Source: Escherichia coli | Lineage (GTDB): Bacteria; Pseudomonadota; Gammaproteobacteria; Enterobacterales; Enterobacteriaceae | NCBI RefSeq assembly: GCF_030013595.1 | Contig: NZ_CP122768.1 | DNA length: 64,000 nucleotides | Direction: 5' to 3' (one strand) | Part shown: piece after piece, positions 1 to 64,000 of the stretch | Position numbering within the stretch: the first letter of the stretch is position 1 | How the letters are laid out: each line of letters opens with the position of its first letter | The notes under the pieces: generated by a model | Told to the model about the DNA's origin: nothing | What the model saw: the letters and a program-made list of their open reading frames with translations, nothing else | The model's database searches: none | Translations under genes and position numbers: made by a program

Positions 1-279
1 TTTAATCACTTCCCGGGGATGGACTTCCGTGCGGTTGATGGTGCCGGTGAAGAGGGTTTCACCGGCAATCAACTGATTCTGGTTGTTCAGATACAGTACC
101 CGGAACTCTTCCCGCTCCAGTCCTGCCATGTTCAGAATCAGCCATTCCCGTGCCGCATGCGTGGAGGTGAAGGCCACACCGGGTTCATGAAGATGGCGGT
201 CCAGGGTTTTCAGGGCCCGCTGAATGAGGCTGCGCTCACCGGGCGTCATCTCTCCGGGCAGAAAGGAAAGCTGTTGCAT
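1..279 (-). CDS. RadC-like JAB-domain protein (YeeS/YfjY/YkfG paralogue family), N-terminal part only; gene runs off the window start
   Basis: Minus-strand ATG at 277-279; in-frame translation MQQLSFLPGEMTPGERSLIQRALKTLDRHLHEPGVAFTSTHAAREWLILNMAGLEREEFRVLYLNNQ...NRTEVHPREVIK reaches position 1 with no stop. Not in ORF track because it is open at the edge. Family assignment from recalled similarity to prophage RadC paralogues. Confidence 0.65.
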   Translation of the reverse strand, partial: MQQLSFLPGEMTPGERSLIQRALKTLDRHLHEPGVAFTSTHAAREWLILNMAGLEREEFRVLYLNNQNQLIAGETLFTGTINRTEVHPREVIK

Positions 280-294
280 TGTGCTTCTCTCCAT

Positions 295-780
295 TCAGTC
301 GATGATGCGCATAATGGCGCTGCATTCCGGATGCTGCAGGGCATAATCCCGCAGCCGGTAATAATGGACCGTCATGGCATAACACTCCGTACGACAGGCA
401 TGATGACTGTACGTCATCAGACAGGCAGCAATGCCGGCGGCTTCCGGGCTCATTTCAGCGCGGTTACCGTTCATGACATTGAACAGTACCCATGTTTCGT
501 CATCATCGTCATCCGGTTCGGGGGCCATAAATGCCCCGCCGTTGTTCAGGGTGTACAGATTCCAGATACCACCGCAGTAGTCTTCACACAGACGGTCCAT
601 CCAGCCGAAGACACGGGGCTCCAGGGTCACCCACTGTGGAATAAGGCCAAAATGTTGCGGCCAGAAGCTGATGCGCTGTTCATCAGGGACGAGAGTAGCA
701 ACCAGCTGAGGTGGGTTATTCCCTGATGCAGCGGTTACGGAAACAGAAGGTGTGGTGGAATTATGCGTAACGGTTGTCAT
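295..780 (-). CDS. Antirestriction protein, ArdB/KlcA-like (YfjX/YafX family)
   Basis: 161-aa ORF; acidic DDDDDE stretch and C-terminal RLRDYALQHPECSAIMRIID typical of this family; conserved position between DUF932 and RadC-like genes as in CP4-type islands. Confidence 0.7.
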   Translation of the reverse strand: MTTVTHNSTTPSVSVTAASGNNPPQLVATLVPDEQRISFWPQHFGLIPQWVTLEPRVFGWMDRLCEDYCGGIWNLYTLNNGGAFMAPEPDDDDDETWVLFNVMNGNRAEMSPEAAGIAACLMTYSHHACRTECYAMTVHYYRLRDYALQHPECSAIMRIID

Positions 781-871
781 GAGATTATTCCTTATAAAAA
801 GTAAATGAATGGAAGAATGTCCGGAGGCAGGGACGGAAGTGAGTCAGGACTGCGCTTTCAGGGAAAAGGCA

Positions 872-1690
872 TCAGCGCATGCTCTCCAGCAGCGTTTCTG
901 CCATCACCCACAATGCGCGATTGAGCTTAATGTCGGTGTCGATGCTGTGAATGGCCCGGGTGTGGATACGTTTTCCTCTGGCACTGCGACCGGAAATTCC
1001 GCCTTTCAGCATATTCTCCTGGATGGTCTGATATGCGCTCCACAGGTCCTTGCCGTAATCCTCCCTGCGTCGTGGTGTCAGAATGTCAGCAGTGGTGACG
1101 GGCTGATGTTCGTCACCATAACGGTAAGTCAGTGCCGCCTGCGCCAGTGCCTGGCGTGCCGGTGGCGGCAGGACCAGCGACTGCATGGCATCACGTTTCT
1201 CCTCAATCCGGTCAAACACGCCCACCACTTCGTAAGCCCCTTCAATAACTTTCTCCACCACGTTTCCCCGGTGCGGAACACGCACTTCCCCCAGAGACTG
1301 ACCACAGACGCAGCCGTTCTGGCAGACGAATCTGAAGTAACCCGGCAGCATCTGGTAGCTGGAGGTACCGTCATGGGAGTTGAGCAGAATAATTTCAGGG
1401 ACATGTTGTCCGGTTATCTCCCCGTCACGCCGCAGACGCAGCATGTGTTTTGTGTATTCCCGGCGACCCGGGTCACGCACACGTGTCTGGCAGGCGAAGA
1501 ATGGCTGAAAGCCTTCCCGCTGCAGACTTTCCAGTACGGTGATGGTGGGAATGTACGCATAGCGTTCACTGCGGGAGGTATGCCGGTCTTCTCCAAAAAT
1601 ACTGGGAACATAGTGCATCAGCTCTTCATGTGTCAGTGGACGTTCACGGCGTATCTGGTTTGTATAACCAAAACGACTGGCTAATCGCAT
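872..1690 (-). CDS. DUF932 family protein (YfjQ/YafZ-like), CP4-type island core gene
   Basis: 272-aa ORF starting MRLASRFGYTNQIRRERPLTHEELMHYVPSIFGED; length and N-terminus match the recalled YfjQ/YafZ paralogues; gene order DUF932 - antirestriction - RadC. Confidence 0.65.
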   Translation of the reverse strand: MRLASRFGYTNQIRRERPLTHEELMHYVPSIFGEDRHTSRSERYAYIPTITVLESLQREGFQPFFACQTRVRDPGRREYTKHMLRLRRDGEITGQHVPEIILLNSHDGTSSYQMLPGYFRFVCQNGCVCGQSLGEVRVPHRGNVVEKVIEGAYEVVGVFDRIEEKRDAMQSLVLPPPARQALAQAALTYRYGDEHQPVTTADILTPRRREDYGKDLWSAYQTIQENMLKGGISGRSARGKRIHTRAIHSIDTDIKLNRALWVMAETLLESMR

Positions 1691-2100
1691 AATTGCTCCT
1701 TATGAATGATTAAGCGGTATAAATGAAAAAACCGCGTCTCCCGGAGAAGACGCGGCCTGATGGGTGAAATGAATGAGGTTTATTGTCCGGGAAGCCCTTC
1801 ACTGGTGAGCCACGCATTAAGTTGTTTGCCTGCATAGGGTTCAGAATTCCGGCAGCGCCAGCGTCGCTGACCTTCCGCGTTGCGGATAATCCGCCGGAAA
1901 TGCATTCCTGGATAAACACATTGCGGTAAGCTGTTATGACAGCAACTGTCTGTTTGCGTGAGAAAGGATCTTCGGAAAATAAAAGTAATGTACAGCCCGT
2001 CATGTATTTTCAGGTAAAAATAAAGCCCCTGCCATTATGGCAGAGGATTTATTTACATTTGATATTAATAACGCGCAGATAAGATACTATAATTCATACA

Positions 2101-2514
2101 TTAAATTTTGATTTCGTCAAGCCCGACAATCTTATGAATCGTATTGTCGTAAAGTTTAACGCCCGGTTTACCGTTTTTTAGGGTAACGAAACCGGCGGTG
2201 ATGTTGCCTTCACAACTTTGATTGTTGTTGTATTTGATGGTCTGGGCTTTACCGGTATAGAAATTAATTACGCCGTATAAACCATCCCAGCACGCTGTAC
2301 CCCCCATGGCGTGTACCAGACCGTATTGCATGTCTTTGGATGTGCCCAGGTATTCACAACCTCCGTCGATAGTATCAGTACCCTGACACCAGAATTCTGT
2401 ACCGTCAGTAACGTCAGTCAGGTTGGTCGGTAAAGGAACGGCATTGTTTGCTGATACATTAGCAGTAAAGAAACTGATAACTGCAATCATTAAAATAGTG
2501 ATGATATTTTTCAT
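2101..2514 (-). CDS. Hypothetical secreted Cys-containing protein (signal peptide)
   Basis: 137-aa ORF with hydrophobic N-terminus MKNIITILMIAVISFFTANVSA; six Cys in mature part; lies in visibly AT-rich DNA. Confidence 0.45.
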   Translation of the reverse strand: MKNIITILMIAVISFFTANVSANNAVPLPTNLTDVTDGTEFWCQGTDTIDGGCEYLGTSKDMQYGLVHAMGGTACWDGLYGVINFYTGKAQTIKYNNNQSCEGNITAGFVTLKNGKPGVKLYDNTIHKIVGLDEIKI

Positions 2515-2783
2515 GATAAATACTCCATTGTTTCTGATGTTAAATAAAAGTATAAAAACTGTTTCTGCAATACTTATAATCCACTCGAGAGGTCAGGATT
2601 AACCCCCGACTTGTTTATTAAACACATACCTGAAGATATGACCTTCAACATGGTGATATATTTATACTATGTTTCTGACTGTCTCCTGAATCAAATAAAA
2701 TATATCCGTTCCATGATGAACATCATTTACCTGTTAAGAACACTAATAACCTGATTATTTAGCAAACTCTGCGAGAAAGAATA

Positions 2784-3323
2784 TCAGATCGTAAATAACA
2801 CCAGTATCAGCATAACCAGCCAGACCCAGAAATAAGCAGGTTTTTGCCCGAGGATCTTTGCCCGACGCCACAGATAAACCGGGATCAGCCATGCCAGCCA
2901 GCCAAATGCTGTGGTATCAACACCAGATTTACGGAGTTTTCGTTCATCCAGATATCCCAGAGCAATATTCAGAATCAGAGAGATAAACCAGTACTGGCCT
3001 TCGCTGACTGCATCATAAGCCCGTTCAAATGACATACCGTTCAGCCCGGCAGTCCACATCTCAAGTATGTACCCAATCAAAGGGGCAAATGCCAGCGTCC
3101 AGACAACGTCTCCGGGAATGCGGTGACCCGGAAGGGCCGGAGGAACTTCACTTTGTTTCAGTATTTCCGCCAGTGATGTGGCTGAAACTGGCTGCCATTC
3201 CAGCATGCCCTGTTGCCACACCAGTGTTGATGCATTCAGTTCACCACGCCGGATACGTTCGATAATATCTTCCTCTGTTACGTTATCATAACGTACACCA
3301 TTTTTTTCATAATGCCAGTTCAT
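2784..3323 (-). CDS. Membrane protein with N-terminal DUF4339 (GYF-like) domain
   Basis: 179-aa ORF; N-terminus MNWHYEKNGVRYDNVTEEDIIERIRRGELNASTLVWQQGMLEWQPV fits the W-Y-x-NG...TLVW..GM..W pattern of DUF4339; C-terminal half has hydrophobic helices. Confidence 0.5.
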   Translation of the reverse strand: MNWHYEKNGVRYDNVTEEDIIERIRRGELNASTLVWQQGMLEWQPVSATSLAEILKQSEVPPALPGHRIPGDVVWTLAFAPLIGYILEMWTAGLNGMSFERAYDAVSEGQYWFISLILNIALGYLDERKLRKSGVDTTAFGWLAWLIPVYLWRRAKILGQKPAYFWVWLVMLILVLFTI

Positions 3324-3447
3324 CTGATTCTCCTGTTAATCATTCAGTTAATAAAACATGTGACATCCAAAACAAAAATATTTTTATGATATTCATTTTC
3401 ACTCACTGTATTAAATTAAACTGAGGTGTTTTACACCACGTTATCAA

Positions 3448-3905
3448 TTATTCCTGGAACCAGGTGTTCCAGCAGCTACCGTAGAATTTGTTACCCAAAG
3501 TCTTTTTCTCATTTTTGATATTTGCGGTATAGCTGTCGACTTTCTTACCGTTTACTAAAACGTCGAGCTTCGTGGCTTCACCGATAGCATCGATAAAGTA
3601 TACCCACGCATTCTTATTCATTCGTGTTCCGTCGACAGGTGGGGCCGAATACTTTTTACCGTTGATGATAAAAATAATATCAGAATCGTACTGATTTAGC
3701 GGGGTGGGGGTATGACCGTAAATCCACTCATATGTGGTAGCAAATTGTTGTCTTCTGGATTAATCGTGCAGTTAATAGAAACACTACCGACACTGAACAT
3801 ATCGGTGCCAGCAACACTGTTACGCTTCTACAATGCCGATTCTGCTTGTGCTACGGTTGTACTTACAGTTAAAACAACAGCTAAAAGAATGTTTAACAGT
3901 TTCAT
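3448..3905 (-). pseudogene. Disrupted gene for a small secreted protein (signal peptide followed by in-frame stop, remainder in another frame)
   Basis: Minus-strand ATG at 3905 gives MKLLNILLAVVLTVSTTVAQAESAL then TAG; a ~100-codon open stretch in a different frame ends ...GSCWNTWFQE at 3448. Confidence 0.3.
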
Positions 3906-4036
3906 GAGATTTCTCCCCAAAATTAAATAAATTAATCTTAACCATCATCCGGGTAATATATATCTGAAAATATTTTCAATAACACCAGATAAGAAAAACA
4001 CCACCACAGTGGCGGTGGCGTTTCTCCGGTGTGTCT

Positions 4037-5107
4037 TTATTTAATCCGGGCCATCGCGTTTCTCAGTGCCGAATCTGCACCTTCAGTTATCTCCTGGCTT
4101 TTCTGTAATACCGCCTCTGACCGGGTCAGTGCCTGACGCGCCGCCAGTGGTTTCCGGATATGCTCCATCGTCAGCATCGTGTCCTCGTAGCCCTGCTGAC
4201 GCCAGGCGTCGATATGTGCCGACGTGAAACTGAGCAGACCGCCACTGTTGCCACCATCACCTGCATGTTTCAGCCTTTTCCGGGGACGGATTTCAAGGAT
4301 TGTGGTGTCCGGAAAAGCCCGACGATCCCATAAAGAACCGTCACTCAGATGCGTCACAATCACCATATTGCATCCGGCATCCACCAGTGGCGTCACGGGA
4401 GTATTCCCCTGCCTGTTTCGCCATCCGCCCATCCCACCATCACCGTACATTGTTCCCTGAACCTCGCGGGGACGGAACAGCAGAGGCAGCGCGGCTGACG
4501 CCAGTAAAGCTTCTTTCTGCTGCCCGCGGGGCAGACTCTGGATATGCTGAAAAACGGCGTTTTTCGTGGTTCCGGCACCCAGTTCAGCACGAATGCAGTC
4601 AATAATATCCTGCATGCCTCCTTCTGTGGGGTACAGCGACACGTACAGCGGTAGCCCGTCAGCCAGAGCATCTGTATCAAGATAATGATCCATCAGCGCT
4701 GTCAGGGGCTCATCTGACAACAGCGGCTGAATCATCGGATTGTCGAACCCGTTGATTGTCGATATATGGCGAAAAAGCGTCGTAAGCAGTGCGCCCGCAC
4801 GTCCGGGGATCTGGCAGAGGTTCATGGCCTGAACCAGTTTTTTCAGCAATGAAAAGTAAACCGATCTGTTTACCGACAGAACCTGATTATTCCCCAGATG
4901 ATCCCAGAGCGCCTCCAGGCGTAAGGTGGCTTCTGACAGATCGGGAGAGGCCGCGATAATGGCACCATTGAGAGCCCCGATACTGGCTCCTGAGACCATA
5001 CTGATCTGTGCGCCGCACTCTGCCAGTGCCTTAACCACCCCCGCCTGATAAGCGCCCACCGCTCCGCCGCCGGACAGCACCAGCCCCGTTTGCATTTCTG
5101 TACTCAT
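4037..5107 (-). CDS. Patatin-like phospholipase
   Basis: 356-aa ORF; Gly-rich oxyanion motif LSGGGAVGAYQAG, lipase serine motif GASIG (GxSxG), and a DGG aspartate motif (YGDGGMGG) near the C-terminus; ATG at 5107 overlaps stop of upstream gene (ATGA). Confidence 0.8.
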   Translation of the reverse strand: MSTEMQTGLVLSGGGAVGAYQAGVVKALAECGAQISMVSGASIGALNGAIIAASPDLSEATLRLEALWDHLGNNQVLSVNRSVYFSLLKKLVQAMNLCQIPGRAGALLTTLFRHISTINGFDNPMIQPLLSDEPLTALMDHYLDTDALADGLPLYVSLYPTEGGMQDIIDCIRAELGAGTTKNAVFQHIQSLPRGQQKEALLASAALPLLFRPREVQGTMYGDGGMGGWRNRQGNTPVTPLVDAGCNMVIVTHLSDGSLWDRRAFPDTTILEIRPRKRLKHAGDGGNSGGLLSFTSAHIDAWRQQGYEDTMLTMEHIRKPLAARQALTRSEAVLQKSQEITEGADSALRNAMARIK

Positions 5108-6009
5108 GCCTCTCCCTTCTGAAATATTTCATCAACCATACTTTCAGAGAGGCGTTCTGCAGAGCAGAGACGGGGCATACGAACCGGTAAGTGTTCTGCA
5201 GCCTGCGTGGTTGACCAGATCACAGGATGCCGCTCTTCACTGCACCAGTCCCCCAGCCAGTTAACCGCTTCATGCCATTCGTTATCAGCCTGTTCCCGGC
5301 GCTGACCACCAAGCCAGTCCAGTGTGTTCAGACGTACTGTTGCGCTACCGCCACTCTCCCGTGCCATCTGCGTTAATGCTTTATATCTGAGAATATCCAG
5401 TAACTGATTAACCTGGCCTGTTTCACCCTGACGAATCACATCACCAAACGCGCCCCAGCGAAGCTCTTCAAGCGCCACATAACAACGTCCGGCAGGGGAA
5501 AATGACGCGTATCGCCCGGCGCTCCACCACGAGAATATCTGCTCAAGATGTAACTGTGCCCGCTGAACCTGGTCAACACGGTGGAGTTTTTCCTCAAGAT
5601 GATTCAGTTTCTGATGAACCTGTTCTGCCAGAGTGAGTAACTGCTCCCGCGTGTCAGCCGAATAATGCGCCAGCCTGGCAGTATCACTGACCAGTGAACT
5701 GACCCTGTCGTTTACCCGGGTAATCGCGTAGTTTGTGGTGGCAAGTGACGTTGTCAGCTCCGTCAGCCAGCGCAGGGACGCCTCAACGCCCTGTGCAAGC
5801 GACGCATTGATGGCATTCTGCCGTGCAGCGCCTTCGCCGGTCAGCCCCTCTTTTAAACGCCGGAAGAACGTGCGCTCTCCGGCCGTGCGGATATGCTCCT
5901 GTGCAACATCGATTCCGTTTGCGAAATCAACCACAAATTTTTCAGGAAGACAGGTGAGTACCTGACATACCCGGTTATCAGCAATTTGTTGAATAAATGG
6001 TGAAGTCAC
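5104..6009 (-). CDS. Coiled-coil hypothetical protein (YjcZ-like partner of dynamin-like GTPase)
   Basis: 301-aa ORF with GTG start overlapping the dynamin stop (GTGA) and its own stop overlapping the patatin start; no catalytic motif recognised; YjcZ comparison is by size and position only. Confidence 0.55.
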   Translation of the reverse strand: MTSPFIQQIADNRVCQVLTCLPEKFVVDFANGIDVAQEHIRTAGERTFFRRLKEGLTGEGAARQNAINASLAQGVEASLRWLTELTTSLATTNYAITRVNDRVSSLVSDTARLAHYSADTREQLLTLAEQVHQKLNHLEEKLHRVDQVQRAQLHLEQIFSWWSAGRYASFSPAGRCYVALEELRWGAFGDVIRQGETGQVNQLLDILRYKALTQMARESGGSATVRLNTLDWLGGQRREQADNEWHEAVNWLGDWCSEERHPVIWSTTQAAEHLPVRMPRLCSAERLSESMVDEIFQKGEA

Positions 6010-8393
6010 AGCATTGTCTCCAGCTCTTCCCTCAGCGCCTTACTGTCAGTAATGAGCTCAGGAACCCTTTCATTTAATGCCTGAAGTCGCCCGGTAAGCC
6101 GTTCCTGCGCCTGCTGATCGCGTTTATGATCTTCAGAGCTCTGAATCAGCGTGTTACGCAGTTGTTCAACTTTCTCCCTGAATGCGCAGAAAAAGGCATC
6201 GATTTCCTGGCGGACGGGCTGGTTAATATCCTGCTCAATGGATGCCTGCAGCTCCCCGAAATATGCCCGGGTCAGTGACATAACTTCCTCTCTGGCCTTG
6301 TTGATATTGATCACGCTGCGACTCACATCCTCGTCATAGTTTTCCCAGCCCAGGTCACTGGTGCCAAACCATCGACAAACGGTTCCCCATACGCCACTCT
6401 GCCGACGGCGACGGGTGACGGTCTCCGTTCTTTCCTCCATAAGCGCACTCAGATTTATTTTTACCGCGAGCCGGGTCTGTAACTGGCTGACTGCCGGAAA
6501 ACTGATTTTTACGGTAAAGCCCTCATCCTCCAGGCGGGCATTGATGCGACCGGCAATGTTTTCTGTGGCGTACAGGGCCGTGCCACGAAAACCTGTTTCA
6601 ATCCCGCTGACGATTTTCTCCAGCTCAGGCCGGAACTGTGCTTCAGCCTCACGGTGCAGGCTGGTCACGGTCGATTCGATTTGCGTCATCAGTTCAAGGG
6701 CTGCCCTGCGATCACTGAATTTTATTTCGGGGCTGTCCGGATCAAAGTCCCGCATCCTGTCATGCTGATTTCCGGTTCCGAAAATATCGTGAAAGAAAGC
6801 GAATGCGTTTCTCTCCCGGGGCTGCGCTGAATTTTCTTCCTCCAGCATTTGCTGTTCTTTGCGTTTACCGCTTCTGAAATAGTCGTTCAGCTCCTCCTCC
6901 AGTGAGGCACAGACCTTCGTCAGTAATTCCCCGGTTTTGGTATTGATGTCCTCCATGGCCATTCTGACATCACCGGTCACCTGATTCTGACATTCCTCAA
7001 TCTCCTGGATATCCGCCAGCAGGCTGGTAATATGCGCCTGTAGTGACTGAATGCTTTGCTGCAGCCCCTGATGACGTAATGACAGATATTCGCTGACATT
7101 TTCTGCATTCTGCATCAGTTTTGCGGCGGCAGAGTCAACCGCCAGTGCCGCCGCTCTGGAATGGGAGCTCTGTATGACTTCCGTTATCAGTTGATCGATC
7201 AGAGATATATTCCAGAGTTTTTCTGCCTTTTTATTTACCTTAGTGCTGTCTTTCCAGTCGTCCTCTTCCACCATAGGTCCGAAAGCTTCCCTGATAAAAT
7301 CATCGACCCAGGCTTCATCAACCGGAAGCGCACCGTTTTTTCGTAACTCATGAAGCGCACGGTTAGCCAGGTACGCCTGACGTGATGAGCCGGGATAAAC
7401 GCGGGAGGCGGGCAGCACATCGCTGTTCAGCATTGCTGGCACCTTCTGGCGTACGGCATCCGCACCATCACCATTGCGATCTTTTTCATCGAATTTATTG
7501 ACCAGCACAAACAGACGACCGGCTGAGACGTCAGCAATGGCATTAAGCTCTTTACGAACCTCCTCATCGGCTTTCGAGTTCATCTGGGTGTAATCCATCA
7601 CCGCCAGCACCGCAGAGGCTTTCTGTAGTTGATCCCGCATCATCATTTCCATCTGTGGTTGTCCGGCTTCATTAGGGCCGGGGGTATCCAGCAGTGTGAG
7701 TGTTCCCTGACATGCATCCATTCCCACCAGGTGGCTGAACGCCACGTCGATCACCGGTAGTTTCTGCACTTCTGCGTATTCGTCAAAAGGAAATTCAGTC
7801 CCCATTGCCGCAGCAAGACGAACCAGGTCATTTAACGATGCCAGTCCGGTAAAGATTTCGTCTTCCCCGTGGTATTCATTTTTAAGCCAGACATCATCCG
7901 CCAGAATATCCAGTAGTTCGCGGGTATCCCCGGTTTGCTGCAGGGACTGTGCGACTTGCTGCCCTGCCGGGGTGGCGAGTTTTTCCTGCAGTGTGATTAA
8001 TAAATTGCGGACGGGCTGAATATGTTCCAGATGGAGGACCGGTTCCGTTTTTCCGGGAACGTGGCGGATCAATGTCGGTACCGAGGTCATGGGGCGGTTA
8101 CGGTTGGGCAGAATTTCCTGCCCCACAATGGCGTTGATGGTGGTTGATTTGCCCGCCTTCATCGTGCCGACCACAGCCAGCACCATCTCCCTGCGGGCGG
8201 TTTTGATTTGTTCGCCCTCCAGCTCCTCAATTCTTTTCAGCGCTTTCCGTTTATCAAAAAGCAGCCCGTTTTCGTTCTTACTGTCAGATAACACATCCGG
8301 CTCATCAACCATTTGCCGGAGCAGATTGATATTCAGTTGCAAAAGCCGGTCGGCTTCATCACAAAGCAGGGCGATGTTCTTTTCGTGCATCAT
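6006..8393 (-). CDS. Dynamin-like GTPase (CrfC/YjdA-like bacterial dynamin)
   Basis: 795-aa ORF; G1 P-loop VVGTMKAGKSTTINAIVG, G3 LLDTPGPNE, G4 VNKFD; long helical C-terminal region; N-terminal block closely resembles my recollection of E. coli YjdA. Confidence 0.75.
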   Translation of the reverse strand: MMHEKNIALLCDEADRLLQLNINLLRQMVDEPDVLSDSKNENGLLFDKRKALKRIEELEGEQIKTARREMVLAVVGTMKAGKSTTINAIVGQEILPNRNRPMTSVPTLIRHVPGKTEPVLHLEHIQPVRNLLITLQEKLATPAGQQVAQSLQQTGDTRELLDILADDVWLKNEYHGEDEIFTGLASLNDLVRLAAAMGTEFPFDEYAEVQKLPVIDVAFSHLVGMDACQGTLTLLDTPGPNEAGQPQMEMMMRDQLQKASAVLAVMDYTQMNSKADEEVRKELNAIADVSAGRLFVLVNKFDEKDRNGDGADAVRQKVPAMLNSDVLPASRVYPGSSRQAYLANRALHELRKNGALPVDEAWVDDFIREAFGPMVEEDDWKDSTKVNKKAEKLWNISLIDQLITEVIQSSHSRAAALAVDSAAAKLMQNAENVSEYLSLRHQGLQQSIQSLQAHITSLLADIQEIEECQNQVTGDVRMAMEDINTKTGELLTKVCASLEEELNDYFRSGKRKEQQMLEEENSAQPRERNAFAFFHDIFGTGNQHDRMRDFDPDSPEIKFSDRRAALELMTQIESTVTSLHREAEAQFRPELEKIVSGIETGFRGTALYATENIAGRINARLEDEGFTVKISFPAVSQLQTRLAVKINLSALMEERTETVTRRRRQSGVWGTVCRWFGTSDLGWENYDEDVSRSVININKAREEVMSLTRAYFGELQASIEQDINQPVRQEIDAFFCAFREKVEQLRNTLIQSSEDHKRDQQAQERLTGRLQALNERVPELITDSKALREELETML

Positions 8394-8500
8394 TCACCTT
8401 TATAAATTCAATAATTCAGAACTGCGGTGAACAGCAATGAGCGTCCTTTCCCATTACTGCATGAATTTTCCTGAAATCGTATTTCCGGGATACCGTATAA

Positions 8501-18389: not shown

Positions 18390-19028
18390 TCAGCGAACCG
18401 TCCATGCCGGGCTGAAATCCTCTTCCTGAAACAGCTCCGTCAGCCCGCTAATCTGTTTCAATCTGAGAACTTCATCCTGGTCCATACCCAGCTCCGTACC
18501 AATGCGTTCATTCGTCCAGCCCAGGCGCGACAGGTCCCTGACAATATCAGACATTGAGGTTATCTGATGTTTGCCCCTGGCCCGGTTATGTCGGATGGTC
18601 GCAGCAATACGTGAGGCCTGTCCCTTTCTCTCCGGATTAATACAGACCACCGGCAGCCAGCCCTTCAGACGTTTTCCCGTACCTGCTTCCCTGCCCAGCA
18701 CCTGGCGATGAAAACCATCCACCACCAGGTAATGGTTCTTTTCCTCAGACACCACCACCGGTTGTGTGAAACCATCTTTCTCCAGTGACTGCTTCAGCAG
18801 TTTCTTCTCACCCGGCGCCATGACATTAGGATTGTAATCATTGGCCACCACCTCATCTGCTTTTACCCACAGCACACAGTCCACTGGCTCATGTGCAAAA
18901 GGACTGACTTCATGAAGCACTCTGCGCAGGTGATTAAGGGCCTGTATGGTCTCTTCTTCTGGTCGTTCCTGGCTGAAGTACTGACGAATCATGTTGCCAA
19001 TTATCTCCGGTGTCACAGAATCCCCCAT
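18390..19028 (-). CDS. ParB-like nuclease-domain protein with DGQHR-type motif (IbrB/DndB-like)
   Basis: 212 aa; YLVVDGFHRQVLGRE (DG-F/Q-HR motif); start overlaps stop region of upstream PAPS-reductase-like gene by 16 nt. Confidence 0.65.
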   Translation of the reverse strand: MGDSVTPEIIGNMIRQYFSQERPEEETIQALNHLRRVLHEVSPFAHEPVDCVLWVKADEVVANDYNPNVMAPGEKKLLKQSLEKDGFTQPVVVSEEKNHYLVVDGFHRQVLGREAGTGKRLKGWLPVVCINPERKGQASRIAATIRHNRARGKHQITSMSDIVRDLSRLGWTNERIGTELGMDQDEVLRLKQISGLTELFQEEDFSPAWTVR

Positions 19029-20290
19029 TCCTTCCTCCTTTCTTTCATACGCTGCAGATAACGTTCATAGTGCCGGGGTTTGTTCGGACTGAAGGAGAGG
19101 GTCCGGTACCAGAAATCATTCTTTATAAGTGTCTTACAGATACGCCGCCAGGACGGAATATCCCGGCTCCCCAGGTCATTCTCCTGTTCATCCGGGATGT
19201 CATCCGGGAAGCCCCGCGTCTGATACCAGCGCAGGTAGACAGCAATTTTATTACGGTAATGTTCTGCCGTTCTTTCCGGCATCACATCCAGCAGGAACAT
19301 CGCATAGCTGCGCCAGGTATGATGGGCTGGTTTTGATATACGTTTACGCAGGGCAAAATAGGCACCGCTTTCATTGGCATAAAGCGCCCCGCTGGCAGCG
19401 CCTGACACCCGCTCACACATCCTGGCCCAGGTTTCCGGCTCCAGAACATGGTAAAGCCACAGCCCCTTACGTTGTTCAGGACCAAAAGGTTCACAGACAC
19501 GCATGTTGCGTAACGGCACGTCGGCACGGTACATCAGGTCATACAGAGGATTGTAAATGGCACAAGCTCTGGCGTTATATATCCAGATATCGCGGGCTTT
19601 CCAGTCATACAACGGATACATGGTGTAATAAAACCCTTCAGGCGATGCCGTGGTCCAGGGCTTATCATCGGCATATCTCAGTTTGCGCTGAGACACCAGC
19701 CCCATAAAGCGATTGAGGGATTCATCCGCACGAACACCGGTCAGCACTGCCACTCCACACCGGTTACCGGCAAACCAGGAAGAAAATGCCGGAACAAATT
19801 CTTCAAACGTCATGGCATACCGGAAAAAGGGAAAATATGTCATATCCGTAATGGCCTCTTCCGGTGGCTGGCGAACCCAGGTCACTCCTGGCTCCCAGCA
19901 TATCCACTCCGGCTGAAACTGCGAGACGCCGTTTACCGTGGTCAGGGGAAGTGCCACCCAGTAAAAGGTTTCCGTCACATCATGGTACATTTCCCGCATC
20001 TTCTGAATATGTTCAATGGTGCACCGATACTGGGCCTCCCAGTCAATGAACAGAACAGAGAAATGACGTTTTCTCCTGCGGGCCACCTCTGCCACAAGAT
20101 GGAAAAGCACGGTGGAATCCTTTCCACCTGAAAAAGACAGACATACCGACGGAAATGTTTCAAAAATCCACTCAATGCGGGCGATTGCAGCACGCAAAAC
20201 ATTTTCTCCGGTAAGGATTTTTTCGGTTAAAAGCGTATCACTCATTTTCCTGGCTTTATGTCGAATAATTCTGTTTATACATTCAGGCAA
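19013..20290 (-). CDS. PAPS reductase / PP-loop ATP-pyrophosphatase family protein (IbrA/DndC-like)
   Basis: 425 aa; PP-loop SFSGGKDST near N-terminus; long C-terminal extension; translationally coupled to ParB-like gene. Confidence 0.7.
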   Translation of the reverse strand: MPECINRIIRHKARKMSDTLLTEKILTGENVLRAAIARIEWIFETFPSVCLSFSGGKDSTVLFHLVAEVARRRKRHFSVLFIDWEAQYRCTIEHIQKMREMYHDVTETFYWVALPLTTVNGVSQFQPEWICWEPGVTWVRQPPEEAITDMTYFPFFRYAMTFEEFVPAFSSWFAGNRCGVAVLTGVRADESLNRFMGLVSQRKLRYADDKPWTTASPEGFYYTMYPLYDWKARDIWIYNARACAIYNPLYDLMYRADVPLRNMRVCEPFGPEQRKGLWLYHVLEPETWARMCERVSGAASGALYANESGAYFALRKRISKPAHHTWRSYAMFLLDVMPERTAEHYRNKIAVYLRWYQTRGFPDDIPDEQENDLGSRDIPSWRRICKTLIKNDFWYRTLSFSPNKPRHYERYLQRMKERRKEWGIL

Positions 20291-20745
20291 ACTTCATTAA
20301 TAACTCACCGCTTTGGGGATAAATAATAACAACAAAAATCTTCAGATATTAACCTGGTTGTTGGATTTGTTATCACATCCTTTATCCACCTGCTTCTTAC
20401 TGGTAACACACCTGGAAAATCCATGCATTTTCAACATATACTATCCTTTCAACTTGTAAATAAGAAAATATGATGCAGATGGTGAACAATTCAAATATCA
20501 TTTTGCAGGAAGTATTCACTGTAATAGAATTACCCCCTGATAAAGTTTATTCACTAAGGAATTATTCAACAGAAACATTCCCTGTTAGCTTTGAGCAATA
20601 GCACTTATTTTTATATGTATCAGGAATACGTACGTTGATGTAACCAAAACAAAGAAGCCTGTGTCCATGGGGTTCGTACAATTGTGTGTGGCACATGACC
20701 AAATCAGGTTTGAGACCTCCCGCTGCAATATTTTTTATTCAGATT

Positions 20746-23427
20746 TTAGCCTGTCAGGCCTGACAGAAACGCTCCCAACTTCCCTTCTATATCACTGTCT
20801 ATAGTACGTAATCTTAGCAATGGCAGGCCGCATTTCTTCAGTATACTGTTTTTAAGTTCATCACGTTCAGCCTGAACACTGGTCAGATGATAACCTCCAT
20901 CCACTTCAATAACCCCTAATGGAGTCTTCCCGACCTTATAGTAAACAACAAAGTCACAACTGGCCCGGTTACGCATGAATAACTGTTCACGGTGTGTAAA
21001 ATCCCCCCGCTCCAGCGACACCAACTGATTCAGCGCTATTTGTGAATGAAACATCATACTCCGATAACTATCCTGCGACAGGATATCCCGCAACAGGCAG
21101 GCCACAATCTGTTCTGACTTAAAGTGTGAATCATTTGAATTCAATCTACTATTCAGTCGTTCCAGTGATTTGTCATACTCACTGTACAGCAAATCAAATG
21201 CTGATATGACCGGGCTCTCGAAAATCTCTCCGTCATCAGCGTAGTATTTGATGTAACGAATCAGCGCCGCAATATGTCCAGCGTGGCGTTCAAATACATC
21301 ATTACCAGTCACCAGCGTAAATTTATTTCGGGCCCTTGAAACAGCGACATTCACCAGTTCAGGATTATCAACAAACGCGATGTTCCGACTGTGCTGGCTG
21401 CTGCGCTTCTTATCCAGCACAGTGGAAAACACAATTTCATCGCACTCCCGTCCCTGAAATTTATGCACCGTCGATTTCACAAAATCAGCAGGCAGCACTT
21501 TTTCAGCCAGATTAACCTGTGCATTATATGGGGCAATGTATCCCCTGCTACTTTCTTCATCCCAGTAATGACCTTCCAGAGATTCAAGCTCCCTGAGATT
21601 TGAAAAATTACGGGTATGGTTTCCTTTTGCCGTGATGACCAGAGATAATGAGGCTTCACCGGAATCAACCGTTAACGGTATCAGAGCATTATCATAAAAC
21701 TGCTTATTACAAAATTGAATGATTTTAGGATGACAACGATAATGCTCTTTAAGAAGGGTTACTGGCACCATGTTCCTGAACAACATACAAACCGAATCAA
21801 GTAGACTATATTTCTCACAATTATAGTATTCTGCCGGTGGAGATGGGCTGTTCGGGAGTAATACAGGAACATGTGGAAGTTGCTTACGATCCCCTACAAC
21901 GATTACATTACGGGCACATCCCAGTCCCAGAATGCCCGGAACAATATCCTGCTGCGAGGCTTCATCAATAATAACATAATCAAGAAGGGCCCCCTTGCCG
22001 ATAGAGTTAATAATCGAATGCGTACTGCTACCAATAATCGGAAAACGCTTTATAAAACGGTCAAATTCATCCCTGTATGTCTCTGCCGAGAATGAACTTC
22101 TTGTTGAAACATTTCTTCGCAGATGTTGCTTTAAATAAAGCATAGACCATGATGTCAGGCGCCCCAGTAAAATTTTAAAATCAGATTTTTTAAATACTTC
22201 CTCATATTCATTCAGAGAAATTTGTTTTTCCCGGATATTTTTTTCATAATAAGAAAGCTGAAGAGAAGTAAATAGCGCCAGCCTTCTCTCCGGAATCATC
22301 AATGGTTTGACTTTCAGTATCATGAAGTTTAACAACAAATCAATTCTGTTTCTGAATCCAATCCGCCTGTCAGAAAGGTAATGAATATAAGCCATCAGGT
22401 CGGTTGTTTTTTGTGAGGAAAATCGGTATTTGTGAGAAAAAAGCTCCTCCGGTCGAAGATTCTGACTCTGCCATTGCTGCAGGTATTTATACTCAATATT
22501 CAGCTCATTAATTTCTGCTTTTAACGAAGCGACCTGGTTAATGGCATTCAGGTGTTTTTTCACTTGTTGAAGTACATCATCAATCGCATTTGCAGACGGT
22601 GAGTCAGGTAAGACTTCCTCAGAACGCGAAATCGACGTTGAAAAAAACTGTTGCCTGTTCCCCGTACTCCCCAGTCGTGCCATCACATATCCCAGTTGCT
22701 GTTTGTCCATCTTTTCATAAACATTACTGACAGCTGAGTTATTATTGGACAAAATTGCCACTGTTTTATTCTGAATTAATATATTAGCAACAATATTGAG
22801 TATAGTCTGTGTTTTACCTGTTCCAGGTGGTCCTTCAATAACTGAAATCTGTGAGGAAAATGCCCGTTCGACAGCCAGCAACTGACTTTCATTAAGACCA
22901 AACGGAAAAATCAAACCCCATGGCGAATCACGTTTTTTACTCTGTCCTGAACAGTATGCATGCAAGGCGGTATCCGGATGAGGAACTATTTTCTTTATCT
23001 GCCTAAGGATATTCTCATCGATATTTCTGTTATTACCACGGGCATAAAAAATACGTTCATTAGCCACCCTACACAAGTAATTAAACACGGCATGCTCTGT
23101 AAATGCTGAACACTGTTGAAAGTCAAGGCCGGTCGTTTTCATGATGTAGGGTCGTTCACCCTCGCGGTAATAAACAGCAGCATATTTATCACCATATATA
23201 ATAACCAGTTCAGCCCGGGATGTTACAGCGTTCCCTTTCCTTTCGAGGAAAACATTTCGCAAATTTACAGTTGGCGTTATCTGACATACAGAAAGCGGAC
23301 GAGTATATTTTCTCCCGCTGCGAAAATGACAGGTCAGCATAACCTCTCTGTCGTCATTTCCAGCCCACAGCGTCCAGTCGGTAATTTTATGAGTCTTATT
23401 TTCACCGTCAACACAAATCGTGACCAT
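20746..23427 (-). CDS. Superfamily-1 (Upf1/DNA2-like) helicase with N-terminal unknown domain and C-terminal Vsr/DUF559-like endonuclease domain
   Basis: 893 aa; Walker A GPPGTGKT, Walker B IIDEASQ, motif III VVGDRKQLP, YRCHPKIIQFCNKQFY, motif V VHKFQGRECDEIVFS, motif VI VAVSRARNKF; C-terminus CDFVVYY...VIEVDGGYH...AERDELKNSILKKCGLPLLRL resembles the DUF559/Vsr-type PD-(D/E)xK fold. Confidence 0.75.
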   Translation of the reverse strand: MVTICVDGENKTHKITDWTLWAGNDDREVMLTCHFRSGRKYTRPLSVCQITPTVNLRNVFLERKGNAVTSRAELVIIYGDKYAAVYYREGERPYIMKTTGLDFQQCSAFTEHAVFNYLCRVANERIFYARGNNRNIDENILRQIKKIVPHPDTALHAYCSGQSKKRDSPWGLIFPFGLNESQLLAVERAFSSQISVIEGPPGTGKTQTILNIVANILIQNKTVAILSNNNSAVSNVYEKMDKQQLGYVMARLGSTGNRQQFFSTSISRSEEVLPDSPSANAIDDVLQQVKKHLNAINQVASLKAEINELNIEYKYLQQWQSQNLRPEELFSHKYRFSSQKTTDLMAYIHYLSDRRIGFRNRIDLLLNFMILKVKPLMIPERRLALFTSLQLSYYEKNIREKQISLNEYEEVFKKSDFKILLGRLTSWSMLYLKQHLRRNVSTRSSFSAETYRDEFDRFIKRFPIIGSSTHSIINSIGKGALLDYVIIDEASQQDIVPGILGLGCARNVIVVGDRKQLPHVPVLLPNSPSPPAEYYNCEKYSLLDSVCMLFRNMVPVTLLKEHYRCHPKIIQFCNKQFYDNALIPLTVDSGEASLSLVITAKGNHTRNFSNLRELESLEGHYWDEESSRGYIAPYNAQVNLAEKVLPADFVKSTVHKFQGRECDEIVFSTVLDKKRSSQHSRNIAFVDNPELVNVAVSRARNKFTLVTGNDVFERHAGHIAALIRYIKYYADDGEIFESPVISAFDLLYSEYDKSLERLNSRLNSNDSHFKSEQIVACLLRDILSQDSYRSMMFHSQIALNQLVSLERGDFTHREQLFMRNRASCDFVVYYKVGKTPLGVIEVDGGYHLTSVQAERDELKNSILKKCGLPLLRLRTIDSDIEGKLGAFLSGLTG

Positions 23428-23667
23428 ATTCTTACTCAGAAATTATCATTTAACTTACGGAAAATTGTTAAGGCACTCCCGATATTAGCTCCGGAGGATT
23501 TTCCACAACTCCGGGACTGTTAACATATTTCTGCCTGCCATATATACATTGAATTTAGTCATAACAGTCAATACCAGAATTACAGGAATGCGATGCCGAT
23601 ACGCTGGTTATTGAATACTGGTAGCCCCTGAGCACTAATTCATCACGATACTCTGTATTTACTGTTT

Positions 23668-24801
23668 TCACTGCTTTTTACAACCATTCCCCCAGGTAAA
23701 ATGCTGCTCCTCCGGTGATGGCTGTGTCAGAAACTGCCATCCCGGAATAGCCACGCTGACCGCCAGCAATGCCGCACAGACACCAGCCACAAACGGTTTC
23801 AGAAACGTGGGCGGGGATTTCTGAAGGGAGGGTGACTGCTCCGCCTGCACTTTCCCCTTGCGATTATCAAGGCTCAGTGCATCCAGACGCACCGCGCCAT
23901 TTGCCGCAAGCAGCCCTTCCCGGTTATCCACGCTTCCCGGCAGACTCAGCGAAAAATCCCCTGTTCCCGTCTGAATCAGACTGCCTTTACGATTTGACAG
24001 GCTTTGTGCCGATATCTGCAGTGTGTCGGCATTTATCGTACCGCCATTACTGCTGAACTGCCCGGCAGTCCGGGCGGAAAGCGTATCGGCACTCAGTTGC
24101 GCATTCTGTGTAGACAGATTTCCACTGGTTGCATTCAGCTCAGTATGTTGTCCCTGTATCCGGCTGTTACCTAAATCCAGCCCCTGCTCAATGTCCCGTA
24201 AATCCAGCAGAGAACCTTCGTGTGCCGGGAATGAGGAATACAACTGAATATAGTCATCACTGTCCGGTGTCAGACGCACATGTCGCACAACACCGGGAAT
24301 AATAACCAGCCGGAGGATACCGCTTTTTAAATCCTGCGAAGGTGCCAGAACACGGGTGGTGACATAACCATGATCGACCAGACGGTTCTGCAATGTACTC
24401 ATCAGCAGATTAATTCCTTTCGCCCCCAGGCAATGCCCGACCGCCCCGTTGGCGATTTTTTGTAAAGGCAGCCAGTGTGGTAACGCATCAGCCCCCTTCA
24501 GTTCCGTCTGTTTAATCTGAAAACAGGGCGTTTCAACAGGAAAATTAATCTTATGGGCAAAAGAGCCAGGTGCAGAAAGGCGAACATCAGGGGCTGAAGG
24601 CGTCAGTTGTTGCTCAAGGGCTTCCTGACGCTGCTGCTGAATGATAAATGCTTCATCTCCGCTACGCCGGACATCCGCTGCCTGAAGAGATAAAGGCGAT
24701 AATAAAGCAGACATCAGTGTCAGTGACAGCAAGGACGGACAGCGCCGGAATAAGCTTTGTTCCTCAGTCCTCTCGTTCCTGCAACATAATTTTCCAGTCA
24801 A
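23668..24801 (-). pseudogene. Two-partner-secretion remnant: TpsB/CdiB-like POTRA N-terminus fused to TpsA/CdiA-like repeat fragment
   Basis: Signal peptide [17 protein letters not shown]-like block ([10 protein letters not shown]...[17 protein letters not shown]), then low-complexity hemagglutinin-type repeats; no beta-barrel region, so likely an internal-deletion product. Confidence 0.4.
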
Positions 24802-25388
24802 ACGAAAAACCTTTTATTCATGTCATACCAACAATCACCAGCCTCCTGACGATACCTCCCACCATGTTTTGCGATGGCACGCTACCGCCCTTCCGGTATT
24901 TACCCGCATCAACCGGTACCAGAATGCTGAGTAACAAACCAGCTAGAATTGACTTAATTTTGATCATTATAGAATAATGATCTGAACTACAGCAACATGA
25001 CAGATTTATCGATCGATATAACACAAATGAACAGTTCTTTATTCTGACAAATATCGCAAAAACAGCACATTACAAAATTTATAACCATAATTACTGGAAA
25101 AGTGCAGAAAATTATTCCACTGAATGCTTTTAATACAGTTGGTTAGCTTAAAAAATAGCAATTTTTGATTTCAGTCATTGAAAGTTGCAATGTTTGACGA
25201 TTCAACAGCATTTAAGTGAGTTTCAGGATATGGGAAGGACATGAAAGGAGGAGCGCAATAAAATACACAGGAAGAAGGGGAAAATGTTTCGTAAAAACAG
25301 AAAATTAACAGCGCACATCAGGAAACGCAGTCTCCTGATTCAGTGCTACCACATGAAAATTTAGTTAACTGTTACCGTACTAAAATTT

Positions 25389-25580
25389 ATGTCAGAAGAT
25401 GTTCCATTACCGAAAGTCAATCAGCGATACAAAGACGATCATGGTGCGCTTGTCACCCTGACCAGTGTTGAGGAAACCCGGGTGGTGTTTATGCAGGACG
25501 GCTATCCGCATCCCTGCATGCGACCGATGTACAACTTTCTGGGAAAATTCAAACCCGAACCCCGGGAAGAAACAGAATAA
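25389..25580 (+). CDS. DUF4222-like small prophage protein
   Basis: 63 aa; pattern RYKDDHGALVTLTSVEETRVVFMQDGYPHPCMRPMYNF fits the recalled DUF4222 consensus. Confidence 0.45.
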   Translation: MSEDVPLPKVNQRYKDDHGALVTLTSVEETRVVFMQDGYPHPCMRPMYNFLGKFKPEPREETE

Positions 25581-25632
25581 AACGAAATCCCTGCCGGCAA
25601 TCACACTACCTGATAGCAGCATAATCCACTTA

Positions 25633-25941
25633 TTAATTCTCATCCCCGGAGACAAGCCCAGAAAACCACTCCGGGTGTTCACTGTATGCCGTGTTCAGCG
25701 CATCCCTGGAAACGTTTATATAAAAGCTGTCCTGCAATTTGCGGGTAACAACTTCTGCCAGGCGATTCCGGTTATCCACCAGTCCGGCATAACCTCTCTC
25801 TGCCAGCCACTCATTCAGTTCATGTTCCAGAGACAGATTGATAATATCATAATCGGACCTTGCCATTCCCGTTTCCTTAGCACATGTTTTCAGGCACGGG
25901 GATAAAGTATAAAGAATGTCATACTGCTGCTGCCAGAGCAA
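25633..25941 (-). CDS. Hypothetical small protein (true start may be the internal Met giving ~77 aa)
   Basis: ORF on same strand as the two downstream hypothetical genes; no motif recognised. Confidence 0.3.
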   Translation of the reverse strand: MLWQQQYDILYTLSPCLKTCAKETGMARSDYDIINLSLEHELNEWLAERGYAGLVDNRNRLAEVVTRKLQDSFYINVSRDALNTAYSEHPEWFSGLVSGDEN

Positions 25942-25961
25942 TATTCCCCCTGATGGTTGTA

Positions 25962-26621
25962 TCAGAGATGGTATGCCGGTACTTTGCGGGTTGTTCCCGT
26001 CAGGTTATCGTGCACCTCCACGGTCGTGGTCACCACCGGCATTCCGGCCTTTCTCAGCCTCAGAACATCAGCCGCAATACGCTGACTGCCAAACCAGAAC
26101 AGGCCGTCCAGTGCAGTCACCAGTAAACCCGCCTCCAGTGCATACTTCAGCCGTTCACGGGGCGCTTTCACTTCCCGGGCAACCTGCTGATATGGCAATG
26201 ATGTGTTTTCATTCCCAACCACGCGACGAATACGGTGAGACAGATGATACCGGTATGTATCCGGCACACCAGAAAGGCTGGCCTTCAGGCTGTACACGCA
26301 GCCAAACCGTTTATCGTTAAACACCTCATTTTTCTGGCTGATGCCCCATTCTTCACGCAGCGCGGCAATCAATTGCGGTGTACGGGTAAGCAGCAAGCGA
26401 AAAGGCAGTTCAAAACTGGTGACGTAATCCACATTCAGCAGTGCAATACGCAACCGTTCTTCTGGCCCGGCCTCTGTCTGCCGGCACTCCTCCAGAACAT
26501 CCTGCCACTGCCGGCGAAGACGGGGGGATTCGTTCCGTTCTGTAAAACAGTATTTATCCGCCAGATAGTCAATTCGTGTACGCATACTGAAAGGAATTCC
26601 GTATAAAGATTCAGCAGACAA
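25962..26621 (-). CDS. Hypothetical prophage-type protein (possibly YagK/YfjJ 'inovirus Gp2' family)
   Basis: 219-aa ORF; family suggestion rests on size and island context only. Confidence 0.35.
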   Translation of the reverse strand: MSAESLYGIPFSMRTRIDYLADKYCFTERNESPRLRRQWQDVLEECRQTEAGPEERLRIALLNVDYVTSFELPFRLLLTRTPQLIAALREEWGISQKNEVFNDKRFGCVYSLKASLSGVPDTYRYHLSHRIRRVVGNENTSLPYQQVAREVKAPRERLKYALEAGLLVTALDGLFWFGSQRIAADVLRLRKAGMPVVTTTVEVHDNLTGTTRKVPAYHL

Positions 26622-26673
26622 AACTTTATCAGCCAGTAAAAATTAACGGAAGCATTGATATTCCTCCCGACAA

Positions 26674-27183
26674 TCACCGGATGATTGTTGCAATAACCTG
26701 CGACATAAAGGACTGAACAGCCGTTTTTAACGCCACGTATTGCCCTGATGAACCAGGCCGGGCCACCCGAAAACATCTTTCCACCCGGCATTGTCCGCCA
26801 GCACTTATCACCGACCAGGTCTGTTGCAGTAAATCCACCAGTTGCGCACATTCTTCATCAGCCATGACGCCGACTCGCGGATGGCAAATACTCGTCTGGC
26901 TGAGCAGCAACAGACATCGTATCTGTGCTCCTTCATGTTGTTCCCGCAACCAGCGTAATACCACCGGCGCTGATGGGCTGACCGTGTGATTATGCTCCGT
27001 AATACGTTCGTGTACCCGTCGGTGAAAGGAACTACAAAATGTCTGAATCTGTTGACCATAGATTCCTTCTGCCGAATAGAGCGTGAAGTGAAATGCCAAC
27101 AGATTTGGCCAGTGGTCCACCGCCTGCTGAACAAAACGCCGGATTTCCCCCGGCTCTGAAATTAAGGCTTCGGTTATTTGCAC
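26674..27183 (-). CDS. Hypothetical prophage-type protein
   Basis: 169-aa ORF directly upstream of 25962-26621 on same strand; could be the N-terminal part of one split gene. Confidence 0.35.
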   Translation of the reverse strand: MQITEALISEPGEIRRFVQQAVDHWPNLLAFHFTLYSAEGIYGQQIQTFCSSFHRRVHERITEHNHTVSPSAPVVLRWLREQHEGAQIRCLLLLSQTSICHPRVGVMADEECAQLVDLLQQTWSVISAGGQCRVERCFRVARPGSSGQYVALKTAVQSFMSQVIATIIR

Positions 27184-27628
27184 GAAATGTTCCTTTTCAA
27201 CCCCTGTTGAATTTTGTCAAGCCGGTGCAGACACAGTAAAGCGCGCATCAACACCTGAAAGGTACGATACAAACACAAGTTACAAACAATAAGAACGGAA
27301 GGACAATTAATCAGTGAGGAATAATAACTAAATTAACCAAAAGAATGTTACTGACAATACTACCAATACTTAAATAGCAATATATTAATTAATGTAAGAA
27401 CAGATGCCCGGTAGGACATATACACAATACATCCACAAACACACTCTTTTCATTAAATCAATCACCTGATTAAACCATGAAAGTGTGATGTAAGTCAAAA
27501 TTACTGATACTATCAATTGATAATGATTATCTCTATCATTATCGTGAAATTCGAGAATGAAAGGAGAAGTAGTCATTATAAGCCTTTTATAAATCGTCAT
27601 CATCATAGTAAAGTAGAACACTTTTTAT

Positions 27629-28099
27629 ATGAGTTACTATATGAAAATATACTGGACAAGAAAACGTATTCCTGAACTTTCAGCACTTCCACCTTCATTA
27701 AGAAAGAAAAATTTTACTGACGCATATAATGCAGCATCTTCTCATATCGAATACTGGATAGGTGCTGGCGTCTCATTTATCTCGATGATGATTTTATCCA
27801 GAGTATATGACTTTCTTTTACCCGCCCAAGATACTTTCCCGGGTGATATCATCAGAAGTTTATGTGTTGTGTGTCCATCCATATTAATCTGGTTTCAGTT
27901 TTCGGTATATGTCATGAGGAAATATTACAGACATATTCTGGTGCGAGGAAAAGAAACCGAAACCATTTCAGAAAGGTTGATACGTGAGGCTGATACACGA
28001 GAATATGAACTATGGCGTCCGGTCCGTCGCTTTTTCTCCATTGTTTTCCTCATTGTTCTATTAGGTTGCATTCATTCACTGATAACAACTATAAAATAA
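27629..28099 (+). CDS. Hypothetical membrane protein in AT-rich DNA
   Basis: 156 aa with at least three hydrophobic segments; strongly AT-rich codon usage. Confidence 0.35.
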   Translation: MSYYMKIYWTRKRIPELSALPPSLRKKNFTDAYNAASSHIEYWIGAGVSFISMMILSRVYDFLLPAQDTFPGDIIRSLCVVCPSILIWFQFSVYVMRKYYRHILVRGKETETISERLIREADTREYELWRPVRRFFSIVFLIVLLGCIHSLITTIK

Positions 28100-28336
28100 A
28101 AGTTATGGCTGTTCTGATACAGGAAAATAAACGTTCATTCTATGGTTACCTCTTCCTGTTATATAGAAGAATTTTAAACGACAAGTAAGGGAATATAAAT
28201 GAAAATAACAAAAAATAAAAATGCAACTATAAAAAACAGTCATCAGTCGGCTGCTTTTCAATGTTTACCTTATCATTTTCTGGTAATGCTGCCAACTTAC
28301 TGATTTAGTGTATGATGGTGATTTTAAGGTGCTTGC

Positions 28337-28612
28337 GTGGCTTCCATTTCCATCAGATGTCCTTCCTGCTCCGCTACTGAAGGCGTGGTGCGTAACGGCA
28401 AAAGCACTGCCGGACATCAGCGCTATCTCTGCTCTCATTGCCGTAAAACATGGCAACTACAGTTCACTTACACCGCCTCTCAGCCCGGTAAGCACCAGAA
28501 AATCATTGATATGGCCATGAATGGCGTCGGATGTCGCGCCAGTGCACGCATTATGGGCGTTGGCCTCAACACGGTTTTACGTCACTTAAAAAACTCAGGC
28601 CGCAGTCGGTAA
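28337..28612 (+). CDS. insA: IS1 InsA
   Basis: 91 aa [40 protein letters not shown]... zinc-finger protein. Confidence 0.9.
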
Positions 28613-29034
28613 CCTCGCGCATACAACCGGGCAGTGATGTGATTGTCTGCGCTGAAATGGACGAACAGTGGGGCTACGTCGGTGCTAAATCACGTCAGCG
28701 CTGGCTGTTTTACGCGTATGACAGGATACGGAGGACGGTTGTGGCGCACGTCTTCGGTGAACGCACTCTGGCCACACTGGAGCGTCTTCTGAGCCTGCTG
28801 TCGGCCTTTGAGGTCGTGGTATGGATGACGGATGGCTGGCCGCTGTATGAATCACGCCTGAAGGGAAAGCTGCACGTTATCAGCAAGCGTTACACTCAGC
28901 GCATTGAGCGACATAATCTGAATCTGAGACAACATCTGGCAAGGCTGGGACGGAAGTCACTGTCGTTCTCAAAATCGGTGGAGCTGCATGACAAGGTCAT
29001 CGGGCATTATCTGAACATAAAACACTATCAGTAA
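28531..29034 (+). CDS. insB: IS1 InsB (transposase frame; expressed as InsAB' by frameshift)
   Basis: 167-aa ORF overlapping insA in the -1 frame, classic IS1 arrangement. Confidence 0.9.
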
Positions 29035-29050
29035 GTTGGAGTCATTACCT

Positions 29051-29311
29051 GAGAATAATACCTCCTGGGTAAGTGAGCAGATACTTTCAGCGCCTCCGAA
29101 AGATGTAAATATTCGACTTGGAGTCGGTTCTTTAGAAGGTACAACCGTCTCACATGTTCAGCGATTGCATCATTCGTTAATCGCAGCTGGTTTGGAAAGT
29201 AACCTCACTGTCTATACCGGTGGTCACGATTATGCCTGGTGGCGCGGAGCAATTATTGATGAATTAGCAAATTATAATTGCAGGAAGGTATCAAATAATA
29301 ACTCTGTGTAA
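29051..29311 (+). pseudogene. C-terminal fragment of an alpha/beta-hydrolase esterase (Fes/IroD/IroE-like), truncated by IS1
   Basis: Open frame continues straight out of the IS1 right end; ...LTVYTGGHDYAWWRGAIIDELANY resembles enterochelin-esterase-family C-termini. Confidence 0.35.
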
Positions 29312-29452
29312 AATATCGTTTTATCGTCAGATAACTCTTTCTGCAATATTATTATGGGAGACTATCTCATTTATTTAGTGATGTCCTTCATTTATGTGAT
29401 GAAGGACATTATATTACTCATAACATTTCTCGTTGAAAATTTCAGCAATACG

Positions 29453-30577
29453 CTACAATTGTTTCCCGTTGTTTTTTAATTTTCTCATCAAAACCTCTGC
29501 AATCTCTGCAGGACTGGGTTGTTCAGCCATTTCAGCGGCTACCTGATCTGAACAGAAGCGTAGTGAATCATCATAAAGAAGGCGATTTACCAAATCACTG
29601 GTCAGTCCATGCTTGTCCGGAATAATCCCACACCCACGCTTCGCAACAATTTCTGCATTAACAGAGCGATCTGCACCTTCGCCAAACACAATCTGTGGTA
29701 TTCCACTATACAGCGCTGTCAGGGTATTACCTGCGCCACCGTGATGAATAAATCCATCAGCTCCATTAAGGAATACACCCATAGGTATCCAGTCAACCAG
29801 ACGTACATTTGATGGTAGTTTTCGTAAACCAGTACGAGCATTTATTGCAAGTTGCAAAATGATATCAGCATCAACTTCATTTGCAGAATCCATAACCCAT
29901 GAAATCAGCTCCAGACCATCAACCATTGGTTTTACAGTGCCAAGGCTGATAAGTAAACGTTTCCGATCAGAATCCCTGTCCCACCATGTTTCCTTTACAG
30001 CACCTCCGTTATAAGGAATATATCTCATTGAGATAACCGGTTCTCCAGCATTTTTAAGAATGCTCATACTTGGGGGAGCAACATCAATCCATGCTAAATC
30101 ACATAGTGGACCGCTGACTCCATGCCGCCTGTAAGCATTGCTTAAAGAACGGTTTAACATCTGAATATGGGCAGATGTATGCGCGAATCCAACAGCCAGC
30201 ATCACTGAAGGAATTCTATATTTAGCAGCAACCAATGGGCCTGCCGGATCAAGAGGGGGATAGACTATTAAATCTGGCCTCCATTTTCCTGCAAAATCGA
30301 TGAGGTTATCTGCCATTTCATCGCTAAAAAAAGAGAAATGACCAATAATATTACTTTTTTTCCTCAACTCTTCCTGATGGCGATATCCAGCCTCTGAATC
30401 TAAACCTGGAACTGCATCAAAAACAACCAGTCCAGCTTCTGCTGCTTTATTCGCGAATTTGCCAGCGCTACTAATTACTACATCATGTCCAATTACACGA
30501 AAGGCCTGAGCCAGAGAAATCAATGGGTATAACAAACCGTACAGCGGTGGGCCAATAAAAAGAATACGTTTTCGCAT
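29453..30577 (-). CDS. iroB: Enterobactin C-glucosyltransferase (salmochelin synthesis), orphan copy
   Basis: 374 aa; MRKRILFIGPPLYGLLYPLISLAQAFRVIGHDVVISSAGKFANKAAEAGLVVFDAVPGLDSEAGYRHQE... and GT-B C-terminus HHGGAGNTLTAL match my recollection of IroB along the whole length; no iroCDEN nearby. Confidence 0.8.
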   Translation of the reverse strand: MRKRILFIGPPLYGLLYPLISLAQAFRVIGHDVVISSAGKFANKAAEAGLVVFDAVPGLDSEAGYRHQEELRKKSNIIGHFSFFSDEMADNLIDFAGKWRPDLIVYPPLDPAGPLVAAKYRIPSVMLAVGFAHTSAHIQMLNRSLSNAYRRHGVSGPLCDLAWIDVAPPSMSILKNAGEPVISMRYIPYNGGAVKETWWDRDSDRKRLLISLGTVKPMVDGLELISWVMDSANEVDADIILQLAINARTGLRKLPSNVRLVDWIPMGVFLNGADGFIHHGGAGNTLTALYSGIPQIVFGEGADRSVNAEIVAKRGCGIIPDKHGLTSDLVNRLLYDDSLRFCSDQVAAEMAEQPSPAEIAEVLMRKLKNNGKQL

Positions 30578-31306
30578 TAAAAAAGTCCGTCTTCTGCTTA
30601 CCTGTTTATTTTTCTATCTCTAAGAAAACATAATTAATATTATTTTTATGTGAGCTTATGCACAAAAATAACCAAGTATATTATCTTCTGGTAGAGATTC
30701 AGGATACAGTTTGTAGGAGCTTTCTTTTTTGAACAATGATTTGCAGGACAGTTATGCTAAACTAGCGGAATCAGTATCACAACAATAAATGACTGATCAT
30801 ACCTGAAATTTGAATTAACAGGCATCATGAATGTCAATAGTCTAAGCGGTGACTACTTATATCGCTTGCATAAATACTAAACACTGACTAGAAAAGTATT
30901 GGATAACCCCGTCACTAAAAGTAACGCTTCGGTTATTTGCTCGGAATGTATTAACGCCAAGATTGTTAGCCGTTACGCCTTATATCACTGGCGCTGACAA
31001 ATGTTTCTTTTCTAATTTACTGAACCGGCGCAGACACGCAGGAAAGCACGCCGGCACCGGTGTAATGCCAGTTCTAATCAATAAGAATGGAATGACGAAT
31101 CAGTCAGGAAGGGATAACAACCCGCTGCTGAACGGAAGGTATCAGCAGGAAGATGAACGGGAATATCGCCAGCACCAAGGGCAGGGCCGGGTTCCACAAT
31201 ACCAGCGCTGGCATTTTGCACATTGCCAGCGTACCGGCATTACAACACGTTTCATGCTGCTGCCCCCCAGGATTCCTCGATTCGTTGCTACATCCACTGC
31301 TCTACT

Positions 31307-31504
31307 TCACTTCCACTGCTCCACTTCACTTTTGTACCAGCGGCTGCTGCGCCCCAGTTTGATGGGTTTAGGGAAATGGCCTTCACTGATCAACTTGTAA
31401 AACCATTTGTCGGTCATACCGGTGAAACTGGTGATATAGTTCATGTCGATCAGGGAATTATCGGCACGCAGAAATACGCTGTCGTGGCTTGTTGTAGTCA
31501 ACAT
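31307..31504 (-). CDS. AlpA-family phage regulatory protein (excisionase-like DNA binding)
   Basis: 65 aa; ...YKLISEGHFPKPIKLGRSSRWYKSEVEQW matches the AlpA motif (F-P-K-P-x-K-L-G...W...EV..W). Confidence 0.65.
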   Translation of the reverse strand: MLTTTSHDSVFLRADNSLIDMNYITSFTGMTDKWFYKLISEGHFPKPIKLGRSSRWYKSEVEQWK

Positions 31505-32989
31505 GGTCAGAATGTCCTGTGAGATTTATGAAGATTGTGCGAATGCGGGAAATCTACTGAGCTGTGCTTTCAGAACTGGCCTGTTACGGGATACCAGGGA
31601 TTACCGGCGGGGTAACGGGCTTCCGGATCATACACACCACGATTATCGCGGACAAAATCACTGAACGCCCATATCACCTCTTTAAGTATGTCTTCGCAGT
31701 CCGGTAAATGACGATCCAGCGCCACATCCCGGGTGGTACAGCTTTGATGCGCCCGGTGACACAAAGCCCGGATTGTTCCAGACATCCTGAATCAAACGCC
31801 CCAGATTAGGGGCGTCGAAATATGCCTCTCTGACCATTATATTCCGGCGTATAGGTAGCAGGTCTGAAGTGACAATGCGTCACCTGACGTTAAAAGTCAC
31901 CCAAGATGACCCCAGTGGGGGCAACAAGTATAAAACCGTTTTTTGATTAAGTGGTCGGATATGAAAAGGGGAAGGTTTATGTGAAAAATACCTGTGTTTT
32001 CTTTGAAAACACACAACAGTATCAGGTTATTTATGTTTATACAGTGCGTTCCAAACTGACCTGAATAATTACGCAAGTTGCAACAATAAAACATTTTTGC
32101 CGTAGTGTGAGGTACTCCGGTAAATTGCTTCCCAGGTGCAGACAATGACTAACGAAGAACTACAGGCAATCGCATTATCCATGCTTGAGCGCCAGCGCGA
32201 AAAAGTACACCAGCAACGAGAGTCTTTGCTTAACCCATCTCCATTCACCAGGCCAAAACGATTGGAGCTTGAAGCATTCTTGGACAAATACCCACGGCGG
32301 CTTAAATCAGGCAAAACCAGACCACCAGGCTGATAGCTCACAGTTTGTTCTCCGATTCAATAAAACGGATAAGAACCATCAGCGCGGTAGCGTAAGGCAC
32401 TACAGCGCATTGCTTTACGAGTAATAACAATGGATTTATCACCAGAAGACGCAAAGTTTTTACGAGAACTGCAACATCGTATGCTCAGAGAAGCCATTAT
32501 CGAACAGCAAACGGGCATGAGCGCCATAGACCCATTGCGATACAAACGGGCCTCATCTCCTTTAGTTGACGACAATTCCAATGCGGATAAAACACGTCCA
32601 CCACACTGATTACATTTTTCATTAGCACAGTGGTGTGATGCAGCATACGAGGAAAACCGGATGAATGAGAACAAAATAAAAAGGCTGGAGCAACTGTTAC
32701 AGGCACGCCAACGGGAGTTTGCCACTAAATGGGGACGTGCCGCGCTGCCACATGAACGCCTAACCTATTTTCCACTTGAAGACCTCATTAAAAATAATGG
32801 CAAAAAAATCAGGTCTGATAAGAAACACTTCTTAGAATGCAATGAAGACAAATAACAACAATCTGCATATTGCCACCAACCACAGATGTGGCATCGTTAT
32901 CAGCGCACTTGATTTTCTTTATATCCACTGACGAGTTTGCCGGTCATTCTGGTATCATGCAGATATTTACGGCGTACAAGCACACTAGC

Positions 32990-33540
32990 ATGACATTGTA
33001 ATAAGGCCTGAGCCTAACGCTTTAATGTGTGTCATACACTCAGTGGCGTAATCGTTGACAATATGGTGCATGTAATCGTAAGCGTCCAGCGAAATCCATC
33101 TGGTCATAATCTGAAGCATCCGACAAAGTGGTGTCCACCAAATAAGTGATCTGCGCCCAATATCCTGAGCCGGAACTTTGACAAAGGCCAACGAAAAATG
33201 GGAGCGGATGTTACAGAGTTCCCGGTACAGGGGAAAAGTGGTACCTGTCGCCAGTTCTCCGATCTGTTTAACCGGGAAATTATCTCCTACAGCTTGTCAG
33301 AAAGGTCGGTGATGGAGCATCGTTAATACGATGCTATACGATGCATTCACAGTGCCCGGCCAGAGGATGCCCCGTCGCTGCATATGGATCAGGGTTGGCA
33401 ATATCGAATTGCAGGCTATAGGCAAAGTTAAAGCCCCATGGAGTAGCACAAAATATGCCGCACAAAGGAAACGGTCTGAATAACGCAGTGATGAAGAACT
33501 TCTTCAGCACACTGCTAAAACGCATAGTGATCGAGCGCTG
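32990..33540 (-). pseudogene. IS3-family transposase debris (several frames, both strands)
   Basis: Plus-strand frame ends ...NGLNNAVMKNFFSTLLKRIVIER (IS3-family C-terminus) near 33530; other short transposase-like stretches nearby; no intact ORF. Confidence 0.4.
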
Positions 33541-36205
33541 ATTCTGGCGAACAACTGAACTAATACATCAGAATCTGCATTATGTTAAATAAATATAAAA
33601 AGATGGTTTAAATACCCCGTTACTTTTGACTTACACTATACGGTATCGCATCGTTTAATATTCGCACCGGCCAGATTTTTATTTCTATTAGTTGTCACAA
33701 TACTGAATGCGTACGACCACAGTATTCTGGCTCCTGTGTGGTTATGCTTTAATTCTGCGTTCCGGGCAGATAAGCAGTTGCTTGCAGGAATCCTTCTTGT
33801 GTTAATGTCAGTTCCCCTTTTACCAGTGCTGATTTCCACATTCCGTCCAACAGAGCTTATAGCCTTTCCCTGGATTATAGCATTGTCCGGCTGAAGTTCT
33901 TTTTGAATAATAATAGAAGCACTGCTGGCAGATCCAGTCCGTTTTTCATAACCCACTGTACTGATAACCATAATCTAATCAGTAGAAATTGAGTCGAAAA
34001 TAAGCACTACTCCATACAGGATAATTAGAGGTCAGTTTGATTATTCACAATTCATCATCAGCATTTTCTATTTCTGACGAAATCAATATGAAAATAACCA
34101 TATATGATAATTATTATAATAACGGCTTTAATTGGAATACATATATTACAACGTATTATATATAATTGGTATTCTGGGAACTATATTCTCAAAATACAGT
34201 AGAAACGAGGTATGTTTCTGGTGGAAAGGACAGTGGGATTAAAAAGTAAGAATTGATAAAAAAAACGCCAGCAACACATAGTGCCGGCGGAGGGAATACC
34301 CCATGGAGAAAATGTGATGCCTAGAGCATCATGAATATATAATTAAAAATAGTTAGCGTTGTCAATACTTTCACAAAAATAATTTTCGTAGTATAGAAAG
34401 ATATTTTTATGCATGACCTACCTGAATTTGCTCCGGGTAGAGGTTATAAATAAAAATTGAATCACGACAAACACAATATTCATAGTATGGCGATGCCTAC
34501 GCCAGCAAGAATAGCGCCAATAATATTGGGAATATAATAGACACCAGACGCACAGGCATCTCACTCCTTAACAAACAACAATCAGGATATTTACTTTTAC
34601 CAAGCTAACTGTTTACACCCAAAGTACACACAATTAACCATTCAATAACAAATGGCAATATCCATAGCCATACGACTTTACCTTGTAATGTTCGGTATTT
34701 CTTTATAATTATTCTGGGAAATCTAACATTTATTTTTAAAATCAAATTATCTTGTTGTTTAAAAATAAGTTCACATACTTTATCATCTTCTTCCGCCATC
34801 AACATCTCTGCATACTTAAACATTTCAGAACGTTCCTTTAGCACAGAAGAGTAATTATATGTCCAGTTCCCAGGCAATAATGCTTATGGATATTTAATTC
34901 ATAATTTAGAGAATATTTTGCAATAATATTTGGCAGTATTCAGAAATACCTGAAAAATCATACTATACAGCCCTAGGGAATGGATAAAGATTCTAACAAA
35001 GCATTTCAACAATATATACTTGTTAAAAATCCATATCGAAATGCCGTTGCAGCATTAATATATGCCTCATTCATAAAATGTAAAAGAGCAAGCTCGTACC
35101 AGTAGGGGGGAAATTCATTGACATGTCCTGTCAATACGTACAGAGCCCTGCCATGCTTGCCAGCACGTAACAATTCCGCCCCCAGTAACCAGCGTGTTCC
35201 CTGATTATTCTCAGGGTTATATGTTAGTATTTTATCAATGAGTATAACGGCATCCTGATGACGCTGTAAATGAACATTCGCCAGAATTGCAGCATAAAGA
35301 GCGCAAATGCATATGCCAGATGAGCGTGAATATCAATGATGTCAGGAGCATGTCAGGCAAGACGCCTGAGTTTGTTGACGTAATTTGTTTCGTTTATTTC
35401 ATCACTATCGTATGCGTCAAGAGTTTTTTCAAACTCATCCCGAAATGGGCCAAGCCTGGTTTCAGGAAATAAGAAATACCCTTGGTTATTGTTCACTTAA
35501 AAGTATAATTTGTAATTCAAATCCTGAGCCTGTAAAGCGGGGAGTAACATATTCTATTCTGAAGAGAATAAAAGTCGTGATGCGATGTATCAAGCCCGGA
35601 TTGTAATCCCAGATTAACATAGATCACAAAACAACTTATTCTTCACTAACGTCAAGATAAATATCGTTGTATGCCTTATCACGACTACGAATACCAGCAA
35701 GATACAACTGACATACGGAAAGATACCACGTTTTTTACTCCCGAAAATAACGCTAAAAAGCTACTTCCCCATCGTTTGTCCTTAGTATTGCCAGCGCCAA
35801 CAATGTGGGCTGACATGATAAAGCTGTCTAGGAAATTGTTCGCCTCCTCAGCGGACAATCCAAATGGTGATTGTCTCTGTTAAACGTTTATTTTGAAGGT
35901 CGACTGAATAAGGTGATGACGCTGTAGAATTTTTCACGTGCCACAGAATTTTGAACGCTTTCTCTTACAATATTTCAATGTTTCTATCAGTATTCGCCGG
36001 AAGAAGTCATCGACCAAATCATCCCAGTCGTCTCGCATCACTGACCATTCATGGTTGACATGTGGTGGAAATCCGCTTCTACAGTAACCATTTTTTATTC
36101 GCAAAACCGAACACGCCATACGGATAGCTGTTAACTGGCATGCCGAGGCAGTCGTTATTTATATTTGGTTTTGTCAATAATCTTTATTTTTTGTAAAAGG
36201 CAAAT

Positions 36206-36224
36206 ATAAATTATTCTCATTATT
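36206..36224 (+). promoter_or_regulatory. Candidate Fur box upstream of iha
   Basis: ATAAATTATTCTCATTATT matches the 19-bp Fur consensus GATAATGATAATCATTATC at roughly 12 positions by eye; ~50 bp upstream of the iha start. Confidence 0.4.
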
Positions 36225-36275
36225 GTTTGTATTTGTGTATTGTCTTGCCGGTTAACATGATCGGAGATTAGTAAT

Positions 36276-38366
36276 ATGCGAATAACCACTCTGGCTTCCG
36301 TAGTCATTCCCTGTCTCGGATTTTCAGCCAGCAGCATAGCTGCTGCAGAGGATGTGATGATTGTCTCGGCATCCGGCTATGAGAAAAAGCTGACTAACGC
36401 AGCCGCCAGTGTTTCTGTGATTAGCCAGGAGGAATTGCAGTCCAGCCAGTACCACGATCTGGCGGAGGCTCTGAGATCAGTAGAGGGTGTGGATGTTGAA
36501 AGTGGTACGGGTAAAACCGGAGGGCTGGAAATCAGCATCCGAGGAATGCCAGCCAGTTACACGCTGATACTGATTGATGGTGTTCGTCAGGGCGGAAGCA
36601 GTGACGTGACTCCCAACGGTTTTTCTGCCATGAATACCGGGTTCATGCCCCCTCTGGCCGCCATTGAGCGTATTGAGGTTATCAGGGGGCCGATGTCCAC
36701 ACTGTATGGCTCTGATGCGATGGGCGGTGTGGTGAATATCATTACCAGAAAGAATGCAGACAAATGGCTCTCTTCCGTCAATGCAGGGCTGAATCTGCAG
36801 GAAAGCAACAAATGGGGTAACAGCAGCCAGTTTAATTTCTGGAGCAGTGGTCCCCTTGTGGATGATTCTGTCAGCCTGCAGGTACGCGGTAGCACACAAC
36901 AGCGTCAGGGTTCATCGGTCACATCACTGAGCGATACAGCAGCCACGCGTATTCCTTATCCCACGGAGTCACAGAATTATAATCTTGGTGCACGTCTTGA
37001 CTGGAAGGCGTCGGAGCAGGATGTGCTCTGGTTTGATATGGATACCACCCGGCAGCGTTATGATAACCGGGATGGGCAACTGGGGAGTCTGACGGGGGGA
37101 TATGACCGGACCCTGCGCTATGAGCGAAACAAAATTTCAGCTGGCTATGATCATACTTTCACCTTCGGAACATGGAAATCGTATCTGAACTGGAACGAGA
37201 CAGAAAATAAAGGTCGTGAGCTTGTACGCAGTGTACTGAAGCGCGACAAATGGGGGCTTGCCGGTCAGCCGCGGGAGCTTAAGGAATCGAACCTTATCCT
37301 GAATTCATTACTGCTTACCCCTCTGGGAGAATCTCATCTGGTTACGGTGGGGGGCGAGTTTCAGAGCTCGTCCATGAAAGACGGAGTTGTCCTTGCCAGC
37401 ACAGGTGAAACTTTCCGGCAGAAAAGCTGGTCGGTATTTGCTGAGGATGAGTGGCATCTCACGGATGCACTTGCGCTGACTGCGGGCAGCCGCTATGAAC
37501 ATCATGAGCAATTCGGGGGACACTTCAGTCCGCGTGCATATCTGGTCTGGGATGTGGCAGATGCCTGGACGCTGAAAGGCGGTGTGACCACGGGATATAA
37601 GGCACCCAGAATGGGGCAGCTACATAAAGGGATTAGTGGTGTGTCCGGGCAGGGAAAAACAAATCTACTTGGTAACCCCGACCTGAAGCCGGAAGAGAGC
37701 GTCAGTTATGAGGCTGGGGTGTATTACGATAACCCCGCCGGTCTGAATGCCAATGTCACAGGTTTTATGACTGACTTCTCCAACAAGATTGTCTCTTATT
37801 CCATAAATGATAACACCAATAGCTATGTAAACAGCGGAAAGGCCCGGTTGCACGGTGTGGAATTTGCCGGCACATTGCCGCTGTGGTCAGAGGATGTCAC
37901 GCTGTCACTGAATTACACCTGGACCCGAAGTGAACAACGTGATGGTGATAACAAAGGTGCGCCGCTGAGTTATACCCCTGAACACATGGTGAATGCGAAA
38001 CTGAACTGGCAGATCACCGAAGAGGTGGCATCATGGCTGGGTGCCCGTTATCGCGGGAAAACACCACGTTTCACCCAGAATTATTCGTCACTGAGCGCTG
38101 TACAGAAGAAAGTGTATGATGAGAAAGGAGAATACCTGAAAGCCTGGACGGTGGTGGATGCAGGTCTGTCGTGGAAGATGACGGATGCCCTGACGCTGAA
38201 TGCTGCGGTGAATAACCTGCTCAACAAGGATTACAGTGACGTGAGCCTGTACAGTGCCGGTAAGAGTACGCTGTATGCCGGTGATTACTTCCAGACGGGA
38301 TCATCAACAACAGGATATGTGATACCTGAGCGAAATTACTGGATGTCGCTGAACTATCAGTTCTGA
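36276..38366 (+). CDS. iha: TonB-dependent outer-membrane siderophore receptor / adhesin (IrgA homologue adhesin)
   Basis: 696 aa; signal peptide; plug-domain and 22-strand barrel features; C-terminal ...YWMSLNYQF aromatic end; length and sequence match recalled Iha. Confidence 0.8.
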   Translation: MRITTLASVVIPCLGFSASSIAAAEDVMIVSASGYEKKLTNAAASVSVISQEELQSSQYHDLAEALRSVEGVDVESGTGKTGGLEISIRGMPASYTLILIDGVRQGGSSDVTPNGFSAMNTGFMPPLAAIERIEVIRGPMSTLYGSDAMGGVVNIITRKNADKWLSSVNAGLNLQESNKWGNSSQFNFWSSGPLVDDSVSLQVRGSTQQRQGSSVTSLSDTAATRIPYPTESQNYNLGARLDWKASEQDVLWFDMDTTRQRYDNRDGQLGSLTGGYDRTLRYERNKISAGYDHTFTFGTWKSYLNWNETENKGRELVRSVLKRDKWGLAGQPRELKESNLILNSLLLTPLGESHLVTVGGEFQSSSMKDGVVLASTGETFRQKSWSVFAEDEWHLTDALALTAGSRYEHHEQFGGHFSPRAYLVWDVADAWTLKGGVTTGYKAPRMGQLHKGISGVSGQGKTNLLGNPDLKPEESVSYEAGVYYDNPAGLNANVTGFMTDFSNKIVSYSINDNTNSYVNSGKARLHGVEFAGTLPLWSEDVTLSLNYTWTRSEQRDGDNKGAPLSYTPEHMVNAKLNWQITEEVASWLGARYRGKTPRFTQNYSSLSAVQKKVYDEKGEYLKAWTVVDAGLSWKMTDALTLNAAVNNLLNKDYSDVSLYSAGKSTLYAGDYFQTGSSTTGYVIPERNYWMSLNYQF

Positions 38367-38395
38367 TAATAACAAAACGCTATCACTGACGGTAG

Positions 38396-38440
38396 AATAC
38401 GTTGCCACTGCAACTCCTGGCGGAACAGTGGCAACGTATT
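38396..38440 (+). terminator. 15-bp perfect inverted repeat 30 bp after iha stop (stem-loop, no T-tract)
   Basis: AATACGTTGCCACTG - 15 nt loop - CAGTGGCAACGTATT. Confidence 0.5.
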
Positions 38441-38879
38441 AGGTTAAGTGCATTTCCGATCCGCTAATGAGATTTCGTTACCAACAACTAATATCGTCAC
38501 AGGAAATGCACGGATTATTTTTAACTTATCATTTACATACTTGTCCAGAGTGTAAGCGCACCGTGAAGGACGTGGGGTAAAAATTAGTTTACAGAGAGAG
38601 TGACGTTCCAGGGCAACAACTCTTTCATGCGGTTGGCAGGCCAGGTGTTGATTACACTGATCACGTGGCGTAGCCACGTTTCCGGCTCGATTCCGTTAAG
38701 TTTTGCAGCTACCGATCAGGCTGTACATCACTGCCGCACTATCGCTCGTCATCTCAAAGTCCGGTCTCGTCAGCAGGAAGGTATCATTCTCTCCCGCCAT
38801 TTTTCCAGGGGCCCGGTCAGATAAGTCCCTTTGTCTATCGCTGACTCCTGACTCATAACCCGGTTAGCAGAATGCAGGG

Positions 38880-39266
38880 TCACCACCTCGCCACGACCAA
38901 ATCCAAATAAGTCAATTGCACCTTCTCAATCGCCATTTTGTCAGTAAGCGTACAGCCTGAACTGATGGTATCTTCACCATCAATGACAACGGTGATCGCA
39001 ATTTTACTGACGTTCGCCGGAACACGATCCAGTGCTATCTCAATGCTGGCCTGCTGCGAACCGGTAACGAGCCTGACTGCCCCCTCAGGAGAAGACAAAT
39101 TATTATAAAAGATAAAGTCAGAATCGCCACTGACCTTTCCCTGAGCATTAAGCATGAACAGGCAGGTATCGGGTTCGCCTTTAAAGCCGGATTTGGCAGG
39201 GTACTGAAGATTCAGCCTGATCGTAGATTGCTGAAGGGGTATGTTTTGTCCGGATTGTAAATTCAT
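38880..39266 (-). pseudogene. terF: TerF-like TerD-domain protein, truncated (N-terminal 128 codons only)
   Basis: MNLQSGQNIPLQQSTIRLNLQYP... parallels the TerA N-terminus; ORF is far shorter than a full ter-family protein of this type and is followed by non-coding debris. Confidence 0.5.
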
Positions 39267-39646
39267 ATTAACTCTCCTGATTTTTGATTATTATTAATGC
39301 GCAGCGTTTATATATGTTCCCTAGGCTTAGTTCTGGACGCTGGATATTCGGTGAGGCGTAAATATGGTATGACACCATTTTTCATAACGCTGAAGTTTCT
39401 ATACCTGTTGAATTTGAATTTTCATTGACCGGGTATCTTATTTTCCAGGGCCCGTTCCTTCATAAGTCGCAAAAGTAACATATATCCGAAGGGCATGCTG
39501 TTGATATCAGACACGGAATACTGGCTTTAACCAGCAACCACAGATAAACCCGGGGCCTGCATAAAAGGTTCATGCCAGAATTAACATAGCTCTGCTTTCT
39601 GCCCCCCCCTTTCCCATATTCACCCGTTGATAGCGGATCGATACCC

Positions 39647-39671
39647 AAAAAAAACCCCGGCATTGCCGGGG
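39647..39671 (-). terminator. Rho-independent terminator after terE
   Basis: On minus strand: GC-rich hairpin CCCCGGCAATGCCGGGG followed by TTTTTTTT, 17 bp after the terE stop. Confidence 0.7.
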
Positions 39672-39687
39672 TCAGACTCAGCGTCTT

Positions 39688-40263
39688 TTAGACATTGACG
39701 CCGTGCTGGGAAGCAAGCGCTGACAGACCACCGGCAAAACCCTGGCCAACAGCTTTAAACTTCCACTCAGTACCATGGCGATACAGTTCACCGAAGACCA
39801 TTGCGGTTTCGGTTGAGGCGTCTTCAGACAGATCGAAACGGGCAATTTCCGTCCCGTTGTCGTTGTTGTAAACGCGCATGAAGCTGTTGCTCACCATGCC
39901 GAAGTTTTGTTTACGCGCTTCTGCATCATAGATGGTAACGGCAAATACCAGTTTTTTGATGTCTGCTGAGACTTTGGTCAGATCGATTTTGACCTGCTCA
40001 TCGTCGCCGTCGCCTTCACCGGTACGGTTGTCGCCCTGGTGCTCTACTGCGCCATCAGGGCTGGTTTTATTATTGAAGAAAATGAAATGGGCATCTGACA
40101 GTACTTTACCGTCTTCACCTACTGCGAATACGGAAGCGTCCAGATCAAAACCCTGACCATCGGTTACACGGGCATCCCAGCCCAGGCCAACCATAGCGAC
40201 ATTCATGGTTGGTGCTTCTTTGGTCAGAGATACGTTGCCGCCTTTTACGAGAGAAACTGCCAT
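39688..40263 (-). CDS. terE: Tellurium resistance protein TerE (TerD domain)
   Basis: Start at [18 protein letters not shown]; TerD-domain paralogue directly after terD. Confidence 0.8.
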
Positions 40264-40331
40264 TTTTAGCTCCTGCAAACAGTTGAATGAGGCTGAATTA
40301 ACAGCCCCAGATATGAAAAGTTACTTTTCGA

Positions 40332-40910
40332 TCAGGACGCGTTAATGCCGTACTGAGCACATACAGATGCCAGACCACCAGCATAACCCTGGCCTACTGC
40401 GCGGAATTTCCACTCACCATTGTGGCGATACAGCTCGCCGAACAGCATGGCAGTCTCAGTGGACGCATCTTCGGTCAGATCGTAGCGAGCGACTTCAGTC
40501 TGGTTATCGTCATTAACCAGACGAATAAACGCACCGGATACCTGACCAAAGCTCTGGCGACGAGCCTGAGCATCGTGGATGGTCACAACGAAGATGATCT
40601 TGTCAACTTCAGACGGGACGGCGTCCAGTTTAATTTTCAGCGATTCATCATCACCATCGCCCTCACCGGTGCGGTTATCGCCGGTGTGCGTTACGGAACC
40701 GTCGGATGACGTCAGGTTGTTATAGAAGATGAAATCTGAATCGCCGCGCACTTTGCCGTTTGAGGCCAGCAGGAATGCTGAAGCATCCAGGTCAAAGTCC
40801 TGACCGTCTGTTGAACGCGCATCCCAGCCAAGGCCCACCAGGACATTTTTCATTGACGGAGCTGCTTTACTCAGGGAGACGTTCCCGCCTTTGGAAAGAG
40901 AAACACTCAT
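40332..40910 (-). CDS. terD: Tellurium resistance protein TerD
   Basis: 192 aa [32 protein letters not shown]...; canonical TerD. Confidence 0.85.
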
Positions 40911-40958
40911 AAAATAACCTCTTCGATTAGTAATTGTTCAGGTTAACACTTAAGGGGA

Positions 40959-41999
40959 TTAACTCCCCTTTTCCTCAGATTCAGGTTTGCCCGGGAACAT
41001 GACGCTTGCGAGAATGCCCAGCGCCAGTACACCCAGTACAACATACAGGCTGGTTGTTGCCGCGATGCTGTAACCATGATGCCAGATGTGATCGGTCGCA
41101 TTCAGGCCGAGTTTTGCCGCGATGAAGAACAGCAGCACGATAACGGCCTTCTCCAGATGAACCAGGTACTGTTTCAGTGCCTCAAGGACAAAATACAGAG
41201 TACGCAGGCCCAGGATAGCAAACATCATGGCACTATAGACGATAAGCGGTTCACGACTGACGGCAATGATTGCCGGTACCGAGTCAAACGCGAACATTAC
41301 GTCCGAGAGTTCAACCACAGCCACACACAGGAACAGCGGGGTCGCATACAGCGCCGCTTTTTTACCACGGCCAATGGTGACATCGCTGTTTTCTGGTTTC
41401 GCCAGTTCAGCATCCACTTCCTTCTGGTTAAGTAGGAAGGCATGCCCTCTGAGCTTCGGCCAGATAGGGAAGAAGCGTTTAACCATACGGTAAGCCAGAT
41501 GCTGGGAGTAATCCTCAATTTCATCATCGTCATCACCGCTTTTAAGCATCATGACCGCCGTCCAGGCAACGATAATAGCGAAGACAACTTCAACGTACGG
41601 CCCCAGACTCAGCAGGCTCGTACCGATGGCGACAAAGATGCCCCTGAAGACGATGGCACCAATGATCCCCCAGTAGAGAACACGGTGGCGATAACGATCC
41701 GGAACGGCGAACCAGGAGAAGATTGCCATCATGACGAACAGGTTATCGACCGACAGCACTTTCTCCAGCGCATAACCCGTGACAAACAGACTGGCAACCT
41801 CAGCACCGTGGTGGATATAGAGGAAACCGGCAAATGCCATCGCAACCACAACCCAGAATACGGACCAGAGCGCAGCACTCTTCAGCGAGATTGGCTTGTC
41901 ATCACGGTGCATAAACAGGTCAATAAAGATGGCACCGACTGAAAGCGCAATAAAAACAATGACCGTTTCAGTCGGGAAGCCGATGTGTGTGGAAACCAT
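40959..41999 (-). CDS. terC: Tellurium resistance integral membrane protein TerC
   Basis: 346-aa multi-pass membrane protein in terB-terC-terD order. Confidence 0.85.
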   Translation of the reverse strand: MVSTHIGFPTETVIVFIALSVGAIFIDLFMHRDDKPISLKSAALWSVFWVVVAMAFAGFLYIHHGAEVASLFVTGYALEKVLSVDNLFVMMAIFSWFAVPDRYRHRVLYWGIIGAIVFRGIFVAIGTSLLSLGPYVEVVFAIIVAWTAVMMLKSGDDDDEIEDYSQHLAYRMVKRFFPIWPKLRGHAFLLNQKEVDAELAKPENSDVTIGRGKKAALYATPLFLCVAVVELSDVMFAFDSVPAIIAVSREPLIVYSAMMFAILGLRTLYFVLEALKQYLVHLEKAVIVLLFFIAAKLGLNATDHIWHHGYSIAATTSLYVVLGVLALGILASVMFPGKPESEEKGS

Positions 42000-42021
42000 A
42001 TTTTACCCTTAGGGATGTGGA

Positions 42022-42477
42022 TCAGAGGCCAAATTCAGCCGGGTCGAAGCCCAACGCGATAGCGATCTCGCGGGAGGCCAGTTTCTCGTCCTGATCGAAG
42101 TTACCGTCACTTTTCGCAACGGCAATACCAACACGTAAGGCCAGCTGAGCGGCCTCAGGCTGATCTTTCAGCGCCAGGATGTATTTCATGGTTTCGCCCT
42201 TGCCAATTTCAACATCGAAATCGAAGCTTGAAACCAGTTTATTGAAGAACTCAATCACCTCATTGGTATCGAAGACCTTCAGCTCTTCTGAAGAGCGCAG
42301 AAAGCCCATCATTTTCTGCTTTTCTTCCGAACTTACGCCGTCACTCGATACGGCAATACGGGCACATACAGCAACGGTGCCCTGCATGAATTTTTTGTTT
42401 TTGAAACGGCCAACCTGGCGGGTCAGTTCGTCACGGCCTGAGTTAATGGCACCTTTAACTTTGTCGAAAAAGCTCAT
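42022..42477 (-). CDS. terB: Tellurium resistance protein TerB
   Basis: Start at MSFFDKVKGAINSGRDELTRQV (151 aa); track ORF is extended upstream into the terA 3' end. Confidence 0.8.
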   Translation of the reverse strand: MSFFDKVKGAINSGRDELTRQVGRFKNKKFMQGTVAVCARIAVSSDGVSSEEKQKMMGFLRSSEELKVFDTNEVIEFFNKLVSSFDFDVEIGKGETMKYILALKDQPEAAQLALRVGIAVAKSDGNFDQDEKLASREIAIALGFDPAEFGL

Positions 42478-42499
42478 ACCTGTTTCCTTTGTTGCTGTG

Positions 42500-43657
42500 T
42501 TATTTAGAACCGGCGCTCCAGCGAAATCCCCAGCCAAATGCCCGGTCCATTTCGTCCTGGCCTTTGAAGTACTGGTTAATTCGCTCGACTTTAATTGCGC
42601 CGTTTTCGTTTACGAGTCTGGCAATGGCGCACAATGTGCGACGGTTCTCACCTTCGGTCAGGCGGGTCTCAATGGGCGGTTGATCCGGCACATGAATGGT
42701 GACTACACCATCAGTCTTGTCCCAGCTGGGAACACCTTCATAAATAAAGGCGTAAATCAGCACTTCGCGGATATGCTTCCATTCACGTCCATTGATATGC
42801 AGCCACTCGCCGTCTGATACATCACCCGTCCGGTCATCGCCCTTGAGCTGAACATACGGTTCATCGCGATAATCACCGAATGCATTACCGAGCGCCTGAA
42901 TGACCGATTTATACCCGTCCTGAAGCTCAACAAAGGCCCCCAGATCCAGGTCGATTCCTTTGGAGCCGAACATACCTGCAAAGCCTGATTTGCTACTGCC
43001 CCGGTGCCAGTTCAGGTTGATCCGGATTTCACCGAAGTTATCCCGTTTGGTCAGGCTGATTGCAGGCTTCTCTTTTGTCAGCGATACCTTGCTCAGGCTG
43101 ATTTTTGTCTCAACTGGCGGAGGGGTTACAACCGGAGGAGTTGGGGCTGCGGGAGCCGGTTCGTCGGCAATATTTACGCCGAAATGCTCTGCCAGCGGTT
43201 TAAGTCCACCGTTGAACCCCTGCGCAACGAAGCGGAATTTCCAGTCATTATTACGACGGTAAAATTCCCCCAGAATTAAGGCTGCTTCCTGACGGCCGCT
43301 CAGTTCGACACTGCCGCTAACCAGGCCGGTAGCCCCTTGCTCCACGTCGATGGAAAGATTACGAAGACCGGACACCGTCTGCCCACCGTCACAGGTCACG
43401 GTGAACGCAATTTTCTGGACATCAGGTTTCAGCCGGTTGAGCGCGACAGTAAAGGTTGAGTACTGGCCTTCACTGACCAGGCTGACGGTACCATCATCGT
43501 TACGTGGCTGACCATAAAACACCATGTCCGCATCACCCTGCACCTTCCCGTCGGCATACAGGCGAAACGCCGAAGCATCCACCTGGCCGCCCGAGGTGAT
43601 CCGGACCCGCAACTCCTGGGCTGGAACGGGGGCATTGCCCCCCGGCGTCAGGTTCAT
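42500..43657 (-). CDS. terA: Tellurium resistance protein TerA (double TerD-domain protein)
   Basis: 385 aa; start overlaps terZ stop by 1 nt. Confidence 0.8.
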   Translation of the reverse strand: MNLTPGGNAPVPAQELRVRITSGGQVDASAFRLYADGKVQGDADMVFYGQPRNDDGTVSLVSEGQYSTFTVALNRLKPDVQKIAFTVTCDGGQTVSGLRNLSIDVEQGATGLVSGSVELSGRQEAALILGEFYRRNNDWKFRFVAQGFNGGLKPLAEHFGVNIADEPAPAAPTPPVVTPPPVETKISLSKVSLTKEKPAISLTKRDNFGEIRINLNWHRGSSKSGFAGMFGSKGIDLDLGAFVELQDGYKSVIQALGNAFGDYRDEPYVQLKGDDRTGDVSDGEWLHINGREWKHIREVLIYAFIYEGVPSWDKTDGVVTIHVPDQPPIETRLTEGENRRTLCAIARLVNENGAIKVERINQYFKGQDEMDRAFGWGFRWSAGSK

Positions 43658-44238
43658 TAGCGAATAACCGCTGAAACGATATCGGAGTGCATATCGTCAA
43701 TTGTGCGGCCGCGACAGGCATGGCCAAGGGCGGTAAAGTCCCAGTTGCCGTTATTACGGCGCAGCGAAGAAATAACGATCCCGGTATGTGAGCCCTGCTC
43801 AGTCAGCTTGTAGCGAGCCAGCTCTTTGCCGGTTTGATCGACAACGCGGCAGAAAGCGTTTTCGACGTCATTGAACGACTGACCACGGAAGCTGTTTACC
43901 GTAAACGCCAGGTATTCAACGTTTGCAGGCAGGCGGGAGAGGTTGACCTTAATCACTTCATCGTCACCGTCACCCTCACCGGTCAGGTTATCGCCACTGT
44001 GCACAACAGCGCCGCAGGTGGATTTCAGTTTGCGGAACCAGATGGTGTCAATTGTTTTACCTGTGCTGTCCATTAATACACAGCCAGCATCGAGATCGAT
44101 TGAGTCGTTGCCTCCAAACAATCCTCCAAGAAGACCTTTTTTCTTAACCGGATCCCAACCGAGACCGAAATGAAGCTGGCTTAATGCAGATGATTCTTTG
44201 CTGAGTGATACCGTCTGGTTCTTAACTAATGAAACCAT
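43657..44238 (-). CDS. terZ: Tellurium resistance protein TerZ (TerD domain)
   Basis: 193 aa MVSLVKNQTVSLSKESSALSQLHFGLGWDP...; first gene of the operon, divergent from the biosynthetic cluster. Confidence 0.8.
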   Translation of the reverse strand: MVSLVKNQTVSLSKESSALSQLHFGLGWDPVKKKGLLGGLFGGNDSIDLDAGCVLMDSTGKTIDTIWFRKLKSTCGAVVHSGDNLTGEGDGDDEVIKVNLSRLPANVEYLAFTVNSFRGQSFNDVENAFCRVVDQTGKELARYKLTEQGSHTGIVISSLRRNNGNWDFTALGHACRGRTIDDMHSDIVSAVIR

Positions 44239-44560
44239 GTTTTATTCCTTAAAATGGTAATGACCGAGACAATCAAAGGTATATTTAGTAACTGACGAAG
44301 AAAATCATATCATGATGAAGTTCTCTGACAAGGGAAATTTTTGTGGTTTTCTGTAAAAACACAAAAAGAAATCCTTTTCAGGGTGTTAGTTTTTCTATTT
44401 TTAATTTAAATATCAATGTGTTATAAGGAATCCAAAAAACACTGACGCACTCCATAACCACAGGAGTTATTAATCATATTATGATTGACATGTAGCTTAG
44501 ACACTCATAGACTCACTTCTCAATCATAAATTTGCATGGCGTTCCGGATAATTAAAAAAA

Positions 44561-45619
44561 ATGAACAAGAAAATTTGGTTTATGGAAGGTTTATCCTCCC
44601 AGCGAGATATTATTCAGGGGGTAAAATCATTTGCACAAAAAAATAATTTTGCCATTACCGTTTTTGCCTCCCACCGTAACGAAAGAAATGAAATCCTTTC
44701 CGTTGCCGATTATTCTTTGACTGAACCTGAAGATCCTCAAAAACGTCTTCAGTTTATCCAGGAAACCATTCAGACCTACGGCATCCACCATATTCATACT
44801 GGCCGTAACAGCCAGTGGTTTGAAGAACACCGTTCAGCCATTGAACCGACCGGTGCCACCCTTACTACCGGTGCAACGGGCGTCGACTGGTTAACTCTGG
44901 CTGACGAAAAAGTTACTTTTGCTCAGTTTATGGAGCAAAAGGGTCTCCCGGTCGTACCATCCTGGCGGGTGAATACGCTGGCAGAATTAAAGACACACCT
45001 CGCGGCCCCGCCGTTCACTGACAGCCCGGTATGCGTGAAGCCGGTGACGGGTATCTATGGCATGGGATTCTGGCGCTTTGATGACAGTGCTTCGCCTATG
45101 GCCGTCTTTAATCATCCCGAACATCGTCTGGTCAGTCCGCAACAGTATATTGCAGCAGCATCAGCTGCTGAGTCGTTTAAACCCCTTGTTTTGATGCCGT
45201 ACCTGCCAGGCCCGGAATTTTCCGTCGATATCCTCGCGGATAAGGGCGAAATACTCGCAGCCGTGGGACGCCGTAAGGAAGGGGCTATCCAGTATCTGGT
45301 AAACGAAGGAAGCGCCTGGGAACTGGCGTGTGACTGCGCCCGTGTTATGAAGGCCGACGGGCTGGTGAATGTTCAGACGCGAAACGATGTGAATGGCAAC
45401 CCGGTGCTGCTTGAAACCAACATGCGTCCGTCAGGGGGGGTGGGTTATACCCTTCACAGCGGTGTGAACCTTCCTGGGTTATTTGCTGCCTTTAAGCTCG
45501 GTCTGATGTCTGAAGATATGGTACGCCAGAGCGCTAAAAACACCTTTTCTCCGGTTGCGGTGAGATCCATTACGGATGTAATTGCATACCCGGAATCACT
45601 CTCTAACCTTCTGAATTAA
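44561..45619 (+). CDS. ATP-grasp family enzyme (ter-linked biosynthetic cluster)
   Basis: 352 aa; first gene of a tightly packed plus-strand cluster divergent from terZ; ATP-grasp call is from overall pattern and the ter-linked context described by comparative genomics. Confidence 0.55.
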   Translation: MNKKIWFMEGLSSQRDIIQGVKSFAQKNNFAITVFASHRNERNEILSVADYSLTEPEDPQKRLQFIQETIQTYGIHHIHTGRNSQWFEEHRSAIEPTGATLTTGATGVDWLTLADEKVTFAQFMEQKGLPVVPSWRVNTLAELKTHLAAPPFTDSPVCVKPVTGIYGMGFWRFDDSASPMAVFNHPEHRLVSPQQYIAAASAAESFKPLVLMPYLPGPEFSVDILADKGEILAAVGRRKEGAIQYLVNEGSAWELACDCARVMKADGLVNVQTRNDVNGNPVLLETNMRPSGGVGYTLHSGVNLPGLFAAFKLGLMSEDMVRQSAKNTFSPVAVRSITDVIAYPESLSNLLN

Positions 45620-45628
45620 GGCGTATTT

Positions 45629-46771
45629 ATGTCTGATATCCTCGAAGATATGATTTATCGCCGTACCCTCTCATGCGGTACGATTCAGGTAACCCGTGAC
45701 CAGGGTGAAGTTTCGCTCGATGACCTGTTTGACATCGCTGAAAGACGTAACCCGAAACGCGCCTTTCTGTTTGTCAGCAAAGTACTCGGCAGGCACATTC
45801 CCGTGCCACCCTCAGTCATGCGGCAGGCCTACAGACAGCTTGCCAGCCAGTTCCCCTCGACACTGACAGGACCCGTACTGTTTATCGGTATGGCTGAAAC
45901 CGCCGTTGGGCTTGGGGCCGGTGTATTTGATGAAGTGCGCCACCAGCATCGTGAATCTGTCTATCTGACCTCTACCCGTCACCCGGTTGATGGCACGTTG
46001 CTTTGCGAGTTCAAGGAAGAACACAGCCACGCCACCGATCATCTGATCTATCTGCCAGATGATGAAGAGAAAAGACGTCGTGTTACCAACGCACGAACGC
46101 TGGTTTTGATTGATGACGAGGCAACCACCGGTAATACCTTTATTAACCTGCTTTCTGCCCTGCGTAATACCGGCAAGCTTCAACATATTGAACAGGTTAT
46201 CGCCGTAACGCTGACCGACTGGAGTGGCAATGCCCTGTCGGAGCGCACCCCCTTGCCCGTCACTTCGGTTTCGCTTGTAAGCGGTCAGTGGGGATGGACC
46301 CCATTACCTGATGCACCTGTCCCGGACATGCCGAAAGTCAACGTAACTTCACGAGGAGAATGGGACATCCAGGGGAAACAGTCATGGGGCCGACTGGGGA
46401 TGCTCGCACCTGCGGCCGATCTCGGCCATGAGGTCTCCGTCCACAAGGGGGAACGTATTCTGGTTCTCGGGACCGGGGAATTCGTCTGGGAGCCGTTCCT
46501 GCTTGCTGAACGGCTCGAAGCTGCCGGAGCACAGGCATTTTATGGATCGACCACCCGCTCCCCTGTCGCCGTTGGTTATGCCATTGAGTCCGCCATTTCC
46601 TTTACGGATAACTACGGGCTGGGCATCCCCAATTTTGTCTATAACGTCGCCCACCAGCAGTTTGACCGCATTCTTGTGTGTACTGAGACACCCGCAGAAA
46701 GTATTGACACGCAGCTTCTTAAAGCGCTGGCTGAGGTTGCGCCCGTCGTGGAGATTGTTACCTATGAATAA
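45629..46771 (+). CDS. Phosphoribosyltransferase-like protein (ter-linked cluster)
   Basis: 380 aa; PRPP-binding-type motif LVLIDDEATTGNT. Confidence 0.6.
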   Translation: MSDILEDMIYRRTLSCGTIQVTRDQGEVSLDDLFDIAERRNPKRAFLFVSKVLGRHIPVPPSVMRQAYRQLASQFPSTLTGPVLFIGMAETAVGLGAGVFDEVRHQHRESVYLTSTRHPVDGTLLCEFKEEHSHATDHLIYLPDDEEKRRRVTNARTLVLIDDEATTGNTFINLLSALRNTGKLQHIEQVIAVTLTDWSGNALSERTPLPVTSVSLVSGQWGWTPLPDAPVPDMPKVNVTSRGEWDIQGKQSWGRLGMLAPAADLGHEVSVHKGERILVLGTGEFVWEPFLLAERLEAAGAQAFYGSTTRSPVAVGYAIESAISFTDNYGLGIPNFVYNVAHQQFDRILVCTETPAESIDTQLLKALAEVAPVVEIVTYE

Positions 46772-47537
46772 ACCCGTTGTTCTGAGCGACCTTGACGACA
46801 CGCTCTTTCAGACCCGTCGTAAAATGGTGGACGAGCTGGCCCTGGAGCCATTCCGTACCGGTGCCGTTGATCGCACCCTGAATCCACGAAGCTTTATGAC
46901 GGAAGAACAGTCCATGTTGGTGGACTGGCTCCTGGAGCAGGCTGAACTCATACCCGTTACCGCACGGGGAACTGAAGAAATCAGCCGCGTACGGATCCCT
47001 TTCCACTCCTGGGCAATCACAACGCACGGGGCCGTCATTCTCACGCCTGAAGGCAAACCCGACGAGGAGTGGAAGGCCCATATGCTCGGCCAGCTGGCTC
47101 CCTACCAGGAAAAGCTGACATCGATGCAGCGTCTGATCACTGAAATGATGGACGCAAAAGGAATCAATGCCTGGGCAAGGCTGAACTTCGAATACGGTGA
47201 AACGGCGGTTTATATGGTGATGAAACACCGCGACAGCACCCGCCTTGACGAGCTCAATGCCATTGCAGATGAGATAGAAACGGTGTTTCCGACCGAGGGC
47301 TTCTACATCCACCGCAACAGTAATAACGTGGCCTGGCTTCCCACCCCGGTTGAGAAAGGGCTGGCAGTCAGCTGGCTGCTTGAAAAACTTCGGGCTGAAC
47401 GAGGAGTTTTCCCCGTAATTGGTTTGGGCGACAGCCTGAGCGATCATCGTTTTATGAAACTGTGCAGCTGGTTTGGCATCCCGCGTCAGAGTCAGTTTGC
47501 AGATGCCATTTCACAGCGAATTTTTGGAGAAAATTAA
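46764..47537 (+). CDS. HAD-superfamily hydrolase (ter-linked cluster)
   Basis: Start MNKPVVLSDLDDTLF carries the HAD motif I (DxDxT); ATG at 46764 overlaps upstream stop; track ORF 46428-47537 is an upstream over-extension. Confidence 0.65.
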   Translation: MNKPVVLSDLDDTLFQTRRKMVDELALEPFRTGAVDRTLNPRSFMTEEQSMLVDWLLEQAELIPVTARGTEEISRVRIPFHSWAITTHGAVILTPEGKPDEEWKAHMLGQLAPYQEKLTSMQRLITEMMDAKGINAWARLNFEYGETAVYMVMKHRDSTRLDELNAIADEIETVFPTEGFYIHRNSNNVAWLPTPVEKGLAVSWLLEKLRAERGVFPVIGLGDSLSDHRFMKLCSWFGIPRQSQFADAISQRIFGEN

Positions 47538-47538
47538 A

Positions 47539-48618
47539 ATGCAGCCACATGAAACATTTACCGGCTCATACCAGCCCGGTGACGTGGAATTTCTGCTAAA
47601 GCCGGTTGTCATTGAGATGACGCCGGTTGAGAAAAAAGAAGAACTGATTCAGTCCGGGAAGAAACATTATTCGGACATGCTCAGCCAGGAGCCAGCGCCT
47701 ACACAATGGCATCTTGATTTGTTTCACCGGGCGCTGGATCGGGGCGCAGAGAGGCTTGCAAAAGAAGTCACACAGCTCGCTATTGCTCTGGCCGAACGCT
47801 TCGGTGATGAGCCCATTGTACTGGCCAGTCTTGTCAGGGCTGGCGTTCCGCTCGGCGTTATGCTGCACCAGGCCCTGCGTGACATGGGGAAAACCTCATG
47901 GCATTACGGTATCAGCATTATCCGGGATCGTGGAATTGACGGTGCAGCCCTCGACGTCATTGAAGAGCGGCATGGTACCAGCGGTATTGTCTTTGTTGAC
48001 GGATGGACAGGTAAAGGCGCAATTACCGGAGAGCTTGTACGCGCACTGAAAGATCGCCCGGGCTATCCTGAGCAGCCGCGACTGGTTGTCCTGGCCGATC
48101 CCTGTGGCTGCTCCTGGCTTGCAGCCAGTGATGATGACTGGCTCATTCCTTTTGGCATCATGGGGGCGCCGGTATCAGGCCTGATCTCCCGGTCAGTATG
48201 GTCCTCTGAAGGATTACACGGGTGCATGGTTTGCGAGCATCTCAGTGAATTCGAATGCAGCCGGATGCTTGCCGATACCGTCGCTCATTTCCGTAAGAAG
48301 TTAACACCGTCATCCCTCGCTCCCCTGAGCTGGAATACGGAATCAGCCCGGGTCTTATGGCAGACAAGTCGCGACGTTATCGCGTTCCTGGCCGATGAAT
48401 TTAAAGTGGACAGCGTCAATCGTATTAAACCCGGTATTGCTGAAGCAACCCGGGCTGTATTACGTCGGGTACCGGACCATGTATTTGTGCGTTCTATTGA
48501 CGACCCGGACGTTGCCTTGCTTGTAGGGCTTGCTCGTGAAAAGGGAATAGTTGTTACAGAAATGGGGGGAACCCTCGGCCAGTATCGGGCTGTAACCATT
48601 ATCAAGAAGGTACTCTGA
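47539..48618 (+). CDS. Second PRTase-like protein (ter-linked cluster)
   Basis: Start MQPHETFTG preceded by GGAGA; PRTase-like motif IVFVDGWTGKG; stop overlaps next start. Confidence 0.5.
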   Translation: MQPHETFTGSYQPGDVEFLLKPVVIEMTPVEKKEELIQSGKKHYSDMLSQEPAPTQWHLDLFHRALDRGAERLAKEVTQLAIALAERFGDEPIVLASLVRAGVPLGVMLHQALRDMGKTSWHYGISIIRDRGIDGAALDVIEERHGTSGIVFVDGWTGKGAITGELVRALKDRPGYPEQPRLVVLADPCGCSWLAASDDDWLIPFGIMGAPVSGLISRSVWSSEGLHGCMVCEHLSEFECSRMLADTVAHFRKKLTPSSLAPLSWNTESARVLWQTSRDVIAFLADEFKVDSVNRIKPGIAEATRAVLRRVPDHVFVRSIDDPDVALLVGLAREKGIVVTEMGGTLGQYRAVTIIKKVL

Positions 48619-49574
48619 TGAAAAATCGTCTTTCTCCCTGGAATCTGGGAGCCACGCTATACATGCCTGCAACACGGGAAGATATTGCTGATGCCGTCCT
48701 GCACGGGAAAATCCCGGGCTTGCGCTCTCTGGTGATTTGCCTGGAGGATGCTGTCAGTGAAGCAGACATCCCCGTCGCCCTCAAAAATCTGGAGCACCTG
48801 CTGCACGAGCTCAGTAACAGCATGAGTAGCCTGGGTAAAAATGACTGGCCTCTGGTGTTCATTCGCCCCCGGCATGCCGAAATGGGCAGATGGTTAAAAG
48901 CGCATTATGATCTTTCCGCTGTCGACGGGTTTGTGCTGCCTAAATTTACCCTCAGTTCGTTAGCTGAATGGTGGGATATCATGGTCGGGACTCACCTGTG
49001 CATGATGCCAACGCTGGAAACAGAAGATGTCTTTGACGTGGTTCAGATGCGCGAGCTGGCTACCCGTCTGGAGGAACATCCCTGCCACGACCGCATTATT
49101 GCGCTTCGAATCGGCGGCAACGATCTTATGAACGTTGTGTCGCTTCGCCGTCCCCGGGACCTGACGCTGTATGACAGCCCGATGGGCTACGTCATCAAAA
49201 TGCTCGTTTCGGTCTTCGGCCCGCGTGATTTTGCCCTGACCGCGCCTGTATGTGAGCATATTGACGATCATGCCGTTATGGCCAGAGAGCTGGCTCTTGA
49301 TATGGCACACGGGCTTGTTGGGAAAACGGCCATTCACCCGGGTCAGATAGAGGTCATTCAAAACGCGCTGATGGTCACTCAGGGTGAGCATTCTGACGCT
49401 CTGCGGATCCTGAACTCTACCCAGGCCGTGTTTAAGTCGCAGGGAGCAATGTGTGAACCCGCCACACATCGCCGCTGGGCGGCTGGCATTCTGGACAGGG
49501 CTCGTTTTTATGGGTTACAGAACGAGCAAAGCGCTGATGGAATCAGATTACTTACCGTGACCCAGCATCATTAA
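48618..49574 (+). CDS. HpcH/HpaI aldolase / citrate-lyase beta-subunit-like protein (ter-linked cluster)
   Basis: 318 aa; TIM-barrel lyase-like pattern; translationally coupled to upstream gene. Confidence 0.55.
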   Translation: MKNRLSPWNLGATLYMPATREDIADAVLHGKIPGLRSLVICLEDAVSEADIPVALKNLEHLLHELSNSMSSLGKNDWPLVFIRPRHAEMGRWLKAHYDLSAVDGFVLPKFTLSSLAEWWDIMVGTHLCMMPTLETEDVFDVVQMRELATRLEEHPCHDRIIALRIGGNDLMNVVSLRRPRDLTLYDSPMGYVIKMLVSVFGPRDFALTAPVCEHIDDHAVMARELALDMAHGLVGKTAIHPGQIEVIQNALMVTQGEHSDALRILNSTQAVFKSQGAMCEPATHRRWAAGILDRARFYGLQNEQSADGIRLLTVTQHH

Positions 49575-49584
49575 GGAAATCATA

Positions 49585-50793
49585 ATGGGGTTCAGGTTCA
49601 GAAAGTCGATCAACATTATTCCTGGCGTTCGCCTCAACCTGAGTAACGGTGCACCGAGCCTGAGTGTCGGGCCGAGAGGTGCTTCCGTTTCTTTTGGTAG
49701 CCGGGGGACCTATGCCAATCTGGGCTTGCCCGGTACCGGGCTGAGTTACCGTACCCGGCTTGACCGGGCCGCGCGTTCCAGAGGTGAAAACCGGACGGCA
49801 ACCGACCCGGGGCTCAGACAGGCGCTTGAGCAGAAAGCCGCTGAACTCATGTCAGCGGTAACCGCAATCCGTAATATTCACGAGCTGACGCCGGATCCAA
49901 AAACAGGCATCAGCTGGGCAGAGCTGGAAGCAGTATACCTGCATAACAGAACGTCGCCTTTTCAGGTTCCGGCACCGGTGCGTCCAGAAAAGCCAGACTA
50001 CCTTGTATTGCCGGAAAAGCCTGCCGAGAGCGAAGGCATTAGTTTTTTGGGTAAATGGTTTGAATCGGAATCAGCTAAAGCTGAGCGCCACGCCGAAAAT
50101 CTTCGCCGGTGGCAGCAGGAGCTGATTGATGTGGAGCGTGAGAATACCCTTCGACAGCACCGGTACCAGCAACAACGGACGGCCTGGGCCGAACAGTATG
50201 CAAACTGGAAGTTTGAAGCTGAAGAACATGAAAAACGGCTCGCCACGGCTCAGGCAGATGCCCGGCAGCAGTTCCGGACAGACGCCGCGTTTTTCGAATC
50301 ATACCTGGCGGGTGTGCTGGCAGAAACTGAATGGCCGCGTGAAACGCTTGTTGCATTTGAAGTAAAGCCGGAGCTATCAGCAGTCCTGCTGGACGTTGAT
50401 TTAGCTGAGATTGAAGATTTCCCTGATAAGATTTACGGCGTTAATGCCCGGGGAACGGAGCTGACGGAAAAAGCCATGACGCAAAAAGCCGTACGCGAAA
50501 ACTATGCCCACCACGTCCATGGCTGCTTGTTCCGCCTGGTCGGTATCGTTTTACATACGCTACCTTTCGACAACGTGATTGTGTCAGGCTTTACGCAACG
50601 GGTCAGTAAGCGGACCGGCTATCTGGAGGATGAGTATATCCTGTCCTGCAAATGCACTCGCAGCCAGATGTCGTCAGTAAATTTTGCAGGCATAAAACAC
50701 ATTGATCCGGTTGAAGCGTTAGGCGATCAACCGGTTATTCGAAAGATGAGCAGTACCTTCATTTTTCAGCCTATTGAACCACTAACCCTTTAA
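49585..50793 (+). CDS. DUF4236-domain protein
   Basis: 402 aa; N-terminus MGFRFRKSINIIPGVRLNLSNGAPSLSVGPRGASVSFGSRG is the DUF4236 signature. Confidence 0.6.
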   Translation: MGFRFRKSINIIPGVRLNLSNGAPSLSVGPRGASVSFGSRGTYANLGLPGTGLSYRTRLDRAARSRGENRTATDPGLRQALEQKAAELMSAVTAIRNIHELTPDPKTGISWAELEAVYLHNRTSPFQVPAPVRPEKPDYLVLPEKPAESEGISFLGKWFESESAKAERHAENLRRWQQELIDVERENTLRQHRYQQQRTAWAEQYANWKFEAEEHEKRLATAQADARQQFRTDAAFFESYLAGVLAETEWPRETLVAFEVKPELSAVLLDVDLAEIEDFPDKIYGVNARGTELTEKAMTQKAVRENYAHHVHGCLFRLVGIVLHTLPFDNVIVSGFTQRVSKRTGYLEDEYILSCKCTRSQMSSVNFAGIKHIDPVEALGDQPVIRKMSSTFIFQPIEPLTL

Positions 50794-50810
50794 GCAGGCT
50801 AAATCTTACG

Positions 50811-51278
50811 ATGCAATTAAATACCAGACAGGCCCGGATTTTTAAGCTTGCCAACTTACTGGGCACCGGCAAGCCCGTTTCCGCTGCCGACATTATAACC
50901 AGTCTGGAATGCTCTGAGCCGACATTAACCCGGGCCCTCAAAGAGCTACGCGAGTCATATTCTGCGGAGATCAAATACAGCAAGGCAGGTCATTCCTATC
51001 ATCTCGTTAATCCGGGCCAGTTGGATAAAAAGACCCTCCGCCGGATGAATGAAGCGCTCGCACAGAATGCTGAACTGAAAACCGGTGAGTCCACAGGGAA
51101 GGTCGTACTCGATAAGGATAAAAAAACAGCCGTGTCATTATCGCTACGCATGCGGATTCTAAGAAAAATTGACCGTCTGGCTGCGCTGAGTGACTCGACC
51201 CGAAGTGAAGCGGTAGAGAAGCTGGCTCTGCACTCCGTTGATGAACTGATAAAAGAATACAGCGCTAAAAAGTCCTGA
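50811..51278 (+). CDS. terW: TerW-like winged-helix regulator
   Basis: 155 aa, HTH-like N-terminus; size and position at the end of the ter-linked cluster fit recalled TerW. Confidence 0.45.
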   Translation: MQLNTRQARIFKLANLLGTGKPVSAADIITSLECSEPTLTRALKELRESYSAEIKYSKAGHSYHLVNPGQLDKKTLRRMNEALAQNAELKTGESTGKVVLDKDKKTAVSLSLRMRILRKIDRLAALSDSTRSEAVEKLALHSVDELIKEYSAKKS

Positions 51279-51360
51279 CGCTAAATCTCAGACCGGGGTG
51301 AAAACTCCGGTTTTGTCATATTTCACCTCTGTATTGGCGTGATGCAAAATGGCATCTGAA

Positions 51361-51447
51361 TCGATCATGGTTTGGCATCCATTTCCGATCACAGTTTGGC
51401 ATCACAATCGATCACGATTTGGCATGCTTCCGCTCATTGATTGGCAT
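51361..51447 (+). repeat. Array of four ~20-bp direct repeats with core TTTGGCAT (iteron-like)
   Basis: TCGATCATGGTTTGGCATCC / CCGATCACAGTTTGGCATCA / TCGATCACGATTTGGCATGC / CTCATTGATTGGCATCC, unevenly spaced (~12 to ~34 bp between cores), between terW-like stop and the IS66 orf1. Confidence 0.6.
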
Positions 51448-51538
51448 CCTGGTGTCGTTACGGGGAAGTCATCTTCACAGGGATCTTCAGTCAGTTAGCA
51501 TTACCGACATCCATTCACCAACTTACCGGAGATAATCA

Positions 51539-51868
51539 ATGTCAAAACCCCGATGGACGCTTGATCAGAAAAAACATCACGTTGCCGCATGGCGCGCCAG
51601 CGGCCTTACCCGTGAACAGTACTGTGAACTTTACGACATTCCGTTTAAATCCCTGCGCCAGTGGCCGCAGGATGTCGCAAAAGCCGAAAAACGAGCCAGA
51701 GCACCAGAAATTATTCCTGTTTCAGTATCTGGCTCTTCCGGAATGACTGATGGCAGACCATTGTCGGATGAGCCTGTCACTCTCTTCCTGCCCGGTGGTA
51801 TCCGGATGTGCTGCCAGCCTTCTCAGTTAACCGATGTTTTCCGGGCTCTTCGCCATGCTGACGCCTGA
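51539..51868 (+). CDS. IS66-family accessory protein orf1 (outer copy)
   Basis: 109 aa MSKPRWTLDQKKHHVAAWRASGLTREQYCELYDIPFKSLRQW (HTH). Confidence 0.65.
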   Translation: MSKPRWTLDQKKHHVAAWRASGLTREQYCELYDIPFKSLRQWPQDVAKAEKRARAPEIIPVSVSGSSGMTDGRPLSDEPVTLFLPGGIRMCCQPSQLTDVFRALRHADA

Positions 51869-52235
51869 TAACGTATTCCTGGTCGTAAAACCCGTCGATA
51901 TGCGCCGGGGTATCGACACACTGACACAGTACGTCCAGAACGAACTTAACGCTGCATGGCATGACGGTGCTGCTTTTGTCTTCACCAATAAAGTCCGCTC
52001 CCGCATAAAAGTTCTCCGGTGGGACAAACATGGCGTATGGCTGTGTACCCGACGACTGCACCGGGGAAGCTTCCGCTGGCCCCGGAAAGGTGATGCCACA
52101 TGGCATCTCACACAGGATGAGTTTCACTGGCTGGTCTTTGGGGTTGACTGGCAACAGGTGAAAGGGCATGACCTGGCAAAATGGGTATACCAGGAAGAAC
52201 CCGAAGATGCTCAGAGCAACGCAATAACTCAATGA
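51834..52235 (+). CDS. IS66-family TnpB-like orf2 (outer copy)
   Basis: ...LVVKPVDMRRGIDTL...VLRWDKHGVWLCTRRLHRGSFRWP parallels other IS66 orf2 copies. Confidence 0.65.
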   Translation: MFSGLFAMLTPDNVFLVVKPVDMRRGIDTLTQYVQNELNAAWHDGAAFVFTNKVRSRIKVLRWDKHGVWLCTRRLHRGSFRWPRKGDATWHLTQDEFHWLVFGVDWQQVKGHDLAKWVYQEEPEDAQSNAITQ

Positions 52236-52277
52236 AATATAATGAATATCCATGCGTGATGTCATATAATCCACCGC

Positions 52278-53108
52278 ATGGATATCTCGCTTCTCAGTAC
52301 CACCAGTGACCCTGAACAGCTTCGCGCTCTGGCAATTGCCATGGTGCAAAAAGTCATGGCTGAGAATGCAGAACTTCAGAACCGTATCCGCATCCTGGAA
52401 GAGCAGATGAAGCTCGCACGCCAGCAGCGTTTCGGTAAAAAATGCGAATCGCTGGCCGGGATGCAGCGTTCCCTGTTCGAAGAGGATGTTGACGCGGATA
52501 TCGCAGAAATCTCGGCGCATCTGGACAAACTGCTTCCTCAGACCGGGGACGAAGAAAAAACAACAACACGTCCTGTTCGTAAGCCCTTGCCTTCACCTCT
52601 TCCCCGTGCTGAAAAGGTTATCCCGCCAGCTGAGGAACGTTGTCCTGACTGTGATGCCCCCCTGCACTTCATTCGCGATGAAGTCAGCGAGAAGCTGGAA
52701 TATATTCCGGCACAGGTCGTGGTCAACCGCTATATCCGCCCGCAGTACAGCTGTCCCTGCTGTGAGAAAGTGTTCAGCGGAAAAATGCCGGCACATATCC
52801 TTCCGAAAAGTGCTGTTGAGCCATCGGTCATCGCACAGGTTGTCATCAGCAAATATACCGACCATCTGCCCCTGTATCGCCAGCAGCACATTTTCTCCCG
52901 AATGGGGGTGGAGCTCCCCGTCAGTACAATGGCGGATATGGTCGGTGTTGCTGGCGCTGCACTGGCCCCGCTGGCAAAATTGTTACGCCACGAGCTTCTG
53001 ACACGGGATGTTATTCATGCAGATGAAACGTCCCTGAGGCTCCTTGATACCCGGAAAGGCGGTAAATCCTGCTCCGGCTGGCTGTGGGCTTACGTCAGCG
53101 GAGAAAGA
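52278..53108 (+). pseudogene. IS66-family transposase TnpC, N-terminal part (interrupted by nested IS66)
   Basis: Cys-rich region CPDCDA...CPCCEK; reading frame runs into the nested element's terminal repeat at 53109. Confidence 0.7.
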
Positions 53109-53138
53109 GTAAGCGTCAACGGAGCACCGTATTGACGC

Positions 53139-54752
53139 TTATTTATTGGTGAGTACTACGTTCCATGGCAGGAGTTCATCAACTCGGTTGGAAGGCCATT
53201 CTGGCAGTACGCTCAGGATATGGCGCAGATACGCTTCCGGATCGATACCGTTCAGACGGCAGGTGCCGATCAGCCCGTACAACAGTGCTCCACGCTCGCC
53301 GCCGTGATCGCTGCCAAAGAACATAAAGTTTTTCTTTCCGAGACAGACTGCACGAAGCGCTCTTTCCGCAGCATTATTATCCGCCTCCGCCAGACCGTCA
53401 TCACTGTAATAACAGAGGGCATCCCACTGATTCAGTACATAGCTGCACGCTTCGCCCAGTCTGGATTTTTTCGACAGCGTACCATTCTTCTCCACCATCC
53501 ATTCATGCAGTGACGTCAGTAACACTTTGCTTCGCTGCTGCCTGACGGCAAGACGCTCTGACTCCGGTAATCCCCGTATTTCATCCTCGATGGCGTACAG
53601 TTCACTGATTCGCTTCAGGGCTTCTTCTGCCGTCGCACTTTTGCTGCTGATGTATACATCGTGGATTTTTCGCCGGGCATGGGCCCAGCACGCAACTTCT
53701 GTCAGTGCACCACCTTCACGTTCTGCACTGAACAGCCGATCGTAACCGCTGAACGCATCCGCCTGCAGGATACCCCGGAAGGGACGAAGGTGTTGTACCG
53801 GATGTTTTCCCTGCCTGTCTGGTGAGTAGGCGAACCAGACCGCCGGTGGCTCTGATGAGCCCGCATTCCGGTCATCCCGGACATACGTCCAGATGCGTCC
53901 TGTTTTTGCCTTTTTTCTGCCCGGTGCCAGCACTTTTACTGGTGTGTCGTCAGTGTGAACCTTGCGGGTGTTCATCACGTAACGGTACAGGGTATCATTC
54001 AGCAGAGTCATTAACTGACAACATGCGTCAACCCAGTTGGAGAGTAATGCCCGGCTCAGTTCGATGCCCTGGCGGGCAAAGATTTCACTCTGACGATACA
54101 GTGGCAGGTGTTCGCAGTATTTTCCCGTTAACACGCGGGCAAGTAATCCGGAGCCCGCGATGCCGCGCTCTATCGGGCGGGACGGCGCTGGCGCTTCAAC
54201 TATACAGTCACATTTTGTACAGGCTTTTTTTACCCGAACAGTGCGGATCACTTTCAGGGCGCTACTCACCAGTTCCAGCTGCTCAGCACTGACTTCCCCC
54301 AGATAATCCAGCTCACTGCCACACTCCGGGCAACAACTTTCTTCAGGCTCCAGACGGTGTATTTCACGGGGAAGATGTGCCGGTAACGGACGACGATGAC
54401 GTGACTGTCGCAACTGGCGGGGAACCTGCGGGTCATCCTCACGCCCACTGTAACGATCGCTTTCCTGTTCGCGTTGTTTCAGTTGGGCCTCAGCCTGTTC
54501 AACCTCACGCTGCAGTTTTTCAGAACGGGTACCGAACAACATCCGGCGCAGTTTTTCTATCTGGGCCCTCAGATGTTCTATTTCCCGCTCCTCCTCTTCG
54601 ATCTTTTCCTCGGCACGTGCCAGTGCAGAGCGCAGGAAGGCCTCCGTCTCTTCAACCAGACTCAGTTGCTGATCTTTCTGACGGAGGGCTTCAGCCTGCT
54701 CAGAGAGCAGCCTTTCCAGCTCAGTGATACGAATGAGGTATTTCCGACTCAT
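53139..54752 (-). CDS. IS66-family transposase TnpC (nested copy)
   Basis: 537 aa; CPECGSEL...CTKCDC zinc-finger-like region; DDE region. Confidence 0.85.
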   Translation of the reverse strand: MSRKYLIRITELERLLSEQAEALRQKDQQLSLVEETEAFLRSALARAEEKIEEEEREIEHLRAQIEKLRRMLFGTRSEKLQREVEQAEAQLKQREQESDRYSGREDDPQVPRQLRQSRHRRPLPAHLPREIHRLEPEESCCPECGSELDYLGEVSAEQLELVSSALKVIRTVRVKKACTKCDCIVEAPAPSRPIERGIAGSGLLARVLTGKYCEHLPLYRQSEIFARQGIELSRALLSNWVDACCQLMTLLNDTLYRYVMNTRKVHTDDTPVKVLAPGRKKAKTGRIWTYVRDDRNAGSSEPPAVWFAYSPDRQGKHPVQHLRPFRGILQADAFSGYDRLFSAEREGGALTEVACWAHARRKIHDVYISSKSATAEEALKRISELYAIEDEIRGLPESERLAVRQQRSKVLLTSLHEWMVEKNGTLSKKSRLGEACSYVLNQWDALCYYSDDGLAEADNNAAERALRAVCLGKKNFMFFGSDHGGERGALLYGLIGTCRLNGIDPEAYLRHILSVLPEWPSNRVDELLPWNVVLTNK

Positions 54753-54782
54753 GACCGTTTTTATAATCCGGCCATGACATTT

Positions 54783-55133
54783 TTACAACATTGTCAGTGC
54801 ATTAAGGCGGGATGTTTTGGGCTGACGCCAGTCCAGTTTATCGAGGAGCATTGCCAGCTGCGAGCGGGTAATGGATACCTTACCGTCACGCACCGCAGGC
54901 CAGATAAACTGGCCTTCCTCCAGACGTTTGGTGAACAGGCACAGACCATCAGCATCAGCCCACAGAATTTTAATCGTGTCACCCCGTCGGCCGCGAAAGA
55001 TAAACAGGTGACCGGAGAAGGGGTTCTCATCCAGCACATGTTGTACCTGTTCTCCCAGACCGTTGAAGGATTTACGCATATCAGTAACGCCGGCAACCAG
55101 CCAGATTCGAGTGCCTGATGGGAGCGAGATCAT
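54783..55133 (-). CDS. IS66-family TnpB-like orf2 (nested copy)
   Basis: 116 aa MISLPSGTRIWLVAGVTDMRKSFNGL... Confidence 0.8.
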   Translation of the reverse strand: MISLPSGTRIWLVAGVTDMRKSFNGLGEQVQHVLDENPFSGHLFIFRGRRGDTIKILWADADGLCLFTKRLEEGQFIWPAVRDGKVSITRSQLAMLLDKLDWRQPKTSRLNALTML

Positions 55134-55555
55134 CGTCCCCTCCCGGTCAGTTCACGGATCAACACCGTGAGCAGCTCTGGTGAAGGATTTTCCAGCGTCA
55201 TGTTACCGTGGCGGAACTCAACTTTACAGGAACTGGCACTGACTGTGCTTTGTGAAGGAGTGGATAAAAGCGGAGTAAGAGCCGCCATAGGCTCTTTCTG
55301 CTCATCAGGCGTTATCTCAACAGGTAATAATTCAACGCCAGCGCCAGAAGAGGTTGTTACCGGAAGACGCCGCGATATACGCCTTTCGTTCTGCCAGAGC
55401 CTGAGCCATTTGAACAGGAGGTTATCATTGATATCGTGTTCCCGGGCAATACGGGCAACAGAGGCTCCTGGTTGTGAAGCCAGTTTAACCATTTGAAGTT
55501 TAAACTCATTTGAAAATGATCTGCGGGGTTCTGAGGATAATATTTTCTGTTCCAT
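55130..55555 (-). CDS. IS66-family accessory protein orf1 (nested copy)
   Basis: 141 aa, near-identical to 15953-16378. Confidence 0.8.
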   Translation of the reverse strand: MEQKILSSEPRRSFSNEFKLQMVKLASQPGASVARIAREHDINDNLLFKWLRLWQNERRISRRLPVTTSSGAGVELLPVEITPDEQKEPMAALTPLLSTPSQSTVSASSCKVEFRHGNMTLENPSPELLTVLIRELTGRGR

Positions 55556-55649
55556 AACAGGTGTCCACTAGTTGAAAAGGTGGGCACCTACGTTACCAAT
55601 ACTGGCTTAATGGCTACATACGGCGGTCAGTTTACGCTTACGAGAAAGA

Positions 55650-56360
55650 AGCGGTCCGCCGGTCGTCTGTTTTGACTCGCAGACCGGACGGGCCCTCAGA
55701 TATCCTGAGGCCTGGCTGCAGGGCTGGTGTGGCGGTACGCTGGTGAGTGACGGATACAGCGTGTACAAATCTCTGGCGGATAATGACCCCGGTATTACAT
55801 CTGCCTGTTGCTGGAGCCACGCAAGGCGCGGTTTCGCAAATCTGTATAAGGCCAGCAGGGAGCCCCGTGCAGCCATGGCGCTGAGAAAAATCGCGGGTCT
55901 TTATCGCATTGAGAAGTTCATCCGTGAACGTCCTGTGGAAAAAATACGGCAATGGCGACAACGGTATTCCCGGCCGATAGTGAATGACCTGTTTGCCTGG
56001 CCTGAAGAGCAGGAGCCGTGCTGTCCGCCCGACGGACCACTAAACAAAGCGATTAATTATATCCTGAACCGGCGCGATGAACTGAGCTGCTTCCTGAGTG
56101 ACGGAGCCGTGCCCCTGGACAACAATATCTGCGAGCGTGCTATCCGCCCGGTGGTCATGGGGCGGAAAGCATGGTTATTCGCCGGTTCACTGATGGCCGG
56201 GAACCGCGCGGCACAGATAATGAGCCTTCTGGAAACGGCAAAACGTAATGGTCTGGAGCCGCATGCCTGGCTGACAGACGTTCTGACGCGTCTACCGGAG
56301 TGGCCGGAAGACCGACTGGAAGAGTTGCTGCCCCTTGAGGGATTTACCTTCTCCGGATGA
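55650..56360 (+). pseudogene. IS66-family transposase TnpC, C-terminal part (outer copy, resumes after nested IS)
   Basis: ...CWSHARRGFANLYKA...LPEWPEDRLEELLPL is the conserved TnpC C-terminus; track ORF 55743-56360. Confidence 0.7.
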
Positions 56361-56570
56361 GTGATACCTGCCATCAGGTGTTCGTGCAGCGGGCCATAAC
56401 CCGCAGTCGGGAGTTGAACGCCTGACGACAGGAAATGAGCCAGAGCAGCGACCACGCGGGCTGACAGTGAGTCAGAACCTGAATCAGCCCGGAGCCATTC
56501 CCGGGGCTGTACTTCATCACCTGCCATCAGTACCCGTGTCAGTACTTCGCGACCTGACGCAATTACCCGA

Positions 56571-56870
56571 CTCAGTTCTTCAGAACCCGCCTCCGATACC
56601 AGCCTGGCGGTCGCCCCTGTGCAACAAAATAAATCAACCATCGTCAGACGGTGATCAATCGTATGCGCTGCCAGTGGCTCGCCTGAAAAATGCGTCAATA
56701 TGAGTTCGCCGGAACAATACCTCAGTTCTTCAGAACCCGCCTCCGATACCAGCCTGGCGGTCGCCCCGGCGCAACAGAATAAATCAACCATCGTCAGACT
56801 GCGATCATTCGTATGCATCGCTGATGATGCGCCCGAAAAACGCGTCAATATGAGTTCGCCGGAATATTAC
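56571..56870 (+). repeat. Tandem direct duplication, 2 x ~150 bp, ~85-90% identical by eye
   Basis: Unit begins CTCAGTTCTTCAGAACCCGCCTCCGATACCAGCCTGGCGGTCGCCCC... at 56571 and again at 56721. Confidence 0.8.
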
Positions 56871-57243
56871 TGACGACACGGTTTGTAGTTACGTTCCTTC
56901 GGTGAGTGAGTACCTGTGCGTCAGGGTAACGCAATCAGTTCAGGTTTAGCGGGGTGTCAAGTCGGTTTGGCTAACCGACCGCAGAATTAACTGTACCTTT
57001 AAAGGTCGCCCCCGATATATCTGCCTGTCAGACATATCGCCGATTCGGTATCTCACTACATAAAACTCCTTAAAAAACAATGCGATTCTGTTGGTACGAA
57101 GCTTTCAGTAAGTCAGTCCGGAGAAGCGCCAGTACGATACAGAATGAGGTTGAAAAAAACGTTCACGTCTGGTCACTTCTTCAAATGTTAAAAAACATCT
57201 CGTAAAGAGCCAGTTTATGCGGGTTCGTTGAGTAGACGTGCGA

Positions 57244-57282
57244 GCGTCACTTTGTCAGCTTTAACGCTGACGAAAGTGACGC
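57244..57282 (+). repeat. Near-perfect 16-bp inverted repeat with 6-nt loop (strong stem-loop) in a ~1-kb ORF-free region
   Basis: GCGTCACTTTGTCAGC - TTTAAC - GCTGACGAAAGTGACGC (one bulged G). Confidence 0.6.
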
Positions 57283-57582
57283 CCGCACAGCTTCAAACTC
57301 CACATGCACACGCAAGCGACCAAATTTCAAATGGTCTTATGCCGTGCGCACAGTCATAAGAAGCGCATGCGGAAAGTCAGAAAATATCTTAAGACGCAGA
57401 TTTTAAAGGCGTTTTTATGCCAGTCTGCCGGGAATACACAGTAGTCCGGTTGTCCGGAAGCACCACGGTAATCCGAAGGAAAAATCAACGTACCTCAATC
57501 ACCGTAGTGATATCCGTTCCCAGAGGCTAAACGGATGTACCACCATAAAGGCATCCTCTTTCAGGCTACGAGGATATTGCAA

Positions 57583-57671
57583 TCACCCGAAGGCGTTTCT
57601 CTCAGATTGCTGAAACATTGGCTGGCAGTCACCCGAAGGCGTCCCTCTCAGACTGCTGGAACATTGGCTGG
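57583..57671 (+). repeat. Tandem direct repeat, 2 x 43 bp separated by 3 bp
   Basis: TCACCCGAAGGCGTTTCTCTCAGATTGCTGAAACATTGGCTGG / TCACCCGAAGGCGTCCCTCTCAGACTGCTGGAACATTGGCTGG. Confidence 0.8.
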
Positions 57672-57826
57672 TCGCAAAAGCGACAGTTAATGCAAATACA
57701 GGTTAACAAAAAGGGAAATCTGCCGTCAACCCAACCATATGAACATGTTGATTTCATTATGAATGTGATGTTCTAATATAAATTAATCAGTAACTTCATA
57801 AAAAGAATATAAGAAACAGATAATGC

Positions 57827-58564
57827 ATGTATTTACACACATATCAGCACAATGATAGATTACCACCCCAGAAACACGATAAAGGTATAATTATGGAATT
57901 TTCCGTTATTTTTTTCTGGGTTATCACTGGTCTTATTACCATCTTATTCTTAAAATCAATAATAACCGATCTAATAAAAAACCTAAACAAAACAGACATA
58001 GCGTTATATATATTGGCATTTTTATCAGCCGGATATACATTCCAGTATATTTACAATGACAATATATTTTCAGAACTATGGGGAGTTGGCCTGTTTGTTA
58101 CTCTGATAGTACTGAATATAGTATTTAATCTCTTTTTTAGACTCTTATTCATTCTCTCGAAAATGATATTAATGTCACGACATATAAGAAAGATGCAAAA
58201 AAAACTAAAACAGACGTCTGTGCCTGATTTTATTTATTATTCAATAGAAAAACACAACAAATATCCCATATATGTATTACACATGCCATCAAACAATATA
58301 ATTGAAATAGGCTACAATATAATAAACACCGATCTGGTCATTGGCGAAAAAATTCATTTCAGGACACTAAGCAATCGTTCTTTATATTTTAACCTCACCC
58401 AACCCCCATTAATCGCGACAATAAAAGATGATGTGTTTTGCACTCTTCATGATTACTATAACCACAATAATGAAACGAAATCCACTATTGACAATTACAT
58501 ATCAAAAATAAAGGATAATCATAATACCCCATGGTTATTAAACAACGAAAATGTTCAGGAATAA
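57827..58564 (+). CDS. Hypothetical membrane protein in very AT-rich DNA
   Basis: 245-aa ORF with several hydrophobic helices; start may be the internal Met (MEFSVIFFWV); extreme AT-bias makes a chance ORF less likely but not excluded. Confidence 0.35.
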   Translation: MYLHTYQHNDRLPPQKHDKGIIMEFSVIFFWVITGLITILFLKSIITDLIKNLNKTDIALYILAFLSAGYTFQYIYNDNIFSELWGVGLFVTLIVLNIVFNLFFRLLFILSKMILMSRHIRKMQKKLKQTSVPDFIYYSIEKHNKYPIYVLHMPSNNIIEIGYNIINTDLVIGEKIHFRTLSNRSLYFNLTQPPLIATIKDDVFCTLHDYYNHNNETKSTIDNYISKIKDNHNTPWLLNNENVQE

Positions 58565-58716
58565 AAAAAGAGACAATTCCCGAGATAAAACAAAAGAGCA
58601 TAAACATATGAACCGGAAATTCTATTTCAAAAATATCCTGTGGGGAATGTGCCCCATTATAATATCCATATTGCATCTGATATATGACACACCAACAGAA
58701 GGGTAATGACTCCAAC

Positions 58717-59220
58717 TTACTGATAGTGTTTTATGTTCAGATAATGCCCGATGACCTTGTCATGCAGCTCCACCGATTTTGAGAACGACAGTGACTTCCG
58801 TCCCAGCCTTGCCAGATGTTGTCTCAGATTCAGGTTATGCCGCTCAATGCGCTGAGTATAACGCTTGCTGATAACGTGCAGCTTTCCCTTCAGGCGTGAT
58901 TCATACAGCGGCCAGCCATCCGTCATCCATACCACGACCTCAAAGGCCGACAGCAGGCTCAGAAGACGCTCCAGTGTGGCCAGAGTGCGTTCACCGAAGA
59001 CGTGCGCCACAACCGTCCTCCGCATCCTGTCATACGCGTAAAACAGCCAGCGCTGACGTGATTTAGCACCGACGTAGCCCCACTGTTCGTCCATTTCAGC
59101 GCAGACAATCACATCACTGCCCGGTTGTATGCGCGAGGTTACCGACTGCGGCCTGAGTTTTTTAAGTGGCGGAAAATCGTGTTGAGGCCAACGCCAATAA
59201 TGCGTGCACTGGCGCGACAT
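58717..59220 (-). CDS. insB: IS1 InsB (transposase frame)
   Basis: 167 aa, near-identical to copy A InsB. Confidence 0.9.
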
Positions 59221-59414
59221 CCGACGCCATTCATGGCCATATCAATGATTTTCTGGTGCGTACCGGGCTGAGAGGCGGCGTAAGTGAACTGTAGTTGCCA
59301 TGTTTTACGGCAGTGAGAGCAGAGATAGCGCTGATGTCCGGCGGTGCTTTTGCCGTTACGCACCACCCCGTCAGTAGCTGAACAGGAGGGACAGCTGATA
59401 GAAACAGAAGCCAC
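59139..59414 (-). CDS. insA: IS1 InsA
   Basis: 91 aa, near-identical to copy A InsA. Confidence 0.9.
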
Positions 59415-60020
59415 TGGAGCACCTCAAAAACACCATCATACACTAAATCAGTAAGTTGGCAGCATCACCAACAGAAGCATCGATAAAAGTTGACTTATTT
59501 CTGATACTCAGTGGCCTGGCCCTTCCTTGTTCAATATACCTGACAAAAACAATCACACTAAAATACACATCCATATCATTCTGGAAAAAACCTCTTTTCT
59601 GGTCTTATGGTATATATCATTTTCATCTTGTTTATATAATGACATGTATAGTTTTAGCAATACCTTCTGCAATTATCGTTTTATTCTTTCACTTTTATCA
59701 AAACATCACCAGAAACTGGAAGTGACAACCGCAATAATGAACATAAAAAGGCAAATCAGAATGGCAGTAAATCAATAAAGTACCATTTCATATGAATCAT
59801 CAGAAAAACGGTGGACGCGACATCCAGCACGAGGCAAAACACAGCAACAAAATAAGCCGGATATCGCGCCCTGTACTTTTCTAACTCAACTCCCGGCATT
59901 GTGCAAGTTTTAATCGCAGGTGGATTCAGAGCCACGCCCCCATTGATTCAGCCTGAAGACACGTATATCCTTGGAGAAAGCAGGAATCTCATTGCTGTGA
60001 AATTCCTTACAGAATCTTCA

Positions 60021-60044
60021 GCCCCATTTTATGGGGCTTTTTTT
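60021..60044 (+). terminator. Candidate rho-independent terminator (plus strand)
   Basis: Hairpin GCCCCATTTTATGGGGC followed by TTTTTTT. Confidence 0.4.
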
Positions 60045-60651
60045 GGTGCCCCCACGCTGTTACCACACTTTCGGGATGCGAATAAAAAAGCCCACAGTTT
60101 TTACACTGCGGACTTTTGTTTTTTCTTTGTGATTTGTGTGCAAGGGTGCGACTTTCGACCGAACCTTTGGCAACCGGATAGCGGGGACTGTTGTCCCCGC
60201 TGCGGTTTCTTACGGTTTACACTGCAAGAACGCCGCAATTTCCGACCACATGAAGCTTACCCTGAATTCACACGGTGATGCGTGTAACACCCAGACGGTC
60301 AGCAACATGGTCAGGCATAACATGCCCACAATGATCGTTTTTTGCGGCATAGCACTTGCTCCTTTTACAGAGAGGCGCTAACCTTCCACTTGCTGAAGGT
60401 AGATGGTCAGGGCCTCGGGTTAACGTTTAAGTTGACTCGGGGCCTTTCCACATCCGGCCTTCAGGTAATCCTTCCAGCCGTCAGCCGAAAGGCACCCGCG
60501 CGTAATGTACTGGTTTTCAGAGAGGTCCGCAATCTTCCGGTGACGAGATCATCTGCACACGCCCCGGTGGGACGGGCTAACGGTATATTCAGGTGCAGGA
60601 TCTCTCTGTCTGGTGCGTTTTTAAATTGTCAAACGCACCCTGGCGGCAAAA

Positions 60652-60915
60652 TCAGCCACCTTTTTTCGCATCAACAAAACGCCCAAAACGCTGGGTAAAG
60701 CGTGCAACATTACCTTCTGAAGCGACAGTTCTCAGTTTACCTGTATAAAACGGATGCGACTTAGAAGAAACGTCAATTGTAACATATGGGTAAGTTACAC
60801 CATCCAGTTCAATTACCCGGTCAGTTTTGATCGTCGAACCGATCCTGAAGTACTCATCAATACTGGTATCGTGAAATACTACTGTACGGTATTCCGGATG
60901 GATATTCGGTTTCAC
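60652..60915 (-). CDS. ykgM: 50S ribosomal protein L31 type B (zinc-independent paralogue)
   Basis: 87 aa [33 protein letters not shown]...HPFYTGK; no CxxC zinc ribbon, as expected for the Zur-regulated paralogue. Confidence 0.85.
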
Positions 60916-61030
60916 AACAGTTTTCCCCCTTTAAGTGAAAATTCCGCATAAAGGTACATATTCAGACGGTCAGATTCAACTGTCTGTTCTTATAACCTCA
61001 CTCTCTTTCAGTATTACAATATGTTATATA

Positions 61031-64000: not shown

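Follow-up and report, generated by a model that had tools for sequence, protein, structure and literature searches.

The open reading frame (ORF) at positions 29453–30577 of the 64-kb stretch of Escherichia coli DNA analysed here (hereafter, the window) is, to judge from sequence identity and gene order, mchA of the microcin H47 cluster, and not iroB. Most of that cluster is missing, and an IS1 element stands where related islands carry it. We are highly confident of this identity and of the deletion history of the locus, and the explanation as a whole, namely, that mchA is a relic of microcin H47 left by the IS1 deletion and is now decaying, is very probable. The features on which the argument turns are as follows.

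26967–28281, no strand assigned: left flank, which also borders intact microcin H47 islands (by alignment to the intact loci L011 and L010)
28200–28281, plus strand: 5' fragment (82 bp) of the gene for a CPBP-family intramembrane protease, cut by IS1 and also frameshifted
28282–29049, plus strand: IS1 element of 768 bp, recognized by its terminal inverted repeats and an annotated IS1 transposase
29051–29311, plus strand: 3' remnant of mchS1, a homologue of iroD, comprising the last 86 codons and the stop codon and convergent with mchA
29453–30577, minus strand: mchA of the microcin H47 system, putatively encoding an enterobactin C-glucosyltransferase, assigned from its GT1 domains and its near-identity to MchA
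30248–30250, minus strand: codon 110 of mchA (GAT, Asp), site of G110D, a substitution found in the stranded allele alone
30355–30361, minus strand: A7 homopolymer in mchA (nucleotides 217–223, codons 73–75), a frameshift hotspot
30578–31870, minus strand: region upstream of mchA, the presumed promoter region, the same as in islands with an intact cluster (by near-identity to SW07163)

The ORF runs uninterrupted from an ATG start and encodes 374 residues. The product matches the Pfam families EryCIII-like_N (E = 1e-50) and EryCIII-like_C (E = 5e-48), which place it, by sequence, in the GT1 family of nucleotide-sugar glycosyltransferases with a GT-B fold, and it shares 70.5% identity over 369 residues with the IroB of an iroBCDEN plasmid; to this extent, the description of the ORF as full-length and IroB-like in the initial annotation is borne out. 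Inactivating substitutions in the catalytic residues, which would have spoken against a working gene, were not found at the positions checked: Glu69, Trp263 and Asp303, which align with E67, W264 and D304 of IroB, are conserved, and the HHGGAGN donor motif is present, as it is in IroB. The roles of E67, H65/H66, W264 and D304 reportedly come from the IroB mutagenesis of Foshag et al. in 2014. A search of the PDB with the glycosyltransferase sequence returned no structure of IroB or MchA, the top relatives being antibiotic glycosyltransferases of the SnogD and CalG3 type. The NCBIfam scan gave generic, sub-threshold GT1 models and none specific for IroB or MchA, and, therefore, these two cannot be told apart by such a scan.

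The distinction is drawn instead by the nearest relatives of the protein. The name iroB, as first proposed, rests on ~70% identity to IroB, whereas the window protein is 99.7% identical to MchA from the intact H47 clusters of SW07163, O104:H4 and E04, from which it departs by a single residue (2–3 nt); it differs from the MchA proteins of EC21Z-147 and GPEC673 at six to seven residues. Proteins named IroB carry a three-residue insertion, G-T-K/Q, following the sequence KKSNI, and this insertion is absent from the window protein, from MchA and from two relatives with a verified microcin context. Moreover, the name given by PGAP to the glycosyltransferase in matching loci is not IroB. Among the cluster representatives, two proteins are closer to the window protein than IroB is, one from a Salmonella plasmid (85%) and one from Klebsiella oxytoca (75%), and both are embedded in a class IIb (siderophore) microcin cluster, not in an iro locus: their neighbours are a convergent 410-residue enterochelin esterase, small ORFs, a 516-residue protein, an HlyC-like acyltransferase, a membrane-fusion protein and an ABC exporter with a C39-peptidase domain. 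The Salmonella locus aligns with window positions 29051–30568 as a single colinear block (77% identity), which covers the glycosyltransferase, the spacer and the 3' end of the esterase, and which ends at IS1; beyond this, blastn and tblastx comparisons of window positions 24000–34000 with the Salmonella and K. oxytoca microcin loci revealed no further remnants of microcin genes.

The synteny within E. coli is decisive for the identity of the gene, and it made a GTDB-wide phylogeny of gene context unnecessary. In the intact clusters (those of EC21Z-147, E04, SW07163, O104:H4 FDAARGOS_349, GPEC673 and BEC1), the gene order is a CPBP-family protease (228 residues), a 107-residue ORF, mchF, the HlyD-family mchE, the acyltransferase mchD, the 516-residue mchC, mchB (annotated 'microcin H47'), mchI, mchS3, the 424-residue esterase mchS1 and mchA. 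The glycosyltransferase and esterase genes converge across a spacer of ~140 bp in the window and in the mch clusters alike, whereas iroB, iroC, iroD and iroE run in the same direction in the reference iroBCDEN plasmid. The resemblance to the salmochelin genes has a ready source: mchA, mcmL and mceC are homologues of iroB, and mchS1, mcmK and mceD are homologues of iroD (PMC7472721, PMC6776366).

The salmochelin genes themselves were sought by tblastn of IroB, IroC, IroD, IroE and IroN from the reference iroBCDEN plasmid against the whole 64-kb window. Neither IroC nor IroE found a match there; IroD matched the esterase stub alone (70 residues, 70% identity), and IroN gave a weak match (31%) to iha. 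Thus, the initial annotation was right in stating that genes for salmochelin export, hydrolysis and uptake are absent from the neighbourhood.

The esterase fragment had also been recognized at the outset as cut by IS1, and this is correct: it consists of the C-terminal 86 codons and begins one base past the end of the element (29049). It is 98.8% identical to residues 339–424 of the 424-residue esterase of SW07163 and 70% identical to IroD; the full-length esterase matches the NCBIfam enterochelin esterase, and PGAP describes the remnant as an 'alpha/beta hydrolase-fold protein, missing N-terminus'. At the other end of IS1 lies the stub of the CPBP gene, which encodes 228 residues in intact islands and is called a pseudogene by PGAP in loci identical to that of the window. 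A tblastn match to residues 14–28, at 100% identity, ends at 28281, and divergence from the intact loci begins at 28282. The left flank is 98% identical to positions 1–1316 of L011 and 94% identical to positions 1–1318 of L010, directly to the left of the intact mch genes in each case, and it contains, in addition to the CPBP stub, an ORF for a hypothetical protein of 152 residues (27642–28100, plus strand) and a Fur-box-like site at 27519–27537 that matches the consensus at 17 of 19 positions, the top score in the window. On the right, the sequence from 29049/50 to 31870 aligns with intact-cluster DNA beginning at codon ~339 of mchS1.

The IS1 element is bounded by the terminal inverted repeats ggtaatgctgccaacttactgat and atcagtaagttggagtcattacc, and its right end lies 403 bp from the stop codon of mchA, in agreement with the ~400 bp noted originally. 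The 9-mers that adjoin it (catttttct and tgagaataa) differ, and a target-site duplication is thus absent; the two sequences that flank it are separated by 10.7 kb in the intact loci L010, L011 and L016. Taken together, these observations imply that the element did not arrive by a simple insertion. In a base-level alignment, homology between the window and the intact loci stops exactly at the two ends of IS1, which, therefore, stands in place of ~10.7 kb (approximately positions 1317–12001 of the intact locus L011). The missing segment comprises most of the CPBP gene, the 107-residue ORF, mchF, mchE, mchD, mchC, mchB, mchI and mchS3, together with the first ~338 codons of mchS1; consistent with this, tblastn found no homologue of mchB, mchC, mchD, mchE, mchF or mchI in the 64-kb window. 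The deletion would have arisen either through an IS1-mediated adjacent deletion or through recombination between two copies of IS1, both of which leave the same picture.

Both 40-nt junctions of IS1 are identical in all eight of the orphan loci compared, namely, those of O145:H28, ETEC, O157:H7, O111:H8 and O26 and of three further assemblies, and they are absent from all five intact loci. Junctions shared to the base across lineages point to one ancestral deletion that was inherited, or transferred with the island; on this comparison, both the endpoints of the deletion and its single origin are taken as established. The junction should consequently be a handy lineage marker, given that a single IS1 deletion accounts for all of the STEC and ETEC copies sampled.

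The surrounding DNA identifies the island. The window carries cah, copies of IS66, iha, terZABCDE(F) and terW, and is, thus, the tellurite-resistance/adherence island of STEC; it is 99.8–99.9% identical to the loci of O145:H28 and pig ETEC, and the locus is identical to those of O157:H7, O111:H8 and others. The gene iha occupies 36276–38366 on the plus strand, 5.7 kb from mchA and on the opposite strand, much as the initial annotation (~6 kb) had it. SW07163 represents the undeleted island: window positions 29045–38943 (including iha), 24673–28281 and 18936–23834 match it at 99.4, 96.7 and 98.4% identity, respectively. The stretch that corresponds to 24673–28281 ends in the CPBP gene, and the full mch cluster lies between the blocks, this cluster being all that the window lacks relative to the SW07163 island. 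Thus, iha stands beside mchA in the progenitor and in the deleted derivative alike. Across 5426 complete E. coli genomes, a sensitive search found mchA with the esterase end, at identities of at least 95%, in 645; the IS1 configuration is present in ~512 and the intact mchB–mchS1 segment in 155. True iroB genes emerged from this search as separate matches at ~68% nucleotide identity.

We envisage, therefore, an ancestral tellurite-resistance/iha island that would have borne the whole microcin H47 cluster beside iha. An IS1-mediated deletion would then have taken ~10.7 kb, with one endpoint within the CPBP gene and the other at codon ~338 of mchS1, and the deleted island would subsequently have spread through STEC and pig ETEC lineages.

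What the island has lost can be appreciated from the complete system, in which an enzyme of the MchA type glucosylates a dihydroxybenzoyl ring of enterobactin and an esterase linearizes enterobactin, MchCD (MceIJ in the E492 system) links the product to the precursor at its Ser-rich C-terminus, and MchEF together with TolC exports it (PMC7472721). Within the full H47 cluster, C-glucosylation would, thus, fall to MchA, linearization to MchS1, attachment to the precursor MchB to MchC and MchD, export to MchE and MchF, and immunity to MchI. As mchB, mchC, mchD, mchE, mchF and mchI are all gone, the window locus can yield no microcin, and we infer that mchA is left with no partner pathway, as a relic on which selection has relaxed. 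It is likely, although less assured than the identity of the gene, that mchA no longer has a function for which it is retained by selection.

The alleles of the orphan lineage bear marks of this. Residue 110 is Asp in five of five IS1-deleted loci and Gly in five of five intact-cluster loci; of the 87 cluster representatives with at least 50% identity, IroB included, 85 have Gly at this position and two have Ala, and none has a charged residue. The O26 copy has an additional substitution, P57L, which replaces a Pro common to all 87 of these representatives. The A7 tract is intact in the window, whereas it is reduced to A6 in the orphan copies L021 and L022 and extended to A8 in L023, with the ORF split as a result. 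The 287-residue frameshift product (P0123) is encoded on 218 contigs, complete chromosomes among them, although sequencing error in the homopolymer could account for some of the frameshifts called from draft assemblies. In one complete genome (H46), an IS1 lies inside the region, and both point deletions and IS insertions have been described in the 'iroB homolog' of STEC, including one of the two copies in EDL933 (PMC9144400). The pattern of substitutions and frameshifts fits relaxed constraint. Nevertheless, the orphan and progenitor alleles differ by merely 2–3 nt (two intact-cluster alleles differ by 11 synonymous and six nonsynonymous changes), which is too few for a meaningful dN/dS, and which makes both the intactness of the ORF and its few substitutions statistically weak in either direction. 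Thus, of the initial proposal of a decaying locus, the decay stands, on account of G110D, P57L and the frameshifts, but what decays is a microcin H47 locus (mchA and mchS1) and not a salmochelin locus.

The region upstream of mchA has fared better. It has one mismatch in 1293 bp relative to SW07163 and one in 971 bp relative to O104:H4, and it probably still drives transcription of mchA. A promoter scan of the minus strand upstream of mchA detected no sigma-70 consensus promoter. A Fur-like site at 30629–30647 is weak, with 13 of 19 consensus positions matched; 28 sites in the window have this score, and it equals that of the best site upstream of iha. Given this frequency, the site upstream of mchA does not rise above chance.

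The most serious alternative to a decaying relic is that the stranded MchA remains active and provides island-positive STEC with a salmochelin-like, mono-glucosylated siderophore, exported and re-imported by generic routes, with Iha as a possible receptor. We consider this unlikely. In its favour, most of the ~512 genomes, from several serotypes, retain an intact ORF, the residues for donor binding and putatively for catalysis are conserved, and the upstream region is unchanged and holds the weak Fur-like site; at so low a divergence, however, an intact ORF is no evidence of selection. The proximity of iha on the same island, in progenitor and derivative, might likewise suggest a partnership, but the linkage is older than the deletion, and it gives no sign of co-selection with the orphan mchA. 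Against an active enzyme stands G110D, which occurs in the orphan lineage only and puts an Asp where each of the 87 representatives has Gly or Ala, and P57L, the A6 and A8 frameshifts and the IS insertions are accumulating in its relatives. If the enzyme were active, part of the enterobactin made by the core genome would be converted to the mono-glucosylated form, which would then meet no dedicated exporter (IroC), esterases (IroD and IroE) or receptor (IroN). Glucosylation of enterobactin is said, following work by Caza et al. in 2008, to be detrimental when the genes for export and utilization are lacking. Enzymes of the IroB and McmL types are interchangeable, IroB substituting for McmL in strains without it (PMC6776366), which would suit an active MchA; against this, none of the dedicated genes was found in the window, and the count of iron-uptake genes in O145:H28 genomes implies that iroC, iroD, iroE and iroN were undetected there (PMC9144400).

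The strongest form of this proposal, that the G110D enzyme is active and iron-regulated, and supplies O157:H7, O145, O111 and O26 STEC lacking iro genes with a mono-glucosylated catecholate that evades lipocalin-2 and is imported by Iha, appears more doubtful still, and we give it little credence. Were it true, a single gene rescued from a defunct microcin cluster would make up a minimal, 'one-gene salmochelin' system.

Less probable again is a helper role in trans, in which the orphan MchA would serve a siderophore-microcin with genes at another site of the genome, as IroB serves the truncated cluster of Nissle. Cross-complementation between loci is documented, albeit in the opposite direction (PMC6776366), but the 64-kb window contains no homologue of mchB, C, D, E, F or I, and each O157:H7, O111:H8 and O26 chromosome sampled has a single site that matches the mchA query, all of which makes such a role very improbable. 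The weakest alternative, a decayed salmochelin locus that would retain, of an original iroBCDEN cluster, iroB as the glycosyltransferase gene and iroD as the truncated esterase, has in its favour the 70% identities of the gene to IroB and of the fragment to IroD and the label 'iroB homolog' in virulence-gene surveys (PMC9144400), but is ruled out for practical purposes by the far higher identities of both to MchA and MchS1 from intact H47 clusters, by their convergent arrangement and mch-type spacer, by the missing IroB-type insertion and the PGAP name, and by the colinearity of both flanks with H47 islands.

The reading of the locus as a microcin H47 relic has a number of consequences. The 'iroB homolog' of STEC, which virulence-gene screens and at least one comparative-genomics study place under salmochelin and iron uptake (PMC9144400), should be re-annotated as a remnant of microcin H47, and the presence of mchA in STEC is no indicator of a capacity for salmochelin. 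Our literature search found no statement that this 'iroB homolog' is mchA, the older microcin papers being outside its reach, and it found no salmochelin measurements in EHEC. Additionally, the locus explains the source of one 'putative glycosyltransferase' gene of the island, and the iha region of the STEC island would descend from a module of iha and microcin H47 of the kind that is still intact in O104:H4. An active enzyme would be of relevance to the siderophore biology of EHEC; the sequence evidence leans towards decay.

Set beside known systems, the window is simply the STEC tellurite-resistance/adherence island of the OI-43/OI-48, SpLE1 type, from which we find no difference. Its glycosyltransferase gene is, by descent, a member of the group formed by MchA, McmL and MceC of the H47, M and E492 systems, as attested by the one-residue difference, the convergent esterase neighbour and the shared upstream region; the system itself is not present, since the precursor, the immunity gene, the MchCD ligation complex, the MchEF exporter and most of MchS1 have gone from the window, and the allele departs from the Gly110 of intact clusters through G110D. 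With IroB, the enzyme has in common the GT1 family and GT-B fold, ~70% identity, the residues equivalent to E67, W264 and D304, and the HHGGAGN motif; a common chemistry would also be expected, the C-glucosylation of enterobactin with UDP-glucose (PMC7472721). They are, however, paralogues and not orthologues: the window gene is without the three-residue insertion and without iroC, iroD, iroE and iroN, and its surroundings differ in gene order and orientation. By analogy with MceC, the window enzyme would yield chiefly the mono-glucosylated form (PMC7472721).

The closest parallels to its fate are found within the same island family. The microcin H47/M island is small and prone to rearrangement, and is truncated in E. 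coli Nissle 1917, CFT073, ABU83972 and 536 (PMC7472721, PMC6776366); additionally, loss of mchB and mchC has been described among O104:H4 isolates (PMC4667096). The islands of Nissle 1917, CFT073, ABU83972 and 536 are likewise remnants of this small island shaped by IS elements or deletions. Those of the Nissle type have lost mchA/mcmL and mchS1/mcmK, have kept the genes for the precursor, ligation and export, and borrow IroB, whereas the truncation in the window is their mirror image, in which only mchA and the stub of mchS1 were kept. Overall, we conclude that the gene, the island and the mechanism by which the gene was stranded are all known, and that the locus does not constitute a new kind of system.

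The intact microcin H47 islands used for comparison carry, besides the known cluster genes, a small open reading frame that the window has lost by deletion:

L016 (strain SW07163), 16243-16566: 107-aa 'hypothetical' ORF, flanked by the CPBP gene and mchF

It is also present in two further loci with an intact cluster, L010 and that of E. coli E04 (L011), and its product (MRNITTDELALIHGA/G...NSSTSSSSSGS) combines a double-glycine-type leader with a serine-rich C-terminus, the latter resembling that of MchB, the microcin H47 precursor. A scan of the product against NCBIfam gave no match; because of the leader and the MchB-like C-terminus, it looks like another, putative class IIb microcin precursor, for which the CPBP protein is a possible immunity or processing partner.

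The left flank of the former microcin island, ahead of the truncated CPBP gene, retains a further hypothetical gene:

27642-28100, + strand: hypothetical ORF, 152 aa

Approximately 105 nt 5' of this ORF lies a Fur-box-like site (GATAATGATTATCTCTATC; 27519-27537), which matches the 19-bp consensus at 17 of 19 positions and is the top-scoring site within the 64 kb; match and position together suggest iron regulation of the left-flank genes.

Within the orphan glycosyltransferase gene mchA, there is a hotspot for frameshifting:

30355-30361 (mchA nt 217-223): A7 homopolymer, frameshift hotspot

Public orphan copies of mchA include both A6 (-1) and A8 (+1) alleles of this tract and, since both exist, these would be either of independent origin or the product of slippage-driven tract variation. 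Even nominally intact H47 clusters are damaged: mchS1 of E. coli E04 (L011 10989-12263) contains an internal stop, and in O104:H4 (L017 4402-5382) ISKpn26 lies between mchS3 and mchS1, consistent with a generally unstable island. The window holds a second IS1 copy:

58702-59470: IS1, inverted with respect to the matched locus

It is 96.5% identical to the IS1 at 28282-29049, and could serve as a substrate for more IS1-IS1 rearrangement of the island.

Finally, the island proves to be mosaic on its left side when window positions 1-16400 are compared with the O145:H28 RM12581 locus (L001): cah, a dynamin-family gene and IS66 copies are found both in the window and in pig ETEC, at a place that RM12581 fills with the aerobactin cluster iucABCD-iutA; to the right, the mchA-iha-ter core is common to these loci, at 99.9% identity.

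What the first reader, a model, noticed from the sequence alone, without database searches (positions are those of the whole stretch)
32136..32855. Three tandem small plus-strand ORFs (59-65 aa) in AT-rich DNA near alpA
Seen: ORFs at 32136-32333, 32430-32609 (below the track cutoff; MDLSPEDAKFLRELQHRML...) and 32661-32855, same strand, short spacers, basic/helical character. Inference: possible small regulatory or toxin-antitoxin-like proteins in a prophage-regulatory neighbourhood; equally could be chance ORFs.
Basis: inference. Interest (0 to 1): 0.25.

Follow-up and report, generated by a model that had tools for sequence, protein, structure and literature searches.

The report
Small-protein genes in a decayed satellite fragment
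The three small reading frames are real but partly decayed copies of one uncharacterised small-protein gene family that normally sits, on the opposite strand, inside the regulatory region of E. coli phage satellites; here they survive in a broken satellite fragment within a pathogenicity island.

Summary
The three ORFs are exactly where stated. The window is the tellurite-resistance/adherence island of pathogenic E. coli (100% identical to UMNK88).

- **ORF1** (likely start ATG 32145, 62 aa) belongs to a small-protein family. The family has an N-terminal helix, a variable linker and a C-terminal motif, FALEDF..KYPRRLK..RPPG-stop.
- **ORF2** is a paralog that lost this motif through a 99-nt in-frame deletion.
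- **ORF3** is probably a distant paralog (weak evidence).

In intact Gram-negative PICI/P4-like satellites, family members lie between the antirepressor gene and the isrK/C4 immunity RNAs, with one to three + strand small ORFs per element. They always sit on the strand opposite the satellite operon and end at a conserved intrinsic terminator. They are embedded antisense in a 330-605-aa ORF built like phage P4 eta/kil.

The + frame has the lowest pN/pS of the six frames (0.41). Synonymous codon choice also keeps the opposite frame open (0 stops observed, about 13.5 expected).

The window copy is a relic. The immunity RNAs, icd and the terminator are gone, the eta-like frame is broken, and sister copies carry nonsense and frameshift mutations.

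ORF1 was already published as ribosome-profiling candidate OGC51 in EDL933. A toxin-antitoxin reading is not supported, and the protein function is unknown.

The parts
32145..32333 (+). ORF1: an intact member (62 aa) of the small-protein family with the C-terminal motif FALEDF..KYPRRLK..RPPG. The longest ORF starts at GTG 32136. It is the published candidate OGC51.
   Evidence: ORF. AGGTG 6 nt before ATG 32145. Family profile E 6e-29 (profile includes ORF1). 19 representative relatives among 1.84e9 proteins. pN/pS 0.41 in the + frame. Identical to OGC51, which has RNA-seq and ribosome footprints in EDL933.
32430..32609 (+). ORF2: a paralog with an internal 99-nt in-frame deletion that removed the FALEDF..KYPRRLK helix. 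It keeps the N-terminal helix and the terminal KTRPPH.
   Evidence: Alignment to the 92-103-aa full-length form in L002 (6281/6314-6592) and to P0036. The family profile scores P0036 at E 1.6e-7 but window ORF2 only at E 1.6. Two nonsense codons in L020/L021 and a 6-nt deletion in L023.
32661..32855 (+). ORF3: probably a diverged paralog with a C-terminal extension (YFPLEDLIKNNGKKIRSDK aligns with FALEDFLKKYPRRLKSGK). Good Shine-Dalgarno sequence (GAGGA, 8 nt before the ATG).
   Evidence: Second-best of 1221 window ORF segments against the family profile, E 0.02, model positions 7-58. BLASTP to ORF1 finds nothing, and E 0.17 to the L002 ORF2' C-terminus. Annotated as WP_001004881. Frameshifted in L022/L024. 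No diverged copy in 5426 genomes.
31935..32135 (.). Conserved non-coding block upstream of ORF1, shared with intact satellites. It is the presumed divergent promoter/operator region and contains the palindrome TGTGTTTTC-AAA-GAAAACACA at 31993-32013. Homology with the satellites stops at about 31935.
   Evidence: Alignments. Palindrome. In L002/L003 the same block lies directly upstream, on the - strand, of isrK/C4. No consensus sigma-70 promoter was found above chance.
32069..32341 (-). 90-aa minus-strand ORF (WP_001303898, the 'mother gene' of OGC51). It is a fragment of the eta-like read-through frame, not an independent gene.
   Evidence: Same relative frame to ORF1 as the eta-like ORFs have to all 14 + ORFs in 7 satellites. 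Its translation aligns with the Cys/Ser/Arg-rich middle part of the 343-605-aa ORFs. pN/pS 0.65 versus 0.41 for the + frame. The preprint's HHblits hits are 'Ash family', 'Icd-like' and 'AntA' long ORFs.
32357..32725 (-). 122-aa minus-strand ORF: a second fragment of the same eta-like frame, antisense to ORF2 and part of ORF3.
   Evidence: Same frame as the 90-aa ORF. Within the three-ORF span this frame is interrupted by stop codons occupying 32357-32359 and 32765-32767.
32936..33191 (-). Decayed remnant of the conserved N-terminal domain of the eta-like ORF (DYMHHIV motif).
   Evidence: tblastn of L002 eta residues 23-76 hits 33095-32936 in two pieces on different frames, 56% and 48% identity, E 2e-6. 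68-aa ORF at 32985-33191.
32920..32950 (+). Site of the lost + strand terminator. An 18-bp deletion at 32934 removed what remained of the hairpin.
   Evidence: GGCGACC-N-GGTCGCCTTTGTTTT is present on the + strand downstream of the last small ORF in 8 satellite loci. Alignment of remnant copies.
31307..31504 (-). alpA-like helix-turn-helix gene. It belongs to a different fragment, because it lies beyond the homology break at about 31935 and is in the wrong order for one intact satellite.
   Evidence: Pfam Phage_AlpA E 5.4e-10. About 40% identity to satellite AlpA proteins. In intact satellites alpA lies on the other side of the small ORFs.
33150..33514 (+). IS (DDE transposase) pseudogene fragment that replaces the antA/Bro gene side of the satellite.
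   Evidence: PGAP annotation of the identical UMNK88 sequence: L001 13951-14315, which is the window coordinate minus 19199.

Best explanation
The three ORFs are tandem paralogs of one uncharacterised small-protein gene family. That family belongs to the immunity ('Bro') zone of Gram-negative phage-inducible chromosomal islands (PICIs, P4-like satellites).

**In an intact satellite (shown).**
- The - strand carries int, alpA, an antA/Bro-type gene, the isrK and C4 immunity RNAs, an icd/kil-like gene and the primase operon.
- One long - strand ORF starts at the stop of the antA/Bro gene, runs through the RNA genes and ends at the icd-like stop. Phage P4 eta/kil has the same anatomy.
- Between the antirepressor gene and the immunity RNAs, on the + strand, lies a mini-operon of one to three small ORFs. 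It starts at a conserved block and ends at a conserved intrinsic terminator. At least one ORF in each satellite is a family member, and some satellites also carry an Arc-like ribbon-helix-helix gene.
- The two strands are co-constrained. The small proteins are under amino-acid-level selection, and their synonymous codons keep the opposite frame free of stops.

**How it probably works (inferred).**
- The eta-like ORF only needs to stay open. In P4, translating eta protects late-promoter transcripts from Rho-dependent termination.
- The + mini-operon is expressed while the satellite is quiescent, when the - strand of this stretch is silent. Convergent, translated read-through silences it after induction.
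- Its helical, probably dimeric proteins with basic tails act as quiescent-state regulators or adaptors alongside the Arc-like repressor.

**In this window (shown).** The module is a fossil inside the tellurite-resistance/adherence island.
- The immunity RNAs, icd, the primase linkage and the terminator are gone, and the eta-like frame is broken.
- ORF2 is internally deleted. ORF3 is found only in copies of this remnant.
- ORF1 is intact and, according to a preprint, is still transcribed and bound by ribosomes.
For: **Identity of the window.** It is 100% identical to E. coli UMNK88 and lies in the ter/iha island. The three-ORF block is present in 671 of 5426 complete E. coli genomes.

**The family.** A profile search of 1.84e9 representative proteins found 19 members. 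They show conservative substitutions (RRLK/RKMR/RRIK; ALEDF/AIEDF/ALDAF) and a conserved C-terminal RPPG followed by the stop.

**Position.** Members lie on the + strand between the antA/pRha gene and C4/isrK in L002, L003, L006, L007, L009, L010-12, L016 and L017. Arc-like (phrog_228, E 2.5e-6) and phrog_949/DUF3950 (E 1e-27) genes sit in the same + strand unit.

**Terminator.** The + strand terminator is conserved in 8 loci.

**Coding strand.** In the C-terminal block (22 codons, 11 sequences) pN/pS is 0.41 in the + frame, 0.65 in the eta frame and above 1.1 in the other four frames. The bootstrap P that the eta frame is not higher is 0.009.

**Co-constraint.** All 14 + ORFs in 7 satellites share one relative frame with the eta-like ORF. 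Reshuffling synonymous codons gives 13.5 eta-frame stops against 0 observed (0 of 2000 simulations).

**P4 comparison.** P4 has a 214-aa ORF that overlaps the end of vis and spans isrK and C4. PMC10111431 summarises the eta/kil anti-termination role and the presence of CI/seqA homologs in PICI Bro genes.

**Expression.** ORF1 is OGC51 in EDL933: RNA RPKM 109/95, footprint RPKM 37/77, and a vanadate overexpression phenotype.

**Decay in the window.** No C4/isrK is present. The eta frame contains stops. The terminator is deleted. ORF2 has the 99-nt deletion.
Against: **Function.** The protein function is entirely inferred. There are no Pfam, NCBIfam, PADLOC, PDB or Foldseek matches. The AlphaFold model is only helix-linker-helix.

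**Strength of the selection signal.** It is moderate. In the N-terminal block the + and eta frames cannot be separated (0.39 versus 0.45), and the pairwise comparisons are not phylogenetically independent.

**Promoter.** No consensus promoter was found for the + unit.

**Distribution.** It is very narrow, essentially Escherichia. Nothing credible turned up in 100,044 species genomes.

**Remnant copies.** Among copies of this remnant, substitutions are not concentrated at third codon positions. ORF2, ORF3 and the ORF1 stop codon are each knocked out in some strains, so the window copies may have no function.

**ORF3.** Its membership rests on E 0.02 in a small database plus its position.

**OGC51.** It was not recovered with the preprint's conservative thresholds. 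From my own knowledge, not tested here, EDL933 carries two copies of this island, which would blur read mapping.
Confidence: 0.72

Rival explanations
1. The real feature is on the minus strand. The 90-aa and 122-aa ORFs, fragments of an 'Ash/Icd-like/AntA' protein, would be the genes, and the + strand ORFs would be shadows: the antisense frame that shares third codon positions with a real gene tends to stay open.
For: PGAP annotates the 90-aa - ORF in UMNK88 and EDL933. Long - ORFs of 330-605 aa are conserved as open frames in all intact satellites. The - frame also shows pN/pS below 1 (0.65 and 0.45). The + ORFs sit in exactly the 'shadow' frame.
Against: The + frame has the lowest pN/pS of all six frames. 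The - translation here is rich in Cys, Ser and Arg, and differs completely between satellites that carry different + genes. The + unit has its own Shine-Dalgarno sites, a conserved stop after RPPG and a conserved terminator. It also includes Arc-like and phrog_949 genes, families built from proteins of phages and their satellites. The only Pfam hit of the long ORF (Phage_ASH) falls exactly on the isrK and C4 RNA genes. In the window the - frame is broken. ORF1 has ribosome footprints.
Confidence: 0.1
2. All three window ORFs are now functionless relics (pseudogenes in the making) of a dead satellite. Any transcription or ribosome occupancy would be noise.
For: The satellite context is destroyed. 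ORF2 lacks the core motif. Sister copies carry nonsense mutations, frameshifts or a lost stop, and substitutions are spread evenly over the three codon positions. ORF3 has no diverged relatives.
Against: ORF1 is intact in the large majority of copies. Intact clusters hold 36 and 19 member sequences (one seen on 352 contigs), against 1-8 for frameshifted forms. It is transcribed at about 100 RPKM with footprints and shows an overexpression phenotype. In L020 the three ORFs diverge less (about 1.6%) than the spacers and upstream block (about 4.8%; counts).
Confidence: 0.3
3. The ORFs form a toxin-antitoxin or other small defence module.
For: They are small, basic, helical proteins in a mobile element. 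An Arc-like ribbon-helix-helix protein, a common antitoxin fold, accompanies family members in some satellites. A cell-division inhibitor (icd/kil-like) is encoded on the opposite strand nearby in intact elements.
Against: There is no hit to any TA or defence family. The three ORFs are paralogs, not toxin plus antitoxin. The window, L002/L003 and L016/L017 have no ribbon-helix-helix partner. ORF1 was included in the preprint's overexpression screen, and the reported phenotype is a vanadate-specific one.
Confidence: 0.05

Closest known systems
OGC51, an 'embedded antisense overlapping gene candidate' of E. coli O157:H7 EDL933 (Zehentner et al., bioRxiv 10.1101/2020.11.18.388249)
   Same: Identical sequence to ORF1 (the 65-aa form starting at the GTG) and the same antisense 'mother gene', WP_001303898. 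The preprint reports RNA-seq, ribosome footprints and a vanadate overexpression phenotype.
   Different: In the passages and tables read here, the preprint treats it as an isolated overlapping pair of hypothetical genes. It does not place it in a satellite immunity region, does not link the 'mother gene' to an eta-like read-through ORF, and its supplementary files do not contain ORF2 or ORF3.
Phage P4 eta/kil nested genes with the CI immunity RNA (summarised in PMC10111431)
   Same: In the related satellites the long - ORF overlaps the end of the preceding gene, spans the isrK/seqA-like and C4/CI-like RNAs, and ends as the kil/icd-like gene. P4's 214-aa ORF at 8168-8812 has the same anatomy.
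   Different: P4's eta is short and has no + strand genes inside it. The satellite versions are 330-605 aa and host one to three antisense small ORFs. In the window this frame is broken and the RNAs are absent.
Gram-negative PICI 'Bro zone' (PMC10111431)
   Same: Same gene order: int, alpA, Bro/antA-type gene, C4/isrK hits, then primase/SSB.
   Different: In the passages of that paper read here, the description does not mention a convergent + strand small-gene unit. The window holds only a fragment of such a zone.
P22 immI (arc-ant) and P1 immI (c4-icd-ant) immunity regions
   Same: The satellites combine an Arc-like repressor, an antA/AntB antirepressor-type gene, a C4 antisense RNA and an icd-like gene. 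That these parts match the two phage immI regions is from my own knowledge, not tested here.
   Different: The ORF1 family has no counterpart that I know of in P22 or P1 immI. The arrangement (antisense inside a read-through ORF) also differs. No Arc-like gene is present in the window.
PHROG phrog_21027 (unknown function)
   Same: The 58-aa paralog of L011 matches its C-terminal half at E 1.4e-5, and one family member matches at E 0.035.
   Different: Window ORF1-3 do not reach E 0.1 against it, and the PHROG family carries no annotation.

Membership tests
Small-protein family defined here (FALEDF..KYPRRLK..RPPG) | C-terminal motif [KR]FALE[DE]F..K[YC]PRR[LM]K..K.RPPG immediately followed by the stop codon | tested here: met
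   ORF1: KRLELEAFLDKYPRRLKSGKTRPPG then stop; profile E 6e-29 (the profile includes ORF1). ORF2 does not meet it: the motif was removed by a 99-nt deletion and only KTRPPH remains. ORF3 is inconclusive: YFPLEDLIKNNGKKIRSDK, E 0.02, with a 10-residue extension.
Small-protein family defined here (FALEDF..KYPRRLK..RPPG) | N-terminal amphipathic helix (EELQxIALSILERQREK type) | tested here: met
   ORF1 EELQAIALSMLERQREK; ORF2 LRELQHRMLREAIIEQQ; ORF3 IKRLEQLLQARQRE. AlphaFold places a helix at residues 3-29, with block-mean pLDDT of 83-95 over that stretch.
Small-protein family defined here (FALEDF..KYPRRLK..RPPG) | Located on the strand opposite the satellite operon, in the fixed relative frame to the eta-like ORF | tested here: met
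   All three window ORFs have the same frame relation (offset 1) to the residual - frame as the 14 ORFs in the intact satellites.
Intact Gram-negative PICI / P4-like satellite | C4/CI-type immunity RNA and its isrK/seqA-type target next to the region | tested here: not met
   Rfam at permissive threshold on 28000-37000 found only Esr41. The RNAs are present in L002, L003, L007 and P4.
Intact Gram-negative PICI / P4-like satellite | Contiguous int, alpA, Bro/antA, icd-like and primase genes in one orientation | tested here: not met
   Only an alpA-like gene is nearby, and it lies on the wrong side, beyond a homology break at about 31935. An IS fragment replaces antA. DUF4222 and PerC genes elsewhere in the window suggest further scattered pieces.
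P4 eta/kil-type read-through ORF | One uninterrupted ORF from the end of the upstream gene through the immunity RNAs to the kil/icd stop | tested here: not met
   In the window the frame has stop codons occupying 32357-32359 and 32765-32767, with more outside the ORF span, and the N-terminal domain is in another frame. The feature is met in L002, L006, L009, L011, L016, L017 and P4.
Toxin-antitoxin system | Two different partner proteins, at least one with a recognisable toxin or antitoxin domain | tested here: not met
   No Pfam, NCBIfam or PADLOC hit. The ORFs are paralogs of one another.
Toxin-antitoxin system | Toxicity of one partner that is neutralised by the other | not testable with these tools
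   This needs expression experiments. For ORF1 the preprint reports only a vanadate-specific phenotype.
Translated gene (any) | Ribosome occupancy or a detected protein product | not testable with these tools
   Taken from the literature only, and only for ORF1: footprint RPKM 37/77, RCV 0.56 in EDL933. Neither ORF2 nor ORF3 appears in that preprint's supplementary files.

The most novel reading that the evidence does not exclude
The + strand mini-operon (family members with or without an Arc-like repressor, ending at its own terminator) is an unrecognised regulatory module of Gram-negative PICIs. It is truly dual-coded with the eta-like anti-termination ORF.

Convergent transcription would make the two strands mutually exclusive, giving a switch between two states:
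- quiescent, with the + strand proteins made;
- induced, with the late promoter driving the translated eta-like ORF and then the primase operon.

Selection would act simultaneously on amino acids on one strand and on mere openness of the frame on the other.
Probability: 0.3. Interest if true: 0.65.

Novelty: new variant of a known kind. Interest (0 to 1): 0.42.

Why it matters
**Annotation.** The same DNA is annotated in three different ways in RefSeq: the - strand 90-aa ORF, ORF1 to ORF3, or ORF1 and ORF3 only. This work shows which strand carries the protein signal.

**A published overlapping-gene pair explained.** The 'mother gene' of OGC51 is a fossil of a P4-eta-like read-through frame, not an independent gene.

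**Satellite biology.** The work points to a conserved, undescribed convergent small-gene unit in the immunity zone of E. coli satellites. It is a clean natural case in which one strand is selected for protein sequence and the other only for the absence of stop codons. This can be tested directly with strand-specific nonsense mutations.

**For the window itself the result is modest.** These are mostly decaying leftovers inside a pathogenicity island.

Tried and rejected
**Domain and structure searches that found nothing**
- Pfam, NCBIfam and PADLOC on the three ORFs and on the antisense ORFs gave no hits, apart from one marginal ZorE match (E 0.022) to the L002 form of ORF2.
- PHROGs on the family gave only marginal hits.
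- A PDB profile search and Foldseek on the AlphaFold model found nothing. The model is helix-linker-helix and too simple to be informative.

**Ideas tested and dropped**
- The window region might itself hold a C4/CI-type RNA. Rejected: Rfam found none there.
- ORF3 might be a clear paralog of ORF1 by BLASTP. No alignment was found; only a profile gives a weak link.

**Searches for relatives**
- The genome-contig scan for relatives in other species returned one E. coli-like contig inside a Collinsella MAG and one spurious archaeal hit. A first attempt failed because the alignment was too diverse.
- The viral-contig scan gave only 3 loci.
- tblastn of ORF3 against phage genomes found no match.

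**Regulatory signals**
- Consensus promoter scans were no better than shuffled sequence, and aligning the upstream regions did not reveal a convincing -35/-10 pair for either strand.

**Limits on selection tests**
- I looked for a selection signal inside the island lineage. Divergence is too low and mutations are spread over all codon positions.
- I looked for diverged ORF3 copies. None exist in complete genomes.

**Not followed up**
- The pseudogene at 31570-31840 showed no similarity to the satellite proteins tested.
Full report
**1. The observation**

The three ORFs are exactly as described: 32136-32333 (65 aa, GTG start), 32430-32609 (59 aa) and 32661-32855 (64 aa). All are on the + strand, with spacers of 96 and 51 nt.

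ORF1 more likely starts at ATG 32145. An AGGTG lies 6 nt upstream of that ATG, and every homolog begins MT(N/D)EEL.

The region is only mildly AT-rich, at 43.8% GC.

The alpA-like gene is real (Pfam Phage_AlpA, E 5.4e-10) and lies at 31307-31504 on the opposite strand.

ORFs of this length are common here: 72 ORFs of at least 30 aa overlap 7 kb. Their existence alone therefore means little.

**2. Where the window comes from**

The sequence is 100% identical to E. coli UMNK88 and about 99.9% identical to O157:H7, O145, O26 and O104:H4 strains. It lies in the island that carries the ter genes, iha, IS elements, cah and an IroB-like glycosyltransferase.

The three-ORF block occurs in 671 of 5426 complete E. 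coli genomes.

RefSeq annotates this same DNA inconsistently:
- UMNK88 has the 90-aa minus-strand ORF 32069-32341 plus ORF3.
- Strain 2014C-3057 has all three + ORFs.
- Other strains have ORF1 and ORF3 only.

**3. Related sequences reveal the context**

At about 75% DNA identity, the stretch 32108-32569 matches satellites integrated next to yicC (L002, L003).

Those elements have the gene order int, a hypothetical gene, alpA, an antA/AntB gene, about 1 kb of sequence, an Icd-like gene, small genes, DUF4222, primase, SSB, ProQ/FinO and PerC, all on one strand. Rfam finds the isrK and C4 immunity RNAs just before the Icd-like gene.

This is the organisation of Gram-negative PICIs, whose 'Bro zone' is described in PMC10111431.

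The homologs of ORF1 and ORF2 lie in the roughly 1-kb stretch, on the opposite strand. The same holds in every further element recovered:
- L006 and L007, from viral contigs
- L009
- L010, L011 and L012
- L016
- L017

**4. A protein family**

A profile of ORF1 homologs was searched against 1.84e9 representative proteins and found 19 members. They share three features:
- an N-terminal helix (EELQxIALSILERQREK or FAEQRRLLLQSIISRQQEK);
- a Pro/Ser/Gln-rich linker of variable length and sequence;
- a C-terminal motif [KR]FALE[DE]F..KYPRRLK..K.RPPG, followed directly by the stop.

Substitutions within the motif are conservative (RRLK, RKMR, RRIK, KKMR; ALEDF, AIEDF, ALDAF).

Satellites carry one to three + strand small ORFs in this zone, at least one of them a family member:
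- Two tandem paralogs in L016 and in L017.
- In L011, a family member, an Arc-like ribbon-helix-helix gene and a second paralog.
- In L006, L007 and L009, a ribbon-helix-helix gene followed by a family member.

The ribbon-helix-helix genes hit phrog_228 'Arc-like repressor' (E 2.5e-6), phrog_949 (E 1e-22 to 1e-27) and DUF3950.

Assignment of the window ORFs:
- **ORF1** is a canonical member.
- **ORF2** is about 70% identical in its N-terminal half to the 92-103-aa form in L002 (P0036, itself a family member at E 1.6e-7). A 99-nt in-frame deletion has removed its FALEDF..KYPRRLK segment.
- **ORF3** is weakly linked. BLASTP sees nothing, but the family profile ranks it second of 1221 six-frame ORF segments in the window (E 0.02, model positions 7-58).

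**5. Which strand codes?**

The minus strand of this zone is a single long ORF in intact satellites:

| Locus | Length of minus-strand ORF |
|---|---|
| L002 | 515 aa |
| L003 | 343 aa |
| L006 | 388 aa |
| L009 | 382 aa |
| L010/L011 | 605 aa |
| L016 | 517 aa |
| L017 | 330 aa |

In the antA-carrying elements it starts by overlapping the stop of the antA-type gene. Except in L003, where it stops inside the C4 RNA just short of the icd-like gene, it runs through the RNA genes and ends at the Icd-like stop.

Phage P4 itself has the same anatomy. Its 214-aa ORF at 8168-8812 overlaps the end of vis/orf88 and spans isrK (8615-8692) and C4 (8420-8507). This ORF is eta, with kil nested at its end.

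According to the literature summarised in PMC10111431, translating eta prevents premature termination of late-promoter transcripts. That Rho is the terminating factor is from my own knowledge, not from the passage read. Such an ORF only needs to remain open.

Four observations favour the + strand as the protein-coding one:

1. In the 22-codon C-terminal block of 11 sequences, pN/pS is 0.41 in the + frame, 0.65 in the eta frame and 1.1-1.6 in the other four. The bootstrap P for the difference is 0.009. The N-terminal block does not discriminate (0.39 versus 0.45).
2. The minus-strand translation of this part is rich in Cys, Ser and Arg. It changes completely between elements that carry different + genes.
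3. The + unit ends at a conserved intrinsic terminator, GGCGACC-N-GGTCGCCTTTGTTTT, present in 8 loci.
4. The unit includes Arc-like and phrog_949 genes, families built from proteins of phages and their satellites.

The two strands are nevertheless co-constrained. All 14 + ORFs in 7 satellites sit in the same relative frame to the long ORF. Reshuffling their synonymous codons produces on average 13.5 stops in the long ORF, against 0 observed (0 of 2000 simulations).

The only Pfam hit of the long ORF, Phage_ASH, covers exactly the isrK and C4 RNA genes.

**6. State of the window copy**

- Homology to the satellites stops at about 31935, immediately beside the conserved upstream block.
- C4, isrK and icd are absent.
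- The eta-like frame survives only as the 90-aa and 122-aa ORFs. Within the ORF span it has stop codons occupying 32357-32359 and 32765-32767, with more outside.
- The eta N-terminal domain is a frame-shifted remnant at 32936-33191.
- An IS fragment replaces the antA side.
- The + strand terminator has decayed, and in this lineage an 18-bp deletion cuts it.
- The nearby alpA belongs to another fragment, because it lies on the wrong side for a single satellite.

Sister copies of the remnant show ongoing decay:
- two nonsense codons in ORF2 (L020, L021);
- a frameshift in ORF3 (L022, L024);
- a lost ORF1 stop codon (L024);
- a 6-nt deletion in ORF2 (L023);
- substitutions spread over all three codon positions.

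ORF3 has no diverged copy in any complete genome.

**7. Published evidence**

ORF1 is identical to OGC51 of Zehentner et al. (bioRxiv 10.1101/2020.11.18.388249), one of 216 antisense overlapping gene candidates in EDL933. The reported values are:
- RNA-seq RPKM 109/95;
- ribosome-footprint RPKM 37/77, RCV 0.56;
- expression in five of twelve conditions;
- an overexpression phenotype in sodium vanadate.

It was not recovered with the preprint's conservative thresholds. Its 'mother gene' is the 90-aa minus ORF. The preprint's own HHblits table lists 'Ash family', 'Icd-like' and 'AntA/AntB' long proteins as relatives of that ORF, which fits the eta-like interpretation given here.

**8. Mechanism**

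Shown:
- the family exists;
- its fixed position and orientation;
- the terminator;
- the dual-strand constraint;
- the P4-eta-like anatomy of the opposite ORF;
- the decay of the window copy.

Inferred:
- The + unit is expressed in the quiescent satellite and shut off by convergent, translated read-through after induction.
- Its proteins act as regulators or adaptors together with the Arc-like repressor. They have a long helix at residues 3-29, a short helix at 41-48 and a basic tail (mean pLDDT 79.5).

I found no similarity to any characterised protein. The functional statement is therefore low-confidence, about 0.25. The structural and evolutionary statement is high-confidence.

**9. Verdict**

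- The 'regulatory neighbourhood' idea is partly right.
- The toxin-antitoxin idea is not supported.
- 'Chance ORFs' is rejected for ORF1. It is replaced by 'decaying paralogs' for ORF2, and probably for ORF3.
- The finding in the window is a relic of modest interest. The more interesting result is the conserved antisense small-gene unit embedded in the eta-like ORF of intact satellites.

Noticed in passing
window 34257-34330 (-): A full-length match to the EHEC small RNA Esr41 (Rfam RF02676, 103.4 bits against a gathering score of 102, E 8e-20), about 1.4 kb to the right of ORF3.
   Followed up: no
L002 5524-5823 (-); also L010/L011/L016 'Phage_ASH' genes: The Pfam family Phage_ASH (PF10554) matches residues 364-463 of the 515-aa ORF. 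That is exactly the DNA of the isrK and C4 RNA genes. The family may therefore largely be a translation of RNA genes lying inside eta-like ORFs. PGAP 'ash family protein' pseudogene calls follow from it.
   Followed up: partly
L002 5365-6912, L006 1124-2290, L009 4361-5509, L011 868-2685, L016 3064-4617, L017 3532-4524 (all -): ORFs of 330-605 aa run from the antA/Bro gene through the antisense of real + strand genes and through two RNA genes to the Icd-like stop. Synonymous codons of the 14 embedded + ORFs avoid creating stops in this frame (0 observed, 13.5 expected).
   Followed up: yes
L002 6659-6687, L003 6293-6321, L009 5256-5284, L010 5895-5923, L011 2432-2460, L016 4304-4332, L017 4857-4885 (+): A conserved + strand intrinsic terminator (GGCGACC-loop-GGTCGCC-TTTGTTTT) lies inside the coding sequence of the N-terminal domain of the minus-strand ORF. 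The window has an 18-bp deletion at this spot, at 32934.
   Followed up: yes
window 31993-32013: A perfect 9-bp inverted repeat, TGTGTTTTC-AAA-GAAAACACA, in the conserved block upstream of ORF1. It is imperfect in L002/L003. It could be an operator.
   Followed up: no
window ~31935: Sharp end of homology with the satellites, next to a conserved AGTATA (TATACT on the - strand), which could be the -10 element of the leftward promoter. In the window, the sequence to the left is a pseudogene (31570-31840) followed by alpA, so a satellite promoter may now read into alpA. This is pure inference.
   Followed up: no
window ~25450-25640 and ~17400-18400 (from L001 6252-6443; L008 828-1762): Further satellite-type genes are scattered in the island: a DUF4222 gene, and a PerC-family regulator next to IbrB/PAPS-reductase (IbrA-like) genes. 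This suggests several satellite fragments were built into the island.
   Followed up: no
L020/L021 (UPEC 26-1, EC03), L022/L024 (O104:H21, O22:H8): The ORF1-3 block, together with the IS fragment and the downstream hypothetical gene, also occurs outside the ter island context. It sits next to fbpC in L020/L021 and next to IS66 remnants in L022/L024, at about 97% identity.
   Followed up: partly
L018 2804-2992: A family member (P0028, 62 aa) sits alone between a porin gene and a molybdopterin oxidoreductase operon in a metagenome contig, with no satellite genes nearby. It may be another isolated remnant.
   Followed up: no

Follow-up and report, generated by a model that had tools for sequence, protein, structure and literature searches.

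The iha locus and its surroundings

The window, that is, the whole stretch of 64,000 nucleotides of Escherichia coli DNA that was analysed, carries the iha coding sequence at 36276–38366 (+), which encodes a TonB-dependent catecholate siderophore receptor/adhesin of 696 amino acids and was assigned by sequence identity and profile matches. The first-pass annotation had placed a candidate Fur box upstream of a gene that it named iha, and the name was confirmed: a 501-bp query over the site matched many STEC chromosomes, O157:H7 among them, at 100% identity, their records annotate the downstream ORF as 'bifunctional siderophore receptor/adhesin Iha', the protein scored 1618 bits on the NCBIfam equivalog NF010012 (cut-off 924) over residues 1–696, and PF07715 and PF00593 (Plug domain and TonB-dependent beta-barrel) both matched. 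Among 5426 complete E. coli genomes, a match to the 501-bp query was found in 1510. By direct reading, a Shine-Dalgarno-like GGAG is located at 36263–36266 (+), 10 nt before the ATG. RefSeq/PGAP additionally lists a 60-aa 'hypothetical protein' (WP_000922604.1) at 36155–36337 (−), antisense to iha, which recurs in most genomes. Its ORF spans the iha start codon, the 5′ UTR, the Fur operator and the promoter, and in regulatory DNA this rich in A+T the call is most probably spurious.

iha is found on mobile islands and plasmids. In O157:H7 strain F1273, its neighbours are IS fragments and the tellurite-resistance genes terD/terC, a setting that corresponds to the tellurite-resistance and adherence island SpLE1/OI-43/48. 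Colinearity of the whole window with F1273 was considered and rejected, as it holds only for 26205–36347 (99.95%). The segment 16723–26204 (about 9.5 kb) has no counterpart at that place in F1273, and 1–12735 matches F1273 at 92–98% only; the window therefore comes from another copy, or another variant, of this island. RNAs identified in the window comprise STAXI at 57534–57685 (−) and an IS102 RNA at 11369–11605 (−), as well as the iron-related sRNA Esr41 (Rfam RF02676, 103 bits) at 34257–34330 (−), 2 kb upstream of iha. The Esr41 promoter has a −35 TTGACA at 34365–34360, with a weak Fur-like site (34342–34360, 13 bits) over the spacer. A further Fur-like site of 17–18 bits lies at 34100–34124, just downstream of Esr41 and about 130 bp upstream of a 111-aa ORF at 33636–33971 (−). 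Esr41 has been reported to repress chuA, cirA and bfr (PMC5286369).

The strongest Fur box of the window is not that of iha; it is located at 27519–27537 (within 27513–27543), reads TTGATAATGATTATCTCTATCATTATC and matches the consensus at 17/19 positions with 22 bits. It is situated in a divergent intergenic region, about 100 bp upstream of a membrane-like ORF of 152 aa (27641–28099, +), for which no Pfam hit was obtained. Downstream of the box follow a CPBP-endopeptidase fragment, an IS1, an alpha/beta-hydrolase fragment and a glycosyltransferase that shares 71% identity with IroB of CFT073, and the same locus also takes in 29453–30577 (−). Judged by its gene content, the locus resembles an iro-like or siderophore-microcin cluster that has decayed but would have kept its iron-regulated promoter. 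Two more Fur-like stretches were recorded, one at 32608–32626 (−) with 17.9 bits in the seeded matrix (see below), 36–54 bp ahead of an ORF that the F1273 record lists as hypothetical (64 aa), and one at 3385–3403 (region 3382–3403) with 19.3 bits, about 60–80 bp upstream of the ORF 2784–3323 (−), which has a GYF_2 domain. Both could be real Fur sites or AT-rich false positives.

Consensus matches, weight-matrix scores and layout of the operator

The first-pass annotation had pointed to the 19-mer at 36206–36224, with roughly 12 matches to the Fur consensus counted by eye in an AT-rich promoter region. This 19-mer is the classical Fur-box register, reads ATAAATTATTCTCATTATT on the plus strand and AATAATGAGAATAATTTAT on the minus strand (reverse complement), and lies 52–70 nt 5′ of the iha ATG (36276). 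By direct counting against the classical 19-bp Fur consensus GATAATGATAATCATTATC, 12/19 positions matched on the plus strand, exactly as estimated, and 13/19 on the minus strand; the AT-rich setting was likewise borne out, with 75% A+T in 36150–36275. Both counts are inside the range of bound sites (11–17/19), yet they are frequent by chance in this AT-rich DNA: 109 19-mers of the 64-kb window have at least 12 consensus matches and 34 have at least 13, and among dinucleotide-preserving shuffles of 36076–36275 or 36150–36275, at least 12 matches were attained in 42–44% and at least 13 in 11–13%. The use of the match count as proof of a Fur box was dropped for this reason and, the count alone being non-significant, an independent weight matrix was built.

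The matrix was derived from the Fur ChIP-seq summits of E. coli CFT073 (Banerjee et al. 2020; PMC7157518, Tables S1 and S5). Sequences of ±100 bp around 18 strong CFT073 Fur peaks, with iha left out, were searched for a common motif by expectation-maximisation on both strands. The iroN entry (Table S5A) was also excluded from the training set, because its listed coordinate falls within the coding sequence, without a motif there. In PMC7157518, Table S5A gives the iroN peak at 1198978, about 800 bp inside iroN and without a motif at that place, while the interval searched for iroN in Table S5B is 1197956–1198177; since the S5B interval differs, the S5A coordinate is probably a typographical error. 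Unseeded expectation-maximisation recovered the Fur box with a 3-bp shift in register, as AATGATAATGATTATCATT, and seeding with the literature consensus yielded GCTAATGATAATAATTATC.

Using the unseeded matrix, 17.64 bits were obtained at 36203–36221 (−) and 15.44 bits at 36209–36227 (−); the seeded matrix gave 15.18 bits at 36206–36224 (−) and 14.08 bits at 36200–36218 (+). The scores of this cluster took ranks 4–7 among the ~128,000 positions of the window, 17.64 bits being rank 4 and the consensus-seeded 15.18 bits rank 5. Only 0.3–0.5% of dinucleotide shuffles attained 17.64 bits, and 0.9–1.0% attained 15.18 bits. The number of hits expected at the iha score in a 200-bp promoter (400 positions) was 0.0002 for the composition of the window and 0.008 for the local composition of 75% A+T. 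Among the other 200-nt tiles of the window with at least 60% A+T, 2/52 attained the iha score, and these two may be Fur sites too. When the 18 bound sites were scored in a leave-one-out procedure, values of 9.6–28.9 bits were obtained (median 18.4), with 7/18 below iha; at 17.64 bits, the iha site thus scores like experimentally bound Fur sites. Match counting was uninformative in this AT-rich island DNA, whereas the matrix from bound sites discriminates. A reading of site affinity from the PWM score was dropped, as score and ChIP peak height were not correlated (Spearman rho 0.08).

Taken together with the dyad units, the four registers, 36200–36218 (+, 14.1 bits), 36203–36221 (−, 17.6 bits), 36206–36224 (−, 15.2 bits) and 36209–36227 (−, 15.4 bits), form a cluster of overlapping Fur boxes of about 28 bp at 36200–36227, assigned as the Fur operator of iha. 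Its high-scoring registers are paired at a 6-bp offset (36200/36206 and 36203/36209), and it contains imperfect 7-1-7 units at 36205–36219 (10/14) and 36211–36225 (9/14), with weak dyad symmetry. Registers paired 6 bp apart and 7-1-7 units are the usual build of overlapping Fur sites. The Fur-box sequence assigned to the iha promoter is AAATATAAATTATTCTCATTATT, and the part of the operator at 36212–36219 reads TATTCTCA. The 19-mer of the first-pass annotation accordingly lies inside the operator; its extent and strand needed amendment, in that the minus strand reads better and the operator is wider, about 36200–36227. Upstream of the operator, a weaker Fur-like stretch was noted at 36170–36194, which covers the best −35-like hexamer (TTGTCA, 36171–36176), matches the consensus at 11/19 positions and reaches 10.7 bits at 36176–36194 (−) and 6.4 bits at 36173–36191 (+) with the seeded matrix. 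This stretch may act as an auxiliary site that extends Fur occupancy.

For the promoter itself, a scan for sigma-70 hexamers returned four near-equal candidates on the plus strand (7.0–7.2 bits), none of which stands out. Among them are a −35 TTGTCA at 36171 with a −10 TAAAAG at 36194, a −35 at 36183 with a −10 TAAATT at 36207, and a −35 TTGTAA at 36191 with a −10 TATTCT at 36212, so that the candidate −10 hexamers occupy a zone at 36194–36217 (+). A stricter promoter scan of the iha upstream region returned no plus-strand promoter. Every sigma-70 candidate puts the operator over the −10/+1 region; because the candidates are ambiguous, the overlap of operator and promoter is given here as a likely arrangement. 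The literature search, whose reach did not extend to the original mapping studies, found no nucleotide-level account of the iha promoter.

For the comparison of alleles, 240 bp were aligned from six iha variants, namely this window, CFT073, two other chromosomal types, a chromosomal allele of 92.8% identity and a plasmid allele with no more than 86% identity in its upstream DNA. A core at 36202–36221, AAATATAAATTATTCTCATT, was identical in all columns in 6/6 variants, and the DNA further upstream varied at many columns. A search of 5426 complete E. coli genomes found a 51-nt core (36190–36240) in 1476 of them, identical in 502 records and with about one mismatch in 974. This conservation is to be read as weak evidence, since it extends to the proximal promoter and 5′ UTR as a whole and since iha is a recent arrival by horizontal transfer, which leaves little divergence to compare. 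A search of a plasmid collection for diverged iha promoters outside Escherichia returned none, all 57/57 hits being E. coli. Across 36060–36300, the window differs from CFT073 at two positions only, both upstream of the box. At 36167, the window has G and CFT073 has A; at 36201, on the upstream border of the operator, the window has C, as in the O157-type allele, and CFT073 has T.

Published Fur control and the weighing of explanations

The iha promoter and its Fur box were reportedly mapped by Rashid, Tarr and Moseley in 2006 (Microb Pathog 41:207). The passage of a review that cites Rashid et al. 2006 states that iron represses iha through Fur, and a citing sentence speaks of a regulatory SNP upstream of the iha Fur box. 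The SNPs at 36167 and 36201 are compatible with that sentence, and the one at 36201, at the edge of the operator, could account for the reported strain difference in Fur regulation. In CFT073, a Fur ChIP-seq peak with a height of 649 was found at 3450905 for iha (c3610), a fur mutation raised iha RNA 181-fold, a ryhB mutation did not change it, and iha was classed as a direct Fur target with a peak within 300 bp upstream (Banerjee et al. 2020, mBio; PMC7157518). The statement in the first-pass annotation that iha is iron-regulated is therefore upheld, both by the 181-fold derepression in the CFT073 fur mutant (PMC7157518) and by the Fur/iron repression reported in the review.

The published peak was mapped onto the window. 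In CFT073, iha is on the minus strand with its ATG at 3450866, which puts the ChIP summit 39 nt upstream of it, and CFT073 has the same box at the same distance to the ATG with identical PWM scores. Transferred from CFT073, the summit corresponds to window position 36237, 22 bp from the centre of the box; these data come from CFT073, a UPEC strain and a different strain from that of the window, and ChIP-seq resolves positions to tens of bp. Motif-to-summit offsets of the training sites ranged from −34 to +53 bp, and the 22 bp of iha are inside this range. Within ±100 bp of the summit equivalent (36137–36337), the cluster is the sole one above 11 bits, the next-best site outside it reaching 3.2 bits (unseeded) or 10.7 bits (seeded). 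The consensus search by FIMO in the ChIP-seq paper (q<0.02) listed motifs for 17 CFT073-specific targets and none for iha (PMC7157518, Table S5B). This omission reflects the stringency of that search, not the absence of a motif, because the matrix from bound sites scores the site well. Position-weight-matrix scoring, which had been proposed as a check in the first-pass annotation, thus spoke for the site at 17.64 bits when the matrix came from bound sites, and the consensus-based FIMO search remains on the other side: by that threshold the site fails, so that the refuting outcome named in the first-pass annotation, a PWM score below threshold, is partly borne out in the literature. As for the candidate box, PWM scoring and ChIP mapping support a real site, while the roughly 12 matches originally offered in its favour are non-significant alone.

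The iha Fur operator is real and already known, having been published in 2006 and 2020. Because its Fur/iron regulation was already in print, the finding is an ordinary one, and its importance beyond annotation is small, the 2020 data having confirmed the control genome-wide. The present analysis supplies the nucleotide coordinates of the iha operator, which are absent from the listing of the ChIP-seq study. The best explanation, held here with high confidence, is that 36200–36227 is the Fur operator of the iha promoter. Motif quality, uniqueness in the promoter, conservation and coincidence with the published ChIP peak were observed; Fur occupancy in vivo and Fur-dependent iha expression are taken from the literature. 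With iron plentiful, Fe2+-Fur dimers would bind the AT-rich array of overlapping imperfect Fur boxes at 36200–36227, probably as two dimers on overlapping sites. The array is placed 50–76 nt 5′ of the iha start codon and covers what is likely the −10/+1 region, and bound Fur would shut RNA polymerase out of the iha promoter (promoter occlusion). With iron scarce, Fur would be released, iha transcribed and the Iha receptor/adhesin made. The exact borders of the operator, 36200 and 36227, are estimates from the scored registers.

One alternative takes the AT-rich stretch 36170–36194 as the main Fur contact and the flagged 19-mer as secondary, or as part of a longer region of Fur polymerisation. 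Fur is known to spread along operators rich in A+T, the aerobactin promoter being an example, the stretch is itself Fur-like (11/19, 10.7 bits at 36176–36194 with the seeded matrix) and the best −35-like hexamer (36171–36176) lies inside it; with a box located between 36167 and 36201, the citing sentence on the SNP would hold as well. However, the unseeded matrix gives this stretch 3.2 bits as against 17.6 bits for the flagged cluster, it varies at several columns among iha alleles where the flagged core is invariant, and its distance to the ChIP summit is greater (about 55 bp as against 22 bp), which leaves the alternative quite improbable. The primary Fur contact of the iha promoter very probably overlaps 36200–36227.

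Even more improbable is a chance likeness, in which the 19-mer would be a −10 element, an UP-element or, the DNA being horizontally acquired, a target of H-NS or another nucleoid protein in an AT-rich promoter, and Fur control would be indirect or exerted elsewhere. Such a likeness would fit the 11–44% of shuffles that attain 12–13/19, the lack of an iha motif in the FIMO search (PMC7157518), the several further high PWM scores that this island yields in its AT-rich intergenic DNA and the failure of single-site PWM scores to track peak height (Spearman 0.08). Several observations stand against it: the ChIP-seq study counts iha among the direct targets, its peak (height 649) lying no more than 300 bp upstream and its derepression amounting to 181-fold (PMC7157518); the summit is 22 bp from the box, with no other Fur-like site near; and the PWM score is attained in just 0.3–0.5% of shuffles that keep the local dinucleotide content.

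Starting from the Fur operator at 36200–36227, a more far-reaching joint reading can be put forward, to which we give little credence. Because the consensus search missed the site despite clear ChIP occupancy, the iha operator might be a deliberately sub-consensus Fur site. The C/T difference at 36201 might tune the strength of the site and so give EHEC-type and UPEC-type alleles different iron thresholds. Finally, iha might belong to an unrecognised, island-wide set of Fur-controlled genes on SpLE1/OI-43/48, which would take in the near-perfect box at 27519–27537 before the decayed iroB-like cluster and the Fur-like sites flanking Esr41.

Comparison with known Fur operators

The name iha stands for 'IrgA homologue adhesin'. 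In Vibrio cholerae, the homologous receptor gene irgA is reported to be under iron control by Fur, its promoter bearing a dyad Fur box, and additionally needs IrgB, a divergently encoded activator of the LysR type. No LysR-type regulator gene is annotated beside iha in the O157 record. With the iha Fur box and promoter published in 2006 and 2020, the present site shares locus and gene, the CFT073 box is identical, and no difference could be demonstrated.

Among operators of other genes, the aerobactin iucA box of CFT073, GATAATGAGAATCATTATT, is identical to the iha 19-mer on the minus strand at 15/19 positions, and the second hexamer GAGAAT is shared. Likewise an iron-uptake gene on a pathogenicity island, iucA is Fur-bound in the same ChIP-seq data set. 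Its box matches the consensus at 17/19 positions and passes FIMO, whereas that of iha matches at 13/19, being degenerate in its 3′ half, where AATTTAT takes the place of the CATTATC of iucA.

With the operators of fepA, cirA and fiu, the iha operator shares its function, the repression of a TonB-dependent catecholate receptor. Their scores are also close, with 13–15/19 consensus matches and 16.2–17.5 bits (held-out) for fepA, cirA and fiu, and 13/19 and 17.6 bits for iha. The three differ from iha in that they are core-genome promoters with ChIP peaks of 1765–3285, whereas iha resides on mobile islands and plasmids and has a peak of 649.

What the first reader, a model, noticed from the sequence alone, without database searches (positions are those of the whole stretch)
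38396..38440. Perfect 15-bp inverted repeat with 15-nt loop directly after iha
Seen: AATACGTTGCCACTG ... CAGTGGCAACGTATT; no T-tract follows, so it is not a classical intrinsic terminator. Could be a protein-binding palindrome, RNA stability element, or recombination site at the iha/ter junction.
Basis: seen in the sequence. Interest (0 to 1): 0.3.

Follow-up and report, generated by a model that had tools for sequence, protein, structure and literature searches.

The report
Conserved stem-loop ending the iha mRNA
The palindrome just after the iha adhesin/siderophore-receptor gene is a real, evolutionarily conserved RNA hairpin in the gene's 3' untranslated region, most likely marking and protecting the end of the transcript; this is an ordinary kind of feature, not a repeat element or a recombination site.

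Summary
A perfect 15-bp inverted repeat with a 15-nt loop lies at 38396-38440, 30 nt after the iha stop codon, with no T-tract. It is the longest close-range palindrome in the window and is not expected by chance.

It is single-copy and always linked to iha (1508 of 5426 E. coli genomes, at most 2 copies each), so it is not REP-like. It travels with iha into at least five downstream contexts.

Across seven allele types the stem is kept while the sequence changes. Four stem positions show compensatory double changes. Four show G·U wobbles that pair only on the iha-sense strand. The loop varies from 15 to 11 to 4 nt. No allele has a U-tract.

Citrobacter iha orthologues carry an unrelated hairpin at the same position, with its own covariation and mostly no T-tract.

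Best reading: an iha 3'-UTR RNA stem-loop of the class found at the ends of Rho-dependent E. coli transcripts. It defines and protects the mRNA 3' end. In this window a second, terminator-like hairpin with a T-run follows at 38448-38522.

The DNA operator, recombination-site and REP readings are not supported. This is a low-interest new member of a known kind. The mechanism is inferred; no 3'-end data were available.

The parts
36276..38366 (+). iha coding sequence (696 aa), the gene whose transcript carries the hairpin. The stop TGA is followed in frame by TAA TAA (38364-38372).
   Evidence: ORF list. RefSeq annotation of 100% identical records. Sequence.
38367..38395 (+). A-rich 29-nt spacer between the stop codon and the hairpin. 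It is variable among alleles (8 of 29 columns vary).
38396..38440 (+). The stem-loop. Left arm 38396-38410, loop 38411-38425 (with a small UCC/GGA inner helix), right arm 38426-38440. The conserved core stem is 38399-38410 paired with 38426-38437.
38438..38442 (.). Junction between the iha-plus-hairpin module and the unrelated downstream block. Homology to the btuB-context alleles ends at 38437. Homology to iha-less plasmid copies of the downstream block starts at 38442.
38442..38549 (+). 108-bp block that also occurs without iha next to the 3' end of the pet autotransporter gene on plasmids. It forms the distal part of the iha 3' flank in this lineage.
38448..38522 (+). Second hairpin (arms 38448-38457 and 38502-38511, structured 44-nt interior) followed by GGA and a T-run, TTATTTTT (38515-38522). 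It is a terminator-like structure on the iha-sense strand.
   Evidence: one compensatory A-U to G-C pair with a G-U intermediate among 4 copies
38552..38743 (-). End of an IS66-family element remnant (starts GTAAGCGCACCG). It truncates the ancestral iha 3' flank. The annotated transposase fragment is at 38584-38734.
   Evidence: (IS66 tnpC matches begin at query position 213, which is 38552)
38880..39266 (-). TerD-family gene, the first gene of the convergently oriented ter cluster.

Best explanation
The inverted repeat is transcribed as part of the iha mRNA and folds into a stable stem-loop in its 3' untranslated region. It belongs to the class of U-tract-less 3' stem-loops that mark the steady-state ends of Rho-dependent E. 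coli transcripts.

Proposed steps:
1. RNA polymerase passes the hairpin.
2. Transcription stops further downstream, either by Rho or, in this window, possibly at the second hairpin with its T-run at 38448-38522.
3. 3'-to-5' exonucleases (PNPase, RNase II) trim the RNA back to the base of the stem.
4. The stem blocks them, fixing the 3' end and stabilising the message.

Shown here: the structure exists, is single-copy, is inherited with iha, is maintained by selection on pairing on the iha-sense strand, and has positional analogues in orthologues.

Inferred: that it forms in vivo, where the transcript ends, and that Rho and exonucleases are involved.
For: 1. Position and strand. The hairpin lies 30 nt after the iha stop, on the sense strand, and is very stable.
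2. Linkage. It is found in 1508 of 5426 E. coli genomes with a median of 1 and a maximum of 2 copies, and among plasmids only in Escherichia. In every iha-bearing locus fetched it directly follows iha; the only copies seen without iha are truncated remnants that begin inside the loop.
3. Context independence. It is retained in different downstream contexts: IS66 remnant, ISL3 remnant, exc2 plasmids, btuB region and ICEs. Homology of the surrounding module ends at different points.
4. Selection on pairing. Across seven allele types there are compensatory double changes at stem positions 9, 11, 12 and 13. G·U wobbles occur at positions 2, 6, 10 and 14 on the iha-sense reading, and these would be A·C mismatches on the other strand or in DNA. 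The core 12 bp is 100% paired in all eight aligned alleles. Loop length is free (15, 11 or 4 nt). All alleles fold at -19.5 to -27.3 kcal/mol.
5. Positional analogues. Most of the Citrobacter orthologues examined (72-73% aa identity) have an unrelated GC-rich hairpin about 20 nt after the stop. In the ten aligned, 4 of 11 pairs are compensatory. Most lack a T-tract; among the relatives examined only C. koseri and an unclassified Pseudomonadota MAG have a canonical T-tract.
6. Fit to the known class. Dar & Sorek 2018 (PMC6061677) report stem-loops without uridine-rich tails at Rho-dependent 3' ends, with mild C>G enrichment downstream. Here C/G is 1.45-1.6 at 38460-38557, against 0.77 in the iha coding sequence.
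Against: No transcript 3'-end, Rho-inhibition or RNA half-life data for iha could be found, so the function is inferred from anatomy and evolution only.

Within the closely related alleles alone the statistics are weak. There are no double changes, and the stem-versus-loop/spacer difference in variability gives Fisher p = 0.08. The covariation rests on two divergent ICE-type alleles aligned by hand from the loop-closing pair.

The C>G bias downstream is mild and lies in sequence that was joined to iha secondarily.

In this window a downstream hairpin with a T-run could be the real terminator, which would make hairpin 1 an internal 3'-UTR structure.
Confidence: 0.65

Rival explanations
1. An atypical intrinsic (Rho-independent) terminator. 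The very stable hairpin alone, or with the weak U content after it, makes RNA polymerase release the iha transcript directly at about 38441-38450.
For: The stem is as long and stable as those of intrinsic terminators. It sits at a typical distance after the stop codon. One orthologue (C. koseri) has a canonical hairpin plus T-tract at the same place, which suggests termination is the role of this position.
Against: Only 1-3 U occur in the 10 nt after the stem in every allele. The terminator scan finds nothing on the + strand. From established knowledge, E. coli RNA polymerase needs the U-tract for efficient intrinsic termination. The 15-nt loop is also larger than usual.
Confidence: 0.15
2. 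A cis-regulatory 3'-UTR RNA element. The hairpin would be a binding site for an RNA-binding protein (for example ProQ) or an RNase, or the 3' end of a UTR-derived small RNA, tuning iha expression beyond simple 3'-end protection.
For: The RNA structure is conserved on the sense strand, and analogous hairpins occur in orthologues.
Against: The loop sequence and length are not conserved (15, 11 or 4 nt). The Citrobacter hairpins share no sequence with it, so nothing sequence-specific is kept. There is no Rfam match. No U-tail is present for Hfq-type sRNAs. No supporting literature was found.
Confidence: 0.08
3. A DNA-level recombination site, mobile-element terminus or breakpoint hot spot that defines the 3' end of a mobile iha cassette.
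For: The iha-plus-hairpin module is joined to unrelated DNA within about 5 nt of the stem base. Homology to btuB-context alleles ends at 38437, and the iha-less plasmid copies of the downstream block start at 38442. Two plasmids carry a remnant that begins inside the loop at 38414. A GTTAAGT motif matching the integron core-site pattern GTTRRRY sits 3 nt after the stem.
Against: Other boundaries are scattered: downstream at 38376 (a BLAST limit), 38480 and 38549, and upstream at 35927, 36064, 36187 and at or before 35338. The btuB-context and ICE-type flanks are homologous for about 32 nt after the hairpin (p = 0.0005), so a single replacement event explains the junction. There are at most two copies per genome (two where the genome holds a second place with the hairpin) and no recombinase or integron integrase nearby. 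No RYYYAAC inverse core lies 5' of the stem, and the stem has no extrahelical bases. G·U wobbles would be mismatches in folded DNA.
Confidence: 0.05
4. A palindromic operator bound by a dimeric DNA-binding protein.
For: The repeat has perfect dyad symmetry in this allele.
Against: The spacing between half-sites varies (15, 11 or 4 nt). Bases in the arms change in a compensatory way rather than being kept. One-sided changes break the DNA symmetry but keep RNA pairing. The site lies downstream of a gene and faces an IS remnant, so there is no promoter to control; the only promoter-like match is at chance level.
Confidence: 0.03
5. A REP, MITE or other dispersed repeat that happens to lie after iha.
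For: REP elements are also U-tract-less palindromes found after genes.
Against: At most 2 places per genome in 5426 genomes, with each fetched copy either directly after iha or a truncated remnant of that flank. There is no other copy in the window. It does not resemble the REP consensus (my own knowledge of the consensus, not tested formally).
Confidence: 0.01

Closest known systems
3'-terminal protective stem-loops of Rho-dependent E. coli transcripts (Dar & Sorek 2018, Nucleic Acids Res, PMC6061677)
   Same: A stable stem-loop shortly after the stop codon, no uridine-rich tail, no A-tract upstream, and mild C-over-G enrichment downstream.
   Different: For iha, neither the 3' end nor Rho dependence has been measured. 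The 15-bp stem and 15-nt loop are at the large end. The downstream sequence in this window is a secondary acquisition that carries a second, T-run-bearing hairpin.
Canonical intrinsic (Rho-independent) terminators
   Same: The position after the gene, and the stem stability and length. An orthologue in C. koseri has a true one at this position.
   Different: No U-tract in any E. coli iha allele, a large loop, and no pass in the consensus scan.
REP (repetitive extragenic palindromic) elements acting as mRNA 3' stabilisers (for example malE-malF; from general knowledge)
   Same: An extragenic palindrome without a U-tract that can block 3' exonucleases.
   Different: REPs occur in hundreds of copies with a shared consensus. 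This element is single-copy and iha-specific.
Hairpins after Citrobacter iha orthologues
   Same: The same position (about 20 nt after the stop), the same strand, mostly no T-tract, and maintenance by compensatory substitutions.
   Different: The sequence is unrelated (GGGCTAT...ATAGCCC core), the stem is shorter (about 11 bp) and the loop is small (3-5 nt).

Membership tests
Rho-dependent transcript 3' protective stem-loop | Energetically stable stem-loop a short distance after the gene | tested here: met
   About -25 kcal/mol for the 45-nt hairpin. The region scores z = -3.5 to -4.9 against shuffles.
Rho-dependent transcript 3' protective stem-loop | No uridine-rich tail after the stem and no A-tract before it | tested here: met
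   1-3 U in the first 10 nt in all seven allele types. The upstream sequence is GACGGTAG.
Rho-dependent transcript 3' protective stem-loop | C-over-G enrichment (rut-like) downstream | tested here: inconclusive
   C/G is 1.45-1.6 at 38460-38557, against 0.77 in iha. The enrichment is mild and lies in secondarily joined sequence.
Rho-dependent transcript 3' protective stem-loop | Steady-state RNA 3' end at the stem base; read-through on Rho inhibition; trimming by PNPase/RNase II | not testable with these tools
   No Term-seq or bicyclomycin data for iha could be retrieved.
Conserved RNA structure (any) | Pairing maintained by compensatory and wobble substitutions on the transcribed strand | tested here: met
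   Four positions have double changes and four have sense-strand-only G·U. The core 12 bp is 100% paired. Caveat: the closely related alleles alone give no double changes.
Intrinsic terminator | U-tract (at least about 5 U in 8) immediately after a GC-rich stem with a 3-8 nt loop | tested here: not met
   No + strand hit in the scan. The tail is AGGUUAAGUG and the loop is 15 nt.
REP / dispersed palindromic repeat | Many copies per genome | tested here: not met
   Median 1 and maximum 2 places per genome in 1508 positive genomes of 5426. One copy in the window.
Integron attC site | Inverse core RYYYAAC and core GTTRRRY flanking an imperfect stem with extrahelical bases; integron integrase or cassette array nearby | tested here: not met
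   GTTAAGT occurs 3 nt after the stem, but there is no RYYYAAC on the 5' side. The stem is perfect. No integrase is annotated within about 4 kb.
Dimeric-protein DNA operator | Conserved half-site sequence at fixed spacing | tested here: not met
   Arm spacing is 15, 11 or 4 nt, and arm bases change while pairing is kept.
Known RNA families (Rfam 15) | Match at or above the gathering score | tested here: not met
   Only sub-threshold snoRNA noise, with a best E-value of 0.13.

The most novel reading that the evidence does not exclude
The iha 3' hairpin, and its independently evolved counterparts after Citrobacter orthologues, could be more than a passive exonuclease block. It could be a selected post-transcriptional control element of this iron-regulated receptor/adhesin. 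For example, it could be a docking site for a 3'-end-binding protein such as ProQ, or a determinant of Rho read-through into neighbouring island genes. Alternatively, its folded DNA form could favour breakage and joining at the stem base and so help iha move between islands, plasmids and ICEs.
Probability: 0.08. Interest if true: 0.45.

Novelty: new member of a known kind. Interest (0 to 1): 0.15.

Why it matters
The practical value is modest. The result shows that the functional iha unit carried between pathogenicity islands, virulence plasmids and ICEs consists of a short promoter region, the coding sequence and this hairpin. It gives a precise prediction for the iha mRNA 3' end (about 38440-38443). 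It also provides a well-supported example, with covariation and independently evolved analogues, of a U-tract-less 3' stem-loop on a horizontally acquired virulence gene. This is useful for annotation and for anyone engineering or measuring iha expression. It does not open a new question.

Tried and rejected
- **REP or multicopy element:** rejected on copy number.
- **Known RNA family:** no Rfam match.
- **Canonical terminator:** the scan was negative.
- **Mobile-cassette end or recombination hot spot:** I mapped the homology boundaries in eight contexts and found them scattered. The apparent double coincidence at the stem base reduced to one event once the btuB-context and ICE-type flanks proved homologous after the hairpin.
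- **attC-like site:** only a chance-level GTTRRRY match, with no inverse core, no bulged bases and no integrase.
- **IS110/ISEc20 targeting idea:** dropped, because the window has no ISEc20 near iha.
- **F11 allele:** I first read its hairpin as unrelated. On closer alignment it is a diverged homologue, which strengthened the covariation evidence.
- **Experimental iha 3'-end data:** the EHEC Term-seq paper has no held supplements. Text searches found nothing. The original iha paper could not be retrieved.
- **pSTEC411_1 allele:** it has a 1-nt deletion in the right arm, but the record is a 1.4-Mb 'plasmid' of doubtful assembly quality, so I did not use it.

Full report
**Observation.** The arms are 38396-38410 (AATACGTTGCCACTG) and 38426-38440 (CAGTGGCAACGTATT). 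They are 15 nt long, perfectly complementary and separated by 15 nt. The preceding ORF, 36276-38366 on the + strand (696 aa), is iha. Records 100% identical to the window are annotated 'bifunctional siderophore receptor/adhesin Iha'. The window matches the O157:H7 tellurite-resistance/adherence island, in the order iha, IS66-family remnant, ter genes.

The hairpin begins 30 nt after the stop codon. The sequence after it (AGGTTAAGTG) has 3 T in 10, and the consensus terminator scan reports nothing on the + strand. It is the longest perfect close-range palindrome in the 64-kb window; the next has 12-bp arms. None of 60 dinucleotide-preserving shuffles reached 15 bp, and the analytic expectation is about 0.0017 per window.

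**Copy number and linkage.** An 81-nt query centred on the hairpin matched 1508 of 5426 complete E. coli genomes. The median was 1 and the maximum 2 places per genome. Among 72,556 plasmids it matched only Escherichia plasmids. No other copy exists in the window, even with 2 mismatches. In every iha-bearing locus I fetched it directly follows iha. Rfam has no family for it.

**Contexts.** I fetched iha loci with different downstream neighbours:

| Context | Example |
|---|---|
| IS66-family remnant | the window, Nissle 1917 |
| ISL3 remnant | N5D43, O111:H11 8D |
| exc2 lipoprotein gene on subAB-type virulence plasmids | pOkiPb and relatives |
| btuB region | JNE082640, MDP9-27 |
| Integrating conjugative elements (ICEs) | F11, 64.1 |

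Homology to the window starts at 35927, 36064, 36187, or at or before 35338. It ends at 38549, 38480, 38437 or about 38376. The module therefore has no fixed ends. The hairpin is present in all of these contexts. In the ICE alleles BLAST loses the similarity just after the stop codon, but the hairpin is still there as a diverged homologue that shares TGCC.CTG / CAGTGGCA.

**Evidence that the structure is selected, and on which strand.** I compared seven allele types arm by arm, counting outward from the loop-closing pair.
- Positions 1-8 and 10 are constant or change to G·U.
- Positions 9 (T-A to C-G), 11 (C-G to T-A), 12 (A-T to C-G) and 13 (T-A to G-C) show compensatory double substitutions between the window type and the ICE types.
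- One-sided changes at positions 2, 6, 10 and 14 all give G·U on the iha-sense RNA. On the opposite strand or in DNA they would be A·C mismatches.
- In the eight-allele alignment of close relatives, the 12-bp core is paired in 96 of 96 cells on the sense strand (90 Watson-Crick, 6 G·U). Read on the other strand, 6 cells are mismatched.
- The loop is unconstrained. It is 15 nt in the window type, with 6 of 15 columns variable, about 11 nt in F11, and a 4-nt CAGG in strain 64.1.
- All alleles fold at -19.5 to -27.3 kcal/mol.

The outer three pairs that make the repeat a perfect 15 exist only in the O157/UPEC/Nissle allele. Other alleles have C and T-T mismatches there, so this lineage extended the stem by two pair-creating substitutions.

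The limits of this evidence should be stated. Among close relatives alone the formal count finds no double changes and no excess over shuffles. The lower variability of the stem relative to the loop and spacer is only suggestive (3 of 24 against 14 of 44 columns, Fisher p = 0.08). The covariation rests on two divergent allele families aligned by hand.

**Orthologues.** A scan of one genome per species found chromosomal iha orthologues in 14 Citrobacter-type genomes (71-73% aa identity) and one more distant relative.
- Most have a GC-rich hairpin about 20 nt after the stop codon whose sequence is unrelated to the E. coli one (core GGGCTAT...ATAGCCC).
- In most of them no T-tract follows. Only C. 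koseri and the distant relative have a canonical hairpin plus T-run.
- In an alignment of ten Citrobacter flanks, the predicted 11-bp helix has 4 pairs with compensatory double changes.

A stem-loop at this position is therefore a recurrent, selected property of the iha transcription unit whatever its sequence. That fits a role tied to the RNA 3' end. It does not fit recognition by a sequence-specific DNA-binding protein or recombinase.

**Immediate downstream anatomy.** The iha-plus-hairpin module is joined at 38438-38442 to a 108-bp block (38442-38549). This block also occurs without iha on plasmids, next to the 3' end and terminator of the pet autotransporter gene.

The block contains a second hairpin (arms 38448-38457 and 38502-38511, with a structured interior) followed by GGA and TTATTTTT (38515-38522). 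Among four copies, one pair shows A-U, G-U and G-C variants. On the iha-sense strand this looks like a loose intrinsic terminator and may be where transcription actually stops in this lineage. An IS66-family end (GTAAGCGCACCG...) begins at 38552 and truncates the block.

Alleles in the btuB, exc2 and ICE contexts lack the complete second hairpin but keep hairpin 1. Hairpin 1 is therefore the constant partner of iha.

**Is the stem base a recombination site?** Homology to the btuB-context alleles ends at 38437, and the iha-less copies of the downstream block start at 38442. At first this looked like recurrent breakage at the stem base. However, the btuB-context flank and the F11 (ICE) flank are co-linear and similar for about 32 nt directly after the hairpin (local alignment p = 0.0005 against shuffles). 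The window-type flank shows no such similarity (p > 0.8).

One replacement event in the ancestor of the window, N5D43 and exc2-plasmid alleles therefore explains everything. Two plasmids retain only the sequence from 38414 (mid-loop) onward, next to exc2. These are deletion remnants of the exc2-plasmid arrangement. With a single junction, scattered other boundaries, no partner site and no recombinase nearby, the recombination-site reading is not supported.

**Mechanism.** The anatomy matches the class described by Dar & Sorek (PMC6061677). Steady-state 3' ends of Rho-dependent E. coli transcripts lie immediately downstream of stable stem-loops that lack uridine-rich tails and upstream A-tracts. 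A mild C-over-G enrichment lies downstream, and the stem-loops protect the RNA from PNPase and RNase II. Here C/G rises to 1.45-1.6 at 38460-38557, against 0.77 in the iha coding sequence. That is consistent but weak.

I therefore propose the following. The hairpin forms in the iha mRNA. Transcription ends downstream, by Rho or, in this window, at hairpin 2. Exonucleases then trim back to the stem, which fixes and stabilises the 3' end near 38440-38443. Because iha and the ter genes converge, the structure would also limit antisense read-through.

The existence, conservation and strand of the structure are shown. The termination route and the protective role are inferred. I found no experimental 3'-end data for iha and could not retrieve the original iha paper.

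**Rivals.**
- An atypical hairpin-only intrinsic terminator remains possible (0.15).
- A specific regulatory RNA element is unlikely, because neither the loop nor the sequence is conserved (0.08).
- A recombination site (0.05), a DNA operator (0.03) and REP (0.01) are disfavoured for the reasons given above.

**Verdict.** The feature is real and well supported, but of an ordinary, known kind. It is a gene-specific, U-tract-less 3'-UTR stem-loop on a horizontally mobile virulence gene. It is a new member of a known kind and of low interest (0.15).

Noticed in passing
window 38448-38522: Second, larger hairpin (10-bp outer stem, structured 44-nt interior) followed by a T-run (TTATTTTT) on the iha-sense strand. 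One pair shows A-U, G-U and G-C variants among four copies. It may be the actual terminator in this lineage.
   Followed up: partly
window 38442-38549; L006 3001-3109; L007 3001-3103: This 108-bp block after the hairpin occurs without iha on plasmids, beside the 3' end and terminator of the SPATE toxin gene pet. This suggests an ancestral convergent iha / SPATE-gene arrangement.
   Followed up: partly
window 38552-38743: IS66-family element end (GTAAGCGCACCG...) with a frameshifted transposase fragment on the - strand. It truncates the iha 3' flank exactly where the N5D43 lineage continues into other sequence.
   Followed up: partly
window 38364-38372: iha ends with three consecutive in-frame stop codons, TGA TAA TAA. 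Other alleles have TGA TAA CAA.
   Followed up: no
L005 and L037 (E. coli F11 and 64.1 chromosomes): In about 80 genomes, many from poultry, a divergent iha allele sits as cargo inside an integrating conjugative element. In strain 64.1 it lies between a conjugative-transfer ATPase gene and the TIGR03757/TIGR03756 ICE genes; the same ICE genes lie downstream of it in F11.
   Followed up: partly
L011 (JAIJJM010000249.1, 'Collinsella sp.' MAG contig): A 4.4-kb contig binned as the actinobacterium Collinsella is 100% identical to the E. coli iha region, including the hairpin and the IS66 junction. It is almost certainly a mis-binned E. coli contig.
   Followed up: no
window about 39270-39690, compared with L001 5495-6691: The window lacks the ISEc20 (IS110-like) insertion that strain PV15-279 carries between the two TerD-family genes downstream of iha.
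   Followed up: no
window 11564-11607: A 12-bp perfect palindrome, AAACGATCGATA / TATCGATCGTTT, with a 7-nt loop. A further direct copy of AAACGATCGAT lies 13 nt upstream. It is the second-longest close palindrome in the window.
   Followed up: no
window 36155-36337 (- strand): A 60-aa ORF antisense to the iha start is annotated as a hypothetical protein in several RefSeq genomes (for example WP_000922602.1). It is probably an annotation artefact.
   Followed up: no
L008 and L009 (plasmids pRHB13-C13_3 and 158274-3 unnamed1), about 3001: These are remnants in which iha has been deleted. The retained sequence begins in the middle of the hairpin loop (equivalent to 38414), next to exc2. The upstream neighbour is an IS3-type fragment.
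   Followed up: partly

Follow-up and report, generated by a model that had tools for sequence, protein, structure and literature searches.

The 64,000-nucleotide stretch of Escherichia coli DNA analyzed here (contig NZ_CP122768.1; hereafter the window) carries at positions 38880-51278 a minus-strand set of ter genes divergent from a plus-strand set of genes for putative biosynthetic enzymes, raising the questions of what this locus is, what the enzymes contribute to it, and how the two operons are controlled. All 14 genes are intact open reading frames lying where an earlier note on this DNA had placed them, and its gene calls, for which profile searches had been recommended, all hold when set against precomputed Pfam matches to identical proteins, the RefSeq annotation of an identical genome, and NCBIfam and Pfam scans. 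Judged by its sequence and gene content, the locus is the known ter module, for resistance to tellurite, phages and colicins, of the TAI or OI-43/48-type island, the pathogenicity island with iha and urease genes in Shiga-toxin-type E. coli; it is not new, and the island is an ordinary, textbook one. We consider it likely that this identity, control by TerW, and a scheme in which the enzymes make a nucleoside-like compound are, taken together, correct.

As had been proposed, the ter operon encodes on a single strand, in Z-A-B-C-D-E order, four TerD-family paralogues (TerZ, TerA, TerD and TerE) plus TerB and TerC, and its Pfam content (PF02342 four times, PF05099 and PF03741) is that of ter operon proteins. 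On the minus strand, the stop codon of terZ (43657-44238; 193 residues, TerD family, PF02342) overlaps the start of terA (42500-43657; 385 residues, TerD family, PF02342) by 1 nt, and these are followed by terB (42022-42477; 151 residues, PF05099, annotated as TerB family), terC (40959-41999), terD (40332-40910; 192 residues, PF02342, annotated as terD) and terE (39688-40263; 191 residues, PF02342, annotated as a TerD family protein). The terC product is a 346-residue integral membrane protein (PF03741) that matches the TerC/Alx metal-homeostasis family above the cut-off (TIGR03718, E 1e-107). This match lends weight to an alternative that centers on the TerC transporter and sees in the locus above all a system for Mn/Zn homeostasis and the envelope, with tellurite and phage resistance as side effects and the enzymes serving metal handling, not signalling; consistent with it, Klebsiella pneumoniae deleted for terC resists Zn(II), Mn(II) and phage less well, and among the inducers of its operon Zn(II) acts most strongly (PMC12054061). 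However, an Rfam search found no riboswitch of the type that controls other TerC/Alx genes, and the proposal leaves unexplained five enzymes of nucleotide or ligase type that are kept beside ter in eight lineages. We think it on balance unlikely, and it is in any event compatible with the nucleoside-compound scheme and does not exclude it.

The terminator that had been noted after terE is a strong one, with a 9-bp stem containing seven G-C pairs (GACCCCGGCAATGCCGGGGTT, minus strand, 39673-39653) followed by TTTTTT and lying 15 nt beyond the stop codon; weak sRNA-like Rfam matches at this position were rejected, as they merely reflect the hairpin. Beyond it is terF′ (38880-39266, minus strand), a truncated TerD-domain pseudogene of 128 codons, as had been described. 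In BLASTP its product is 90% identical to the 413-residue plasmid TerF (TerD plus vWA) over residues 1-108 and matches nothing further; protein homology stops at about residue 103, plasmid DNA homology starts at 38961, and the last ~25 codons are derived from the junction. No intact terF is present here. Insertions in terE or terF have no phenotype (PMC12054061) and a terZABCDE-ΔF clone gives the full tellurite MIC (PMC11003894). Tellurite resistance is conferred by terZ-F alone (PMC8115787), and the enzymes are therefore not needed for the tellurite phenotype.

We identify the island as TAI or OI-43/48 because the neighbors of ter are iha, cah, urease and IS66: iha (36276-38366) adjoins ter, the urease genes ureG/F/E (62126-63894) lie downstream, and the region is rich in insertion sequences, OI-43/48 being the site of iha and ter (PMC3064760). 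The window and the UMNK88 island, which bears cah, iha, copies of IS66 and ure genes, are collinear, and DNA comparison gives 100% identity over 13.1 kb with E. coli chromosomes (UMNK88, O145 and O157:H7). At least 80% of this sequence is present in 948 of 5426 complete E. coli genomes, about one in six, with identical copies numbering in the hundreds, and identical loci are, according to the literature, what allows O157 and O145 strains to be selected with tellurite. The ter loci on large plasmids from Citrobacter, Enterobacter, Klebsiella and E. coli show ~98% DNA identity, only across 38961-51342; this 12.4-kb block, from about codon 103 of terF to just beyond terW, is the plasmid-like part. 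Beside the terF breakpoint lies an IS66-family transposase remnant (38552-38745) that matches transposase sequences of this family from many E. coli plasmids at ~97% identity across ~195 nt and is annotated by RefSeq in the identical genome as a frameshifted, partial transposase. At the other end plasmid homology stops at 51342 and IS66 elements follow terW, with an IS66 tnpA beginning at 51539; the TerY-P triad (TerY vWA, PP2C phosphatase and Ser/Thr kinase) is absent from the window, IS66 occupying the place after terW instead. Rearrangements adjacent to IS66-family elements may have halved terF on one side and removed terY/terX and the TerY-PP2C-kinase genes on the other.

The plus-strand genes form a tightly packed unit of seven, with spacings that range from an 8-nt overlap to a 17-nt gap, ending at a terminator-like hairpin (51290-51313, plus strand) after terW. 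The earlier note had described overlapping starts and stops; this is so at two junctions, PRTase_2/HAD (8 nt) and StiP/lyase (1 nt), the remainder being 1-17 nt apart. The first gene (44561-45619) encodes a 352-residue ATP-grasp enzyme (ATPgrasp_Ter, PF15632), with an NCBIfam match to a carbamoyl-phosphate-synthase-like family (E 2.5e-12), and the second (45629-46771) a 380-residue phosphoribosyltransferase, PRTase_2 plus TRSP (PF15609 and PF12500), with the PRPP-loop-like motif VLIDDEATTGNT. The third product (46764-47537; 257 residues) had been called a HAD protein, and this call holds on a sub-cut-off match to the HAD-IIB MPGP family (E 1.5e-8) and weak Trehalose_PPase and S6PP Pfam matches together with whole DLDDT (DxDxT), VTARG and GDSLSD (GDxxxD) motifs, as found in HAD phosphatases. 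Next are StiP, formerly PRTase_1, with PELOTA_1 (47539-48618; 359 residues, PF11202 and PF15608), and an HpcH/CitE-like C-C bond lyase (48618-49574; 318 residues, PF15617) with RipC and CitE NCBIfam matches and similarity to the PDB citrate lyase 3qll (E 0.003). ATPgrasp_Ter, PRTase_2-TRSP, PRTase_1(StiP)-PELOTA_1 and C-C_Bond_Lyase genes thus lie adjacent to one another and divergent to ter, the arrangement of the Ter-linked cluster. Comparative genomics had already tied ter operons to this cluster in 2012 (Anantharaman 2012, cited by PMC8115787, PMC7824862 and PMC12054061); a nucleoside-like metabolite is proposed for the cluster and ter loci are associated with phage and stress resistance, in agreement with the background given in the earlier note. 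None of the papers found reports a product of the cluster, and the chemistry suggested below is read from domain families only.

The StiP gene had been described as a second PRTase-like gene. Its membership of PF11202 stands, but that family now bears the name StiP and is reported as a protease, and the PRTase fold gains no confirmation by sequence: the protein has no sequence relatives in the PDB, and hhalign against the PRTase_2 profile gives E 0.21. StiP of Acinetobacter baylyi is reported to be a protease that cells require for their normal shape and for resistance to tellurite (Reichert 2013, cited by PMC11994780), which favors a reading in which the plus-strand genes form no small-molecule pathway, StiP being a cysteine protease with Ter or envelope proteins as its substrates, while the products of the other genes would modify proteins or RNA by way of a PELOTA/L7Ae-like domain. 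The invariance of Cys189, Cys229, Cys232, His227 and His234 in the StiP alignment and the weak L7Ae/S12e matches of C-terminal residues 284-352 point the same way. The motif FVDGWTGKGAIT is invariant in that alignment. Yet a P-loop-like VDGWTGKG motif, invariant in the family, sits at the PRPP-loop position, and the CxxC/H pattern would suit a metal site better than a catalytic dyad; moreover StiP is always found together with an ATP-grasp enzyme, a HAD phosphatase and a genuine PRTase_2, company that fits nucleotide chemistry. We regard the protease reading as improbable, and retain the nucleoside-compound scheme.

The sixth plus-strand gene (49585-50793) encodes a 402-residue DUF4236 protein whose DUF4236 domain is N-terminal and rich in beta structure, and which also has a long helix and, at its C terminus, a conserved alpha/beta domain. 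Although it is present here, as had been claimed, it is not a fixed part of the cluster: it is missing from five of the eight lineages compared, Yersinia retaining decayed remnants. The pattern of gene presence thus indicates that DUF4236 is an accessory, often-lost member, not a core seventh gene. Its relatives occur outside ter loci as well, in phages and beside a Schlafen/AlbA_2 gene and an integrase, and in one distant ter locus (L012) a gene for a Card1-type CARF nuclease directly follows DUF4236. These contexts are in keeping with the view, proposed in PMC7824862, that the module in its entirety serves to defend the cell against phages: upon infection a nucleotide-like alarm signal would come from the enzymes, with the Ter proteins as membrane effectors; phage inhibition has also been mapped to terZ, terC and terD (Whelan 1995, cited by PMC12054061). 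The published phage effects, however, are modest and concern plaque size only (PMC12054061), and the TerY-PP2C-kinase genes found beside plasmid ter are lacking here. A search of PADLOC-DB v2 with ten proteins (the seven plus-strand products, TerZ, TerA and truncated TerF) gave nothing beyond marginal matches to a defence-system model. Dedicated defence strikes us as a rather unlikely account of the module.

How the two operons might be controlled together is suggested by the spacer between terZ and the ATP-grasp gene, which had been put at 320 bp and measures 322 bp (44239-44560). A promoter scan places divergent promoters within it, that of terZ on the minus strand at 44331-44304 and that of the enzyme operon on the plus strand at 44485-44513. 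In an alignment of eight enterobacterial lineages the spacer has diverged except for two boxes. Box 1 (44301-44315; AAAATCATATCATGA, 15 nt) is invariant in all eight and falls on the extended -10 element (TGnTATGAT) of the promoter for terZ; Box 2 (44474-44489; TCATATTATGATTGAC, 16 nt) is invariant at 14 of 16 positions, and its palindrome AATCATA-T-TATGATT lies against, and overlaps, the -35 hexamer (TTGACA) of the promoter that serves the enzyme operon. Both boxes, one per promoter, carry ATCATA-N-TATGA, which occurs at exactly these two sites and nowhere else in each TerW-bearing locus of ~20-26 kb that was searched (L001-L006 and L008-L011), and was not found in a motif search of one TerW-less ter locus. 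Because most of Box 1 falls on a -10 and Box 2 lies next to a -35, their conservation could in part be that of promoters and not of an operator, and a host regulator could bind both boxes instead of TerW; nonetheless, the sequence pattern indicates that the two are probably a shared TerW operator.

The regulator itself (50811-51278, plus strand; 155 residues), which had been described as TerW-like, is TerW, being 98% identical to the named protein. It has a winged helix-turn-helix and a C-terminal two-helix RHH-like module: an AlphaFold2 model (pLDDT 89) predicts a winged helix of three helices and a beta-hairpin that resembles MarR/ZitR-type winged-helix regulators in Foldseek (probability 1.0, E ~3e-3), and there are weak HTH_11, RHH_1 and HicB-like Pfam matches. 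PMC12054061 states that the ter operon is regulated by TerW (its ref. 42) and cites binding of TerW to the ter promoter region (Valkovicova 2011), and the lethality of terZA is countered by TerW (PMC4633105). Rather tentatively, and at somewhat less than even confidence in the whole, we propose that both palindromes are TerW operators, that one autoregulated repressor couples the two operons and is freed by the cluster's nucleoside-like product or a stress signal, and, separately, that DUF4236 is an independent mobile-element or phage-conflict gene riding along in some ter loci. Neither the shared-repressor logic nor the ATCATA-N-TATGA motif was found in the searchable literature.

The module probably works as follows. 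TerW, the winged-helix product of the last gene of the enzyme operon, would bind both boxes and repress the Ter proteins, which would be toxic if uncontrolled, as well as its own operon. The five enzymes would make a small nucleoside-like compound, the PRTase coupling a base to PRPP, the HAD enzyme stripping the 5′ phosphate, and the ATP-grasp enzyme and lyase attaching or tailoring a carboxylate side group; DUF4236, as a passenger, would take no step in the pathway. The membrane protein TerC and the Ca2+- or ligand-binding TerD and TerB would sense or use the compound, and the resulting change in envelope or metal-ion state could blunt tellurite, oxidative, metal and phage stress. The chemistry and sensing parts of this scheme are stated in PMC7824862 and PMC11994780, both of which cite Anantharaman 2012.

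Among known systems, the closest is the TAI of EHEC O157:H7, on O-islands 43 and 48, which is shared by O145 and by porcine ETEC UMNK88 and is identical to the present locus down to the truncated terF and the iha and IS66 elements on its flanks, with the same island content of cah, iha, ter and ure. Some O157 copies have an extra ISEc20 insertion relative to the window; there is otherwise no difference of substance. The ter locus of large conjugative plasmids, presumably of the IncHI2 R478/pKL53-L type, was compared through Citrobacter freundii pRHBSTW-00110_2; it has the same gene order from terF to terW, ~98% DNA identity over 38961-51342 and the same two boxes. It differs in encoding a full-length 413-residue TerF (TerD plus vWA), as opposed to the 128 codons in the window, and in carrying downstream of terW genes for vWA (terY), TerD-family (terX), TerY-C, PP2C phosphatase and kinase proteins that the window lacks.

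The K. pneumoniae plasmid ter locus, described as a putative biosynthetic cluster plus terZ-F (Vornhagen 2021; PMC8115787), has the same architecture, including DUF4236, TerW and the boxes, with proteins ~65-77% identical to those of the window and, in the copy examined, other neighbors after terW. Chromosomes of Yersinia, Pectobacterium, Pantoea and Chania and an Erwinia-like metagenome contig carry terZABCDE, the five enzymes, TerW and both invariant boxes but not DUF4236, of which Yersinia entomophaga retains the decayed remnants; Pectobacterium and Chania, unlike the window, have kept the terY/terX/TerY-C/PP2C/kinase genes. The Bacillus module, by its description in PMC11994780, has the same enzyme families, with an HpcH-like lyase, PRTase, StiP and HAD beside terD/terC; ATP-grasp, DUF4236 and TerW do not figure in that description, and the gene order differs.

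The locus comprises 14 open reading frames, seven on each strand, lying either side of a 322-bp spacer at 44239-44560, as seen from ORF listing and translation. On the minus strand are terZ (43657-44238), terA (42500-43657), terB (42022-42477), terC (40959-41999), terD (40332-40910), terE (39688-40263) and a terF shortened to 128 codons (terF', 38880-39266). The ter genes and divergent enzyme genes described in the earlier note are present, the divergent region that it put at 320 bp being two nucleotides longer. Pfam assignments, which are precomputed matches on identical proteins, place four of the minus-strand products (TerZ, TerA, TerD and TerE) in the TerD family, with one TerC and one TerB; the TerC protein also matches the NCBIfam TerC/Alx family (E 1e-107), and among the other proteins NCBIfam gives weak ATP-grasp, HAD-IIB, CitE/RipC and HTH matches. 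A strong intrinsic terminator, also seen previously, lies 15 nt past terE (39673-39653). We note that the 420-bp gap between this terminator and the truncated terF (39267-39687) holds a 67-codon minus-strand ORF (39460-39663) that is absent from the RefSeq annotation.

On the plus strand the order is an ATP-grasp gene (44561-45619; Pfam ATPgrasp_Ter), a PRTase_2 gene (45629-46771; PRTase_2 and TRSP), a HAD gene (46764-47537), a StiP gene (47539-48618; StiP, formerly PRTase_1, and PELOTA_1), a C-C lyase gene (48618-49574; C-C_Bond_Lyase), a DUF4236 gene (49585-50793; DUF4236) and terW (50811-51278), followed by a hairpin at 51290-51313. The proposed gene assignments hold on profile search or annotation. 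For HAD, the DLDDT, VTARG and GDSLSD motifs are intact and there is a weak HAD-IIB match, but there is no Pfam match on record and the profile matches to Pfam are marginal. Overlapping start and stop codons, which had been described for this strand, occur at two junctions only, the remainder being separated by 1-17 nt.

The 13.1 kb around these genes matches the UMNK88, O145 and O157:H7 chromosomes of E. coli at 100% identity, and at least 80% of it is carried by 948 of 5426 complete E. coli genomes. The RefSeq gene set of an identical genome contains the same ter and enzyme genes, with iha as the immediate left-hand neighbour and IS66 elements on the right. Elsewhere, too, the window runs collinear with the UMNK88 island, whose content includes cah, a dynamin/RdcB/patatin trio, iha, ter, IS66 copies, L31B, hok and urease genes. 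By sequence, the island is the tellurite-resistance and adherence island (TAI, O-islands 43/48) of enterohaemorrhagic E. coli (PMC3064760). The locus is already known and has been sequenced and annotated many times, and the earlier note described it accurately.

Several other features of the window are worth recording. The trio, identified solely through RefSeq gene calls on the collinear UMNK88 island, lies on the minus strand at 4037-8393. Its products are a dynamin-family protein (795 aa), an RdcB-family protein (301 aa) and a patatin-like phospholipase (356 aa), and its genes are tightly linked, their stops and starts overlapping; the trio is possibly a membrane-acting conflict module. At 18390-20290 (minus), a PAPS-reductase-like and an IbrB-like (ParB/DndB-type) gene overlap, forming an ibrAB-type pair by collinear annotation only, with a PerC-family regulator gene nearby (about 18040-18310, by collinearity). 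An 893-aa AAA-domain protein adjoins a POTRA-domain protein of about 350 aa at 20746-24801 (minus), in DNA of low GC content (about 42-46%); the POTRA-domain ORF spans 23668-24801, or 377 codons counted from the first possible start. The window's GC minimum (0.36), at 34001-36000 just upstream of iha, has no genes beyond short hypothetical ORFs and a fragment of a transposase.

The order ATP-grasp, PRTase_2-TRSP, HAD, StiP-PELOTA, C-C lyase is the same in all eight enterobacterial lineages compared, and the last four of these genes are present in a distant metagenomic ter locus. In agreement with the earlier note's interpretation, passages in the literature on the ter-linked enzyme cluster (PMC7824862, PMC11994780, PMC8115787; citing Anantharaman 2012) propose that the phosphoribosyltransferases, together with the HAD phosphatase, produce a derivative of a nucleoside or nucleotide that TerB and TerD sense and to which TerC answers at the membrane; tellurite resistance is conferred by terZ-F alone (PMC8115787). 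PRTase_2 has a canonical-looking PRPP loop, VLIDDEATTGNT, and at the corresponding place StiP has an invariant FVDGWTGKGAIT. A profile-profile comparison of the two, made as a check for a common PRTase fold, is not significant (E 0.21), both profiles being shallow with homologues all at least 71% identical. The StiP family is named for an A. baylyi protein that, according to a passage in PMC11994780 (citing Reichert 2013), was reported as a protease. Weak L7Ae-type matches confined to the C-terminal 70 residues of StiP fit its PELOTA_1 domain. Searches by sequence for relatives of solved structure gave none in the PDB for StiP, and none or marginal matches among TerW, PRTase_2, the lyase and ATP-grasp.

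The DUF4236 protein is 402 aa long, with the Pfam domain at residues 3-56 only, and its whole architecture is kept across a large family (309 representatives at E <1e-30, 7918 at E <1e-3). The gene follows the lyase gene in E. coli and in loci of the plasmid type, in Klebsiella, where the protein is 64% identical, and, at 37% identity, in a distant metagenomic ter locus; it is missing from Yersinia entomophaga, Pectobacterium, Pantoea, an Erwinia-like contig and Chania. Its absence from Y. entomophaga reflects loss, since decayed remains of residues 272-402 are still recognizable in a 319-bp gap there (tblastn E 7e-8). Other family members stand alone in housekeeping contexts or beside a Schlafen/AlbA_2 gene and an integrase, and the N-terminal domain occurs in nine phage protein families. 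We conclude that DUF4236 is probably an accessory, dispensable passenger and not a pathway step, evidence on which the gene can be omitted from reconstitution. The case with the Schlafen/AlbA_2 gene is a stand-alone homologue on a short contig (L015, 1545-2732), with 35% identity to the protein of the window; the Schlafen/AlbA_2-domain gene and the integrase, which is of phage type, lie downstream of it.

The spacer, which has one good promoter-like site in each direction, was aligned among eight lineages (the window, a Citrobacter plasmid, a Klebsiella plasmid, Y. entomophaga, Pectobacterium, Pantoea, an Erwinia-like metagenome contig and Chania) and has diverged nearly throughout, two blocks excepted. 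Box 1, AAAATCATATCATGA (44301-44315), is invariant in all eight, as are 14 of the 16 positions of Box 2, TCATATTATGATTGAC (44474-44489), and both contain the palindrome ATCAT-N3-ATGAT. Box 1 coincides with the terZ promoter's extended -10, and Box 2 adjoins the -35 (TTGACA) of the promoter of the enzyme operon, in which the -10 (TAGACT) is conserved as well; part of the box conservation may thus be simply promoter conservation. The 12-mer ATCATAWYATGA occurs at exactly the two box sites and nowhere else in each of ten TerW-bearing loci (20-26 kb each), has exact matches only at these sites in the 64-kb window, and was not found in one distant ter locus without TerW. The motif was not found in the searchable literature, and we know of no convincing match between the boxes and the sites of Fur, Zur, NikR, ArgR, LexA or other global regulators.

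The window protein is 98% identical to named TerW, of a family that appears to be confined to Enterobacterales (235 proteins found). Its AlphaFold2 model (pLDDT 89) begins with a winged helix (residues 1-70), continues with a long helix and closes with an extended segment and two helices at the C terminus; Foldseek matches it to MarR/ZitR-type regulators, and there are weak Pfam matches to HTH_11, RHH_1 and HicB-like families. Regulation of the ter operon by TerW is cited in a passage of PMC12054061 (its ref. 42), and TerW is reported to protect against terZA lethality (PMC4633105). We infer that TerW would repress both promoters through these putative boxes and, its own gene belonging to the enzyme operon, would therefore repress itself too.

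A PADLOC scan of ten proteins (the seven plus-strand products, TerZ, TerA and truncated TerF) gave no convincing match to a defence-system model; the marginal matches (TerW to WYL, E 3e-5; PRTase_2 to a PRTase model, E about 1e-3) were rejected as signs of membership. Rfam searches revealed no riboswitch of the kind associated with TerC/Alx genes and no RNA family, the terE terminator hairpin alone being matched. In a distant metagenomic ter locus that has neither ATP-grasp nor TerW (L012; JGI metagenome 3300033748, contig Ga0373171_000035), and likewise in L013, a Card1-type CARF endonuclease gene (PF09002; L012 9263-10438) directly follows DUF4236, and after it come a small HTH gene and one that is tyrosine-recombinase-like. 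The L012 arrangement, a nucleotide-sensing nuclease beside a putative nucleoside-making cluster, is suggestive.

Selective media based on tellurite, used for O157 and other Shiga-toxin E. coli, depend on the ter locus, which is also linked to Klebsiella gut fitness and virulence. Because the same DNA recurs in hundreds of genomes already annotated and the inference from gene neighbourhood appeared in 2012, the window gives no new handle on the product or role of the enzyme cluster or its use by TerC, TerD and TerB. What is added here is small: a conserved pair of promoter palindromes and the likely accessory status of DUF4236. The palindromes point to a delta-terW or box-mutant strain as a means of forcing enzyme-operon expression for metabolomics.

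The truncation of terF claimed earlier is borne out by comparison with plasmid TerF, which terF' resembles only up to about residue 103; an IS66-family remnant (38552-38745) lies about 215 bp past the break. Loss of terF fits the published data, since no phenotype resulted from inserting into terE or terF (PMC12054061) and a terW-terZABCDE-deltaF clone has the full tellurite MIC (PMC11003894). Right after terW (51539-53135 and 53139-55555), an IS66-family element with IS682-like tnpA/B/C genes (minus) is nested inside the tnpC of another IS66 copy. A composite transposon was considered and rejected: the left remnant has no second copy within the window, so the two sides do not carry copies of one IS. 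Large plasmids from Citrobacter, Enterobacter, Klebsiella and E. coli are about 98% identical to the window only over 38961-51342; in one such plasmid TerF has 413 aa and is annotated as vWA-domain-containing, and terW is followed by vWA (terY), TerD-family (terX), TerY-C, PP2C and kinase genes, whereas in the window everything past the terW terminator is replaced by IS66 genes. On these alignments, the island holds 12.4 kb of a ter locus of the plasmid type, cut back at both ends beside IS66-family sequences.

Follow-up and report, generated by a model that had tools for sequence, protein, structure and literature searches.

Truncated left end of an IS21-family insertion sequence between terW and an IS66-family element in an Escherichia coli tellurite-resistance island

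The interval between terW and the IS66-family element

The window, that is, the whole stretch of 64,000 nucleotides (64 kb) of Escherichia coli DNA that was analysed, contains a gene named TerW in RefSeq (50811–51278), an array of short direct repeats (51343–51451) and the left end of an IS66-family element (from 51451), all on the plus strand. The gene order in the RefSeq annotation of one EHEC record (L005) runs from terZ-side genes through terW to IS66-family tnpA and tnpB and an interrupted tnpC, with nothing annotated between terW and tnpA.

The gene terW and its 3′ flank (50811–51342, plus strand) include the last part of the window that is colinear with IncHI2 ter plasmids. Positions 1–3343 of a 6.3-kb IncHI2 plasmid locus (L003) aligned with 48000–51342 of the window at 98.3 % identity, and both blastn and direct alignment showed the match to stop exactly at 51342. 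IncHI2-type ter plasmids from Salmonella, Enterobacter, Klebsiella and E. coli matched the stretch 51000–51342 at ~98 % identity, and 22 of 30 evenly sampled plasmid rows from a search with 51000–51900 had a match restricted to terW that ended at query position 343. Past this breakpoint the plasmid locus continues with unrelated sequence (continuation CGGAGTTTTGATC) and then with VWA/TerD-family genes downstream of terW. These downstream IncHI2 ter genes (the terY/terX group) were absent from the 64-kb window by blastn and tblastn, as were VWA terY genes; searches with the IncHI2 genes returned only TerD-family paralogues (36–39 % identity) from the terZABCDE-side region. Just past the terW stop, within the stretch conserved with IncHI2 plasmids, is a terminator-like hairpin (51290–51313; AGACCGGGGTGAAAACTCCGGTTT and then a T-rich tail).

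The array spans 51343–51451 and reads, in order, TGCAAAATGGCATC TGAAT CGATCATGGTTTGGCAT CCATTTC CGATCACAGTTTGGCAT CACAAT CGATCACGATTTGGCAT GCTTC CGCTCATTGATTGGCAT CCTG, which extends the feature beyond the 51361–51447 given in a preliminary description of this DNA. Its units are built from two parts, CGATCA and TTGGCAT, in the motif CGATCA-N3-(T/A)TTGGCAT, also written CGATCA-N3-TTTGGCAT. A motif scan of the 64-kb window located three exact copies and one copy with two mismatches, all inside the array and on the plus strand. The exact copies are units 2 (CGATCATGGTTTGGCAT, 51362–51378, core at 51371), 3 (CGATCACAGTTTGGCAT, 51386–51402, core at 51395) and 4 (CGATCACGATTTGGCAT, 51409–51425, core at 51418). 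Unit 5 (CGCTCATTGATTGGCAT, 51431–51447, core at 51440) is the degenerate copy, and the half-site flanking its core reads CGCTCA instead of CGATCA. These four are the units sharing the CGATCA-N3 motif that had been reported previously, but a fifth unit had been overlooked. This is the terminal, L1-equivalent unit TGCAAAATGGCATC (51343–51356, plus strand), the core of which (AATGGCAT, 51348–51355) lies 23 bp upstream of the first core in the earlier account.

The five cores (51348, 51371, 51395, 51418 and 51440) are separated by 23, 24, 23 and 22 bp, and a repeat finder grouped four 21-nt copies with start-to-start distances of 24, 23 and 22 bp. The spacing is thus regular and not uneven (~12 to ~34 bp) as had been described. 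Shuffled sequence would be expected to give 0.04 matches to the motif at one mismatch or fewer; the window has three, all within the array, a count that was not reached in any of 100 shuffles. This excess shows that the array is real and not a product of chance. No inverted partner array was found by the motif scan in the 64-kb window, and the motif had no match, even at three mismatches, in the 6.3-kb terW locus of the IncHI2 plasmid. An ORF of 49 aa that reads across the array (51349–51498, plus strand) found no support as a gene.

To the right of the array, the left end of the IS66-family element (GGTGTCGTTACGGGGAAGTC..., 51451–51538, plus strand) was placed from three independent copies of this IS66 type (L006, L007 and L008; 80–88 % identical) and from the PGAP annotation of L005. 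Common sequence among the independent copies exists only from GGT(G/A)TCGTTACGGGG on (also given as GGT(G/A)TCGTTACGGGGAAGTC), with unrelated flanks before this point; in the window, the element starts GGTGTCGTTACGGGG at 51451/51452. The outer element, from 51451 to ~56360, is itself split, with tnpA at 51539–51868, tnpB at 51855–52235 (mapped from the PGAP annotation, L005 9856–10236) and tnpC in two parts at 52278–53135 and 55623–56360. An IS682-family IS66 element lies in the opposite orientation inside the outer tnpC (tnpC 53139–54752, tnpB 54783–55133, tnpA 55130–55555). No clear boundary for the right end or the target duplication of the outer element emerged from a search for inverted repeats, from 8-mer searches and short blast searches, or from a search for homology breakpoints in 56100–57100.

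Identity with the left end of an IS21-family element

The full span of the array matched the left end of an insertion sequence on plasmid p214_4_132 (NZ_CP025841.1; L004) at 105 of 109 positions (96 %), with four substitutions and no gaps. Over 102 bp (window 51350–51451) there was 95 % identity to the left end of an insertion sequence found on the IncI-gamma/K1 plasmid pCMY-2 (NZ_CP047012.1; L001, IS at 5971–8609) and on an E. coli chromosome (L002). The terminal unit of the array is the same as the first 14 bases of the IS in all three loci. In L004, the five-core layout seen in the window is followed by istA, while in L001 and L002 istA (IS21 family transposase), accompanied by istB (ISSso4 family helper ATPase), begins ~100 bp downstream of the array match. 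IstA of intact copies is represented, for example, by L001 6203–7738 and by WP_023181050.1. The L001 proteins pass the NCBIfam IS21 equivalog thresholds, IstA scoring 285.8 against a cut-off of 160 bits and IstB 257.8 against 200 bits.

The L001 and L002 loci share exactly 2639 bp (L001 5971–8609), which is the IS. Both copies begin TGCAAAATGGCATC (TGCAAAA...) and end ...ACGCA, and each of the two insertions examined has a 6-bp target duplication on its flanks (L001, CTTGTA; L002, GTATCC). The L001 copy adjoins pilN, and the L002 copy splits a gene for a TPR protein. Six cores are present at the left end in L001 and L002, through one extra 24-bp unit, whereas L004 and the remnant in the window have five. 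In the intact copies, as aligned from L001 and L004, CGATCATTGATTGGCAT stands at the position of the degenerate unit 5. The right end of the L001 element has the inverted units TGCGTATTCCGCTC, CGATCACGGATTGGCAT and CGATCAGCGATTCGCAT, comprising two clear cores and a terminal unit. It was also observed that the left ends at L001/L002 5971–6125 and L004 3501–3640 differ by one whole 24-bp unit and that the right end has only about three units.

The stretch 51343–51451 almost certainly derives from an IS21-family insertion sequence of the ISSso4 family, as its truncated left terminal repeat region (L-TIR), a set of predicted transposase docking repeats cut by the IS66-family element. The name ISSso4 rests on the PGAP label for IstB. 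The array is highly identical to the end of an element encoding IstA and IstB; its multiple direct repeats are spaced by ~23 bp, include the terminus and recur in related, inverted form at the opposite end of the IS; and the left-hand TG of the terminal 5′-TG...CA-3′ falls at 51343–51344, exactly at the end of IncHI2 colinearity. This identity, the boundaries of the array and its association with istAB elsewhere can be read directly from the alignments. Neither istA nor istB nor the right end is present in the window, where blastn of the whole reference IS matched only 51350–51451, so the array is a remnant of an IS21-family member and not a complete IS. Such a remnant is already known in kind and in sequence, as the truncated end of a catalogued IS21-family element with a textbook architecture. 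One of the earlier proposals, that the repeats are the terminal region of an insertion sequence, holds in general, but the element belongs to the IS21 family.

Both boundaries of the remnant are sharp. On the left, the insertion is separated from the upstream terW stop codon by 64 bp and from the hairpin by 29 bp; the target duplication expected at this site is GCGTGA, and the right end of the element is missing there. On the right, the intact IS21-type element and the window agree as far as GGCATCCTG, after which the former continues CCAGTCACTCC and the latter GTGTCGTTACGG. This divergence places the start of the IS66 element at 51451 or 51452, as one G fits either element, and shows that it cuts the IS21 end after 109 bp. 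The 8 bp directly left of the IS66 end are GGCATCCT or GCATCCTG, depending on how the G at 51451 is assigned. The remnant pins the exact breakpoint of the ter cluster at 51342/51343, where the island departs from the IncHI2 layout and is without terY/terX.

Predicted transposase binding and alternative explanations

Each TIR of an IS21-family element is built from several direct repeats, as a rule two or more (L1/L2 and R1/R2), and IstA requires two complete repeats for integration (PMC10122671). The repeats are 23 bp apart, a spacing that favours supercoiled wrapping around an IstA tetramer (PMC10122671), and IstA engages R1 and R2 through the HTH domains of its lower and upper subunits (PMC11208146). 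The L001 IstA is homologous, at remote identity, to the IstA of IS5376, which has been solved with transposon ends as a cleaved-donor complex (8b4h, E = 3e-14). As the 22–24-bp spacing and the two-part unit fit this picture of an IS21-family TIR, the units are predicted to be IstA binding sites, and the protein that binds them would be IstA and not TerW. The preliminary description had proposed a multimeric protein-binding site, which stands in general terms, with IstA as the predicted binder by homology to IS21-family ends. In an intact element, each of the ~23-bp-spaced units would dock the DNA-binding domains of the IstA transposase; IstA may then multimerise on the repeats of both ends, pair the ends and cut at the terminal TG/CA, while IstB would help to bring in target DNA.

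Compared with known systems, the L-TIRs of the ISSso4-family copies in L001 and L004 have the same TGCAAAATGGCATC terminus and the same CGATCA-N3-TTTGGCAT units at 22–24-bp spacing as the window, but the window end stops after 109 bp at the IS66 element and has no istA, istB or right end. With the L1/L2 and R1/R2 repeats of IS5376/IS21 (8b4h; PMC10122671, PMC11208146) the array shares multiple direct repeats, a spacing of ~23 bp, the terminal CA/TG and the transposase family. However, the repeat sequence differs, five to six left-end repeats are found here and two in the structural work, and binding to the repeats described here is predicted. The ends of Mu (MuA sites) and Tn7 (TnsB sites), with which IS21-family ends are compared in PMC10122671, likewise carry several transposase-binding repeats in unequal numbers on the left and right, but these elements have other transposase families and other site sequences, and the likeness is one of mechanism only and not of membership.

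A left end with this architecture might still be active if IstA and IstB were supplied in trans from an intact ISSso4-type copy, with transposition in an aberrant form (one-ended or composite) or a rearranged ter island as the outcome. The remnant has lost neither the terminal TG nor any of its five cores and differs by only four substitutions in 109 bp, two identical ends can be used by IstA in vitro (PMC10122671), and an intact copy is present on a plasmid in at least one O157:H7 strain. Such activity is nevertheless very unlikely, since the window has no inverted partner array, the remnant is the single match in the sampled O157 chromosomes and the near-invariance of the arrangement across >570 genomes argues against ongoing activity. 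It is just as improbable that the five-site end, bound by IstA in trans, acts as a hotspot of rearrangement or recombination or, at the edge of the tellurite-resistance island, as a boundary occupied by protein, and that the number of units tunes transposition frequency; if true, the difference in unit number (five or six left, about three right) would bear on the role of extra repeats in IS21, Tn7 and Mu-type ends. Most likely, this solitary end, which has no transposase gene or partner end in the window, is an inert scar at the point where the ter cluster breaks off.

The array lies 64 bp downstream of terW, and the adjacent winged-helix protein had been proposed as a candidate to bind it; on this reading it is an operator at which multiple copies of TerW would regulate the ter genes. 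TerW has a weak HTH-type signature, below curated cut-offs, and the intergenic region between terZ and the ATP-grasp gene (44238–44561), where the motif was to be sought, contains a single match with three mismatches (44521–44537, CAATCATAAATTTGCAT). This match is at the background frequency, however, as nine matches were found in the window at three mismatches against 9.27 expected by chance. The IncHI2 terW loci are 98 % identical to the window only up to 51342, then diverge and lack the array, whereas the array occurs at hundreds of sites without terW, always adjoining istA. The TerW literature examined states nothing about DNA targets of the protein. Regulation through TerW is thus an extremely unlikely function for repeats that are missing beside other copies of terW and present where there is no terW.

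Plasmid replication iterons are Rep-binding direct repeats of iteron-type plasmids, and the array resembles them in its ~20-bp direct repeats at roughly two-helical-turn spacing. Plasmid-derived fragments (Hok/Gef and TraT) are also found further along the island, and an iteron remnant from plasmid replication or partition had been suggested, which a Rep or ParB-type protein would bind. This has a negligible probability, because the array adjoins neither a rep or par gene nor an origin: its neighbours are terW and the IS66 tnpA here and istA elsewhere. The same array ends an istAB element at unrelated sites with target duplications and accompanies istA/istB as their left end in 349 E. coli records, and the same units are inverted at the other end of this mobile element, which is a mark of transposon ends and not of an origin.

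There is equally little to recommend the array as the outer, previously undefined terminal region of the adjacent IS66-family element, which it abuts and with which it is found in >570 E. coli genomes: the three independent IS66 copies start at GGT(G/A)TCGTTACGGGG with unrelated, motif-free upstream flanks and contain no copy of the array motif, the array occurs without any IS66 in L001, L002 and L004, and the joint presence of the two at ≥99 % identity in 577 records suggests one inherited island.

Distribution and history of the remnant

The region 51000–51900 was 100 % identical in E. coli O157:H7 and other EHEC chromosomes, and at least 80 % of it was held by 582 records (580 complete E. 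coli genomes). The 577 records with both the array and the IS66 element are EHEC genomes. This near-identity across >570 genomes suggests the inheritance of one island and not selection on the array. The Hok/Gef and TraT fragments mentioned above were seen further on in the island of L005. Both the left end and the 5′ part of istA were present in 349 records (264 complete E. coli genomes), and 51350–51451 gave ~95 % matches to short stretches in many unrelated plasmids and chromosomes.

The present arrangement probably arose by the insertion of an ISSso4-type element 64 bp downstream of terW, just past the hairpin, into which an IS66-family element would later have landed 109 bp from the left end. 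The istA/istB body, the right end and terY/terX, which follow terW on IncHI2 plasmids, would then have been lost. The order of these events (insertion, arrival of the IS66 element and deletion) and the fate of the IS21 body are inferred, because the right boundary and the target duplication of the IS66 element are unlocated. Among complete E. coli genomes, no record covered at least 80 % of a chimeric query for the ancestral state, an intact IS beside terW, composed of the terW flank, the array and the 5′ part of istA.

The 109-bp remnant explains an iteron-like array in a widely studied EHEC island and matters little beyond annotation. It also gives reason to check for the ends of insertion sequences before regularly spaced direct repeats beside a regulator gene are called an operator.

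Other fragments of the element were observed. Several sampled E. coli chromosomes contain unannotated pieces of the same IS (positions ~90–300 of the left end and istA leader, 94–97 % identity). A match to the initial 35 bp of this IS21-type terminus occurs at positions 4001–4035 of a locus from the chromosome of E. coli STEC379 (L009). It is flanked by a truncated reverse-transcriptase gene of a group II intron on one side and by an IS3-family element on the other, within a group of IS fragments beside a fragment of the EAST1 toxin gene, and is another truncated copy of the same IS terminus.

Follow-up and report, generated by a model that had tools for sequence, protein, structure and literature searches.

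An IS682 copy nested within the tnpC gene of an older IS66-family relic in a SpLE1/TAI-type island of Escherichia coli

Just downstream of terW in the window (the whole stretch of Escherichia coli DNA analysed here, 64,000 nucleotides in length) two IS66-family insertion sequences lie one inside the other. The inner element is on the minus strand and splits the tnpC gene of the outer element, which is read on the plus strand. Both the difference in orientation and the presence of a complete three-ORF IS66 element at 53109-55641 had been noted in a preliminary description, and both were upheld, the coordinates being exact and tnpA, tnpB and tnpC intact. The inner element and its junctions are composed of the following features.

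53101..53108, unstranded: left copy of the 8-bp target-site duplication, GAGAAAGA, read directly
53109..55641, minus strand: complete IS682 (IS66 family), 2,533 bp, 100% identical to RefSeq-annotated copies
53109..53134, unstranded: terminal inverted repeat of IS682, tnpC-side end, GTAAGCGTCAACGGAGCACCGTATTG
53139..54752, minus strand: IS682 tnpC, DDE transposase, 537 aa (NCBIfam NF033517 transpos_IS66, 446 bits; cut-off 180)
54783..55133, minus strand: IS682 tnpB, IS66 accessory protein, 116 aa (NF033819 IS66_TnpB, 121 bits; cut-off 50)
55130..55555, minus strand: IS682 tnpA, IS66 accessory protein, 141 aa (NF047595 IS66_ISRel24_TnpA, 84.9 bits; cut-off 74)
55616..55641, unstranded: terminal inverted repeat of IS682, tnpA-side end, GTAAGCGTAAACTGACCGCCGTATGT
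55642..55649, unstranded: right copy of the 8-bp target-site duplication, GAGAAAGA, read directly

The three open reading frames of the inner element are consecutive on one strand, with an overlap of 4 nt between the tnpA stop and the tnpB start, and in a profile search each of the three proteins exceeded its curated NCBIfam cut-off for IS66. The TnpC protein additionally matched the Pfam domains LZ_Tnp_IS66 (PF13007), zf-IS66 (PF13005), DDE_Tnp_IS66 (PF03050) and DDE_Tnp_IS66_C (PF13817), every one with an E-value of at most 3.5e-13. Both ends open with GTAAGCGT and form imperfect inverted repeats of the GTAA(GCG) type, in which 20 of the 26 terminal positions agree and the first eight are all identical. 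Over its 2,533 bp the insert is 100% identical to copies which, together with their tnpA and tnpB, RefSeq labels "IS66-like element IS682 family transposase". No difference was found from IS682 as annotated by NCBI PGAP (TnpC WP_000088522.1, TnpB WP_000624701.1, TnpA WP_000435663.1), which has the same three genes, GTAAGCG... ends and 8-bp duplication. The name rests on identity to PGAP-named copies, used as a proxy for the ISfinder rule of at least 95% identity within the same IS; by this measure the insert is IS682. Copies of IS682 on plasmids diverge from the insert by 0.3-0.5%, and the next relative is ISEc23 at about 93%. Given the intact genes and ends, mobility of the nested IS682 in its own right is possible. 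An Rfam scan of the inner and outer IS identified no RNA family inside either, and the literature on IS682, IS683 and IS679 yielded no account of the present locus.

The identical octamers previously seen at the junctions were also confirmed, GAGAAAGA abutting IS682 directly on either side. This octamer has just six occurrences in the 64-kb window when both strands are counted, and the chance agreement of two given 8-mers is about 1.5e-5; a pair placed exactly at ends bounded by inverted repeats is thus not a matter of chance. Duplications of 8 bp are reported as usual for IS66 (PMC6778807), and three independent IS682 insertions in plasmids each show a perfect one (ATTTAGCA, TTTTATCG and CCATTTTT). 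The in-silico excision proposed in the preliminary description joins 52278-53108 to 55650-56360 as 1,542 nt in frame, encoding 513 aa plus a stop. The expectation that the two tnpC halves would rejoin to a full-length transposase was therefore correct, as 513 aa is the length of the annotated intact orthologue of strain O103:H2 12009.

After removal of IS682 and one octamer the outer element is 2,728 bp long, and it comprises the following parts.

51452..56720, plus strand: outer, older IS66-family element, delimited by end-to-end alignment with the 2,768-bp mobile copies L002-L004
51452..51480, plus strand: degenerate left inverted repeat, GTGTCGTTACGGGGAAGTCATCTTCACAG where the alignment has GTAATGTTCCGGGGACCTCATCTTCACAG in the mobile copies
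51539..51868, plus strand: outer tnpA, 109 aa (NF047593 IS66_ISAeme5_TnpA, 45 bits; cut-off 28; tnpA in RefSeq)
51855..52235, plus strand: outer tnpB, 126 aa (NF033819 IS66_TnpB, 113 bits; annotated in RefSeq)
52278..53108, plus strand: 5' part of outer tnpC, codons 1-277 (in RefSeq a tnpC pseudogene "missing C-terminus")
55650..56360, plus strand: 3' part of outer tnpC, codons 278-513 and stop (in RefSeq a pseudogene "missing N-terminus")
56682..56720, plus strand: right inverted repeat, reverse complement GTATTGTTCCGGCGAACTCATATTGACGC...
56721..56870, plus strand: orphan second right end, 150 bp, 100% identical to the right end of the mobile copy L003

RefSeq goes no further in naming this element than "IS66 family transposase". 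The canonical IS66-family element, which Machida in 1984 and Han in 2001 reportedly described, has the genes tnpA-tnpB-tnpC, GTAA... inverted repeats and an 8-bp duplication; PMC6778807 is a further reference for the family. The outer element shares with IS66 and IS679-type elements the three-gene layout and, after rejoining, the full set of TnpC domains: the rejoined TnpC scores 432 bits against NF033517 and contains all four Pfam IS66 TnpC domains, and all three outer proteins (TnpC rejoined) are above their NCBIfam cut-offs. Its mobile relatives are 2,768 bp long, with GTAATGTTCCGG... ends and 8-bp duplications (TCTTCAGG and GGCTTAAC), and the rejoined TnpC is 97-98% identical to theirs. 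Unlike these relatives, the outer copy carries a 42-bp in-frame deletion in tnpC after about position 52366, in the coiled-coil part, so that the rejoined protein lacks 14 aa of the 527 aa found in the mobile copies. Its left end (GTGTCGTTACGG...) and right end (reverse complement GTATTGTTCCGG...) agree at 23 of 39 positions; they are recognisably homologous to the GTAATGTTCCGG and GTAATATTCCGG ends of the mobile copies yet degenerate from them, the left end starting with GTGTC instead of GTAAT. Compared with the mobile copies as a whole the element is a mosaic, 65-92% identical at the ends and 99-100% identical in the centre. It also lacks an 8-bp duplication of its own, since the left flank is GCATCCTG and the right flank is CTCAGTTC after the first right end, and TGACGACA, which likewise differs from the left flank, after the orphan second right end. 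The absence of a flanking duplication marks the outer copy as a rearranged relic and not an intact IS66 member. The orphan right end is 87% identical to the first (56571-56720), and its presence shows that more than one copy of the outer IS was once at this locus.

The sequence from terW to downstream of the outer element, with the insert excised in silico (4,049 nt), was used as a query for the empty site. At least 80% of it is covered by 63 records, and among the 25 matches listed 23 hold it in one piece at 99.0-99.1% identity. In approximately 60 complete E. coli genomes the terW-adjacent outer element is uninterrupted; one of these is O103:H2 12009, in which the element has one GAGAAAGA and its annotated tnpC product, 513 aa long, differs by 8 aa from the rejoined TnpC. 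The uninterrupted orthologue L005 likewise has GAGAAAGA as a single copy. A natural empty site with one octamer demonstrates simple transposition with an 8-bp target duplication. The orphan right end is also found in the empty-site orthologue and therefore predates the IS682 insertion; with its degenerate left end, its missing duplication and its 42-bp deletion the outer element was already decayed before IS682 arrived. In mobile outer-type copies the same target sequence is unbroken in 128 genomes and 171 plasmids. Between the filled allele and the empty one there are 39 SNPs, 32 of which are clustered just to the right of the junction at 55688-56141. This cluster indicates that at least one additional recombination event separates the two alleles, and thus that the present-day empty allele does not mirror the ancestor exactly.

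The identical IS682 junction was found in 506 of 5,426 complete E. coli genomes, among them O157:H7, O145:H28, O26, O111, O103 and porcine ETEC, with 100% identity in every row sampled from the 506. Such a distribution across many serogroups places the insertion before the spread of the island variant in which it resides. The region is 99.86% identical over 58.7 kb to the island in a porcine ETEC genome, and RefSeq annotation of that region gives the gene order cah, iha, terZABCDE, terW, ureC-G. The ter operon with terW, iha, the ure cluster and the cah autotransporter, in conserved order, identify the island as of the SpLE1/TAI type, i.e., like SpLE1, TAI and O-islands 43 and 48 of EHEC O157:H7, an integrative element with ter, iha and ure. 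SpLE1-like elements have been described, and the presence of IS66-family transposases in them was noted (PMC8193136). The nested composite is inherited with this ter-iha-ure island. Within this tellurite-resistance island of pathogenic E. coli the structure is real but ordinary, and the tnpC pseudogene split around IS682 is already annotated by RefSeq in hundreds of genomes. The window has an additional IS1 at 58702-59469, which is absent from the same site in all 5,426 complete E. coli genomes. Four IS66-family pieces are present within the 64-kb window.

These data are almost certainly to be explained by a single transposition of IS682 into codon 277/278 of the older IS66-family tnpC, just downstream of terW, in a SpLE1/TAI-type island, and no evidence was found against the insertion itself. 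The insert boundaries, the inverted repeats, the three intact genes, the 8-bp duplication and the natural pre-insertion allele were observed directly, while the staggered cuts and the need for all three proteins are carried over from published work on DDE transposases and the IS66 family. In such an event TnpC, together with TnpA and TnpB, would attach the ends of the IS to the two target strands at cuts 8 bp apart; repair of the resulting gaps would then yield the two copies of GAGAAAGA. The insertion interrupts the outer transposase between the HADET and SDGY motifs of the DDE domain and completed the inactivation of an element that was already a relic. The composite has subsequently been carried passively by the island, which moves horizontally among E. 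coli lineages. It is a neutral scar, with no sign of function beyond the possible mobility of IS682.

The preliminary description had taken the perfect duplication to imply a recent insertion. The intact IS682 and the youth of the whole island, judged from its near identity to the porcine ETEC island, would also fit a recent event in this strain, but the same junction in so many genomes, from many serogroups and hosts, refutes recency at the strain level, and we regard this reading as extremely unlikely. A perfect match of 16 bp is a very weak clock from which recency does not follow, and the strain-private event of the region is the nearby IS1 rather than IS682. Recency could be rescued only by 506 independent insertions into a hotspot; given how common uninterrupted mobile copies with this target sequence are, such repeated insertion is implausible. 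Even less credible is an origin of the two tnpC halves from different copies of the outer IS, joined by recombination or deletion around IS682 so that their rejoining is a coincidence. The right-half patch at 55688-56141 is closer to the mobile copies than the empty-site orthologue is, and the orphan second right end is a trace of another copy, as such an origin would have it; however, IS682 has both ends and a perfect duplication, and excision, leaving one octamer, gives back the exact frame and sequence and matches the natural uninterrupted allele beside terW. This empty-site allele shows that both octamer copies are native to one continuous target, and a chimeric origin was rejected on this ground.

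Nesting could also be targeted, if IS66-family elements inserted preferentially into one another through recognition or because they are safe havens. One mobile outer-type copy, in plasmid CP099011, directly adjoins a stub of 17 nt from an IS682-type terminal repeat, which brings these two kinds of IS into contact a second time, and the number of IS66-family pieces in the window could be read in the same way. Against this, the three independent plasmid sites of IS682 are ordinary DNA with unrelated targets, none of approximately 300 uninterrupted outer-type copies carries IS682 at the present site, and the inner and outer TnpC are just 32% identical. Survivorship would be expected to produce IS-in-IS nesting in any case, since insertions into dead IS DNA are neutral. 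We therefore consider targeting very improbable, and both a hotspot and IS-in-IS targeting were rejected in view of the unrelated sites and the intact targets, the single 17-nt stub being their sole support. A candidate for another, distinct IS66 insertion at this position, H102, turned out to be this same IS682, with part of its interior deleted and its tnpC frameshifted.

The locus is a clean textbook case of nested transposition, with the filled allele in 506 genomes and the empty allele in about 60, and a reminder that a perfect target-site duplication says nothing on recency at the strain level; beyond correct annotation its significance is small. Since genomes with either allele can be compared, the IS682 junction could offer an inexpensive way of tracing lineages among SpLE1/TAI tellurite-resistance island variants, in Shiga-toxin-producing as well as porcine enterotoxigenic E. 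coli. On the right side of the IS682 junction, the dense SNP patch at 55688-56141 sets in after 39 bp, and it is identical to the mobile outer-type copies in every filled allele sampled. One conceivable, though rather unlikely, reading is that gene conversion by an active copy produced this tract in the broken 3' part of tnpC, and that the tract stops on the left because homology is lost at the IS682 junction. Were this the case, dead IS fragments would keep exchanging sequence with live copies, and the patch together with the IS682 stub in CP099011 could hint at mutual targeting between IS66 lineages.

The interval 51400-57400 was read and its ORFs were listed, and the junctions were then checked by script. 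All coordinates of the preliminary description proved correct, and the identical octamers it had reported at the junctions were found again: GAGAAAGA, which occurs six times in the window when both strands are counted, is present at 53101-53108 and at 55642-55649, on either side of a 2,533-bp segment (53109-55641) with ends that are inverted repeats (GTAAGCGTCAACGGAGCACCGTATTG and GTAAGCGTAAACTGACCGCCGTATGT; first eight positions identical, 20 out of the first 26 matching). The claim that a complete three-ORF IS66 element lies within the tnpC gene of a second element was likewise borne out, as three intact minus-strand ORFs are located between these repeats:

55555..55130, minus strand, IS682 tnpA (141 aa, intact ORF)
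55133..54783, minus strand, IS682 tnpB (116 aa, 4-nt overlap with the tnpA stop)
54752..53139, minus strand, IS682 tnpC (537 aa, intact ORF)

Over its full length the inner element is 100% identical to copies across many complete E. coli genomes, which carry the RefSeq label "IS66-like element IS682 family transposase" together with IS66 TnpA and TnpB. The inner TnpA, TnpB and TnpC all score above the curated cut-offs of the NCBIfam IS66 models, and according to Pfam TnpC contains leucine-zipper, zinc-finger, DDE and C-terminal IS66 domains. Independent insertions of IS682 are found on three plasmids, of types IncK2/Z, IncHI2 and IncHI1, each with a perfect 8-bp duplication of its own (ATTTAGCA, TTTTATCG and CCATTTTT), in agreement with the 8-bp duplication that is the reported rule for IS66 (PMC6778807).

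In-silico excision and translation confirmed that the halves of the outer tnpC (52278-53108 and 55650-56360) rejoin in frame, as had been proposed, giving an open frame of 1,542 nt that encodes 513 aa. Natural counterparts of this sequence were searched with two probes. The first, a 600-nt probe made by removing the insert in silico and searched in genomes and plasmids, has uninterrupted matches (99.5-99.8% identity) in 128 genomes and 171 plasmids, where the outer-type IS is present as mobile copies in differing locations. More decisive proof is the empty site next to terW, addressed with a 4,049-nt probe, with IS682 and one octamer removed, that covers the interval from terW across the outer element to a point well beyond it. 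This sequence was found in 63 records at a coverage of at least 80%, and among the matches listed 23 out of 25, that of O103:H2 strain 12009 being one, hold it in one piece (99.0-99.1% identity). The site in strain 12009 reads ...GTCAGCGGAGAAAGAAGCGGTCC... with a single GAGAAAGA, and RefSeq has there an intact 1,542-nt tnpC; over 513 residues its product shows 8 differences from the rejoined protein. These uninterrupted single-octamer alleles near terW mean that the state before the insertion is preserved at the same genomic location. The 8-bp duplication was made by the insertion of IS682.

The boundaries of IS682, its inverted repeats and intact genes, the duplication and the pre-insertion allele are direct observations. 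DDE transposases, including those of the IS66 family, act through staggered cuts followed by gap repair; here TnpC with TnpA and TnpB would have joined the ends of the IS to target strands cut 8 bp apart, and gap repair would then have doubled the octamer. The insertion point lies at residue 277/278 of the outer TnpC, within the DDE domain (178-461, Pfam), and it separates the first catalytic region of the outer transposase from the second. There is no indication that neighbouring genes are affected.

The outer TnpA, TnpB and rejoined TnpC pass the NCBIfam IS66 models, and the rejoined TnpC has the same set of four Pfam domains as IS682 TnpC. The inner and outer TnpC share only 32% identity and sequence comparison detected no DNA similarity between the two elements, which belong to different lineages of the IS66 family. 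Mobile copies of the outer type (L002-L004) are 2,768 bp long with ends GTAATGTTCCGG... and GTAATATTCCGG..., 8-bp duplications and a 527-aa TnpC, and the copy in the window (51452-56720) departs from them in five respects. The left end is degenerate (GTGTCGTTACGG...), and it has no flanking duplication (left flank GCATCCTG versus right flank CTCAGTTC). Its tnpC lacks 42 bp (14 aa) through an in-frame deletion at 52366/52367, in the N-terminal coiled-coil region, which is common to the filled and empty alleles. The copy is moreover a mosaic, with a centre 99-100% identical to the mobile copies but ends at only 65-92%. Finally, an orphan second right end of 150 bp (56721-56870) follows the first (56571-56720) in tandem, also in the empty-site orthologue; it matches the right end of L003, a copy on plasmid CP099011, at 100% identity but 56571-56720 at only 87%. 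This suggests that a second element was once present here and has since lost its left part, perhaps via IS-mediated adjacent deletion. As all five features are also present in the empty-site allele they are older than the insertion, and the outer element was already a relic before IS682 arrived.

The filled allele and the empty O103:H2 allele differ by 39 SNPs, 32 of which fall within 55688-56141, a patch with its left edge 39 bp beyond the right-hand junction of IS682. Here the window is approximately 100% identical to the mobile copies, whereas the O103 allele is at approximately 95%. The two alleles are therefore set apart by at least one gene-conversion event, and 55688-56141 looks like a conversion tract in one or other lineage.

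The window matches a porcine ETEC chromosomal island carrying cah, iha, terZABCDE, terW and the urease cluster at 99.86% identity over 58.7 kb. The island is an integrative element of the SpLE1/TAI/OI-43/48 type; elements of this kind have been reported to contain IS66 transposases (PMC8193136). In its entirety (7.2 kb) the nested structure occurs at approximately 100% identity in 507 genomes. O157:H7, O145:H28, O26, O111, O103 and porcine ETEC strains are among the carriers. The perfect duplication had been taken as a sign of a recent insertion, a reading that fails at strain level: the IS682/outer-tnpC junction occurs in 506 out of 5,426 complete genomes, at 100% identity in every match sampled across that range. 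Its presence in hundreds of genomes of many serogroups identifies the insertion as one old event that has been passed on together with the island. The transposition of this known IS into a decayed member of its family is real and cleanly documented, and hundreds of public genomes already carry its annotation; in these RefSeq has the tnpC halves beside IS682 as pseudogenes ("missing C-terminus" and "missing N-terminus").

A 768-bp IS1 (58702-59469) with a 9-bp duplication, CAACAGAAG, interrupts a hypothetical gene. It is absent from this site in all 5,426 complete E. coli genomes searched, and is therefore the strain-private, recent event of the region. Between terW and the outer IS are four iteron-like 21-nt direct repeats (51359-51448; core GATCAnnnTTTGGCATC, spacing 22-24 bp), the last of which directly adjoins the left end of the IS; they could be a binding-site array, for TerW or a replication/partition protein, truncated by the IS. 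On plasmid CP099011 the mobile outer-type IS directly adjoins a 17-nt stub (2083-2099 of L003) that matches the IS682 terminal repeat on the tnpC side exactly, and a corresponding duplication is lacking at the opposite end of that copy; the stub is a second, rearranged contact between IS682 and this IS type. Rfam gave three matches with scores above the gathering thresholds:

57534-57685, minus strand, STAXI RNA (134 bits), approximately 660 bp downstream of the outer IS
34257-34330, minus strand, Esr41, an EHEC sRNA (103 bits)
11369-11605, minus strand, IS102 RNA (64 bits)

The same island also carries a complete three-gene IS66-family element at approximately 12800-15430, which is distant from IS682 (tnpC of 1,572 nt, 68-71% DNA identity), and a 581-bp IS66-family left-end fragment at 15883-16463 that is 84% identical to IS682 and has an intact tnpA.
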